DNA of 60,171 nt from Octopus sinensis (taxonomy: Eukaryota), in contig NW_021833940.1 in assembly GCF_006345805.1 (NCBI RefSeq), forward strand, positions 1 through 60,171, in the 5' to 3' direction. The notes beneath the pieces are model-generated. The model had not been told where the DNA came from and made no database searches. It saw only the letters and a program-made list of their open reading frames with translations. Shown one piece after another: positions 1-60,171 of the stretch (its first letter is position 1; the number at the start of each line of letters is the position of its first letter). A program made the position numbers and the translations under genes.

Positions 1-493
1 GGCTGTGACTTTTTCATCTTTATTTGAACACAATGTTCCCAAGACTGTTATTCATGTATCCTTCACACTGATTTGTGGCAAGTTTAGCTTTGATTGCATC
101 AAGTTGAACGACGAATCAGAAGACCCCTTATTGCTCGTTGGTGACAGGAGGTGGTGGTGGTGGTGGTAATGGTGATGGGGGACCGATAATTTTGCTTGTT
201 GTTGGTATTGTTGTGGGTGGCGCTGGTGGTCATGACAACTAAGTGACACTGGTGGTGTTGATGTGGCAGTGGTATATCGGTGGCTGTAATGGTAATGGTT
301 GCGTGGGTGGTGGTGGTGGTGGATGTGGTGGTTGTATTTGATGGTGTTCGTGGCGTGGTTGGGAACAAGAAGAAAATCCGAATGAAATAGATGTGAAGGA
401 AAGCGGGAGAGAGAGAGGGGGGGGGAGAAGAAGAGAGAGAGAGAGAACTAGGGAGAGGGTGAGAGCAGAGTAGCGTCCGAAAATGAAAGGAAT

Positions 494-542
<49 letters not shown>

Positions 543-595
543 GACACATATACATACATACACACACATATATATTCACACAATAGAGTGAGTGT

Positions 596-633
<38 letters not shown>

Positions 634-1027
634 GAGGGAGAGAGAGACAGAGTGGAGAATGAAGAAAAGAGACACGGATGTTTGGAAATGAGAGGAAAAA
701 TTAAAGGATTTTGAGAAACAGAAAGTTACACAAGCACACACACACATATACAGACACACTTACACTCACATAGCTACGCGTACACACACATGTTTATATA
801 TATAAACTATCTGTATGTATATATACGTAATGGATATGAGCTTACGCATATACATACATATTTTTATATGCACTTGTGTCAGTATTTGTCTATATGTATG
901 TGTATATATATACCTATAGACGCACACATATATATAATATATACATATATATGTGTGTATATACATATAAATTATAATATATGTATATCTATATGTATGC
1001 ATGCATGTATGTATGTATGTATGTATG

Positions 1028-1067
<40 letters not shown>

Positions 1068-1082
1068 TATATTTATATATAC

Positions 1083-1136
<54 letters not shown>

Positions 1137-1704
1137 TATATATAGCGAAAGAGAGAAGAGATAGAAAGAGAGAGAGAGAGAGAGTGAACCGAGGAAAAGG
1201 GAAGAGTAACGTGTGATAGATAGATTGATAGATAGATAGATAGATAGATAGATACAGTAAGCGAGAGAGTGAGAAAGAGAGAGAGAGAGAGGTGGGTAGA
1301 GAAAGAGAAAAATAGAGAGAAAGAGATTATGAAACTAGAAAGTGATGCAGGGGGTGGGTTTGTCAAAGTTATTAAAAATCAAATAAAAACGAAATCAAAA
1401 ATAAATAAACAGGCAAAAAAAAATAATAATACAAAAGAAATCTTTTGTAAAAGAATGTCAAATGATTAGTAAATGGAATTGGATAAGACAGAAAGAAAAT
1501 TAAGCAAACATTCGAACACGTAATAAACAAATAAATAATTAAAAATAAACATAAACAAAACGAAACAAACAATAATGTGATAGCAATAGAAAAAAAATTA
1601 AAAATACAATGCAAAGCAACAACAACAAAACAACAAATATAGGGGAGGGGGGATGTTTTTAGGGGAAGTAATAGATTTTATGTAAGGAGAATAAGACAAT
1701 ATGA

Positions 1705-1844
1705 TAGATAGATATAGATAGATGGATAGATAGATAGATAGATAGATAGAAGGATAGATAGATAGAAGGATAGATAGATAGAAGGATAGATAGATAGGTA
1801 GATAGGTAGATAGATAGATAGATAGATAGATAAGGTAGATATAT

Positions 1845-1887
<43 letters not shown>

Positions 1888-2922
1888 GATAGATAGATAG
1901 ATATATTAGATAGATAGATAGATATGTTTCTTTATTAGCCACACAGGGCTGCACACAGATAGAACAAATTACAAGGTAGAGCTTTTCTTTTGAAGGTTTA
2001 AAAAAAAAAAAAAAAATAATAATAATAATAAAATAAAAAATAAAATAAAATAAAAAAGGGGGGGTCGATCAAAAGGGATCGTAAAAGGAGAGAAAGAGGA
2101 CAAAAAGGGGGGGGGGTTAAAAAAAAGGGGGAGGAAAAAATTGATCAATAGGGATCGTTATCACAGAAATGTCAATATGAAGTGTAAAGGGGAGGACAGG
2201 TGAGGTTTACCCGTGGAAAGAAAAGCCTACGGAAAAGACCACGGTAACCTCGGTCAATGAAGTCACATGTTATATTTCTTTTTTTTTTTTTGCAAATAAG
2301 CAACTCTCTGTATTAATTTTTACGGTTCATAGAATCATAGTCAAGGTGGCTTCGTCATTCATACGTGCCATCCTTGCTACATTCACCCATCTTTTTTTAA
2401 AACATTCACTAGACAAAACTTGCCTCTCTACTCTCACTTTTTTCTTCAAGTGATACTTGAAGAAGTTGATGAGAGATTGACCAGAGAGGAAAGTGTTTGT
2501 CTCTAATCCTTTCAGACGTGTCCACCAGATACATTCTTTCGCCATAGCCACAAGTATGATAAAAATAGCTCTTCCTTCCCGTTTGAAGGAAGGAGGCGTG
2601 ACGATATTAACGATAGACTCGGCGGATAACCGACACGTCCCACACGTGACAGCAGTCGTTCGACATAAGCCCACAGGTGGGAAATTGCTAGACACTGCAC
2701 GATTGCGTGCAGAGCGGTTTCGTCGCTCTGACCGCATCTCTCGGGCAGGTCGGCCCCGTGTTTCTCGAGCCATGCCTATAGAGCTTATCCCGAACGGGTA
2801 GCGCTTCTCGGTAGCACCGCCAGGCCAGGTCTCTGGAAGTTGTCCATAGGTCCCGGCCGAAAGTCGTTTGAAAAAGGCGGGTCAGGTATTCCTCGTAGAT
2901 AGATAGGTAGATAGATAGATAT

Positions 2923-2968
<46 letters not shown>

Positions 2969-3010
2969 CAGATAGGTAGAATAGATAGATAGATATAGAT
3001 AGATAGATAG

Positions 3011-3056
<46 letters not shown>

Positions 3057-3058
3057 AG

Positions 3059-3091
<33 letters not shown>

Positions 3092-3102
3092 GGTAGATAT
3101 AT

Positions 3103-3194
<92 letters not shown>

Positions 3195-3225
3195 GGTAGA
3201 TATATTAGATAGATAGATAGATAGG

Positions 3226-3268
<43 letters not shown>

Positions 3269-3269
3269 G

Positions 3270-3308
<39 letters not shown>

Positions 3309-3309
3309 G

Positions 3310-3353
<44 letters not shown>

Positions 3354-3355
3354 AG

Positions 3356-3396
<41 letters not shown>

Positions 3397-3407
3397 GGTA
3401 GATATAT

Positions 3408-3461
<54 letters not shown>
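1705..3461. repeat. (GATA)n microsatellite tracts (about 1705-1923 and 2896-3461) flanking a LINE fragment
   Basis: Direct reading of long imperfect GATA runs. Confidence 0.95.
1924..2895 (-). mobile_element. 5'-truncated L1/Tx1-clade non-LTR retrotransposon (ORF2 C-terminus plus 3' UTR) inserted in (TATC)n
   Basis: Frameshifted minus-strand translation gives LPVRDKLYRHG...CPRCGQSDETVLHAL.QC...MAKECIWWTRLKG...FFKYHLKKKVRVE, resembling the zf-RVT CCHC region of L1/Tx1 ORF2. It ends in AATAAAGAAAC running into (TATC)n. Confidence 0.85.
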
Positions 3462-3953
3462 TTTAGGGAATATCTGTATATTCGTTTGTGTGCGCGCCCG
3501 CTGATGTAGCGTGTGTGTGTATGTTGTATGCGTGCGTGCGTGTGTGTGTGTGTTTGGAGAGAGAGAGAGAGAGAGGGGGGGCGGGGAGAGGAGGTAATGG
3601 CTGCTGTACAAATGCGTATTTCTCTTTTAACATTGATATCATTTGATCATTATCTTTACCACCACTGCCATCGCCTTAACTCAAGTTCTCAAGTTCATTC
3701 CATCTCTTTCTAATCCGCACTCACCCTCTCACACTATCATACTCCTTCCCTCTCTCTCTCTTCACGCACACTTTCGCGTCCTTCCTTTACATAGATAATA
3801 TCATTCACACATGCACTTTCTCTCTCCCACCCACCCACCCTCCTCTCTCTTCTCTCTCTCTCTCTATATATTATATATATATATATTATATTACCTGCCT
3901 ACCTGTGTATCTGTCTACTTATCTATGGCATCTATCTATTTCATACTTATCTA

Positions 3954-3990
<37 letters not shown>

Positions 3991-3991
<1 letters not shown>

Positions 3992-4851
3992 CCGTTCGGG
4001 ATAAGCTCTACAGACACGGCTCGAGAAACACGGGGCCGACCTGCCCGAGATGCGGTCAGAGCGACGAAACCGTTCTGCACGCACTCGTTCAGTGTCCAAC
4101 AATTTCCGACCTGTGGGCTTATGTCGAACACTGCTGTCACGTGTGGACGAGTCGGTTTATCAGCTGAGTCTATCGTCAATATTGTCACGCCTCTTCCTTC
4201 AAACGGGAAGGAAGAGCTATTTTCATCATCCTTGTGGCTATGGCGAAAGAATGTATCTGGTGGACGCGTCTGAAAGGATTGGAGACAAACTTCCTCTCTG
4301 GTCAATCTCTCATCAACTTCTTCAAGTACCACTTGAAAAGGAAAGTGAGAGTAGAGAGGCAAGTTTTGTCTAGCGAATGTTTTAAAAAAAGATGGTTGAA
4401 TGTAGCAAGAATGGCACGTATGAATGACGAGCCACCTTGAGCATAGTCCTATGAGCCCAGAAATCGAAAACAGAGAGTTGCTTATTTGCAAAAAAAAAAA
4501 AAAAAAAAAAGAAATATAAAATGTGACTTCATTGACCGAGTTACCGTGGTCTTTTCCGTAGGCTTTTCTTTCCACGGGTAAACCTCACCTGTCCTCCCCT
4601 TTACACTTCATATTGCATTTCTGTGATAACGATCCCTATTGATCAATTTTTTTTCCTCTCCCCCTTTTTTTTTTTTTTTTTTAACCCCCCCCTTTTTTTT
4701 GTCCTCTTTCTCTCCTTTACGATCCCTTTTGATCGAAACTCCCCTTTCCTTTTTTTTTTTTTTTTTTTTTTTTTTAAACCTTCAAAAGAAAAGCTCTCCT
4801 TGTAATTTGTTCTATCTGTGTGCAGCCCTGTGTGGCTAATAAAGAAACATA
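3991..4851 (+). mobile_element. Second, closely similar L1/Tx1-clade 3' fragment, inverted relative to 1924-2895
   Basis: ORFs 3811-4167 (CPRCGQSDETVLHALVQC) and 4234-4440 (MAKECIWWTRLKGLETN) match the first copy. It has the same 3' UTR and AATAAA, with (TATC)n on both sides. Confidence 0.85.
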
Positions 4852-5128
4852 TCTATCTATCTATCTATCTATCGATCTATCGATCTGTCTGTCTGTCTGT
4901 CTGTCATTGTATTCATCAGTGTATCTATCTATCAATGTGTGCAAGAGTAAATGTATATATATTTACAAATGACAATACATCACCCCTACACACACATACA
5001 CACACCACTCATCAAGTAGTATCATCATCATCATCATCATCATAAGAAGAAGAAGAGGAATTTTAAGTGTACTGTGCAGGTATGAATACCTAAATGATAT
5101 GACAATGATGATAATAATAATAATAATA

Positions 5129-5185
<57 letters not shown>

Positions 5186-5500
5186 CAACAGCAATAATTA
5201 TATTGGGTTGACTGTGATACCATATACATACATGCATGCATACACACACACGCACACACACGCACACACACATACACATACACACACATACACACACACA
5301 CACACAACACATATATATTTATGTATATTGTCTTGAAAACCTAGTTATTCAACCAGAGAATCAACAATTCAAACTAACTCAAAGCTATTTACTTGCAGAA
5401 TATATAGGATTTGTTCATAATTTTCTCGCGAAAATTGATGAGGGATTTTAATCACCGAAATAAACTGTTTTGTGAAATAAAAGTAAAGAATTGATTACAC

Positions 5501-5582
<82 letters not shown>

Positions 5583-5691
5583 CTCTCTCTCTCTCTCTCT
5601 CTCTCACACTCTCTCTCTGCATTGTTCCATCATAATGAGAATTCATCATATAACCAAAATGTTTTCTGCTTAAAGTACCGTCTGTATTGCT

Positions 5692-5958
5692 CATCATCAT
5701 CATCATCATCATCATCATAGGGGTGAGTTACAAAAAAAACTTTTGAAATATATAAATGATGATGATGATGATGATGATGATGACGACGATGACGACGACG
5801 GCGACAACGACGTCGACGACGATGATGATGATGACGACGACGACGATGATGATTTCGATGACGACGATGATGATTTCGATGACGACGAGGATGACAACGA
5901 AGACGATGATAATCATCATCCTCGTCGTCGTCGTCGTCATCATCATCGTCATCATCAC

Positions 5959-5998
<40 letters not shown>

Positions 5999-6034
5999 GT
6001 CGTCGTCATCATCATCATCATCATCATCATCATC

Positions 6035-6084
<50 letters not shown>

Positions 6085-6085
6085 T
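5692..6085. repeat. Compound trinucleotide tract, (GAT/GAC)n followed by (CAT/CGT)n, with a 35-bp unique segment shared with 50931-50965
   Basis: GTGAGTTACAAAAAAAACTTTTGAAATATATAAAT (about 5724-5758) is the near reverse complement of ATTTATATGTTTCAAAAGTTTTTTTTGTAACTCAC near 50931. Confidence 0.8.
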
Positions 6086-6597
6086 AGTATCAACAACAGT
6101 AGCATCAGCATTAACATAATTATCCACACAATTTCCATCTACAAGATTTATCGACTGAGCATTGGTCTGCGCGTCAATGAATCGAGTGTGCTCCATCGTA
6201 TAAAAGGGGTGAAAGTTGTTTCCGAAAGCGAGATATAACACCGATTGACATATTAAGTTCAAAATCAACCGGACCATATTAAGAATGAATATGTACATCA
6301 TCGGTTTGATTCTGGCCGTTTTTATGTGCACATAATAGTTTATTGCCGAACGGGCAGTCACCGGCACGCATCAGCAAATAATTTCTTTGCTTATTTGTAT
6401 AAATAAGAACGAGCACTATTGTTTAGATTTGTTGATCTGAAGGTAAGTTTGACTGAATAAACGCAATCTTGTCGAAACACCGGTGTCTCGTAGTATCCCT
6501 ACGTCAATGGCTGTCGATAGACATCATATGAAAGGAGGTGTTCTTCAAAGATGTCTAATAATGATAATAAGGATTTCTTTAAAACAACAACGCTTGA

Positions 6598-6770
6598 AAT
6601 TTTGTGGGAGGGCCTTGTCGATTACATCGACCAAAGTGTTCAATTAGTACAACCCCGAAAGGAAGAAAGTCAAAGCTGACATCGACGGAACTTGAACTCA
6701 GAACGTTAAGATGGACGAAATGTCGCTAAGCATTTTGCACGGCGTACTAGCGATTCTGCCAGCTCACCGC
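6598..6770 (-). mobile_element. Diverged tRNA-derived SINE (family B: GGCGGCGAGCTGGCAGAA head)
   Basis: Similar to the full copy at 42136-42361 (GTTCTGAGTTCAAATTCCGCCGAGGTCGAC core). Confidence 0.75.
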
Positions 6771-8649
6771 CCTAAGAAGAAGAAGATCACCACCAATAAC
6801 AAGAATGCTTTCTTTATTTCTTTAATGCTTATCTTTTCTTTATTAGCCATAAGGGCTCGAAGAGACAAAAAATACGAAACTTCAACTCAGGATTATAAAG
6901 AAAAAAAAAGAGAAAAAGGTGAGTGGGAAAGACAAGTCTAAATATATGGAAGGAAAGTGGTGAAAGACATTCTACAATATACGGAAGGACGTATTAAGAT
7001 TTTAAAAGTACGCACATATATATTTGCACGGGAACAATAAAAATAACGAAGTACAATAGTTAAAACAATATAGTTATAAGGAAAGAAAACATAAATGGCT
7101 ATGTTGATTTAAAGTACCCCACTGCCATTTTCGTTTAACAATTTCTAAATCATTTACGAGTGCAACCAAATCCACCGGTAAGCGTTTTTTGAGACATTTT
7201 GTGCTGAAAAATTCCATCGTCTTTGAGGTTCTTTCTTTTAATTGCTGCGTAATGCCTTAATTTTAAGTTGCTAATAATCTCTCATTCTCCTGATGTTTAT
7301 ATTTTGAATCTAAATTTTTTCCTTTTAACTTCTTTGGAAAGTTCATGCATAATATTTTCTATTGATTGTTTACTTGATTTTTGAAAAACGATGAGCCTTA
7401 GCTCTTCTTCATCCTCTTTTTTTTTTGTTATTTTCCTGAGGAAGGGTATTATTATTATTCCTCCTCACCCATTTTCATTGTTTTATGTTGAGTTGTGATT
7501 TTTTCTTTATGTTTTTTTTCTATTTCCCTATCGTGTTTTCACCGATGGTTGTCAAGTTTTTATCTACAAATATTATTTCTTCTTCTTTACTACTTTCTTT
7601 ACTACTTCTTTACTACTGGTTGGCGGCACTATTAGGTGTTCATTTATTTTTAATACTGGGCATAAAAATACTTCACTTGCCATTTCTAGAGTTTTAGGTA
7701 ACGGTTGTAAGGAAACGGAGGTTCTTTTTATCCTATTTGCTGTTTAGCTGATCTTCATTGTTCAAGATTTTTTTTTTACTTAACTTTTGCAATTTCTTTT
7801 AAGCATCGGCTCTGGAGTAATTTTCACGACAAATATAGTAACTAAGTTCTCTGCATCATATCCTGAATCTCATGCCCTTTGTCTCGGCGTATTCTCCTGA
7901 GCACAGTTCCGTTATGGCTCTCTTGCCATCGAGGATCATGAAGTCGATCATTGCAAGTCGATTTTGATCCCCACTAACCTCAGATCAGTTCTCACTAATC
8001 ATGCTTTCGAAACTCTCCTATACTGCGATAAAATAGTGACTACAAGCCACGGATCTAAGTCGTTTCCCATGTCCTTTATCATCACTCTTGTATTTCTCTG
8101 ACTCATGTGCTGGGGTACAAAATGTATAGTCGGAGGTATGTCAAAAAATTTCAGCTTGTGCCTCGGCTAAGTCTTTGCTATAACTTTTGTCTTTTTCAGT
8201 TGAGAGGATTTCTCCTAATATGTCCTAAAGTACTTCTTGCACTACTTGATGTGTGGGAAGATTTTGTCTAAATTTATCCCTCCGTAAAAAGGAGGACATA
8301 ATTTTTCCCGTTGTCCTCTCTTGGATTAGCACCTGCAGCAAAGTAATGCTCGATTTTACAAAATTCTCTCAATTACTGCACATTTTTCTAGTAACTTTGG
8401 TAGGTATAAGAATATTCTCATTTACAAAAGCATACTCAGAGTATACCTATTCAATTCCACCTTTCCTACCAATTCGTTGAATACACGAGAAGACAGCATT
8501 TCTTTCTCTACCTTCACTCTACTTTGCAAGTATTAATTAAAGAAGATGATGAGAGCTTGATAGGATAGAAAAATGCTTGTCTTCAAACCTCTCGAATGTG
8601 TCTATCTCACAACCTTTTCTTTACATCCCCCAGGCAGAAGAATAGCCAT

Positions 8650-9540
8650 CCTTCACATTCAATGAAAACTGGAGGATCGATTCACATTATAGACTTGGTT
8701 GATAGCATGGATTTTAGTACACTCCACAGCAGTTGTTCGACACAAACTCACAAGTCAGTAATGCGCGTACACTGAAAAATAGTGTGCTGGATGATTTCGT
8801 CTTCCTATGCACACCTCGAACAAGTTCGGCAGCTGGCACTTCTGAAAGTCCTCCAAGACCAACATCCAAAGTTGTCCTCAGACTATTGTCGCTCATCCTC
8901 CTACTATCCTTTTACAGAATGCGGCACTTGTTTTCTTACCGACGACATTGTCCATCTGCCAGATGGTTGTGATTGCTACATTAGATTTCAAAACTACCAG
9001 CCTCGGTTTTCGCTTGACTCATGGTTGCAGTTGCTCAAAGAGCTGAGGAAAATCTGTCACATGAAGGGCAACCACTCTAGTTTGCGGCAGACGTCACCGT
9101 TGGTTAGCAAGGACATGCCTCTCTAGTTGTCGATTTGCTAGTCCACAGATCTGCTTTGATTGATTATGTATTCCTGTAATTTCCTGATACTCCTCAAGTA
9201 TGATATCGACTGCTTTTATATTCAAAGTGTTCGACATTATGACAGTGACATCTATTATATTCAGACATTGTTCTCCGTTCACCCAGTTTGAGAAGGATGC
9301 CCTCCAACTCTATTCTCCGTAGCAGTGGCTCCAGAACCAAAATATAGAGGAGTGAGGAATGGAGATATTCTTGTTGGACCGAGCGGTGAGCATATATTTC
9401 AAGCTCGAACAAATGCCGCTGTACATTGTGGTGATCCAACCTCTGAAGATGGGATCGAAACCGACCGCACTGAGGATGGTCTCTAAGTAACGATTGTCCA
9501 CTCGGTCGAACAATTTGGATTATGTCCCCAACAAAATCTA
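8650..9540 (-). mobile_element. Degraded L1/Tx1-like reverse transcriptase fragment
   Basis: Minus-strand peptides FDRVDNRYLETILSAVGFDPIFRGWITTMYSG and RSVQQEYLHSSLLYILVLEPLLRR match non-LTR RT motifs (AFDRV; QG.PLSPLLY.L.LEPL). Multiple frameshifts are present. Confidence 0.75.
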
Positions 9541-10129
9541 TATCTATTCTTGACTCACTCTATAATGTGAAGGTCATTGTGGATAGATTTGTCTGGAATT
9601 GCACAAGATTGCATGTTTCCAACTGTACAGCCTATGACAAAAGCCAGCCTCTTGGCAAACATCTTTACCAAAATATAATGATAATCCTTTCTCCTATGGT
9701 CACAAAGTATGACATTTTGGGGGAGGGGGCAAGTCGATTACATCGACCACAGTGCACAACTGGTACTTATTTTTATAGACACCGAAAGAATGAAAAGCAA
9801 CTTTAACCTTGACCGCATTTGAACTCAGAACATAAGGAGTTCTGCACTGGATGTTCTAAATGCAATTCGACACTGAACGGCAACAGATCATCAAGAGAAC
9901 ACATTTTTGCACTATGTTTGCACAAATTAAAGGCATTCCTTCTGTGAATACATAGTGCAATATACAGTGTCCTCCTGTACAACTGTTGTGGTTCAGAATC
10001 CAGTTGCATTTGGAACAGCCACTACAGAGGATGTAAATAACGACAATGGTAAAACGTACGGCGGGAAGAAAAAGATATAAACTACATCTCGGGTTTATTA
10101 TACTTTTTCCTATATTCTTTTCTACTTTA

Positions 10130-11170
10130 GGCACAAGGCCCGAAATTTTGGGGGAGGGGGCTAGTCGATAAGATCGATCTCAGTACGCAACTGGTACTTA
10201 ATTTATCGACCTCGAAAAGATGATAAGCAAAGTCGACCTCGGCAGAATTTGAACTCAGAACATAAAGACAGACGAAATACCGCTAAGCATTTCACCTGGC
10301 ATACTAATGTTTCTTATTTCTTTATTGCCCACAAAGGGCTAGACATAGCGGAGACAAACAAGGACAAACAAAGGAATTAAGTCAATTACATCTGATCCCA
10401 GTACACAACTGGTACTTAATTTATCGACCCCGAAAGGATGAAAGGCAAAGTCGACCTCGGCGGAATTTGAACTCAGAACATAAAGACAGACGAAATACCG
10501 CAAAGCATTTCACCTGGCATACTAATGTTTCTTATTTCTTTATTGCCCACAAGGGGCTAGACATAGCGGAGACAAACAAGGACAGACAAAGGACAGACAC
10601 CCCGAAAGGATGAAAGGCAAAGTCGACCTCGGCGGAATTTGAACTCAGAACGTAACGCCAGACGAAATACCGGTAAGCATTTCGCCCGGTGTGCTAACGT
10701 TTCTACCAGTTCGCTGCCTTATATTTTTTCCTACATTAACAATACAACCGTTAATAATGCTAACTACAGTAGTAATCACCCCAGACTGGATGATGATAGT
10801 CTACATGGAGCTCTGTACTCTCTTGTGGACGCTGTATATCTAACTGTACAAACAAGACATACATGTGTGTGTGTGTGTGTGTGTGCGCGTGTGTGTGTGC
10901 ATAATACATAATATATGTATGTATTAATGTTTGTTTTTGTTTTCAGTTATAAAGGTTTCAAATTATGGCACAAAGCCAGCAATTTCTGGGAGGAGTAAGT
11001 CGATTACATCGATCCCAGTACTCAACTGGTACTTATTTCATCGACCCCCGAAAGGATGAAAAGCAGAATCGACCTCGGCGGAAGTTGAACTCAGAACATA
11101 GAGATAGAAAAAATGCCGCTAAGCATTCTGCCCGACGTGCTAACGATTCAGCTAGCTCGCTGCCTTATGT
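10130..11170 (-). mobile_element. Cluster of family B SINE copies (about three concatenated at 10130-10720, one at about 10960-11170)
   Basis: Repeated AAAGTCGACCTCGGCGGAATTTGAACTCAGAAC core and GTTTCTTATTTCTTTATTGCCCACAAGGGGCTA tails. Confidence 0.85.
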
Positions 11171-11240
11171 TCAGTTATAATAGAAACAATTTTACATTAA
11201 TCTGGAAGGTTACTCTATACAGTTGTAAATTACAAATTTA

Positions 11241-11369
11241 TTATTGTTATGCAAGAATGTTCCTGACAGTGACTTTGAAGAAGTTTCGGCCGACTAAGTC
11301 ATCGTCGACGTTTGCTTAGCTGACCGAAGGTTCGAAATTCCTTTGAAGAACATTCTTGTATAAGAATAA
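11241..11369. mobile_element. Small foldback/MITE-like element with about 22-bp terminal inverted repeats
   Basis: TTATTGTTATGCAAGAATGTTC (11241-11262) against GAACATTCTTGTATAAGAATAA (11348-11369), with 2 mismatches. There is an inner imperfect hairpin. Confidence 0.55.
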
Positions 11370-11516
11370 TATATATTACGGAGATGTACTTGCATAGCAA
11401 GTGACCTGATCTGAGATCGTGTGCTGGAACGAAAACAATTGCAGCGTGGAAGGTGTTTCTAAGTCATTTAAGAAACACACAAAAACCGTTAGATTCACTT
11501 CAACATTTAAATTTAA

Positions 11517-11567
11517 TTTGTCGAAATATTTTCGTCGCTTTGAGACCGCGACCTGTTCACTGACAAA
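11517..11567 (-). ncRNA. Minimal type I hammerhead-like motif with G3-C8 core variant, inside a ~210-bp TA-flanked element (about 11375-11585)
   Basis: Minus strand: UUUGUCA GUGAACA G GUCGC-GGUCUCAAA-GCGAC GAA AAUAUU U CGACAAA. Stem I has 6 bp plus an A.C mismatch at its base, stem II has 5 bp, and stem III is the palindrome AAUAUU. Confidence 0.6.
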
Positions 11568-11593
11568 ATTCCGTGCTGCATCTGAAATATATA

Positions 11594-11633
<40 letters not shown>

Positions 11634-11782
11634 ATATCAATATATAGCAGGTATTAGGGTCCAGCCTCAGCTGTGAACTAGGAACCTAATGGATGACCAA
11701 TTGTAGCACTTACTCAGCGTACCTATTCGTTTAGATCACCAATGAACTAACCCCGCCCCCTCTCTCTCTCTCCCTCCCTCTG

Positions 11783-12339
<557 letters not shown>

Positions 12340-13434
12340 TCAACCACGTGCTTTCACAAACCAACTTTCTCATCTATATATATATATATATATATAATGA
12401 GTATATTTACTACACTTTAGCGATTATAATTGTATGCAATGAGTATTTTTCTCCTTTTCTTGTACTCTGTTTAGCTCTACTTTATCCTAAGCTCATTTTC
12501 TGACCCTAACCACTATAACAGCGGTGATCGCCACCTAATAAATTCCACCCACAGGCAGTACCTTACTACCCACCCCTCTTTACAATCTATCTTAAACAAT
12601 ATCCACACCGCTCCTTTTCAGCAAAAACATTCTACGCCTCTTCTAATTATAGTAATCCCACGTAAAAGACGAGCACGGCGATAGCAATAATTCCTATCCC
12701 CTCCCACTCCCTTTCCATATTTCATCCCCCATTTGTGTATCAGTGAGCAGAATATCAATCACTTCTTCATTAACGTTATCTAAAATCTTTGATCTTTTGC
12801 ATAAAAATAAAAGTAAAAGAGAATTAACAAGATTTAAGAAGTAGGTAGTTATTCCTTATTTTGTGAGTATGCAAGTGCGTGTGTCTATGCGTGTGTGTAT
12901 GTGTGTTTGTGTATATGTGTGTATGTATGTGTGTATATAGGCGTGTATGTGTGTATGTGTGTGTGTGTGTTTGTGTGTAGGCGCATATATTTGAATGTAC
13001 AAACGCACATGTACATATGAGTTGCATATTGTAAGAACCCATCCGTGTGTGTGTCTCTGTGTGTCTATACACACACACACATGCATATATATATATATAT
13101 ACATGTATATATATGTGCATAAATATATAGTGTATGCATATATATGTGCATGTATATATATGCATATAAATATCTTTGCATGTTTATATGAATATGCATA
13201 AAATATTTTTGTATGTATACATATACGTATATGTTTGTGTATGCATGAGTGTGCATGTATAAGAATGTCTATGAGTGCATTTAATACGGTGTGTACTTAA
13301 GCACACATACACACACACACCGAAATAGGGATGTTCATATCTATGTAGTTATGTTTTTAAATATATATTAATGAATAGTTGTATATTCATATATTGCATA
13401 CAGGCATACATGCATGTGTGCATATACTTGTACG

Positions 13435-13687
<253 letters not shown>

Positions 13688-14319
13688 ATGTGAATACGCA
13701 TATTTACATTCTTATGTACCGGCATGTCTGAAGTTTTCAAGTAGATTTGATTTCTGCCGTTATAAGGAATTTAGCCATTACCACACGATAAAGAACGTCT
13801 TTCTCAGTTGATAACGAATATCATCAGCTCCACTGATAAAAGTAAATAGTTCCATTGAACTTTCGGGCATGAAAGAAATCAAATATTCATTTTTTGTTTT
13901 TGTTTTCTTGTATTCCAGTTCTTAGATTCGTTAAACAAACTCTAGTAAAACATTTTGTGAACGTCTTCGATATCTTTTGAAGAATATTCCAAACTGCAGT
14001 GGTATCTATCTTCAAACCCATGGTAATATCTGAAATAACTATTATCCAGTGAAAATTAAGGTTATTGTTCTTTAATACAGAGTTTTGCAAATGTGTATTG
14101 CTGAATAAGACTCTGAACAGCTTTCGGCTCATTTATTCGATGCTTTTGTTGCTGTTATATAGCCCACCCCATGCCAGATCAGTCCTGATTAAGCAGAACT
14201 ATGATCAAAAGCACTCCAGTCATGACCATCCATCTTAACTTCAGATATAGAAAAGTATAGTTCATAATGGAGTTCTTAATGTACCATGTAGCTTTTCTTT
14301 TTAATAATAGTTTTATATA

Positions 14320-14426
14320 CCACTGCGTGGCACCTTGGGCAAGTGTCTTCTACTATAGTCTCGGGCCGACCAAAGCCTTGTGAATGGATTTGGTAGACGG
14401 AAACTGAAAAAAGCCCGTCGTATATA

Positions 14427-14485
<59 letters not shown>
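14320..14485 (+). mobile_element. Left half of a family A SINE (microsatellite-core type), headless, ending in (TA)n where the array begins
   Basis: CCACTGCGTGGCACCTTGGGCAAGTGTCTTCTACTATAG...GGAAACTGAAAAAAGCCCGTCG(TA)n matches the 5' part of the intact copy at 49042-49456. Confidence 0.85.
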
Positions 14486-14489
<4 letters not shown>

Positions 14490-17400
14490 TATATTGTCAT
14501 CAAAAAAGGGGGTAGAATTAATTAATTGTTAATAAATTCGACCAAGCAGTATTCGGTATGTAAAGACCATTTACGGTGTATTTGAAGTATTAATTTATAA
14601 AATATGGTAAAGTAAAAAAATTCACTTTACCACACACCGAACTTTTCAGAAATAGCAGCCAAAAATATGGCTATTTCTTCAACTGCAAATAAAAGTCTCC
14701 AGACAATGCATACTCAGAAAATAACTCACATAGGTATAAGGGAAAAACAATGAAAGATCACATCCTATACGATACCCGAGGACAGTCTGTTTCTGGATTT
14801 GTGGGTAAAACGCCACTTTTCCTTCATCAGCTCAGAGATTTCTTCTTATTTAGATTTGAAAATACTAAGAATCAAACATACCCGTCCGATATCTGTAACA
14901 TCGGACAAACCATGCCAGACACCCAGTACTAGCGAATCCAAAAATACGAATGAGATCTATTATTCTCCCTGTCCACCCACGTGAGTCATAGAGCATTACA
15001 TTTCTACAGAGGTAAAAACTGTAGTTCAAATTCTTGGAGAGAAAAGTATTATATTGTCATCAAAAAAGGGGGTAGAATTAATTAATTGTTAATAAATTCG
15101 ACCAAGCAGTATTCGGTATGTAAAGACCATTTACGGTGTATTTGAAGTATTATTTATAAAAATATGGTAAAGTAAAAAAATTCACTTTACCACACACCGA
15201 ACTTTTCAGAAATAGCAGCCAAAAATATGGCTATTTCTTCAACTGCAAATAAAAGTCTCCAGACAATGCATACTCAGAAAATAACTCACATAGGTATAAG
15301 GGAAAAACAATGAAAGATCACATCCATATACGATACCCGAGGACAGTCTGTTTCTGGATTTGTGGGTAAAACGCCACTTTTCCTTCATCAGCTCAGAGAT
15401 TTCTTCTTATTTAGATTTGAAAATACTAAGAATCAAACATACCCGTCCGATATCTGTAACATCGGACAAACCATGCCAGACACCCAGTACTAGCGAATCC
15501 AAAAATACGAATGAGATCTATTATTCTCCCTGTCCACCCACGTGAGTCATAGAGCATTACATTTCTACAGAGGTAAAAACTGTAGTTCAAATTCTTGGAG
15601 AGAAAAGTATTATATTGTCATCAAAAAAGGGGGTAGAATTAATTAATTGTTAATAAATTCGACCAAGCAGTATTCGGTATGTAAAGACCATTTACGGTGT
15701 ATTTGAAGTATTAATTTATAAAAATATGGTAAAGTAAAAAATTCACTTTACCACACACCGAACTTTTCAGAAATAGCAGCCAAAAATATGGCTATTTCTT
15801 CAACTGCAAATAAAAGTCTCCAGACAATGCATACTCAGAAAATAACTCACATAGGTATAAGGGAAAAACAATGAAAGATCACATCCATATACGATACCCG
15901 AGGACAGTCTGTTTCTGGATTTGTGGGTAAAACGCCACTTTTCCTTCATCACTCAGAGATTTCTTCTTATTTAGATTTGAAAATACTAAGAATCAAACAT
16001 ACCCGTCCGATATCTGTAACATCGGACAAACCATGCCAGACACCCAGTACTAGCGAATCCAAAAATACGAATGAGATCTATTATTCTCCCTGTCCACCCA
16101 CGTGAGTCATAGAGCATTACATTTCTACAGAGGTAAAAACTGTAGTTCAAATTCTTGGAGAGAAAAGTATTATATTGTCATCAAAAAAGGGGGTAGAATT
16201 AATTAATTGTTAATAAATTCGACCAAGCAGTATTCGGTATGTAAAGACCATTTACGGTGTATTTGAAGTATTAATTTATAAAAATATGGTAAAGTAAAAA
16301 AATTCACTTTACCACACACCGAACTTTTCAGAAATAGCAGCCAAAAATATGGCTATTTCTTCAACTGCAAATAAAAGTCTCCAGACAATGCATACTCAGA
16401 AAATAACTCACATAGGTATAAGGGAAAAACAATGAAAGATCACATCCATATACGATACCCGAGGACAGTCTGTTTCTGGATTTGTGGTAAAACGCCACTT
16501 TTCCTTCATCAGCTCAGAGATTTCTTCTTATTTAGATTTGAAAATACTAAGAATCAAACATACCCGTCCGATATCTGTAACATCGGACAAACCATGCCAG
16601 ACACCCAGTACTAGCGAATCCAAAAACGAATGAGATCTATTATTCTCCCTGTCCACCCACGTGAGTCATAGAGCATTACATTTCTACAGAGGTAAAAACT
16701 GTAGTTCAAATTCTTGGAGAGAAAAGTATTATATTGTCATCAAAAAAGGGGGTAGAATTAATTAATTGTTAATAAATTCGACCAAGCAGTATTCGGTATG
16801 TAAAGACCATTTACGGTGTATTTGAAGTATTATTTATAAAAATATGGTAAAGTAAAAAAATTCACTTTACCACACACCGAACTTTTCAGAAATAGCAGCC
16901 AAAAATATGGCTATTTCTTCAACTGCAAATAAAAGTCTCCAGACAATGCATACTCAGAAAATAACTCACATAGGTATAAGGGAAAAACAATGAAAGATCA
17001 CATCCATATACGATACCCGAGGACAGTCTGTTTCTGGATTTGTGGGTAAAACGCCACTTTTCCTTCATCAGCTCAGAGATTTCTTCTTATTTAGATTTGA
17101 AAATACTAAGAATCAAACATACCCGTCCGATATCTGTAACATCGGACAAACCATGCCAGACACCCAGTACTAGCGAATCCAAAAATACGAATGAGATCTA
17201 TTATTCTCCCTGTCCACCCCCGTGAGTCATAGAGCATTACATTTCTACAGAGGTAAAAACTGTAGTTCAAATCTTGGAGAGAAAAGTATTATATTGTCAT
17301 CAAAAAGGGGGTAGAATTAATTAATTGTTAATAAATTCGACCAAGCAGTATTCGGTATGTAAAGACCATTTACGGTGTATTTGAAGTATTAATTTATAAA

Positions 17401-20400
17401 AATATGGTAAAGTAAAAAATTCACTTTACCACACACCGAACTTTTCAGAATAGCAGCCAAAAATATGGCTATTTCTTCAACTGCAAATAAAAGTCTCCAG
17501 ACAATGCATACTCAGAAAATAACTCACATAGGTATAAGGGAAAAACAATGAAAGATCACATCCATATACGATACCCGAGGACAGTCTGTTCTGGATTTGT
17601 GGGTAAAACGCCACTTTTCCTCATCAGCTCAGAGATTTCTTCTTATTTAGATTTGAAAATACTAAGAATCAAACATACCCGTCCGATATCTGTAACATCG
17701 GACAAACCATGCCAGACACCCAGTACTAGCGAATCCAAAAACGAATGAGATCTATTATTCTCCCTGTCCACCCACGTGAGTCATAGAGCATTACATTTCT
17801 ACAGAGGTAAAAACTGTAGTTCAAATTCTTGGAGAGAAAAGTATTATATTGTCATCAAAAAAGGGGGTAGATTAATTAATTGTTAATAAATTCGACCAAG
17901 CAGTATTCGGTATGTAAAGACCATTTACGGTGTATTTGAAGTATTAATTTATAAAAATATGGTAAAGTAAAAAATTCACTTTACCACACACCGAACTTTT
18001 CAGAAATAGCAGCCAAAAATATGGCTATTTCTTCAACTGCAAATAAAAGTCTCCAGACAATGCATACTCAGAAAATAACTCACATAGGTATAAGGGAAAA
18101 CAATGAAAGATCACATCCATATACGATACCCGAGGACAGTCTGTTTCTGGATTTGTGGTTAAAACGCCACTTTTCCTTCATCAGCTCAGAGATTTCTTCT
18201 TATTTAGATTTGAAAATACTAAGAATCAACATACCCGTCCGATATCTGTAACATCGGACAAACCATGCCAGACACCCAGTACTAGCGAATCCAAAAATAC
18301 GAATGAGATCTATTATTCTCTCCTGTCCACCCACGTGAGTCATAGAGCATTACATTTCTACAGAGGTAAAAACTGTAGTTCAAATTCTTGGAGAGAAAAG
18401 TATTATATTGTCATCAAAAAAGGGGGTAGAATTAATTAATTGTTATAAATTCGACCAAGCAGTATTCGGTATGTAAAGACCATTTACGGTGTATTTGAAG
18501 TATTAATTTATAAAAATATGGTAAATTAAAAAAATTCACTTTACCACACCCGAACTTTTCAGAAATAGCAGCCAAAAATATGGCTATTTCTTCAACTGCA
18601 AATAAAAGTCTCCAGACAATGCATACTCAGAAAATAACTCACATAGGTATAAGGGAAAAACAATGAAAGATCACATCCATATACGATACCCGAGGACAGT
18701 CTGTTTCTGGATTTGTGGGTAAAACGCCTTTTCCTTCATCAGTCATCAGAGATTTCTTCTTATTTAGATTTGAAAATACTAAGAATCAAACATACCCCCG
18801 TCCGATATCTGTAACATCGGACAAACCATGCCAGACACCCAGTACTAGCGAATCCAAAAATACGAATGAGATCTATTATTCTCCCTGTCCACCCACGTGA
18901 GTCATAGAGCATTACATTTCTACAGAGGTAAAAACTGTAGTTCAAATTCTTGGAGAGAAAAGTATTATATTGTCATCAAAAAGGGGGTAGAATTAATTAA
19001 TTGTTAAAATTCGACCAAGCAGTATTCGGTATGTAAAGACCATTTACGGTGTATTTGAAGTATTAATTTATAAAAATATGGTAAAGTAAAAAATTCACTT
19101 TACCACACACCGAACTTTTCAGAAATAGCAGCCAAAAATATGGCTATTTCTTCAACTGCAAATAAAAGTCTCCAGACAATGCATACTCAGAAAATAACTC
19201 ACATAGGTATAAGGGAAAAACAATGAAAGATCACATCCATATACGATACCCGAGGACAGTCTGTTTCTGGATTTGTGGGTAAAACGCCACTTTTCCTTCA
19301 TCAGCTCAGAGATTTCTTCTTATTTAGATTTGAAAATACTAAGAATCAAACATACCCGTCCGATATCTGTAACATCGGACAAACCATGCCAGACACCCAG
19401 TACTAGCGAATCCAAAAATACGAATGAGATCTATTATTCTCCCTGTCCACCCACGTGAGTCATAGAGCATTACATTTCTACAGAGGTAAAAACTGTAGTT
19501 CAAATTCTTGAGAAAAGTATTATATTGTCATCAAAAAAGGGGGTAGAATTAATTAATTGTTAATAAATTCGACCAAGCAGTATTCGGTATGTAAAGACCA
19601 TTTACGGTGTATTTGAAGTATTAATTTATAAAAATATGGTAAAGTAAAAAAATTCACTTTACCACACACCGAACTTTTCAGAAATAGCAGCCAAAAATAT
19701 GGCTATTTCTTCAACTGCAAATAAAAGTCTCCAGACAATGCATACTCAGAAAATAACTCACATAGGTATAAGGGAAAAACAATGAAAGATCACATCCATA
19801 TACGATACCCGAGGACAGTCTGTTTCTGGATTTGTGGGTAAAACGCCACTTTTCCTTCATCAGCTCAGAGATTTCTTCTTATTTAGATTTGAAAATACTA
19901 AGAATCAAACATACCCGTCCGATATCTGTAACATCGGACAAACCATGCCAGACACCCAGTACTAGCGAATCCAAAAATACGAATGAGATCTATTATTCTC
20001 CCTGTCCACCCACGTGAGTCATAGAGCATTACATTTCTACAGAGGTAAAAACTGTAGTTCAAATTCTTGGAGAGAAAAGTATTATATTGTCATCAAAAAA
20101 GGGGGTAGAATTAATTAATTGTTAATATTCGACCAAGCAGTATTCGGTATGTAAAGACCATTTACGGTGTATTTGAAGTATTAATTTATAAAAATATGGT
20201 AAAGTAAAAAAATTCACTTTACCACACACCGAACTTTTCAGAATAGCAGCCAAAAATATGGCTATTTCTTCACTGCAAATAAAAGTCTCCAGACAATGCA
20301 TACTCAGAAAATAACTCACATAGGTATAAGGGAAAAACAATGAAAGATCACATCCATATACGATACCCGAGGACAGTCTGTTTCTGGATTTGTGGGTAAA

Positions 20401-23400
20401 ACGCCACTTTTCCTTCATCAGCTCAGAGATTTCTTCTTATTTAGATTTGAAAATACTAAGAATCAAACATACCCGTCCGATATCTGTAACATCGGACAAA
20501 CCATGCCAGACACCCAGTACTAGCGAATCCAAAAATACGAATGAGATCTATATTCTCCCTGTCCACCCACGTGAGTCATAGAGCATTACATTTCTACAGA
20601 GGTAAAAACTGTAGTTCAAATTCTTGGAGAGAAAAGTATTATATTGTCATCAAAAAAGGGGGTAGAATTAATTAATTGTTAATAAATTCGACCAAGCAGT
20701 ATTCGGTATGTAAAGACCATTTACGGTGTATTTGAAGTATTAATTTATAAAAATGGTAAAGTAAAAAAATTCACTTTACCACACACCGAACTTTTCAGAA
20801 ATAGCAGCCAAAAATATGGCTATTTCTTCAACTGCAAATAAAAGTCTCCAGACAATGCATACTCAGAAAATAACTCACATAGGTATAAGGGAAAAACATG
20901 AAAGATCACATCCATATACGATACCCGAGGACAGTCTGTTTCTGGATTTGTGGGTAAAACGCCACTTTTCCTTCATCAGCTCAGAGATTTCTTCTTATTT
21001 AGATTTGAAAATACTAAGAATCAAACATACCCGTCCGATATCTGTAACATCGGACAAACCATGCCAGACACCCAGTACTAGCGAATCCAAAAATACGAAT
21101 GAGATCTATTATTCTCCCTGTCCACCCACGTGAGTCATAGAGCATTACATTTCTACAGAGGTAAAAACTGTAGTTCAAATTCTTGGAGAGAAAAGTATTA
21201 TATTGTCATCAAAAAAGGGGGTAGAATTAATTAATTGTTAATAAATTCGACCAAGCAGTATTCGGTATGTAAAGACCATTTACGGTGTATTTGAAGTATT
21301 AATTTATAAAAATATGGTAAAGTAAAAAAATTCACTTTACCACACACCGAACTTTTCAGAAATAGCAGCCAAAAATATGGCTATTTCTTCAACTGCAAAT
21401 AAAAGTCTCCAGACAATGCATACTCAGAAAATAACTCACATAGGTATAAGGGAAAAACAATGAAAGATCACATCCATATACGATACCCGAGGACAGTCTG
21501 TTTCTGGATTTGTGGGTAAAACGCCACTTTTCCTTCATCAGCTCAGAGATTTCTTCTTATTTAGATTTGAAAATACTAAGAATCAAACATACCCGTCCGA
21601 TATCTGTAACATCGGACAAACCATGCCAGACACCCAGTACTAGCGAATCCAAAAATACGAATGAGATCTATTATTCTCCCTGTCCACCCACGTGAGTCAT
21701 AGAGCATTACATTTCTACAGAGGTAAAAACTGTAGTTCAAATTCTTGGAGAGAAAAGTATATATTGTCATCAAAAAAGGGGGTAGAATTAATTAATTGTT
21801 AATAAATTCGACCAAGCAGTATTCGGTATGTAAAGACCATTTACGGTGTATTTGAAGTATTAATTATAAAAATATGGTAAAGTAAAAAAATTCACTTTAC
21901 CACACACCGAACTTTTCAGAAATAGCAGCCAAAAATATGGCTATTTCTTCAACTGCAAATAAAAGTCTCCAGACAATGCATACTCAGAAAATAACTCACA
22001 TAGGTATAAGGGAAAAACAATGAAAGATCACATCCATATACGATACCCGAGGACAGTCTGTTTCTGGATTTGTGGGTAAAACGCCACTTTTCCTTCATCA
22101 GCTCAGAGATTTCTCTTATTTAGATTTGAAAATACTAAGAATCAAACATACCCGTCCGATATCTGTAACATCGGACAAACCATGCCAGACACCCAGTACT
22201 AGCGAATCCAAAAATACGAATGAGATCTATTATTCTCCCTGTCCACCCACGTGAGTCATAGAGCATTACATTTCTACAGAGGTAAAAACTGTAGTTCAAA
22301 TTCTTGGAGAGAAAAGTATTATATTGTCATCAAAAAAGGGGGTAGAATTAATTAATTGTTAATAAATTCGACCAAGCAGTATTCGGTATGTAAAGACCAT
22401 TTACGGTGTATTTGAAGTATTAATTTATAAAAATATGGTAAAGTAAAAAAATTCACTTTACCACACACCGAACTTTTCAGAAATAGCAGCCAAAAATATG
22501 GCTATTTCTTCAACTGCAAATAAAAGTCTCCAGACAATGCATACTCAGAAAATAACTCACATAGGTATAAGGGAAAAACAATGAAAGATCACATCCATAT
22601 ACGATACCCGAGGACAGTCTGTTTCTGGATTTGTGGGTAAAACGCCACTTTTCCTTCATCAGCTCAGAGATTTCTTCTTATTTAGATTTGAAAATACTAA
22701 GAATCAAACATACCCGTCCGATATCTGTAACATCGGACAAACCATGCCAGACACCCAGTACTAGCGAATCCAAAAATACGAATGAGATCTATTATTCTCC
22801 CTGTCCACCCACGTGAGTCATAGAGCATTACATTTCTACAGAGAACTAAAAACTGTAGTTCAAATTCTTGGAGAGAAAAGTATTATATTGTCATCAAAAA
22901 AGGGGGTAGAATAATTAATTGTTAAAATTCGACCAAGCAGTATTCGGTATGTAAAGACCATTTACGGTGTATTTGAAGTATTAATTTATAAAATATGGTA
23001 AAGTAAAAAAATTCACTTTACCACACACCGAACTTTTCAGAAATAGCAGCCAAAAATATGGCTATTTCTTCAACTGCAAATAAAAGTCTCCAGACAATGC
23101 ATACTCAGAAAATAACTCACATAGGTATAAGGGAAAAACAATGAAAGATCACATCCATATACGATACCCGAGGACAGTCTGTTTCTGGATTTGTGGGTAA
23201 AACGCCACTTTTCCTTCATCAGCTCAGAGATTTCTTCTTATTTAGATTTGAAAATACTAAGAATCAAACATACCCGTCCGATATCTGTAACATCGGACAA
23301 ACCATGCCAGACACCCAGTACTAGCGAATCCAAAAATACGAATGAGATCTATTATTCTCCCTGTCCACCCACGTGAGTCATAGAGCATTACATTTCTACA

Positions 23401-26400
23401 GAGGTAAAAACTGTAGTTCAAATTCTTGGAGAGAAAAGTATTATATTGTCATCAAAAAAGGGGGTGGGGGTAGAATTAATAATTGTTAATAAATTCGACC
23501 AAGCAGTATTCGGTATGTAAAGACCATTTACGGTGTATTTGAAGTATTAATTTATAAAAATATGGTAAAGTAAAAAAATTCACTTTACCACACCCGAACT
23601 TTTCAGAAATAGCAGCCAAAAATATGGCTATTTCTTCAACTGCAAATAAAAGTCTCCAGACAATGCATACTCAGAAAATAACTCACATAGGTATAAGGGA
23701 AAAACAATGAAAGATCACATCCATATACGATACCCGAGGACAGTCTGTTTCTGGATTTGTGGGTAATAAAACGCCACTTTTCCTTCATCAGCTCAGAGAT
23801 TTCTTCTTATTTAGATTTGAAAATACTAAGAATCAAACATACCCGTCCGATATCTGTAACATCGGACAAACCATGCCAGACACCCAGTACTAGCGAATCC
23901 AAAAATACGAATGAGATCTATTATTCTCCCTGTCCACCCACGTGAGTCATAGAGCATTACATTTCTACAGAGGTAAAAACTGTAGTTCAAATTCTTGGAG
24001 AGAAAAGTATTATATTGTCATCAAAAAAGGGGGTAGAATTAATTAATTGTTAATAAATTCGACCAAGCAGTATTCGGTATGTAAAGACCATTTACGGTGT
24101 ATTTGAAGTATTAATTTATAAAAATATGGTAAAGTAAAAAAATTCACTTTACCACACACCGAACTTTTCAGAAATAGCAGCAAAAATATGGCTATTTCTT
24201 CAACTGCAAATAAAAGTCTCCAGACAATGCATACTCAGAAAATAACTCACATAGGTATAAGGGAAAAACAATGAAAGATCACATCCATATACGATACCCG
24301 AGGACAGTCTGTTCTGGATTTGTGGGTAAAACGCCACTTTTCCTTCATCAGCTCAGAGATTTCTTCTTATTTAGATTTGAAAATACTAAGAATCAAACAT
24401 ACCCGTCCGATATCTGTAACATCGGACAAACCATGCCAGACACCCAGTACTAGCGAATCCAAAAATACGAATGAGATCTATTATTCTCCCTGTCCACCCA
24501 CGTGAGTCATAGAGCATTACATTTCTACAGAGGTAAAAACTGTAGTTCAAATTCTTGGAGAGAAAAGTATTATATTGTCATCAAAAAAGGGGGTAGAATT
24601 AATTAATTGTTAATAAATTCGACCAAGCAGTATTCGGTATGTAAAGACCATTTACGGTGTATTTGAAGTATTAATTTATAAAAATATGGTAAAGTAAAAA
24701 AATTCACTTTACACACACCGAACTTTTCAGAAATAGCAGCCAAAAATATGGCTATTTCTTCAACTGCAAATAAAAGTCTCCAGACAATGCATACTCAGAA
24801 AATAACTCACATAGGTATAAGGGAAAAACAATGAAAGATCACATCCATATACGATACCCGAGGACAGTCTGTTTCTGGATTTGTGGGTAAAACGCCACTT
24901 TTCCTTCATCAGCTCAGAGATTTCTTCTTATTTAGATTTGAAAATACTAAGAATCAAACATACCCGTCCGATATCTGTAACATCGGACAAACCATGCCAG
25001 ACACCCAGTACTAGCGAATCCAAAAATACGAATGAGATCTATTATTCTCCCTGTCCACCCACGTGAGTCATAGAGCATTACATTTCTACAGAGGTAAAAA
25101 CTGTAGTTCAAATTCTTGGAGAGAAAAGTATTATATTGTCATCAAAAAAGGGGGTAGAATTAATTAATTGTTAATAAATTCGACCAAGCAGTATTCGGTA
25201 TGTAAAGACCATTTACGGTGTATTGTATTAAGTATTAATTTATAAAATATGGTAAAGTAAAAAATTCACTTTACCACACACCGAACTTTTCAGAAATAGC
25301 AGCCAAAAATATGGCTATTTCTTCAACTGCAAATAAAAGTCTCCAGACAATGCATACTCAGAAAATAACTCACATAGGTATAAGGGAAAAACAATGAAAG
25401 ATCACATCCATATACGATACCCGAGGACAGTCTGTTTCTGGATTTGTGGGTAAAACGCCACTTTTCCTTCATCAGCTCAGAGATTTCTTCTTATTTAGAT
25501 TTGAAAATACTAAGAATCAAACATACCCGTCCGATATCTGTAACATCGGACAAACCATGCCAGACACCCAGTACTAGCGAATCCAAAAATACGAATGAGA
25601 TCTATTATTCTCCCTGTCCACCCACGTGAGTCATAGAGCATTACATTTCTACAGAGGTAAAAACTGTAGTTCAAATTCTTGGAGAGAAAAGTATTATATT
25701 GTCATCAAAAAAGGGGGTAGAATTAATTAATTGTTAATAAATTCGACCAAGCAGTATTCGGTATGTAAAGACCATTTACGGTGTATTTGAAGTATTAATT
25801 TATAAAAATATGGTAAATTAAAAAAATTCACTTTACCACACACCGAACTTTTCAGAAATAGCAGCCAAAAATATGGCTATTTCTTCAACTGCAATAAAAG
25901 TCTCCAGACAATGCATACTCAGAAAATAACTCACATAGGTATAAGGGAAAAACAATGAAAGATCACATCCCCATATACGATACCCGAGGACAGTCTGTTT
26001 CTGGATTTGTGGGTAAAACGCCACTTTTCCTTCATCAGCTCAGAGATTTCTTCTTATTTAGATTTGAAAATACTAAGAATCAAACATACCCGTCCGATAT
26101 CTGTAACATCGGACAAACCATGCCAGACACCCAGTACTAGCGAATCCAAAAATACGAATGAGATCTATTATTCTCCCTGTCCACCACGTGAGTCATAGAG
26201 CATTACATTTCTACAGAGGTAAAAACTGTAGTTCAAATTCTTGGAGAGAAAAGTATTATATTGTCATCAAAAAGGGGGTAGAATTAATTAATTGTTAATA
26301 AATTCGACCAAGCAGTATTCGGTATGTAAAGACCATTACGGTGTATTTGAAGTATAATTTATAAAAATATGGTAAAGTAAAAAAATTCACTTTACCACAC

Positions 26401-29400
26401 ACCGAACTTTTCAGAAATAGCAGCCAAAAATATGGCTATTTCTTCAACTGCAAATAAAAGTCTCCAGACAATGCATACTCAGAAAATAACTCACATAGGT
26501 ATAAGGGAAAAACAATGAAAGATCACATCCATATACGATACCCGAGGACAGTCTGTTTCTGGATTTGTGGTAGTAAAACGCCACTTTTCCTTCATCAGCT
26601 CAGAGATTTCTTCTTATTTAGATTTGAAAATACTAAGAATCAAACATACCCGTCCGATATCTGTAACATCGGACAAACCATGCCAGACAACCAGTACTAG
26701 CGAATCCAAAAATACGAATGAGATCTATTATTCCCTGTCCACCCACGTGAGTCATAGAGCATTACATTTCTACAGAGGTAAAAACTGTAGTTCAAATTCT
26801 TGGAGAGAAAAGTATTATATTGTCATCAAAAAAGGGGGTAGAATTAATTAATTGTTAATAAATTCGACCAAGCAGTATTCGGTATGTAAAGACCATTTAC
26901 GGTGTATGAAGTATTAATTATAAAAATATGGTAAAGTAAAAAAATTCACTTTACCACACACCGAACTTTTCAGAAATAGCAGCCAAAAATATGGCTATTT
27001 CTTCAACTGCAAATAAAAGTCTCCAGACAATGCATACTCAGAAAATAACTCACATAGGTATAAGGGAAAAACAATGAAAGATCACATCCATATACGATAC
27101 CCGAGGACAGTCTGTTTCTGGATTTGTGGGTAAAACGCCACTTTTCCTTCATCAGCTCAGAGATTTCTTCTTATTTAGATTTGAAAATACTAAGAATCAA
27201 ACATACCCGTCCGATATCTGTAACATCGGACAAACCATGCCAGACACCCAGTACTAGCGAATCCAAAAATACGAATGAGATCTATTATTCTCCCTGTCCA
27301 CCCACGTGAGTCATAGAGCATTACATTTCTACAGAGGTAAAAACTGTAGTTCAAATTCTTGGAGAGAAAAGTATTATATTGTCATCAAAAAAGGGGGTAG
27401 AATTAATTAATTGTTAATAAATTCGACCAAGCAGTATTCGGTATGTAAAGACCATTTACGGTGTATTTGAAGTATTAATTTATAAAAATATGGTAAAGTA
27501 AAAAAATTCACTTTACACACACCGAACTTTTCAGAAATAGCAGCCAAAAATATGGCTATTTCTTCAACTGCAAATAAAAGTCTCCAGACAATGCATACTC
27601 AGAAAATAACTCACATAGGTATAAGGAAAAAACAATGAAAGATCACATCCATATACGATACCCGAGGACAGTCTGTTTCTGGATTTGTGGGTAAAACGCC
27701 ACTTTTCCTTCATCAGCTCAGAGATTTCTTCTTATTTAGATTTGAAAATACTAAGAATCAAACATACCCGTCCGATATCTGTAACATCGGACAAACCATG
27801 CCAGACACCCAGTACTAGCGAATCCAAAAATACGAATGAGATCTATTATTCTCCCTGTCCACCCACGTGAGTCATAGAGCATTACATTTCTACAGAGGTA
27901 AAAACTGTAGTTCAAATTCTTGGAGAGAAAAGTATTATATTGTCATCAAAAAAGGGGGTAGAATTAATTAATTGTTAATAAATTCGACCAAGCAGTATTC
28001 GGTATGTAAAGACCATTTACGGTGTATTTGAAGTATTAATTTATAAAAATATGGTAAAGTAAAAAATTCACTTTACCACACACCGAACTTTTCAGAAATA
28101 GCAGCCAAAAATATGGCTATTTCTTCAACTGCAAATAAAAGTCTCCAGACAATGCATACTCAGAAAATAACTCACATAGGTATAGGGAAAAACAATGAAA
28201 GATCACATCCATATACGATACCCGAGGACAGTCTGTTTCTGGATTTGTGGGGTAAAACGCCACTTTTCCTTCATCAGCTCAGAGATTTCTCTTATTTAGA
28301 TTTGAAAATACTAAGAATCAAACATACCCGTCCGATATCTGTAACATCGGACAAACCATGCCAGACACCCAGTACTAGCGAATCCAAAAATACGAATGAG
28401 ATCTATTATTCTCCCTGTCCACCCACGTGAGTCATAGAGCATTACATTTCTACAGAGGTAAAAACTGTAGTTCAAATTCTTGGAGAGAAAAGTATTATAT
28501 TGTCATCAAAAAAGGGGGTAGAATTAATTAATTGTTAATAAATTCGACCAAGCAGTATTCGGTATGTAAAGACCATTTACGGTGTATTTGAAGTATTAAT
28601 TTATAAAAATATGGTAAAGTAAAAAAATTCACTTTACCACACACCGAACTTTTCAGAAATAGCAGCCAAAAATATGGCTATTTCTTCAACTGCAAATAAA
28701 AGTCTCCAGACAATGCATACTCAGAAAATAACTCACATAGGTATAAGGGAAAAACAATGAAAGATCACATCCATATACGATACCCGAGGACAGTCTGTTT
28801 CTGGATTTGTGGGTAAAACGCCACTTTTCTTCATCAGCTCAGAGATTTCTTCTTATTTAGATTTGAAAATACTAAGAATCAAACATACCCGTCCGATATC
28901 TGTAACATCGGACAAACCATGCCAGACACCCAGTACTAGCGAATCCAAAAATACGAATGAGATCTATTATTCTCCCTGTCCACCCACGTGAGTCATAGAG
29001 CATTACATTTCTACAGAGGTAAAAACTGTAGTTCAAATTCTTGGAGAGAAAAGTATTATATTGTCATCAAAAAAGGGGGTAGAATTAATTAATTGTTAAT
29101 AAATTCGACCAAGCAGTATTCGGTATGTAAAGACCATTTACGGTGTATTTGAAGTATTAATTTATAAAAATATGGTAAAGTAAAAAAATTCACTTTACCA
29201 CACACCGAACTTTTCAGAAATAGCAGCCAAAAATATGGCTATTTCTTCAACTGCAAATAAAAGTCTCCAGACAATGCATACTCAGAAAATAACTCACATA
29301 GGTATAAGGGAAAAACAATGAAAGATCACATCCATATACGATACCCGAGGACAGTCTGTTTCTGGATTTGTGGTAAAAGTTAAAACGCCACTTTTCTTCA

Positions 29401-31971
29401 TCAGCTCAGAGATTTCTTCTATTTAGATTTGAAAATACTAAGAATCAAACATACCCGTCCGATATCTGTAACATCGGACAAACCATGCCAGACACCCAGT
29501 ACTAGCGAATCCAAAAATACGAATGAGATCTATTATTCTCCCTGTCCACCACGTGAGTCATAGAGCATTACATTTCTACAGAGGAAAAACAAGTTGTAGT
29601 TCAAATTCTGGAGAGAAAAGTATTATATTGTCATCAAAAAGGGGGTAGAATTAATTAATTGTTAATAAATTCGACCAAGCAGTATTCGGTATGTAAAGAC
29701 CATTTACGGTGTATTTGAAGTATTAATTTATAAAAATATGGTAAAGTAAAAAAATTCACTTTACCACACACCGAACTTTTCAGAAATAGCAGCCAAAAAT
29801 ATGGCTATTTCTTCAACTGCAAATAAAAGTCTCCAGACAATGCATACTCAGAAAATAACTCACATAGGTATAAGGGAAAAACAATGAAAGATCACATCCA
29901 TATACGATACCCGAGGACAGTCTGTTTCTGGATTTGTGGGTAAAACGCCACTTTTCCTTCATCAGCTCAGAGATTTCTTCTTATTTAGATTTGAAAATAC
30001 TAAGAATCAAACATACCCGTCCGATATCTGTAACATCGGACAAACCATGCCAGACACCCAGTACTAGCGAATCCAAAAATACGAATGAGATCTATTATTC
30101 TCCCTGTCCACCCACGTGAGTCATAGAGCATTACATTTCTACAGAGGTAAAAACTGTAGTTCAAATTCTTGGAGAGAAAAGTATTATATTGTCATCAAAA
30201 AAGGGGGTAGAATTAATTAATTGTTAATAAATTCGACCAAGCAGTATTCGGTATGTAAAGACCATTTACGGTGTATTTGAAGTATTAATTTATAAAAATA
30301 TGGTAAAGTAAAAAAATTCACTTTACCACACACCGAACTTTTCAGAAATAGCAGCCAAAAATATGGCTATTTCTTCAACTGCAAATAAAAGTCTCCAGAC
30401 AATGCATACTCAGAAAATAACTCACATAGGTATAAGGAAAAACAATGAAAGATCACATCCATATACGATACCCGAGGACAGTCTGTTTCTGGATTTGTGG
30501 TGTAAAACGCCACTTTTCCTCATCAGCTCAGAGATTTCTTCTTATTTAGATTTGAAAATACTAAGAATCAAACATACCCGTCCGATATCTGTAACATCGG
30601 ACAAACCATGCCAGACACCCAGTACTAGCGAATCCAAAAATACGAATGAGATCTATTATTCTCCCTGTCCACCCACGTGAGTCATAGAGCATTACATTTC
30701 TACAGAGGTAAAAACTGTAGTTCAAATTCTTGGAGAGAAAAGTATTATATTGTCATCAAAAAAGGGGGTAGAATTAATTAATTGTTAATAAATTCGACCA
30801 AGCAGTATTCGTAGTATGTAAAGACCATTTACGGTGTATTTGAAGTATTAATTTATAAAAATATGGTAAAGTAAAAAAATTCACTTTACCACACACCGAA
30901 CTTTTCAGAAATAGCAGCCAAAAATATGGCTATTTCTTCAACTGCAAATAAAAGTCTCCAGACAATGCATACTCAGAAAATAACTCACATAGGTATAAGG
31001 GAAAAACAATGAAAGATCACATCCATATACGATACCCGAGGACAGTCTGTTTCTGGATTTGTGGGTAAAACGCCACTTTTCCTTCATCAGCTCAGAGATT
31101 TCTTCTTATTTAGATTTGAAAATACTAAGAATCAAACATACCCGTCCGATATCTGTAACATCGGACAAACCATGCCACACCACCCAGTACTAGCGAATCC
31201 AAAAATACGAATGAGATCTTATTATTCCTGTCCACCCACGTGAGTCATAGAGCATTACATTTCTACAGAGGTAAAAACTGTAGTTCAAATTCTTGGAGAG
31301 AAAAGTATTATATTGTCATCAAAAAAGGGGGTAGAATTAATTAATTGTTAATAAATTCGACCAAGCAGTATTCGGTATGTAAAGACCATTTACGGTGTAT
31401 TTGAAGTATTAATTTATAAAAATATGGTAAAGTAAAAAAATTCACTTTACCACACACCGAACTTTTCAGAAATAGCAGCCAAAAATATGGCTATTTCTTC
31501 AATGCAAATAAGTCTCCAGACAATGCATACTCAGAAAATAACTCACATAGGTATAAGGGAAAAACAATGAAAGATCACATCCATATACGATACCCGAGGA
31601 CAGTCTGTTTCTGGATTTGTGGGTAAAACGCCACTTTTCCTTCATCAGCTCAGAGATTTCTTCTTATTTAGATTTGAAAATACTAAGAATCAAACATACC
31701 CGTCCGATATCTGTAACATCGGACAAACCATGCCAGACCCAGTACTAGCGAATCCAAAAATACGAATGAGATCTATTATTCTCCTGTCCACCCACGTGAG
31801 TCATAGAGCATTACATTTCTACAGAGGTAAAAACTGTAGTTCAAATTCTTGGAGAGAAAAGTATTATATTGTCATCAAAAAAGGGGGTAGAATTAATTAA
31901 TTGTTAATAAATTCGACCAAGCAGTATTCGGTATGTAAAGACCATTTACGGTGTATTTGAAGTATTAATTT
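14486..31971 (-). repeat. Tandem array of 31 full plus one partial (~110 bp) ~560-bp hammerhead-bearing units (retrozyme-like satellite)
   Basis: The unit start GTATTATATTGTCATC recurs at 14486, 15046, 15607, 16167 ... 31305, 31861, a mean period of about 560.5 bp. Units differ almost only by small indels. Confidence 0.97.
14775..14836 (-). ncRNA. Type I hammerhead ribozyme, first copy (repeats every ~560 bp; last full copy 31593-31654; a few copies carry indels)
   Basis: Minus strand: UCUGAG CUGAUGA A-GGA-AAA-GUGG-CGUUUUAC-CCAC-AAA-UCC-A GAA ACAG-A-CUGU C / CUCGGG. The CUGAUGA and GAAA core, stems I, II and III and the GUC triplet are all present. The predicted cut lies between window positions 14781 and 14780. 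An extra A on each side at the base of stem II is non-canonical. Confidence 0.82.
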
Positions 31972-32088
31972 CTGTCGGTTTCTTTTTGCTGAACCGCTAA
32001 ATTACGTGGTCGTAAACACACAAGCATCGGTTGTCAAGCGATGTTAGGGGACAGACACACAAACATACACACACACACACACACACCA

Positions 32089-32123
<35 letters not shown>

Positions 32124-32559
32124 TAAATACATACATACATACATATATAAAAATGCCACTTTTCCTTCATCAGCTCAGAGATTTCTTCTTATTTAGATTT
32201 GAAAATACTAAGAATCAAACATACCCGTCCGATATCTGTAACATCGGACAAACCATGCCAGACACCCAGTACTAGCGAATCCAAAAATACGAATGAGATC
32301 TATTATTCTCCCTGTCCACCCCGTGAGTCATAGAGCATTAGTAATGCTCTATGACTCACGTGGGTGGACAGGGAGAATAATAGATCTCATTCGTATTTTT
32401 GGATTCGCTAGTACTGGGTGTCTGGCATGGTTTGTCCGATGTTACAGATATCGGACGGGTATGTTTGATTCTTAGTATTTTCAAATCTAAATAAGAAGAA
32501 ATCTCTGAGCTGATGAAGGAAAAGTGGCATTTTTATATATGTATGTATGTATGTATTTA

Positions 32560-32630
<71 letters not shown>

Positions 32631-32723
32631 TTGTGTGTCTGTCCCCTAACATCGCTTGACAACCGATGCTTGTGTGTTTACGACCACGTAATTTAGCGGT
32701 TCAGCAAAAAGAAACCGACAGAA
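31970..32723. repeat. Long palindrome (arms about 371 and 382 bp, 1-nt spacer at 32341) made of SINE 3' sequence plus about 190 bp of array unit
   Basis: ...TAGAGCATTA-G-TAATGCTCTA... at the centre. The arms match out to TTCTGTCGG / CCGACAGAA and differ mainly in microsatellite length. Confidence 0.93.
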
Positions 32724-32840
32724 TAAGTACCAGGCTTACAAAGAATAAGTTGCTCGACTAAAGGCGGTGTTCCAGCATGGCCGCAGTCAAATGACTGAAA
32801 CAAGCAAAAGAGTAAAAGAGAGAGAGAGAGAGAGAGAGAG
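32529..32840 (+). mobile_element. Right half of the family A SINE split by the array
   Basis: (TATG/TG)n then CATCGCTTGACAACCGATG...GGCCGCAGTCAAATGACTGAAACAAG-(AG)n, matching the 3' part of 49042-49456. Confidence 0.85.
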
Positions 32841-33329
32841 TATGACTTGAGGGAAATTTAACTTCTATTTATGCAAGTTGAACGGCCATATATAGGCTTT
32901 GTCAGTGGTTGTTCGATCTGGGAGGCCATGATCAAACAGTCCAACCGTGACCATCCCATCACTTTAGAATTATGGAGGGCGATGCTATCTAATGTGACCT
33001 TATTAAAGACAGTACGATGTGATTTGAGGTAGATTTAGCTGTTATTTATAGCAAATCGAGCTATAAATAGTTTTCCCGGTTGTAGGAGTTTCCTCATTTG
33101 GTAAACCTTGAGATTAACTTTGGTGGGAACACAACTTGATCAAAATTCTTGGTTGACGAGATTTCATTTGTTGTTGTTGTTGCTGCTGCTGCTTGGCTTT
33201 AAGACATCCCTAAGATCAAGTAGATGTATGGTCTAGTCATGCAAGTTGTCAGTTTTTTTTAAAAATAGGTGTAGGCAAGGCTGTAGTGGTAATAAGATGG
33301 CTTTGCAATGATGAGGTTCTAGATTAAAG

Positions 33330-33900
33330 GTAATTAAGTAGTTACAGAAAGAGATATGATAAAAAACATAGTCGTTGCTGGAAGGGTTCGGAGAGTGATA
33401 GAAGAAATAGATAATTTTAGAGGAGTGAAGAAGCGATTTTGAAAAGAGTATCTAGAAGTCTTTGTAGCTGATGCTTAGCTTACATAGGCGAATGGTGGCT
33501 CTATATTTCGGAGTTGAGTAAAGATTGTAGCCAGTGTAGCAGAGCCAAACTACAGATAAGGGCCGAAAGATTTGTAGCTTAGAGAAGAATAGGATGTGCA
33601 TCTGCGTAAGAAGTGACGGGGTAGATATAGCTGGAGTACAATCTTTAGATGTGAGAAGAGGGAAGGTTATTCAGTGGGTTAAGTTTTAGCTTCTGGCTTG
33701 AGCGCCGTGAGGTCAAGATGATATCCTAAAGGGAGCCTGGTTCGTGTGCTTGCATTGAAGCGAACTCCATTAAAAAAACTCATAGGCCAGAAAGAGGTAA
33801 TTAACCGTGAGGCGTTATGCGCCTGCTCTCCCCTCAAATAGAGGGACTTTAACGCCTTACATAATACGACTGCATTAGACAAACAGTGACCCTGAGTCAG
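33330..33900 (-). mobile_element. Possible very degraded CR1/L2-type LINE 3' remnant
   Basis: Only weak by-eye resemblance (…RHFLRRCTSYS…RYSFQNRF…). Confidence 0.25.
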
Positions 33901-33954
33901 ATAAGCAAGTGCATGCGCACACATGCAAACATATATACGCATGTTTTAGCTACT

Positions 33955-34185
33955 ATTATAAGGATCCAGTAAGGCGGCGTGCTGGTAGAATCGTTAGCAC
34001 GCTGGGCAAAATGATTAGCGGCATTTCGTCCGTTGTTAGATTCTGAATTCAAATTTCGCCGAAGTCTACTTTGCCTTTTCATCCTCCGGGGTCAATGAAA
34101 TAAATATCAGTCGAACTCTCGGATCAATGTAATCGATTTATACCTTCCCTCGAAATTATTGGCCTTGTACCAAAATTTGATACCA
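33955..34185 (+). mobile_element. Family B SINE
   Basis: AAGGCGGCGTGCTGGTAGAATCGTTAGCACGC head with the diverged core. Confidence 0.8.
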
Positions 34186-34630
34186 ATATTTGGATCCGGT
34201 GATTTTCAATTATATAATATAGACTAAGGTACACGTATACTCCTATACATACACTCACGCACACAGACACCAAGATGTATATATATAATATACTCACAAT
34301 CTTACATGTCTTCTAAGTAGTACGATCATAAGAGAATCAAACTGCGATTAATAGGAAGCATTGCCATAAACACTATTAAATGTTTCCAGAACTACTGTAG
34401 ATGATCAGTCACGATCTTCGATAAATATTCAGACAATTTATTTTCTTTTTTCCCAATTTCAGTCATTTCATATATTGACAACTGTAACAACAGTGATAAA
34501 ATGAATCATAATAATAGCAGGACGAATGCCGCGAGACTTTAAACAGGATATTAAAGACAACGGCAATTGGAGGAGGAGGAGACACATGAAGTAGTGACAG
34601 TAACAAGTAATATCTTGAAGGTCGCTTAAA

Positions 34631-35017
34631 TCTTTATATATAAAAGTGAAGTTGTGTGTCTGTCTCCTACGATTTAGATTCCTAACTACTCCCACATTTT
34701 GCGGTGCAGTTTAACCAAAACCGGGTATCTTATAGTCGTGATTCATATCGAGCCCTTCTGGGTATTAGCGCGCGTCTACGATGAGTCTACGATTAAAAAA
34801 AATATTTACCATCATTTTTTTCCATTTTAATGCATTTTTTTAGCTATTATATAAGGGAAGTAACTCTCTAAAAATGTCTACGATGAGTCAACGATTTAAA
34901 AAAAAATTTACCATCATTTTTTTTCCATTTTTTTCTATTTTTTGGCTATAACTCTCTAAAAATGCTTATATAGTTATTTCCCTTACAAACCCGAGCAACG
35001 CCGGGCGATACTGCTAG
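34631..35017 (+). mobile_element. Non-autonomous Helitron-type element
   Basis: A^TC 5' end (TCTTTATATATAAAAG), a subterminal hairpin CCCGAGCAACGCCGGG, and a CTAG^T 3' end with no TSD. Confidence 0.8.
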
Positions 35018-36210
35018 TAACCTATAAATAGATTCGATTTTTAACATCATATGCGTCAGAGTGTTATCAAAAATTTTGACTTTTCGATGGGGTCTCTATC
35101 TTCTGCATTTCCACCCTTTCTCTGTACTGTAAGTAGCAGTTCTCTGTTCAAAACTGAATGTATAATTCTGATTGACTACTGATCTACCTGGAATTTAAAA
35201 CACTCTCGGTGTCGAATGTTTGATTATTGTGCCCAAGTTCCTGTGTTTGAAGAGACGAGAAAATCGCAACTTTTCTATTTATTAATGTTTTAGAAAACCA
35301 TATCTTTAACCACAAATACATATAGTGTGAGTATATTCTTTGGTAGTTCTACTTCTAGTTCTAATGATCTTGTGCCTTTTTTATGGAGGGAGCTTGTTAG
35401 AATGACATACTTGACCCCACTGACAGTCACAGCTATTACAAGGAGATAATCATTTCGTCCTAATATGAACCATGATTATAGATTTGAAATTGAAAAATTA
35501 AGGAGTCATTAGGAACAATATGCATTGAATACGCATATTAATTTTTTTTTATTTACTCAATACGAAGTTCTTAAAATTTCTAGTCTTTAGAAATAATATA
35601 TTGACTATTTCATTCCTTTTAGAAATCATCTGCATGATGCAACCTGTGACTTATAAAGAAATATATGTGGTAGATGATAGTTTTGTGAGATGTTAGTTAA
35701 TTTGGGACTGTGAAGCAACGTGTGTTGGTAATGTTTGATGAAGTTGTCTAGAGATCTTTTATGATTTTAGGGACTAGTATCACATTCTCAACAGCAGAAA
35801 GGTTGGAACGACATATTTGGTTTTATTTTTAAACGAATGAGAATAGACATTTGCACATCAAATTATGGAAGTTTTATAAACCACGATATTGCATACTTCA
35901 GGGAAATTTATTTGAGATATTTCAAGTTGCAAATACGAATACTTGAATATAAATTAAAATTAAATTTCGGTTCCTTCTCATGCTGGTTCTGCAGGGTCAG
36001 AGAAAACACACCTGCCTCCATGCAGTTGATGTGTATACCATTGTAATTAATAGAGGTGAATGATATTAATATGCTCCGTTTCTTTTGCTTTATCGTGTAG
36101 AATTTTGTGTTATTGTTTCTGATGTTCTTGTGTATATATGTATATATGTATGTGTAAGTGAATGTATTATATATGTAGGTACACGCACGCGCGAACATAC
36201 ACACATATAT

Positions 36211-36616
36211 ACTCTTTTACTTGTTTCAGTCATTTGACTGCGGCCATGCTGGAGCACCACCTTTTAGTCGAGCAAATCGACCCCGGGACTTATTCTTTGT
36301 AAGCCCAGTACTTATTCTATCGGTCTCTTTTGCCGAACCGCTAAGTGACGGGGATGTAAACACACCAGCATCGGTTGTCAAGCAATGCTAGAGGGACAAA
36401 CACAGACACACAAACACACACATACATATATACATATATATACATATATACGACGGGCTTCTTTTCAGTTTCCGTCTACCAAATCCACTCACAAGGCATT
36501 GGTCGGCCCGGGGCTATAGCAGAAGACACTTGCCCAAGATGCCACGCAGTGGGACTGAACCCGGAACCATGTGGTTGGTTAGCAAGCTACTTACCACACA
36601 GACACTCTTGCGCCTA
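36211..36616 (-). mobile_element. Full-length family A SINE
   Basis: Collinear with 49042-49456 in reverse orientation. Confidence 0.9.
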
Positions 36617-36837
36617 TGACGGATTTCCATTCTGTTTCCGCGCAAGAAATTTAATCGAGAAGTAGTTGGTCAATGATAATTATAATGATGAAAATGACGA
36701 CGGCGATGATGATGATAATGATGGAAACTTCATGAACTAATATCATTTCCCTTGTACATGGGCCAAAACTTGGGCCATTAAGCACGCGCTGATTATTTAT
36801 CCATGTATGTGTTTGTGTTCTATTATTTTATTTGGTA

Positions 36838-37218
36838 CTAGCAGTATCGCCCGGCGTTGCTCAGGTTTGTAAGGGAAATAACTATAAAGCATTTTTAGAG
36901 AGTTATAGCCAAAAATAGCAAAAAAATGGAAAAAATGATGGTAAATTTTTTTGATAGTTAAAAAAGGTCGAGTTGCGTCCCCTAGACAGTCTGTGGTTTG
37001 TGTTTCTGATTCTCGACCCCATGTCGAATTTATCGATTTTTTTCAGAACTGGAGGAACTTTTCAAAATTTTCGCTTCGTTAGTTTTGAATTATGACATTG
37101 GGCTATGTGTGTGTCAAGTTTCATCAGAATCGGTTGAAAGCCGTGGTCAGGGTGAGGGTACAACCAAACAGACACACAGAAACACACACAGACAAACTGC
37201 CGTTTATATAGAGAGCGA
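36838..37218 (-). mobile_element. Non-autonomous Helitron-type element, second subfamily sharing the 3' ~115 bp with 34631-35017
   Basis: On the minus strand it begins A^TCGCTCTCTATATAAAC, has a (TG/TCTG) tract and a CCGATTCTGATGAAACTTGAC motif, and ends CCTGAGCAACGCCGGGCGATACTGCTAG^T. Confidence 0.78.
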
Positions 37219-38279
37219 TGTATATGATGTTAATATGTTGTAATAATAGTAAAATTATAATCATTTTACTATTGTGTGTAAGGACATTTTTGTTTTGATG
37301 TATGATATGCAGTATATTTTCCCCTCTTATTTGTGGTCTGAAGCAACATTTATGATTCTAACGATACATATTTCAGTACAATGTGCTGTATACCATGTGC
37401 GAGTATAGCACGAGTATATTGCAAGGAATAGTTTGAATATTTTGCATGAAGAAATTGAATTAAAGAACGTTGCTAGAAGCAAAGAATACTTTGGTCTAGG
37501 AACATTTGTTGTAAGATTATTTCTTCTTAGAAACAACCGCTTGGTTAGAATAATGAATGATAGAATTCACTTCGTTTTTGTATCTGATTTGCAAGATTCT
37601 TTCTGTGAATTCATGTGTTGAAGGGAGAGTCATTATACCAATATCATTAACACACGCACTGGAACAATTCTACTCCTTTATTGTTAGTCAATTGGTTAAA
37701 TATCCAGCTAACTAATCGCTTCTTTGTTTAATTTGTTTTTATATGGCCCCACTACAGACACACACACACACACACAATTTTAGAATCGTTTTATAGTAAA
37801 ATCACTTAACACTTGTGAGCTTAGGTTGGAACAGTATTTTTCTAGCAAACTTTTACTTCCGATACAAAAATCTTAATTTCTGATACCCTGAGATCTGGGG
37901 CTTATAAAAGGGAAGTCTTCGGCCAGTAGATCGGTCCAGAGTCCTGAGAGACGAAAAAGATCGCATAGCAACTGACGAAGTTCTCCCTAAAAAAGAAAAA
38001 AAAAAAAGAAACCTCTAGCCTCTTTGAATTTTATGAGGATCCATCTAGGGCCCTGAAAGCAGCCTTGTTCCATTAAAAAAATAAAAAAATTCGGAAGACC
38101 ACCTCTCAGTTACAGGAAAAAGTGTTCCATTCGTTTCTGATTATCGCCGAAAGTTTTCTGTGAATTGTATTAATACAATTCTCAGTCTTTCAAAATTGTT
38201 CCTGGTCTCACAAATAAAAATCCTTGATTCTTGACTCTTTGCTGCAAAATGATGACGATGATGATGATGAAGGATACTA

Positions 38280-38312
<33 letters not shown>

Positions 38313-39904
38313 ATGATGATAATGACCATGATGAAGACGACAATGATGATGACGATGACGACGACATTGGCGACGACGACGGTGATGATGAAAACTATTT
38401 ACTAACACTATTTGCCTTCTATTCTGGCCAAATGTTGGGCCATTAAGTGCACATCGAGTAGTTATGTAATCAATTTTCCTATTCTGAGATGATATTTTAA
38501 AACTCTAGATTAGTTTCTTTAAAAAATGATTGGAAATTTATTTTATATTTTATCAATCTCCCAACTTATTGAAGTTGAGCGTTACCTTTTTGCAAGACGC
38601 TTCCAGAAACAATTCAGTGGTAAAACACAAATCTTGAAAGATATTGTAGTTGTTGTTCTTACAGTTGTACTTTAGTCCCATAGACATCCTCGATCAAGGA
38701 GCAAAAGCACGTTCGCCCTGGCCATCTCATTTTTCCCCGACAGTTTATTCAAGACTTCCTTACACAATGTCTTTCTTTTTTTAAACACAGTTAGCTATAG
38801 TTTGAGTGAGATTAGGCTGCTATTTCTAACAGGTTAAACGACTTGATGATCAGCCGAAATAGTTAAGATGTATGGAATTAAGTGTAAAGATTTGAAAATA
38901 TGTTGAATAAAATAAAAAGATTATAGTCGATGTTTGTGTTGAATATAAATCTCTCAGGTGTTTGGGATGATCTGTAGGAAAATAATATTTCGAAGAGTTA
39001 GAAATATTTCAGACGCTAGAATTAAATCATTAATTAAATTATTAGTTTAACTTGAACGCTTTATAAAACTCATTATAAAGCCTGATTAACTAAAATCTTA
39101 ACGAAATGAGATGAGAATATAACCAGAATAGTACATCTTAAAACCTAATCCCTTATGTCAGTACTTGACACTACACCCATGAAATTCATATTTTTGCCAA
39201 AGTTACAAAGGGAATCTTTTAAAGCGTATTCTATCATGGCAACGTTTATAACTTTCTTATCGCAGCTACATTGCGCGTTTCATGTTAGCTATCAATACGA
39301 CACTTGTCTTCCTACTCAAACCACATTTGTAAAAGTAATTCCAAGCTTAAGTATTTTCGTGACTCTTCATGTCATATTTACTCCTTTGGACTATATACTG
39401 AAGAATTATTACTCAAGCCATGAGTGGAGTTTCAGACTGTTGTTATTTCTAGCAGATTAAGCAACCGCGTAGAGGCTCACTCGATGGTCCACCGAAAGAG
39501 TTCTTTTGAAGAACATTAGACTAAAGATCTAAAATGATATTGTGTAAAGTATTAATGTGCTAGATGTTTGTCTTGAATATAAATTTTTCAGGTTGAGAAG
39601 AAAAGAGAGTGGCCTCAAATCGGGATCTTTAGGCCAAACCCCAGGTTTGAAGATGCCTTACTCTTCTCTTCCTAAAAGGTACGGAGGCCTCGAAAAAGGT
39701 CATGAGCACTATCTTTCCTCCTGACTATATAATAAAATAATTAGAATTATTAATCTACAACATGTACCGTACATTCCCAGAGCCCCCATGTCTCAATCCT
39801 ATTGCAATAGGGTGAGAGAGGTTGTCTTGGAGGAGAGGGTTAACGTGAGGCGTTCCGTCGTCCGTCTCACAGCACAGCTCTCGATTCTGCGAGTAAGAGG
39901 TAAC

Positions 39905-40055
39905 GAGAAATCGATACAGCACTCAGCTGGTACTTTATTTCATTGACTCTCGAAGGGTGGAAAGTAAAGGGGATCTCGGCAAGATTTTAACTCAGAACAC
40001 AAAGGGTTGGAACAAACACCGCAAAGACCAAACGCTCTAACGATTCTGCTATCGG
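39905..40055 (-). mobile_element. Diverged family B SINE fragment
   Basis: CTGGTACTTTATTTCATTGACTCTCGAAGGG...TTTAACTCAGAAC resembles the family core. Confidence 0.6.
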
Positions 40056-40859
40056 CCATCTTTCCATTTTAATATTGCTCCTCTTTATAAAGATATTCCC
40101 GCGTGGCTAAAGGATAGGGCACAAAGCGCTGAAATAATAATTCTGCCATACATATAACTTCTATTTTTTAAATGCAGTAGAGGCCGCCTTGTGTGGTCAC
40201 TTAAGCCAAAGTAGCAGCTAATAACAGCCTATTGATAATAATAATAATAATAGATCGATAACAATAACCGAATGACAATAACAGACTGATAATAATAACA
40301 ACAACAACAACAACACAACAACCGATTGATGATAACAATAACCGACTGTCAACAATAACAAGAGCATTAAGTGAGTATGTAATTCGGAAACCATTAATTT
40401 CGACAACAACCTATTGGTAACATTATCAATGATTATAATAAGCGACTTACACTATACTATACTTTATTCAATATTTACCAATATTTTTCACTTCGATTTT
40501 TTTGTTGCTTCTGTACATTGTATTACATTACTACCGAAACAGAGGGTGTCAAAATCAGACATAATTTTTCTCTGTATAATCTAAACCTATCTGTTGATCT
40601 AATTAAAGATTACTGAACCAATAGATATGTGGTAATAAATGATTGTTGCCTTTCTTCACACAACTGTAACATTTCTGTACTTAATTGAATCAATAAGGTT
40701 GCTTGTATAAAGCTCTTTCTATCACAGACCCTTAGCATCTTCAAATACTGTTGTGTTTGCTCCCTTTTATTCATATTCTTCCAATAATCAACCTAATTCT
40801 TTGACTCCTCAGTACTTCTAACCCTCCACACCATAACTTACTAACATAAATCTTATTGG

Positions 40860-41215
40860 AGTTCTACGCCCCACCTTAGAGTGCTGCTCACGTATCTGGG
40901 ACTGTGTAGCTACCACATACGCAACATTCCAGATCGCATCCTACAAAAGGTCATCTGTTGGAATGGCAAACTTTCATTCACAAACATACTACAGCTACAA
41001 CTTAATCAATACACTATGTTTTTCTCCCTCTGTCTCTTCTACAGTTCCTCTGATATCCCCACCGCCCAAGCACACACGATGCGTATGTCTTGCTTCTTCT
41101 CGACAAATCTGCTGTTCCTTACTTCACAGACCTTATGCTTTATACTACGCTTGAGCTTACTTTATCATGACTACAATCCTTTTTCTCCTCACCCAGGCTT
41201 TTATTACGAAAGTCT
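40860..41215 (+). mobile_element. Degraded CR1/Jockey-like LINE RT C-terminal remnant
   Basis: RPTLECCSRIWD resembles the RP.LEYCS.VW motif, and SLCLFY resembles SL.LFYRY. Frameshifted. Confidence 0.5.
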
Positions 41216-41549
41216 ATGAGCACTGTCTCTTCTATAGGAGCTCAATGGTAAATTAAAACCTTCGTACTACATGCATATCTCATTCATCATTAACATATAA
41301 CATTTTGACATAATCTGTATTATTGTTTGTCAGGATATGTTTTAACCCTTTAGTGTTTAAACCGGCTATATCAGGCCAAAATTATCTTCCTGTTTTATGC
41401 TCAAAGCAGCCAGCTCTGACCTCTCACACCTACCCTACAAAGTCATTCTAAAAATAAACATAGACATCATCAAAATCTCAGAGTTACAAGATGCTGTACA
41501 ATTAATTAAAAACTATGTAATTAAACAAGCTTTACATTTGACAGAGTGT

Positions 41550-41868
41550 GAGGGCGCGTGGCTTAGTGGTTAGGGCATTCGGCTCATGATCGTAAGGTTG
41601 TGAGTTCGATTCCCGGCGACGCGTTGTGTCCTTGAGCAAGACACTTTATCTCACGTTGCTCCAGTCCACTCAGCTGGCAAAAATGAGTTGTACTTGTATT
41701 TCAAAGGGTCAGCCTTGTCACTCTCTGTGTCACGCTGATTATCCCCGAGAACTACGTTAAGGGTACACGTGTCTGTGGAATGCTCAGCCATCTGCACGTT
41801 AATTTCACGAGCAAGCTGTTCCGTTGATCGTATCAGCTGGGACCCTCGTCGTCGTAACCGGCGGAGTC
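41550..41868 (+). mobile_element. tRNA-derived SINE (family C, CORE-like central domain)
   Basis: A-box-like GTGGCTTAGTGG and B-box GAGTTCGATTCC. Body shared with 57671-58052 and 49680-49924. Confidence 0.85.
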
Positions 41869-42135
41869 TTTTTTAATCAATACACTATGTTTTTCTCCCT
41901 CTGTCTCTTCTACAGTTCCTCTGATATCCCCACCGCCCAAGCACACACGATGTGTATGTCTTGCTTCTTCTCGACATATCTGCTGTTCCTTACTTCACAG
42001 ACCCTATGCTTTATTCTACGCTTGAGCTTACTTTACCATGACTACAATCCTTTTTCTCCTCACCCAGGCTTTTATTACGAAAGTATATGAGCAGCACTGT
42101 CTCTTCTATAGGAGCTCAATGGTAAATTAAAACCT

Positions 42136-42361
42136 AAAAAGGCGGCGAGCTGGCAGAAACGTTAGCACGCCGGACGAAATGCGTAGCCGTATTTCGTCTG
42201 CCGTTAGGTTCTGAGTTCAAATTCCGCCGAGGTCGACTTTGCCTTTCATCCTTTCGGGGTCGATAAATTAAGAACCAGTTACGCACTGGGGTCGATGTAA
42301 TCGACTTAATCTCCTTGTCTGTCCGCTCTGTGTTTAGCCCCTTGTGGGTAGTAAAGAAATA
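42136..42361 (+). mobile_element. Family B SINE with a 15-bp target-site duplication
   Basis: GGTAAATTAAAACCT at 42121-42135 and 42362-42376. The empty site is visible in duplicate copy 1 near 41247. Confidence 0.93.
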
Positions 42362-42460
42362 GGTAAATTAAAACCTTCGTACTACATGCATATCTCATTC
42401 ATCATTAACATATTACATTTTGACATAATATGTATTATTGTTTGTCAGGATATGTTTTAA

Positions 42461-42872
42461 CCCTTTAGTGTTTAAACCGGCTATATCAGGCCAAAATTAT
42501 CTTCCTGTTTTATGCTCAAAGCAGCCAGCTCTGACCTCTCACACCTACCCTACAAAGTCATTCTAAAAATAAACATAGACATCATCAAAATCTCAGAGTT
42601 ACAAGATGCTGTACAATTAATTTAAAACAATGTAATTAAACAAGCTTTACATTTGACAGAGTAATCTGAATGCTATATCAGGCCAAAATTATCTTCCTGT
42701 TTTATGCTCAAAGCAGCCATCTCTGACCTCTCACACCTACCCTACAAAGTCATTCTAAAAATAAACATAGACATCATCAAAATCTCAGAGTTACAAGATG
42801 CTGTACAATTAATTTAAAACAATGTAATTAAACAAGTTTTACATTTGACAGAGTAATCTGAATGCTAAAGGG
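42461..42872 (+). mobile_element. piggyBac-type MITE with an internal ~190-bp tandem duplication
   Basis: TTAA-CCCTTTAG ... CTAAAGGG-TTAA. A truncated copy starts at 41346. Confidence 0.85.
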
Positions 42873-42933
42873 TTAAAGCAGAACACTTTTAAAATTTTTA
42901 ACTGTGGAAGGAAAACGAACATATAATCTAAAC

Positions 42934-43928
42934 CAGGAGTTCTCGAACATTTTTAATCTGTGGCCCCCTTTGATTACTATTTTATTCTGGTGGACCCCCC
43001 CCCCCCCATAGCCATTCGATGTTCAAAAACTAGTTTTATAGAAACGTCTTTCAAAATTCCTATTTTGTTCTTCACGTTTGCTTTTGTAGGTTTAACTATG
43101 CAAAATGATGGAGTAAGAAACCTAGCCGTTTCTTGCGATACATATCAATACATACATAAGGCGGCGGGCTGGCAGAAACGTTAGCACGCCGGGCGAAAAG
43201 CTTAGCGGTATTTCGTCTGCCGTTAGGTTCTGAGTTCAAATTCCGTCGAGGTCGACTTTGCCTTTCATCCTTTCGGGGTCGATAAATTAAGTACCAGTTA
43301 CACACTGGGGGTCGATATAATCGACTTAACCCGTTTGTCTGTCCTTGTTTGTCCTCTCTGTGTTTAGCCCCTTGTGGGTAGTAAAATAGGTATTTTGTCT
43401 GCCGTTAGGTTCTGAGTTCAAATTCCACCGAGGTCGACTTTGCCTTTCATCCTTTCGGGGGTCGATTAAATAAGTACCAGTTATGCACTGAGGTCGGTAT
43501 AATCGACTTAATCCGTTTGTCTGTCCTTGTTTATCCCCTCTGTGTGTAGCCCCTTGTAGGCAATAAAGAAATAAGAAACGTTAGCACGCCGAGCGGAATG
43601 CTTAGCGGTATTTCGTCTATCTCTACGTTCTGAGTTCAAATTCCACCGAGGTCGACTTTGTATGTTATCCTTTCGGGGTTGATAAATTAAGTACCAGCTG
43701 TGTACTGGATCGATCTAATCGACTGGCCCCCTCCCCCAAAATTTCGGGCCTTGTGCCTAGAGCAGAAAAGAATACATACTAATACATACATCTAAAGTAA
43801 ATGTTTTTCAGGGGTCCTCAATTTACTGTTTTGAAGCATGGATCCCCAATTTACTATTTTGTAGCATGGATCCCCCCAAATTTTATATGGACCCTCAGGG
43901 GCCATATGGACTCCAGTTGAGAACCACT
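42934..43928. mobile_element. hAT/Charlie-like MITE interrupted by a SINE cluster
   Basis: Ends CAGGAGTTCTCGAAC / GTTGAGAACCACTC resemble CAGTGGTTCTCAAC TIRs. The TSD is not clean. Confidence 0.5.
43158..43770 (+). mobile_element. Concatenated family B SINEs (about three)
   Basis: One full head at 43158, then restarts at internal positions after each tail. Confidence 0.88.
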
Positions 43929-43944
43929 CATTTAATAATATAAT

Positions 43945-44475
43945 ACTTTCTACTATAGGCACAAGGCCTAAAATTTTGGTGGTGGTGGTGGGGGAGGGGG
44001 TTAGTCGATTACATCGATCCCAGTGCGTAACTGGCCAAAAAGATGAAAAATAAAGTTGACCGCGGCGGAATTTGAACTCAGACTGACGAAATGCTGCTAA
44101 GCATTTTGTCCGGCGTACTAACAATTCTGCTCGCTCATCGCCTACAATGAAGCGCTTTTACAAAATCAATAACAGTGCCTCAATACAGAAATGGGATCAT
44201 TTATAAAACGTGGAATTTCCACAGGTCCGACTGACTTCCTTTATCTTTTAATTTTTACTTGTTTCAGTCGTTGGACTGCGGCCATGCTGGAGCACCACCT
44301 TGAAAGGTTTAGTCGATTAAGTCGACCCCGTACTTACTTTTAAGTTTGGTACTTATTCTGTCGGTCTCATCTTGCCGAACTGCTAATGTAAGGGGATGTA
44401 AACAAACCACTATTGATTGTTAAGCGGTGGTAGGAGACAAATACACACACACATATCACATATATACGACGAGCA
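43945..44475 (-). mobile_element. Family B SINE (about 43945-44145) and 3' half of a family A SINE (about 44255-44475)
   Basis: Similarity to the in-window full copies. Confidence 0.75.
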
Positions 44476-44690
44476 TGACGACCCTTCCTGACACGAGCAC
44501 CGGATTCAGTTGGCTTTGGCTAGGGTAAATAGCCTCACTGCCTAGTGAGATTACGGGTAGGGAATAAACCTTATAAATCCGGGTGGAGATCCTCAGGCAG
44601 TCTGGTGCTCAACTTAAAACTTGCCCAGAAACTCTTACAGCTAAATTCGTGCCAAATGCTCTGCACTATACGCCTTTATGTTGCCCAAGA

Positions 44691-44735
<45 letters not shown>

Positions 44736-44914
44736 AGAATTTCTGGCGTGTGGTCAACCCAAAATCTCAGTATTCCTAACCTACGCAAGGACCCGATAGA
44801 AGTCACTTTAGTTACTACCGACAATTGATACAAATCTTTCTTCCGTGAGACAGACACATGCCACAGGGACGTAAATGCATGTATATATGTGTGTATGTGT
44901 GTGCTTGTGTGTGT

Positions 44915-44955
<41 letters not shown>

Positions 44956-45081
44956 TGTGTGTGTGTGAGTATGAATACATGCATGTGCGTTTGTGTGTGT
45001 GTGTGTGTGTGAGGCTTTGGTTATGGAGTAAAATACCTTTGGCCATTTTGAGTGTTATCGTTTGCGTCACCTTTACGCCGA

Positions 45082-45149
<68 letters not shown>

Positions 45150-45578
45150 ATGTTATAAATTTTCAGTACGCATAATATCTGCAAACATGTTTCCACTCTA
45201 TGTAATCGAAGAATATACTGGGTGCGCATTCGTGTTATAAACACATATTTCACTTTTGTATGCTTAAACGCATGTGTAAGCGTGTGGTTATTACGTAGTA
45301 TTGCTGTCAAATCTTTGTTCTTCTGGTTATGACTCCCAATTGATTTCCATTTTTCTTTTTTTTTTTTCGTTTTGATATCGTTTCAGTTAGACAGCCATAC
45401 ATTTAAAAGGCTGGTAGCCATTTTGAATGAGCAACCGATCCAATTTTTATCTTTTAATTTCCCAACTATAGCTTTTGTTGCAGGTGCATTCAAGGTTACT
45501 CAGTATAAATCGTAGTTTTACACTGGAAAACCTTTTGGATGCACTAAATGCTGCAGAAGCATCAGTAACAGCAGCTGC

Positions 45579-45618
<40 letters not shown>

Positions 45619-45900
45619 GCAGCACCAGCAGCAACAGCAGCAGCAATAGCACTATCACCATGACCAACAATAGCCATCGTTACAATCATCACTATCATCA
45701 CCATTGTCATCACCGCGAATCAATGAAAAGCCTAGAGTTCCTAGAAATAGCAACCAAACATCCCTCATGTAATACCCTGTCGTCACAGAAAAGAACGCAG
45801 TTGGATAGTGTGATTCTGGATTATCTATGACTGGGAAGAGACCAGGTGGTCACGGCCCCAGACCCACTAGATAACAATGATGAAACAGCCACCGTTATTC

Positions 45901-46682
45901 ATTTCTTTATCGGCCATAAGAGACTAAACATAGAGGGGACAAACAAAGACAGACAAAGGGATTAAGTCGATTACATCGACCCCAGTGCGTAACTGGTACT
46001 TATTTAATCGACCCCGAAAGGATGAAAGGTAAAGTCGACCTCGGCGAAATTTGAACTCAGAACGTAGCGGCAGACGAAATACCTGTTTCTTTACTACCCA
46101 CAAGGGGCTAAACACAGAGAGGACAAACAAGGACAGACAAACGGATTAAGTCGATTATATCGATCCCAGTGCGTAACTGGTACTTATTTAATCGACCCCG
46201 AAAGGATGAAAGGCAAAGTCGACTTCGGCGGAATTTGAACTCAGAACGTAGCGGCAGACGAAATACCTGTTTCTTTACTACCCACAAGGGGCTAAACACA
46301 GAGAGGACAAAAAAGGACAGACAAACGGATTAAGTCGATTATATCGAGCCCAGTGCGTAACTGGTACTTATTTAATCGACCCCGAAAGGATGAAAGGTAA
46401 AGTCGACCTCGGTGGAATTTGAACTCAGAACGTAGCGGCAGACGAAATACCTGTTTCTTTATAACCCACAAGGGGCTAAACACAGAGAGGACAAACAAGG
46501 ACAGACAAACGGATTAAGTCGATTATATCGACCTCAGTGCGTAACTAGTACTTATTTAATCGACCCTGAAAGGATGAAAGCCAAAGTCGACCTCGGCGGA
46601 ATTTGAACTCAGAACCTAACGGCAGACGAAATACGGCTACGCATTTCGCCCGGCGTGCTAACGTATCTGCTAGCTCGCCGCC
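45901..46682 (-). mobile_element. Family B SINE concatemer: one head plus four ~184-bp body units
   Basis: The unit AAACACAGAGAGGACAAACAAGGACAGAC...GAACTCAGAACGTAGCGGCAGACGAAATACC repeats four times. The head GGCGGCGAGCTAGC occurs only at 46682. Confidence 0.92.
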
Positions 46683-47384
46683 CTTTATTATCAGACATCT
46701 CCCCCGTTTCCCATCCTCTCCTCCCTTCAGCCTACAATTTAGTAAACAGGTAAAAATATTTTACTTCGCAAAACAAATAAAGGTAAGCCACCAACACAGA
46801 GTTACAAACCGCCAGGTGGGTAAGAACAGGTTACTTTACGACTCTGAACCCTTTCCGCATTTCATCTGTAAAGTTAGTTCTCCGAAATTTCGTCTAAGTA
46901 TCTTCAGCTTAAGCAGAGTCGTGAAAACTCCTAAACCCGTTTTAGAGAGAGAGACGGCCATATTAAATCAGAGAGAAAAAAGGTCTGCAAAAATATAAAT
47001 GCATGATAAAAGTGTTTGAAGATGAAAGTTCTTTACCATCTTGGATAATGGAGATGTTTAAATATTCTGAAATCTTTTACGGTTGTAAGCATATACCACT
47101 ACCAGAACCACCACCAACACTTCCGCCATCATCAACGGCAACAGTTGTTTCTTATTTAGGTAAAAAGTCAGTAATTTTTGAAGGCAGTAGGTTAGTTGAT
47201 TAAATTGATCCAGTACTTTATTGATTCTCTATTTTTTCGATCTCGGAAAGAGGAAAAGCAAAATTGTCCTCGAGAGTAGTTTGAACTCAAAACGCTAAGA
47301 GCCAGAAGAATACCGCTTCTTATTTTGTACGATGCTCTAACAAGGCTGTCAAACCACTACCAAATAATAATAATTATAATATAC

Positions 47385-47923
47385 CAAGCAGTGGCTCTCA
47401 TGGCTTCTGATCTTAACTGATTGGAAGTGTCATCATGTACATTGTTTTGTCTTGGTATAAAAGATGGGCTACAGCAAATATTCTGCTCAATACCACAGAT
47501 TTGCTTGTCAGTTGTTTGACCGTAACCAGTTGAGCATGCCCCTTAGTGGCTGACGATATGTGCATCTCTGATCACGAGCAGAAGTAGTGGGGGAGCATCA
47601 TAGCCATGTGTTGAAAGGGATTCTTTGGGATTTGAATAATTCACCTCTGGAAACATGGGTGGTTCTTTCAACATCCTTAAACAACCCTTATTCAGGGACC
47701 TTTTGAGCGGAATGGGCTACTCAACCTGAAGAAAATTCTAGCTGGGCCCCACCTGCAAGGTCATGTGCTGTTTATCTTGATATGAGATCACCATGTCGCG
47801 CACATATGGTTGTGATGCATGTGCCTGGTGTACCTTTATCAGACGGGTAGTCATGATGGGTATATTGGGCTTCGTATATTTTACCCCAGTGTCACTTTGA
47901 TGGCATGAACTGCTCTCTCACTC

Positions 47924-47990
<67 letters not shown>
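47385..47990 (+). mobile_element. Probable non-autonomous retroposon (about 540 bp) with an (AAT)n tail
   Basis: Non-coding block ending CTCTCTCACTC-(AAT)n. Recognised only as a common octopus-type interspersed repeat; no motif assigns the family. Confidence 0.45.
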
Positions 47991-48212
47991 TAATTTATTC
48001 TTTTATTAGCCACAAGGGCTCACATACTAAAACATTAGATGACATACAACAACATAAAAGACAAAAACATGACGATATCGCGTTTACACAAAATAATAAG
48101 AATAAAAATTGAACAAATTAGAACTCCCAGTAGGAGAGGCGCTTTAAGGTCCTTGTGGAAAACCTACAAAAGCCACGGGTGCCTGATCAACAGAGCAAGA
48201 GTCATTCTCCTT
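47991..48212 (-). mobile_element. Short 3' end of an L1/Tx1-like LINE
   Basis: The minus-strand end GAGCCCTTGTGGCTAATAAAAG matches the 3' end of the copies at 1924 and 4851. Confidence 0.5.
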
Positions 48213-48239
48213 TTAATAATAATAATAATAATAATAATG

Positions 48240-48277
<38 letters not shown>

Positions 48278-48278
48278 T

Positions 48279-48744
48279 TGAAAGACCAAAACAATAAAGT
48301 TTGCTTATTGATCGACATGAGCATCCCCTGTGATCATAATATCTCAGCGAAAGAGTTTGACAAGCTCAGAAAATATAAAGACCTACTCATTGAAATTGAG
48401 AAAATGTGGCATCTCAAGGCGGTTACAATACCAATGATCGTAGGAGCACTAGGAATGATCAAGAAGGGAACCGAAAATTATATGAGAATGATCCCTGGCT
48501 TACCATCCCTGCAAGAAGTGCAAAAGATTGTCTTAACTGGTACATCACACGTATTGAGAAGAGCATTGTCGATGTGAGAACTGTTGCTGCTCATGTATTT
48601 TAATTTAACTTAGAAAAAAAAAAATGAACGAACTACTGAGTTTGGTTTAATGGCCTACCAATGAATACTATGAGTTTCTTTGCCCTAGGAGTCGGGAAGA
48701 CACTCGGCAAGAAATGGAAGCAAATTTGAAAGAAGAAAAAAAAA

Positions 48745-48800
<56 letters not shown>
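48279..48800 (+). mobile_element. R4/Dong-clade LINE 3' end (restriction-like endonuclease domain, 3' UTR, (TAA)n) in a (TAA)n target
   Basis: KDQNNKVCLLIDMSIPCDHNISAKEFDKLRKYKDLLIEIEKMW...IVGALG...VLRRALSM*, typical of the PD-(D/E)xK RLE C-terminus. Flanked by (TAA)n. Confidence 0.88.
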
Positions 48801-49041
48801 TGGAAACTATTCGAAAAGTGGAGTCTAGAGAAAGGCAATACGTGAAATGGGCACAAACCGCATAGAGTTCAGAATCGGAGAGCTGCAAAATCCTGTGGGA
48901 CGTCCCAATCCAAACAGATGAAGTGCTAGAGTACAACAAGCCAGACCTAGTGGTGGTGGACATGATGAACCATATGTGCTATATAATTAATGTTGTGTGC
49001 CCCTTTGACCAACGAACAGTCAAGAACAAAGGCGAAAAATA
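48800..49041 (+). mobile_element. Second RLE-LINE fragment (different subfamily), cut off by a SINE
   Basis: ESCKILWDVPIQTDEVLEYNKPDLVVVDMMNHMCYIINVVCPFD contains the RLE KPD motif. Confidence 0.82.
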
Positions 49042-49456
49042 GGCATAGGAGTGGCTGTGTGGTAAGTAGCTTGCTTACGAACCACATGGTTCCGGGTTCA
49101 GTCCCACTGTGTGGCACTTTGGGCAAGTGTCTTCTACTATAGCCTTGGGCCGACCAAAGCCTTGTGAGTGGATTTGGTAGACGGAAACTGAAAGAAACCC
49201 GTCGTATATATGTATATATATGTATATATGTATGTGTGTATATGTTTGTGTGTCTGTGTTTGTCCCCACAACATCGCTTGACAACCGATACTGGTGTGTT
49301 TACGACCCGTAACCGAGCGGTTCGGCAAAAGAGACCGATAGAATAAGTACTGGGCTTACAAAGAATAAGTCCTAGGGTCGATTTGCTCGACTAAAGGCGG
49401 TGCTGCAGCATGGCCGCAGTCAAATGACTGAAACAAGTAAAAGAGTAAAAGAGAGT
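49042..49456 (+). mobile_element. Full-length family A tRNA-derived SINE with a central microsatellite
   Basis: A-box-like GTGGCTGTGTGG, B-box-like GGGTTCAGTCCC, a central (TA/TG)n and an AAGAGT tail. Confidence 0.9.
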
Positions 49457-49679
49457 AATAGACATAGACAATCCTCTTAAATATGAGATAGCACGGTGAT
49501 GGAAAATGAAGAAGGTGAAGATAATGCAAGTTACTTTTGGGTCGTTGGGGGAGAATATCAGAAGGAATCAAGAGGAACACAAAGGAAATCGGAACAGAGT
49601 GCCTAGTAGAGCTGTTACAAAAGTTTTGCCTCCTTCGCACTATCAGAATAGTGAGGAAAATATTAAAAAATAAATAAAT

Positions 49680-49924
49680 GCGCCCTTTTAAAGCCTAGCC
49701 AGGCCCATGGGCTTGGTTTCCCGGTTCCAATGGCGTATGTGCTCTCCAGCTGGACGGGACGCCAGTCCATCGCAGCGTTACTCATTTTTGCCAGCTGACT
49801 GAACTAGAGCAACGTGAAATGAAGTGTTTTGCTCAAGAACACAACGTGTCGCCCGGTCCAGGAATCGAAACCACAATCTTACGATCATGGTGCTGACACC
49901 CTGACCACTAAGCCACGCGCCTCC
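49680..49924 (-). mobile_element. Family C-related tRNA SINE
   Basis: Minus-strand head GGAGGCGCGTGGCTTAGTGG...GGTTTCGATTCC, sharing the GTTGTGTTCTTGAGCAA...AAAAATGAGT domain with 41550. Confidence 0.82.
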
Positions 49925-50224
49925 ACCAGGAAAATATTAGATAATTGAAAAGAACAGATAGCATGGTACCGTGGGTGAAAGGTAGAAGAGTCCAGTTTGC
50001 TGGACATTGTTGTAGAGCTGAAAACGAGGTAATTTCTACTCTTCTCCTCTGGAAGCCATCTGCTCGCGATACCAGACGGCGCACACTCTCCTGCCCTGAT
50101 GTAATCTCCAGGGATACAGACATCCATCAACAGGACCTCCGTAATACTATGATGGACCGTGAAGTCTGGCGTAATATAGTAAATTCCATTATCTCGACAA
50201 CTGTCGAACAATTATGATGATGAT
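49925..50224 (+). mobile_element. RTE-clade LINE 3' end with a (GAT)n tail
   Basis: RRVQFAGHCCRAENEVISTLLLWKP...DVISRDTD...MMDREVWR is a typical RTE C-terminus. Confidence 0.85.
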
Positions 50225-50530
50225 GCATACAAGACTTCAGGAGCTCCAAGAAAACCAGAGTTAAAAGAAAAAAAGAAAATAATAAAAGAAAAAAGAAATC
50301 AACAAGTTGGATATACCAGAAGCTGAAAAGAGTAATAATCAGATTTTGAAGTTGCAGAACAAGTGAGGTCGTACCAATTAGGAATTACAAGGGAGAGACT
50401 CTAGCAGTGGGCAGAAAAGATTGGCTTGAAAAATCACGTAGAATTCATGCAAGTGGCCTGCTTGTTAGGAAACGGGAAGATCATTCGAAAGTTCTTGGAT
50501 GGTTGATATCACATGTGGTGACTTGTTATC

Positions 50531-50605
50531 CAAAAGTGAACCCACCTAAATTCCGTCTTTGAATAAACGAATAATGATGATGATGATGATGATGATGAGG
50601 ATGAC

Positions 50606-50637
<32 letters not shown>

Positions 50638-50823
50638 GGATGACGACGACGACGATAACGATGATGATGAAGAGGATGATGATTATCATCGTCGTCGTTG
50701 TCATCATCGTCGTCATCGAAACCATCATCATCGTCGTCGTCGTCATCATCGTAGTCGTCATCGTCGTCATCATCATCGTCATTATTATCATCATCATCAT
50801 CATCATCGTCGTCGTCGTCATCA

Positions 50824-50855
<32 letters not shown>

Positions 50856-50901
50856 ATCATCATCGTCATTATTATCCTCATCATCATCGTCGTCGTCGTC
50901 G

Positions 50902-50932
<31 letters not shown>

Positions 50933-50997
50933 TTATATGTTTCAAAAGTTTTTTTTGTAACTCACTTCTTTGACGGAATTTAGGTGGGTTTACTCTG
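50531..50997. mobile_element. TIR-bounded element filled with a (GAT/GAC)n-(CAT/CGT)n foldback tract
   Basis: GTGAACCCACCTAAATTCCGTC (50536-50557) against GACGGAATTTAGGTGGGTTTAC (50972-50993), with 1 mismatch. No clear TSD. Confidence 0.65.
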
Positions 50998-51069
50998 GCA
51001 TAGCAAGTCACCACCTGTGATTTCAACCACCACCACCACCACCACCACCACCACCACCATCATCATCAC

Positions 51070-51107
<38 letters not shown>

Positions 51108-51414
51108 CCATCACCATCATCATCATCATCCAATTAGTCGTTGCCGATCGTCACCGTCACAGCATCAGCTTCTTGACTGCTAGCTACAAGTTAAGCACCC
51201 ACAAAACATCCCAAACAAATAAATATACGCATATAATCACTTCCTTCCCCATCCTGACAGGAACATTCATATACACCCACCCATAACACCCATAAAATAA
51301 ACATCGCATTTTCTCATCAATTATTCAATACTCTTCTATTTGTCCCCTAAATCTTTTTACCCAAATCACATATAACGCATGCCCCCCTTCTACATATACT
51401 TCGCTGTGAGTTTA

Positions 51415-51416
51415 CA

Positions 51417-51496
<80 letters not shown>

Positions 51497-52040
51497 TTAA
51501 ATATTTTCATAAACATATGCATGTATATACGTTTCTGTATATATATATATATAAAATATCTATATTGGCATATGCATGTATATGCATTTATGTATATATA
51601 TATATATATAAGTATGTATGTGTGTGTGTCTGTGTGTATGTATATATTATACACATGAATATTTCCGCTTGTTTCCAATGATCTCATAAAATTCCAAGCC
51701 TTGCCTTCCCCCCTTTCTTCTTACTGTGCCCCCTCTGGTTATTTTATTTCAAAATGCAGCATGTATCTATCAATCTATCTTATATAGGGTATTATATCGT
51801 TGTTTGGAAAAGTTGTTCTTTTGGGTAAACCATGCCACGCAAGATTTCCTACAGAGGAAAACACACACACCACCACACACAGAACGACATGTATTGATAA
51901 ATGTCTTGCGTACAAATGTCTTGTATATATATATATATATGAGTATATATGTATTTAATATAATATACATAGCCATACACACACATACATACATGCATAT
52001 ATTTATATAAACATATAACATATGTAAATATATATTAAAT

Positions 52041-52073
<33 letters not shown>

Positions 52074-52154
52074 TATATATAATTATATATAATATTATAT
52101 ATATATATAATATATATATATATATATAATATAATATATATATATAATATATAT

Positions 52155-52221
<67 letters not shown>

Positions 52222-52535
52222 AATGATGTATGTATGTATGTATATACATATATACATATATGTATGAATGTAGACATATCCACGCACTATTGATAAATAA
52301 CCTATATTCCCAGAAACACGTATAGACATCTCATCACGAATCGCACCCCTTCCCTCTAAAAAGAAAAAAAGGGCAAAAGAAACATTATTAATAAATTCAG
52401 AAATTAACATCTACAAATACGAAAAACAACGAAAAGATCAACAAACACTAAATCGGGTTCACCCTTAATTTCTCTCTCTTCCCTCCACCCCTCTTTGTGT
52501 CTTTGTCTCTCACTGTCTCTCCTTCTCTGTCTCTG

Positions 52536-52575
<40 letters not shown>

Positions 52576-53409
52576 CTCTCTTTCGCTCTTTCTCTCCATG
52601 ACAACGGATATAGTTGGATACGCATGTTTAATTGTGTATCTTTTATCGACCTTCGATACTCGAAAATTAATTCATACCAACACACCATAGGTAGATGAGT
52701 CATAAAACCTCAGAGAAATAGGATAAAAATTGATTGGGAGATGTTTTCATATGTAGACATGTGTTGTGGTGGGCATGTATGTATGTATGTATGTATGTAT
52801 GTATGTATGTATGTATGTATGTATGTATGTATGTATGTATGTATGTGTGTATGTATGTATGTATGTATGTGTGTGTATGTATGTATGTATGTATGTGTGC
52901 ATGTATGTATGTATGTATGTATGTATGTATGTATGTATGTGTGTATGTATGTATGTATGTATGTGTATGTATGTATGTATGTATGTATGTATGTATGTAT
53001 GTGTGTGTATGTATGTATGTACGTATGTGTGGGTGCATATAATTATGAATGTCTGTATGTGTGTATTTATATATGAAAGTCAGTAGTCATACAAGTATAT
53101 ATATATATATGTATATATTTACATGTATATGTATACACACACACATATATATGTACATACGCACACACACATACACACAAGTATGTATTGTAGATAGTTA
53201 TATATATATATATAGTATATATATATATATATATATAGTTAATATGTGTTTTGTGTGTGTGTGTGGTTGTGTGTGGTCTGTGTGTGTGTGTGTACTTATA
53301 TGCACACACATCCACCTGCACAGCCAAATATATTGTATGTAATATATACATATAATTTACCTACTTCTCTATCTATCTATCTATCTATCTATCTATTTTA
53401 TCTATCTAT

Positions 53410-53443
<34 letters not shown>

Positions 53444-53621
53444 ATCTATCTATCTATCTATCTATCTACCTACCTACCTACCTACCTATCTATCTATCTA
53501 TCTCTCTTTCTATCATCATCTATCTTCTATCTATCTATCTATCTATCTATCTACCTACCTACCTCCTACCTACTACCTAAACCTACCTACCTACCTACTA
53601 CCTACCTATCCATCTCATCTA

Positions 53622-53658
<37 letters not shown>

Positions 53659-53700
53659 TTGTCTGTCTGTCTATTTGTATGTCTGTCTGTCTGTCTATGT
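51415..53700. repeat. Dense microsatellite field: (TA)n, (TC)n, (TATG)n, (TATC)n, (TCTG)n
   Basis: Direct reading. Confidence 0.92.
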
Positions 53701-54215
53701 ATGTATGTATCTGTCTGCCTGTCTGTCTGTGTTTATATAAGTGTCTATAAATATTTATGTATATATGCTTGCGCATGCATGCGCACAAACGCACACGTTC
53801 TCATCCCTCAAGCACACGCACACACATGAGTGCACGCCCGCGCGCACACACACACACCCACACTACGCACACGCACACGCCCCTCGCCCTCTTAACATTT
53901 GTGTTTGCGTGTTATGATGACAAGCTAGAACGTGAAAAAACGCAGAAAGGACACAGAAAGACTTACAAAAAACCTTACCTATATACAATAAACGGTAAAA
54001 AAACAAGAAAGCGGAATGAATATATAAATAGCTAAGTAGAGAAATAAATATATGGATAATTAAACAAATAAATAACAAAATAAATAAATACATATATAAT
54101 TGGATGAATTATTTATTAAGTAATTAAATATGTATGGAATTATAAACAAAAATTTATGATACATAAAAAAAAAAGTTTCTGAGAACGATTAAAAAAAAGT
54201 AATATAAAAATTAGC

Positions 54216-54258
<43 letters not shown>

Positions 54259-54282
54259 GTGTGTTGGTGTTTGTGTGTGTTG

Positions 54283-54323
<41 letters not shown>

Positions 54324-54329
54324 TGCGTG

Positions 54330-54666
54330 TGTGTGCAATGAGATCTGTGAGTTTCGATGGCGGACTGTGTCTACGTTTTATATACGTGAATGTTTCGTGT
54401 ATGAGTTTCTCTATATGGCAGTAGACACATGGAGATTTGAAATGATTTTTATGTGTGTGTGTGTGCATGTGTGTATGTGTGTGCATGTGTGTGTGTGTGT
54501 CTGTGTGTGTGTCTGTGTGTGTCTGTGTGTGGTGTGTGTGTACGTGTGTGTGTGCAATGAGATCTGTGAGTTTCGATGGCGGACTGTGTCTACGTTTTAT
54601 ATACGTGAATGTTTCGTGTATGAGTTTCTCTATATGGCAGTAGACACATGGAGATTTGAAATGATT
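54330..54666 (+). repeat. Two copies of a ~120-bp unique block embedded in (TG)n (period about 219 bp)
   Basis: GCAATGAGATCTGTGAGTTTCGATGGCGG...GAGATTTGAAATGATT occurs at about 54335 and 54554. Confidence 0.92.
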
Positions 54667-54923
54667 TGTATGTGTGTGAGTGTGTGTGTGTGTGTGTGTG
54701 TGTATTTGAACGTGTGTGCGTCTATGTGTGTGTGTGTGTGTGTGTATGCATGCACTTTTACGCGTGCATCATTGTGTATATACTTTTGAGTGTGTCGTTG
54801 CATGTGTATTCGACTTTGCATTTGGCATTAGATTTGTATATACATCTGTAGGTCATTCTCTCTATATTTGTGTATCTGTGTGTGTGCACGCGCGCGTGCC
54901 TGCGTGCCTGTATGTTTTGTGTC

Positions 54924-54998
<75 letters not shown>

Positions 54999-55499
54999 CG
55001 TATGTATGTATGTATGTATGTATGTATGTATGTATGTATGTTTGTAGTATTTCTTTACACATGTATTCCTTCTTTGCAGATTACTTCATTCCATAGTAGT
55101 TAAATTCGTATCGATTTCACCCTTTTAAAAACGAGTATATTCGATTTAAGGGGTAAAATCGATTCAGGAATAGAAACGGCAAGAAATATTCATCCTGTCT
55201 ATTGAAATGAAGCGTTAAGTGTCTGGACAAACGATGGTGCAGTTTGGTCAGTTTCTCTCAGGAAATTTTTCTCACGCTAATTCCCCTCGATTAGGATGAT
55301 TAAGTTTTGTTAATGTTGAGCTTCTGTAGTTGAGCAAAATTCAAAACACACTGTAAAACAGTTCAATTCAAGCCACGCTTTGACTATAAAGCACTTTCAT
55401 GAACTTGGAAAAGTGTCTAAACTTAGATATTGGCTCCTTCATCATCTGATTGTTTCTCACTTTAATCAAAGAGTTGCCCTTTACTCGTCATTAAAGAGT

Positions 55500-56115
55500 A
55501 GACTTGTTACAGAAGCTTTCCAACGTTGAGTCATCAGAAGTGGTGAAAAGTGGACTCTCCAAAATCTTATCCAACAAAAATGACAATAATTAGCTCCCTC
55601 GCCCCAAAAAACAAAAAACGAAAAGATCCTTCTTCAGACTAGAACCACACACGATAAAAGTTATGCTCTGTGTTCTGTGGGATATGAAGGGTGCCGTCTA
55701 CGATGAAGTGTTAAACCAAAACGAAACAATTCATTCGCAGAGGTATTGTTGCCAACTGGAAGTATTGCACAAAGGTTTACAGAAAAAGCGCCCATCGTTG
55801 GTCAGTCGTAAAGGAGTGTTGCTTTTACAAGATAATGCAAGGCCACATATTGCTTAAATCACCCAGGAAATGATTATGGCACTAAATATAGAAAGTTTTG
55901 CCTCATCTGCCTTACTCTTCAACCATTGTTTCTTCTGACAATTTTCAGAACATTGCAACATTATTAAGAGAGAAATTAGTTTATTAATTATAAAAATGGT
56001 TTAAAATGATACCGAGTGTTTCTTTGCTTCGTGACCTGAAGAATTTTACTCCGGAGTGATAAGCAATTTGGCCAATAGATGGGATTACATTATCAATAAC
56101 GAGGAGAAATATGTT
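55500..56115 (+). mobile_element. Degraded mariner (Tc1/mariner) transposase catalytic domain
   Basis: KVMLCVLWDMKGAVYDEVLNQNETIHSQRYCCQL...KKRPSLVSRKGVLLLQDNARPHIA, with upstream EKW and downstream HLPYS (YSPDL-like). Stops and frameshifts are present. Confidence 0.88.
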
Positions 56116-56163
56116 AATTAAATAGATCAGTTAGAGCCAAGAGGCATTTGTTTCCTTTCCACC

Positions 56164-56197
<34 letters not shown>

Positions 56198-57670
56198 TGT
56201 ATGTATGTATGTATGTATGTATGTTATGATATATATATATATAAATAATTCTATTTGTATGTATGTTTGCGTTGTGCTGTGTTATGTTTTTACCTGAATG
56301 TGTATATGATTACATGTAAATATATTTATAAACAAGTGTATGTAAGTATGTATGTTTCTATGCATGAATGCATGCATGTATGTATGCATGTGTGTGCGCG
56401 TGTGTATATACACATGTATACATACATTTGTTTATATATATATGTACATTTGCTTATATATATATACATACGTACATTTGCTTATATATATATGTATATA
56501 TACATACATACATACATACATACATACATACATACATACATACATCATACATACATACGTACGTACATTTGTTTAAAAATATATAAACAAGTGTATTTAC
56601 TTGTGATCACATACACATACATATATATATATATAACGCATACATATATGCAAAGCGATTAGGAAAGAGCTCATTGAAAGCGTGAAGTGAAATAAATTCA
56701 GCCCTAGACTTAACAGAGTATGTTATGCAAACACAGTTAAAATAAGCTATATCTTAATTAATAATTGCATGATGCATTCTATATCTTTTCGGATACAATT
56801 TTGGTTCTGGCTGTCAGACGTTGTTCGTGAATACATGGATACTAGTTGCCTACTACGTCAATGGCATTGCAAAAAAATCGTGAGAACCAGGTGACATACG
56901 ATACCAGTCGATTTACTTTGAAAAAGTTTTTGAAAAAGTCTTTACTCTCGGAAATCAACATTAAAAATAGAATATTAAACTGACTTGAAGAAATGAGCTT
57001 TTATATTAAATATAGAAATGAATATTTCGCAATGATAACTAAAATATTTCTTTTGAGCAAAGCAGTTAACAGAGAACTTTGTTAAAACAAGAACAAAAGC
57101 AATCAGGTTTTGAGTAATATTATCCTTATAAATACAGCTAAAATACAATCAAGTTATATTTGAAATATTTACATACTATATTCTTTGTCTTCTCTGGATT
57201 AAATCGTATGATTATACTCACTGCAGTACATATAAGTAGCAACATTCTCATACGACTCTCTTCGCAGTTTTGTTGATGAAGGTATCACGTGCTCATATGT
57301 TTATGAATGTCTAACTACTAAGAACATTTTGTAATCTGGAGAAAATATTGTACGAATATAGAACAGTAGATGTCTTTCAAAACCGTTGTTGTAGGACCAT
57401 ATTAAAAGTTTCTAAGCATGACCACCTCAGGAATGAAGAGTTATAGAGATGGCTGGGATGAGTAACCTGCGAAGAGACCTGCGGGATGCCTTTGTTGTGA
57501 TACGGTTGGAGTTGTGCTACTCATATCTCTATGCTACTCGTATCCACGAAGAGACCTGCGAGAGCCTTTTTTTTTCGCTTGGAAGCTCGAAAGGGAGTAT
57601 AGGAAGTGAGACAAAATTGTGAAGACCTAATTGAGAAGTGTAGAGGAGAACATGGTACATTTGAGACTCG

Positions 57671-58052
57671 TGGAGGCGCAATGGCCCAGTGGATAGGGCA
57701 GCGGACTCGCGGTCATAGGATCGCGGTTTCGATTCCCAGACCGGGTGTTGTGAGTGTTTATTGAGCGAAACACCTAAATCCTCCACGAGGCTCCGGCAGG
57801 GGATGGTGGTGATCCCTGCTGTACTCTTTCACCACAACTTTCTCTCACTCTTACTTCCTGTTTCTGTTGTACCTGTATTTCAAAGGGCCGGCCTTGTCAC
57901 TCTCTGTGTCACGCTGAATATCCCCGAGAACTACGTTAAGGGTACACGTGTCTGTGGAGTGCTCAGCCACTTACACGTTAATTTCACGAGCAGGCTGTTC
58001 CGTTGATTCGGATCAACCGGAACCCTCGTCGCCGTAACCGACGGAGTGCTTC
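57671..58052 (+). mobile_element. tRNA-derived SINE sharing its 3' body with 41550-41868
   Basis: GGAGGCGCAATGGCCCAGTGG...GGTTTCGATTCC head, followed by CCCCGAGAACTACGTTAAGGGTACAC...CCCTCGTCGCCGTAACCGACGGAG. Confidence 0.88.
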
Positions 58053-58812
58053 CACTCCCCACACATTTGAGATTTATCTTGGGGAAGGCTCGTGACAGAG
58101 CTTGTAAACGTGCTACGCAGAGATCTCCCGGTCCTCCATGAGGAATGGGGTAGACTAAGATTAAAATTTGTATTTGAATATGTAATTTGTTTAATTTTTC
58201 AGCTGTCTCTTTGCTTAAGCTGATGATACATAAGGGTTTCCAGTAATGGATTTAGAAGAGCTTACAAAACCACTGAGTAGCTGCTGCATTTTCTGCGAGG
58301 GGTAACGCATTCCCAGTATTTATTCCACCGTATTATGATTGTTAACTATTTATCCTTAAAATTACAATAACGGCTCGTCCCTACTTCATTGAAAACTTTA
58401 TTTTATTGTTGACTGCAGTGATTCGACCCCTCATAAACAATCTTTTACAAAGAAAATCGCATGTATTTGTGTTACTCTTATTGTTTCGACTTGTAGAAAC
58501 CAGGTATCGCAGGTTCCTACATCACGTTGTCTATAAACAGTAAAATTCCTATACAGCGCTCTTGGGAGTTCCACTGATGATGGCATCACGTGTCCAAATA
58601 TTTCTATAAACGTCAGACTGCTGGAAATACGATCTTATCCGGAGAAAATACAGAACCTATTGGGTAATTATTTCATTACGCGCGCGCGCGTGTACATACA
58701 TGCACATGCATTCATGCGTACATTCCAATGTACACACACACGTCCACCATATATATTTATATACATAGATACATATACATACATACATACATACATACAT
58801 ACATACATACAC

Positions 58813-58866
<54 letters not shown>

Positions 58867-59716
58867 CATATGTATATATTATATATGTGTGTATATATAT
58901 GCATATATATATATATATATAGATACAGAGAGAGAGAGAGAAAGAAAGAGAGAGAGGGAGAAAGAGAGGGGGAGAGAGAAAGGAGGAGAGAGAGAGAGAG
59001 AGAGAGAGAGGGACTAAAATAAAACATTTGATACATAGCTGAACTTTTTACGGTAGTACTCGGTTTGGTTTGGTGGGAATAGGATAACATGAGTGTGCAG
59101 CAATGTGGGCCAAAAGAATCCAGACATTTGTTGGTGACTTCAGCGGTGTTTAGTACCGTTGGAGGAAGCGATACTGATGGAAGTTGCCAAAATCGTTGTG
59201 GTATTCACTGTAATAAGAGATGGACGGAGTAACCCCGCAATACAAGTTGTATGTGTTGCAGTTTACTCTTCCGTTATAGCTAGGATCAACTAAAAAAAAG
59301 TACTGTATCCAGTGAAAGATAAATATAATTTAATATACACAGTTTAAAAAAAAGAGCTACTAATAGTTTCATGCGGAAGAGATACAATAATTTGGAGGAT
59401 TTATAGAACATGTCATTGCCTCCAAGCAATCTTAAGACTCAGTGCATTCTGTTAGATGTGTTTGTAAACCAGATACAATAAGAGAAGTGAAGTGAGAGAA
59501 TAGATGTTTATTCCATGTTAGCTACATACATAGTTCGTAATCGACGCTACATCATCTATGACATATATATAAATAAATGCACATGTGCATACACACATCC
59601 ATCCATCCATACATACACATAGGTTTATACTTGTAATTATTGGGACAATAATTGGCTGCTGTAATTTAACTGTAGAGTAATTTCCGACCTCAGCGCGCCA
59701 AAGTGAAGACATTTGA

Positions 59717-59800
59717 AAGATACACCCAAATATAATTTGTAGAACGTTATACATGCTCAAGATACACCCAAATATAAATTGTAGAACTTTATACATGCTC
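59717..59800 (+). repeat. 42-bp tandem duplication
   Basis: AAGATACACCCAAATATAATTTGTAGAACGTTATACATGCTC twice, with 2 differences. Confidence 0.9.
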
Positions 59801-60171
59801 GATTTCGGTTGAACGTTCTGTATCTAGTTCTGGAAATTATGTTTTGTAAACGACAGACTATGCTGATGATCTTGCAGATATTTGCGTGTTCATATACGTA
59901 AATATTAACAAGTGAAACCAATGGTACATAGATAATCGTTTTTTATTTCATATATTTTCATTTGTCTTGCTTATTTTTACATTTTGTTTTTTTGCTGAGA
60001 TTTTTCTTGAGAACACATTATTCGTGGTAATGGCGATTTGACGTCTATGTTTAGCATAAAAGGTGTCCACTTTAGTGCTCATTACTCTAATTTTGGTATA
60101 TATATATATAATTAGGGTTCCGTAAAAAATTTGCTTTACCACATATCGAAATTTAGATTAGCAGTTAAAAA

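What the first reader, a model, noticed from the sequence alone, without database searches (positions are those of the whole stretch)
14486..31971. 17.5-kb array of 31 hammerhead-ribozyme units: a candidate cephalopod retrozyme / self-cleaving satellite
Seen: each ~560-bp unit reads on the minus strand UCUGAG-CUGAUGA-A[GGA AAA GUGG loop CCAC AAA UCC]A-GAA-ACAG A CUGU-C-CUCGGG. This gives a 6-bp stem I, both conserved core segments, a bipartite stem II, a near-palindromic stem III and a GUC cleavage triplet. Established: tandem type I hammerheads define newt, cricket and schistosome satellites and metazoan non-LTR retrozymes. Their multimeric transcripts self-cleave to monomers and circles, and short palindromic stem IIIs work as dimers. 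Inference: a read-through transcript would be cut into ~560-nt monomers that circularise, and the array is a rolling-circle cDNA of such a circle. The unit appears longer than the metazoan retrozyme monomers I know of (a few hundred nt), and I know of no such family described in octopus, though I cannot search.
Basis: partly seen in the sequence, partly recalled or inferred. Interest (0 to 1): 0.93.

Follow-up and report, generated by a model that had tools for sequence, protein, structure and literature searches.

The report
Tandem hammerhead-ribozyme retrozyme array
A 17.5-kb run of 31 almost identical 562-bp repeats, each carrying a self-cutting "hammerhead" RNA motif, is most likely a retrozyme, a parasitic element that spreads through small circular RNAs; this kind is already known in corals, mussels, insects and amphibians but I found no report of it in cephalopods.

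Summary
Window 14486-31971 is a head-to-tail array of 31 units of about 562 bp. On the minus strand each unit carries a type I hammerhead-like motif: 6-bp helix I, CUGAUGA, a bipartite helix II, GAAA, a palindromic ACAGACUGU helix III, and GUC|C. About 5 in 10,000 random units pass my descriptor, and nothing else in the window does.

The unit RNA is strongly structured only in the hammerhead polarity (z -6.7 versus -2.4; 15% G.U pairs). The unit is non-coding and 35% GC. The array sits inside the microsatellite of a SINE-like repeat whose intact copies give two "empty sites". This fits a non-LTR retrozyme with a Penelope-like-element (PLE) type hammerhead that acts as a dimer.

Caveats:
- Rfam's hammerhead models do not score the motif.
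- Positions 10.1/11.1 are A.A, not the conserved G-C.
- The copies are about 99.9% identical and I could get no outside copies, so covariation, expression and cleavage are untested.

Verdict: a probable new member of a known kind, of moderate interest.

The parts
14486..31971 (-). Head-to-tail array of 31.1 units of about 562 bp (30 full units from cleavage site to cleavage site, plus two truncated end units)
   Evidence: 31 cleavage motifs, spacing 555-566; 0-17 differences from the consensus; edges read
20930..21491 (-). Reference monomer, identical to the 562-nt consensus. The RNA would run from C1.1 (21491) to C17 (20930)
   Evidence: unit u21491_20930, 0 differences. Circular MFE -164.1 kcal/mol, z = -6.7; 178 pairs, 27 of them G.U
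15336..15397 (-). Representative hammerhead motif: UCUGAG-CUGAUGA-A-GGA-AAA-GUGG-CGUUUUAC-CCAC-AAA-UCC-A-GAA-ACAGACUGU-C|CUCGGG. The predicted cut is between 15342 (C17) and 15341 (C1.1)
   Evidence: Pair probabilities in the circular monomer: helix II 0.93-1.0, helix I about 0.65
15897..15958 (-). Naturally defective copy (C3 of the core missing, GAG-UGAUGA). One of 7 copies that fail the descriptor; the others have motif starts at 17574, 18689, 24297, 28783, 29344 and 30471
14421..14485 (.). (TA)n microsatellite abutting the 3' end of the array; part of the target site
14320..14425 (-). Downstream half of the SINE-like host repeat (CGACGGGCTT...CCACGCAGTGG)
   Evidence: 93% identity to 49209-49104 and 36446-36552
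32640..32835 (-). Upstream half of the same SINE-like host repeat, ending in GGGGACAGACACACA-(AC)n
   Evidence: 83% identity to 49468-49261 and 36210-36398
32341..32533 (+). Inverted partial unit (consensus 344-536). It starts at the upstream flank inside hammerhead loop 2 and forms the left arm of the palindrome core
   Evidence: 99.5% identity
32150..32340 (-). Direct partial unit (consensus 345-536), the right arm of the palindrome core
   Evidence: 99.0% identity
31970..32149 (+). Mirror-image copy of the upstream flank: an 84-nt SINE fragment (31970-32053, 100% identical to the reverse complement of 32640-32723) plus microsatellite. It lies between the palindrome core and the array
36210..36552 (+). 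Uninterrupted paralogue of the host repeat ('empty site' 1): the two halves are separated only by a microsatellite of about 50 nt
49104..49468 (-). Uninterrupted paralogue of the host repeat ('empty site' 2)
60092..60171 (-). Diverged (about 75% identity), truncated relative of unit positions 117-202, followed by (TA)n and cut by the end of the window
   Evidence: score 51; 0 of 2000 shuffles reach it, maximum 34; best of 1474 other window tiles 31

Best explanation
This is a non-autonomous, non-LTR retrozyme, equivalently a hammerhead-bearing satellite, of an octopod-like genome. Proposed cycle:
1. The array is transcribed on the minus strand into multimeric RNA. The promoter is unknown (inferred).
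2. Each unit carries a type I hammerhead whose helix III (ACAG-A-CUGU) cannot close on itself. Two motifs pair their palindromic helix III strands into a double hammerhead of 8 bp plus a central A.A. Each then cuts after GUC (anatomy shown; catalysis inferred).
3. The 562-nt monomers, with 5'-OH and 2',3'-cyclic phosphate ends held together by helix I at a multi-way junction, are circularised by a host RtcB-type tRNA ligase (inferred from the coral, mussel and axolotl systems).
4. The circle is stable, because a lone motif lacks helix III, and folds into a highly paired branched rod (predicted here).
5. A reverse transcriptase supplied in trans, most plausibly from a Penelope-like element, copies the circle round and round. 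The multimeric cDNA is inserted at a microsatellite (inferred). What is shown: the array interrupts the microsatellite of a SINE-like repeat, and its ends fall at arbitrary positions of the unit rather than at the cleavage site.
The hammerhead is of the PLE-like flavour: a long helix II, an extra nucleotide after A9, and a palindromic helix III.
For: Motif: every invariant core position is present in the right order, with a 6-bp helix I and a GUC triplet. The chance of such a motif in a random unit is about 5e-4 under a descriptor that does not even require the full helix III palindrome or the second helix II stem. There are no hits elsewhere in the window. Dimer logic: helix III has an intramolecular MFE of 0 and an intermolecular MFE of -8.3 kcal/mol, as in the amphibian and PLE hammerheads that work as dimers. 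PLE-type traits are described: larger helix II, an unpaired nucleotide between A9 and 10.1, and palindromic 15.2-16.2. A non-Watson-Crick pair at the base of helix II has an active precedent in axolotl HHR_Amex2, which has U.U. RNA-level constraint: circular MFE -164.1 versus -117.2 +/- 7.0 for shuffles (z -6.7) on the hammerhead strand, but z -2.4 on the complement; 27 of 178 pairs are G.U. Class traits: tandem, 34.7% GC, longest stop-free frame 81 aa with no homologues. Unit size and copy number are within published ranges. The motif MFE of -13.5 passes the <-5 kcal/mol working criterion. Mobility: two empty-site paralogues and a diverged dispersed fragment next to (TA)n. Microsatellite targeting and an inverted 5'-truncated copy upstream are both described for PLE-type insertions.
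Against: Rfam hammerhead covariance models give no hit at gathering score, nor at E<=10 even on the 86-nt motif alone. Positions 10.1/11.1 are A.A, whereas G10.1-C11.1 is highly conserved even in PLE mini-hammerheads, and there is an extra A on the 3' side as well as the 5' side, so activity could be low or absent. There is no covariation evidence: only 20 substitutions in about 16,800 aligned bases, and 85% of the differences are 1-nt indels that look like long-read noise. Differences are not depleted in the hammerhead region (30 observed versus 17.9 expected). No transcript data are available. No PLE reverse transcriptase or GIY-YIG endonuclease lies in the window. No second full locus was seen. 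PLE hammerheads cleave poorly in vitro, and cleavage was dispensable for PLE insertion in vitro.
Confidence: 0.72

Rival explanations
1. It is an ordinary satellite or tandem duplication that expanded in place by unequal crossing-over or replication slippage. Its hammerhead-like motif is a dead relic or a coincidence: no self-cleavage, no circular RNA, no retrotransposition today.
For: No Rfam hammerhead hit. A.A at 10.1/11.1, where G-C is conserved. No depletion of differences in the motif, and 7 of 31 copies are broken. Near-identity of the units is equally expected from recent in-place expansion. Given how many windows a genome scan inspects, a 5e-4 coincidence is not impossible.
Against: The descriptor probability ignores several further matching features: the full 4+4 palindrome of helix III, the second helix II stem, 6 of 6 helix I pairs, and the PLE-type extra nucleotide. 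Strong, strand-specific RNA structure on the same strand as the motif (z -6.7 versus -2.4; 15% G.U) is not expected of an inert satellite. The array is an insertion into a SINE-like repeat, and a diverged copy lies 28 kb away, so the sequence arrived rather than arising in place.
Confidence: 0.15
2. It is not an independent retrozyme but an over-replicated terminal repeat (pLTR) of an autonomous Penelope-like element. It would have been produced as a by-product of PLE insertion, and the hammerhead would serve the PLE.
For: The hammerhead has PLE-type traits. The insertion is in a microsatellite and an inverted truncated copy lies upstream, both described for PLEs. The 2026 preprint finds that retrozymes group with PLE pLTRs.
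Against: No ORF longer than 81 aa exists in any frame of the unit. There is no RT or GIY-YIG domain anywhere in the 60-kb window; Pfam finds only a LINE zf-RVT tail. Thirty-one consecutive units without an intervening ORF match the definition of a non-autonomous retrozyme. This rival differs from the best explanation mainly in ancestry, not mechanism.
Confidence: 0.08
3. Part of what is seen is an assembly artefact. The copy number of the array, and especially the perfect spacer-less palindrome at 31970-32723, could come from mis-assembled or chimeric long reads rather than from the real chromosome.
For: 85% of the differences between units are 1-nt indels, mostly deletions in homopolymer runs, which is typical of unpolished long-read consensus. 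The palindrome arms are 98-100% identical and meet without a spacer, the geometry produced by read-through of a missed hairpin adapter.
Against: The unit, its motif and its tandem phase are consistent over 31 copies. The palindrome is joined to a real target flank on one side, and head-to-head inverted copies are a known product of PLE-type integration. An artefact would change the count and the edge structure, not the nature of the element.
Confidence: 0.2

Closest known systems
Metazoan non-LTR retrozymes (coral Acropora, mussel Mytilus, axolotl; Cervera & de la Pena 2020, PMC7229834; Li et al. 2026 preprint, 10.64898/2026.07.22.740005)
   Same: Tandem head-to-tail units, each with one type I hammerhead; low GC; no LTR, PBS, PPT or ORF; a predicted highly self-paired monomer RNA; arrays from dimers up to hundreds of units; dimer-dependent motifs in some families; a non-Watson-Crick pair at the base of helix II in axolotl HHR_Amex2.
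   Different: Host lineage: I found no cephalopod example in the literature. The monomer is 562 nt, above the 170-400 nt of the 2020 paper though inside the 51-972 bp range of the 2026 preprint. Helix II is bipartite, with a symmetric A-rich 3x3 internal loop and A.A at 10.1/11.1. No loop 1, so no obvious canonical loop1-loop2 contact. No expression data.
Minimal or atypical hammerheads of Penelope-like elements (Cervera & de la Pena 2014, PMC4209133)
   Same: A larger than usual helix II; an extra unpaired nucleotide right after A9; a very short palindromic helix III that needs a second copy; a poorly defined loop 1. Insertions favour microsatellites and often carry an inverted truncated copy upstream (PMC8557442).
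   Different: Those motifs sit in the pLTRs flanking an RT-endonuclease ORF, and here there is no ORF. They keep G10.1-C11.1, whereas here an extra A on both sides gives A.A. Helix I here is a full 6 bp rather than 4-5.
Classical hammerhead satellites: newt satellite 2, Schistosoma Sm-alpha, Dolichopoda pDo500 (PMC2837043)
   Same: Tandem satellite-like repeats whose multimeric transcripts are cut into monomers by a type I hammerhead; double-hammerhead models for weak helices. The pDo500 monomer is roughly 500 bp, from its name and my own knowledge, so it is close in size.
   Different: No sequence similarity could be tested. Those motifs are recognised by the standard models and have G10.1-C11.1, with compensatory changes documented across species; this one has neither.
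Plant LTR retrozymes (Cervera et al. 2016, PMC4918200)
   Same: Non-autonomous, a circular-RNA intermediate of comparable size (600-1000 nt), cleavage by hammerheads, mobilisation in trans.
   Different: The plant elements have type III hammerheads inside LTRs, PBS and PPT, 4-bp target-site duplications, GC above 55%, and usually two motifs per element rather than long arrays.

Membership tests
Hammerhead ribozyme (type I) | Invariant core in order: C3 U4 G5 A6 N7 G8 A9 ... G12 A13 A14 ... A15.1-U16.1, H17 (not G), with helix I open | tested here: met
   CUGAUGA ... GAA-A...U-C| read directly. The descriptor accepts 24 of 31 copies.
Hammerhead ribozyme (type I) | Three helices around the core, including the conserved G10.1-C11.1 pair closing helix II | tested here: inconclusive
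   Helix I has 6 bp (2 G.U). Helix II is 3 bp + a 3x3 loop + 4 bp with pair probability 0.93-1.0, but 10.1/11.1 is A.A. Helix III forms only between two copies. The precedent of U.U in an active axolotl motif keeps this open.
Hammerhead ribozyme (type I) | Recognition by curated covariance models (Rfam Hammerhead_1 and relatives) | tested here: not met
   No hit at gathering score or at E<=10 on 2.3 kb or on 86 nt. Published retrozyme and PLE surveys use RNAmotif/rnabob descriptors instead.
Hammerhead ribozyme (type I) | Compensatory changes in the helices among homologues | tested here: inconclusive
   The copies differ by only 20 substitutions in total. No outside copies were retrievable. 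The one diverged fragment does not include the motif.
Hammerhead ribozyme (type I) | Site-specific Mg2+-dependent self-cleavage giving 5'-OH and 2',3'-cyclic phosphate ends | not testable with these tools
   Needs in vitro transcription of monomer and dimer constructs.
Metazoan non-LTR retrozyme | Tandem repeat with at least two consecutive units, each carrying a complete type I hammerhead (motif MFE < -5 kcal/mol in the 2026 pipeline) | tested here: met
   31 units, with runs of consecutive intact motifs; motif MFE -13.5 kcal/mol; criteria. Whether their rnabob models accept A.A at 10.1/11.1 is unknown.
Metazoan non-LTR retrozyme | Non-coding, low GC (<45-50%), no LTR/PBS/PPT | tested here: met
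   GC 34.7%. Longest stop-free frame 81 aa, and no protein homologue for any frame. The unit is a plain tandem repeat without terminal repeats.
Metazoan non-LTR retrozyme | Monomer RNA predicted to be highly self-paired | tested here: met
   63% of bases paired; z = -6.7 on the hammerhead strand versus -2.4 on the complement.
Metazoan non-LTR retrozyme | Evidence of mobility: insertions at new loci, dispersed copies | tested here: met
   The array interrupts a SINE-like repeat, with two empty-site paralogues. A diverged fragment lies 28 kb away. A target-site duplication cannot be read, because the target is a microsatellite.
Metazoan non-LTR retrozyme | Expression as linear and circular monomer RNA | not testable with these tools
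   No transcriptome of the source organism is reachable. Protein-based look-ups of the unit's ORFs found nothing.
Metazoan non-LTR retrozyme | Co-occurrence with autonomous PLEs in the same genome | not testable with these tools
   None in this 60-kb window. The literature reports PLE lineages in cephalopods, with the Naiad clade described there as remnants.
Autonomous Penelope-like element | An RT plus GIY-YIG endonuclease ORF between the hammerhead-bearing repeats | tested here: not met
   No ORF longer than 81 aa in the unit. Pfam finds no RT or GIY-YIG domain in the window's ORFs.

The most novel reading that the evidence does not exclude
The motif is an active, previously unrecognised structural variant of the type I hammerhead. 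It has a purine-purine A.A 'pair' at 10.1/11.1 and a symmetric A-rich internal loop in a long helix II, which may replace the missing loop 1-loop 2 contact by docking onto helix I. It works only as a double hammerhead, and it defines the first cephalopod retrozyme family, one that standard covariance-model annotation misses.
Probability: 0.35. Interest if true: 0.6.

Novelty: new member of a known kind. Interest (0 to 1): 0.42.

Why it matters
If active, this would extend hammerhead-bearing circular-RNA retroelements to cephalopods. Their genomes are dominated by SINEs and other retroelements, and their RNA biology draws wide interest. It would also give a clean natural test of how much deviation the base of helix II tolerates, since A.A replaces the near-invariant G10.1-C11.1. 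The locus is informative in several ways: a young, nearly error-free 31-mer, defined empty sites, microsatellite targeting, and a head-to-head partial copy at the upstream edge. All of these bear on the open question of whether Penelope-like machinery mobilises animal retrozymes. There is also a practical lesson: Rfam-based annotation misses this class entirely. It would not change the general picture, because retrozymes are already known from cnidarians to amphibians, including molluscs.

Tried and rejected
1. TRF cannot see the array, because its longest period is 500. I used motif spacing instead.
2. Rfam at gathering score and at E<=10, including on the 86-nt motif alone, gave only spurious microsatellite 'miRNA' and snoRNA matches.
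3. I tried to reach copies in other assemblies through accidental ORFs of the unit. Exact look-ups of the 49-aa and 65-aa ORFs found nothing. Homology searches with the 81-aa antisense frame and with all other stop-free frames joined together also found nothing.
4. Exact-pattern scans of the JGI metagenome contigs and of the viral contigs gave 0 hits. These collections hold essentially no animal genomes, so this says nothing about copy number in the host.
5. Covariation within the array is impossible, with only 20 substitutions.
6. The energy of the 'mirror' structure on the complementary strand exceeded that strand's own MFE in stability. That is an artefact of how non-canonical pairs are scored, so I discarded it.
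7. RNAcofold of two isolated motifs returned a fully swapped dimer rather than the double hammerhead. That topology is not nested, so I evaluated only the helix III duplex.
8. The second hairpin of the unit (GGUAAAGU/ACUUUACC) is not kept in the diverged fragment at 60092-60171. That copy is probably decayed, so it is no evidence either way.
9. Organism: exact look-ups of two retroelement ORFs failed. The homology search gave one named hit, Octopus sinensis at 72% identity, and closer unnamed hits in ENA metagenome assemblies.
10. I rejected a protein-coding reading, a tRNA-related reading and a compositional-island reading.

Full report
OBSERVATION. The finding is accurate to the base.

Reading the minus strand, a repeat of about 562 bp starts at 31971/31970, entering the unit at AATTAATAC. 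It ends at 14486, where the unit is cut after CAATATAATAC beside a (TA)n tract. TRF did not list the array only because its longest period is 500.

The predicted cleavage context GAAACAGACTGTC|CTCGGG occurs 31 times on the minus strand, spaced 555-566 bp apart. The 5' core string CTGATGAAGGAAAAGTGG gives 29 matches at up to 3 mismatches, against 0.05 expected by chance. Cut at the predicted sites, the 30 complete units differ from a 562-nt consensus at 0-17 positions.

Of the 134 differences, 78 are 1-nt deletions, 36 are insertions and only 20 are substitutions. The deletions fall mostly in homopolymer runs. Most of the 'variation' is therefore probably long-read consensus noise, and true divergence is about 0.1%. 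It follows that the array cannot supply covariation evidence, and that the count of 31 rests on the assembly.

THE MOTIF. Each unit reads 5'-UCUGAG | CUGAUGA | A GGA AAA GUGG (CGUUUUAC) CCAC AAA UCC A | GAA | ACAG A CUGU | C^CUCGGG-3'. In standard numbering:
- Helix I is 6 bp (C-G, U-A, C-G, G.U, G-C, G.U) and is the open helix, so the motif is type I.
- C3-A9 and G12-A14 are canonical.
- A15.1-U16.1 and C17 give a GUC triplet.
- Helix II is bipartite: 3 bp, a symmetric AAA/AAA internal loop, 4 bp, and an 8-nt loop.
- Helix III is ACAG-A-CUGU.

Two deviations matter. First, positions 10.1/11.1 are A.A. Put another way, there is an extra A on each side of a G-C-closed helix II. Second, helix III cannot close on itself. 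Its intramolecular MFE is 0, whereas two copies form an 8-bp duplex with a central A.A at -8.3 kcal/mol.

I wrote an explicit type I descriptor. It requires CUGANGA and GAAA; a helix II whose first pair may be mismatched if the next three pair; A15.1...U16.1 with 15.2/16.2 paired; H17; and at least 5 of 6 helix I pairs including 1.1/2.1. It accepts 24 of the 31 copies and nothing else on either strand of the remaining 42 kb or so. It accepts 9 of 20,000 random units of the same first-order composition. The real motif also has features the descriptor does not ask for: the full palindrome, a second helix II stem, and 6 of 6 helix I pairs. The seven failing copies have lost C3, or an A of GAAA, or part of helix II.

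THE RFAM NEGATIVE. No hammerhead family is reported at gathering score, at E<=10 over four units, or at E<=10 on the 86-nt motif alone.

I treat this as a weak negative. The groups that defined animal retrozymes and PLE hammerheads find them with RNAmotif or rnabob descriptors ('canonical' and 'minimal' type I), not with covariance models. A 31-nt helix II, an A.A at its base and a 1-nt 'loop 3' are all heavily penalised by a model trained on compact motifs. Even so, it is a defining-feature test that was not met, and I record it as such.

WHAT KIND OF HAMMERHEAD. [quoted passage not shown] The D. virilis variant even has a bulge in the middle of helix II. The present motif fits that description closely. 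The exception is that those motifs retain G10.1-C11.1, while here an A is also present on the 3' side.

A non-Watson-Crick pair at the base of helix II is not disqualifying. Axolotl HHR_Amex2 has U.U there, and it cleaves weakly as a monomer and much better as a dimer.

THE REST OF THE UNIT. The unit is 34.7% GC, like its surroundings. The longest stop-free frame in any phase is 81 aa. No frame has any relative among 5.8 billion predicted proteins.

As a circle, the minus-strand RNA folds to -164.1 kcal/mol, against -117.2 +/- 7.0 for dinucleotide shuffles (z = -6.7), with 63% of bases paired. The complementary RNA reaches only -108.7 (z = -2.4). The difference is explained by 27 G.U pairs among the 178, which become A.C mismatches on the other strand. 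That is the signature of a constraint acting on the RNA of hammerhead polarity, not of DNA-level inverted repeats.

In the full-length fold, positions 13-77 pair with 341-399 in a long interrupted rod, and positions 401-494 form a second long hairpin. Helices I and II of the hammerhead appear natively, with pair probabilities of about 0.65 and 0.93-1.0. Helix I would hold the two ends of a cleaved monomer side by side, a suitable substrate for a ligase.

THE LOCUS IS AN INSERTION. The sequence just below the array is (TA)n-CGACGGGCTT...CCACGCAGTGG (14425-14320). The sequence above the palindrome is ...GGGGACAGACACACA-(AC)n (32835-32640). These are the two halves of one SINE-like dispersed repeat. 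In two other copies in the window (49468-49104 on the minus strand, 36210-36552 on the plus strand), the halves are separated only by a microsatellite of about 50 nt.

So about 18 kb was inserted into the internal microsatellite of that repeat. For the same reason, no target-site duplication can be read. The junctions fall at consensus positions of about 187, 296 and 536-540, never at the cleavage site. That is what copying from a circular template predicts, or internal initiation as shown for a PLE in vitro. It is not what a linear self-cleaved monomer predicts.

Short AT-rich microhomologies exist at the junctions: AAUAUAAUAC next to (TA)n, and GCGUUUUAC next to CATTTTTATAT. I offer these as an observation, not a test.

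THE UPSTREAM EDGE. Between the upstream flank and the array lies a spacer-less palindrome (31970-32723, centre 32340/32341). It consists of the flank, then an inverted partial unit (consensus 536 back to 344), then a direct partial unit (345 to 536), then a mirror copy of the microsatellite and 84 nt of flank. Identity is 98-100%.

An inverted 5'-truncated copy next to the upstream repeat is a described feature of PLE insertions. The mirrored flank is not part of that description, and an unresolved long-read artefact would have the same geometry. I leave this unexplained.

OTHER COPIES. The last 80 bases of the window (60092-60171, minus strand) align to consensus 117-202 at about 75% identity and then run into (TA)n. 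The score is 51, against a maximum of 34 in 2,000 shuffles and 31 in 1,474 other window tiles. The family therefore has older, dispersed, decayed members, again beside a TA microsatellite. The part that would carry the hammerhead lies outside the window.

I could reach no copies elsewhere. Exact ORF look-ups, two homology searches covering all six frames, and three pattern scans of metagenome and viral contigs were all empty. These resources contain almost no animal DNA, so this says nothing about abundance in the host.

HOST AND CONTEXT. The window is rich in microsatellites and SINE-like repeats. It has no tRNA genes, and its only Pfam signal is a LINE zf-RVT tail. A retroelement-derived ORF (48155-48577) has as its only named relative an Octopus sinensis protein at 72% identity. 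Closer matches (82-95%) are in unnamed ENA metagenome assemblies. An octopod origin is plausible but not proven. No PLE reverse transcriptase or endonuclease is present in the window.

MECHANISM (shown versus inferred). Shown from sequence and computation:
- the motif anatomy;
- the obligate need for a second copy to form helix III;
- strand-specific RNA structure;
- non-coding, AT-rich tandem units;
- insertion into a microsatellite, with ends away from the cleavage site.

Inferred by analogy with the coral, mussel and axolotl systems:
- transcription into multimers;
- double-hammerhead cleavage after GUC;
- ligation by an RtcB-type tRNA ligase into a 562-nt circle, which is stable because a lone motif is inactive;
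- rolling-circle reverse transcription by a trans-acting enzyme, most plausibly from a PLE;
- integration at a microsatellite.

Post-insertion expansion by unequal exchange would give the same near-identical units and cannot be excluded.

COMPARISON AND NOVELTY. Functionally and structurally this matches the metazoan non-LTR retrozymes and the classical hammerhead satellites. The motif itself is closest to the PLE-type variants.

The 2020 paper gives 150-450 bp, but the 2026 preprint reports consensus lengths of 51-972 bp (mean 650 bp in ray-finned fishes) and up to 300 units per array. The cricket satellite pDo500 is also of similar size (plus my own knowledge for the length).

What appears new is the host lineage and the helix II architecture. 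Searches for hammerhead or retrozyme together with octopus or cephalopod returned only a PLE paper and a twister survey, neither of which describes such an element. I therefore rate it a new member of a known kind. There is a real but unproven chance that the motif is a new active variant.

VERDICT. The best explanation is a retrozyme with a dimer-acting, PLE-like hammerhead (confidence about 0.72). Interest is moderate (0.42). A specialist would find it welcome but not surprising, and its main value is as a clean locus for testing PLE-mediated mobilisation and the tolerance of the 10.1/11.1 pair.

Noticed in passing
window 31970-32723 (centre 32340/32341): A spacer-less palindrome of about 750 bp at the upstream edge of the array. 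Each arm holds 84 nt of the SINE-like flank, a microsatellite, and a partial unit (consensus 344-536) that ends inside hammerhead loop 2. The arms are 98-100% identical. It may be a head-to-head product of PLE-type integration, a fold-back repair, or a long-read assembly artefact.
   Followed up: partly
window 60092-60171 (-): A diverged (about 75% identity), truncated relative of unit positions 117-202, next to (TA)n and cut by the window end. It shows that the family has older dispersed copies. Its hammerhead end would lie beyond the window.
   Followed up: partly
window 14320-14425 + 32640-32835; paralogues at 36210-36552 (+), 49104-49468 (-), 44244-44439: A dispersed SINE-like repeat of about 350 bp with an internal (AC/AT)n microsatellite. 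That microsatellite is the insertion target of the array. ARAGORN finds no tRNA-like gene in it.
   Followed up: partly
window 10176-10593, 43207-43557, 45924-46634 (also 42480-42867): A second repeat family (...GTCGACCTCGGC...GAATTTGAACTCAGAAC...) occurs as short tandem arrays of 1.9-3.9 units with periods of 182-218 bp at 91-98% identity. SINE-like units arranged in tandem are unusual and were not examined.
   Followed up: no
array 14486-31971, especially consensus 531-538 (hammerhead loop 2): 85% of the differences between units are 1-nt indels, mostly in homopolymer runs, which suggests unpolished long-read consensus. The few multi-base changes (TTA, TA and AACTTTT insertions) cluster in loop 2 of helix II, where a hammerhead tolerates change.
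   Followed up: partly
window 3811-4167 (+) and 48155-48577 (+): Retroelement debris. The first is a LINE-type zf-RVT tail (Pfam E = 7.6e-06, just under the curated cut-off). The second is a conserved 98-aa retroelement C-terminal module with more than 200 relatives; its only named relative is from Octopus sinensis, and its closest relatives are in ENA metagenome assemblies ERZ22665968 and ERZ4235382, presumably as host DNA.
   Followed up: partly
window 5756-6084 and 50574-51130: Long (GAT/ATC)n-type trinucleotide tracts create spurious 100-245-aa Asp/His/Met-rich ORFs on both strands. They are not genes.
   Followed up: no
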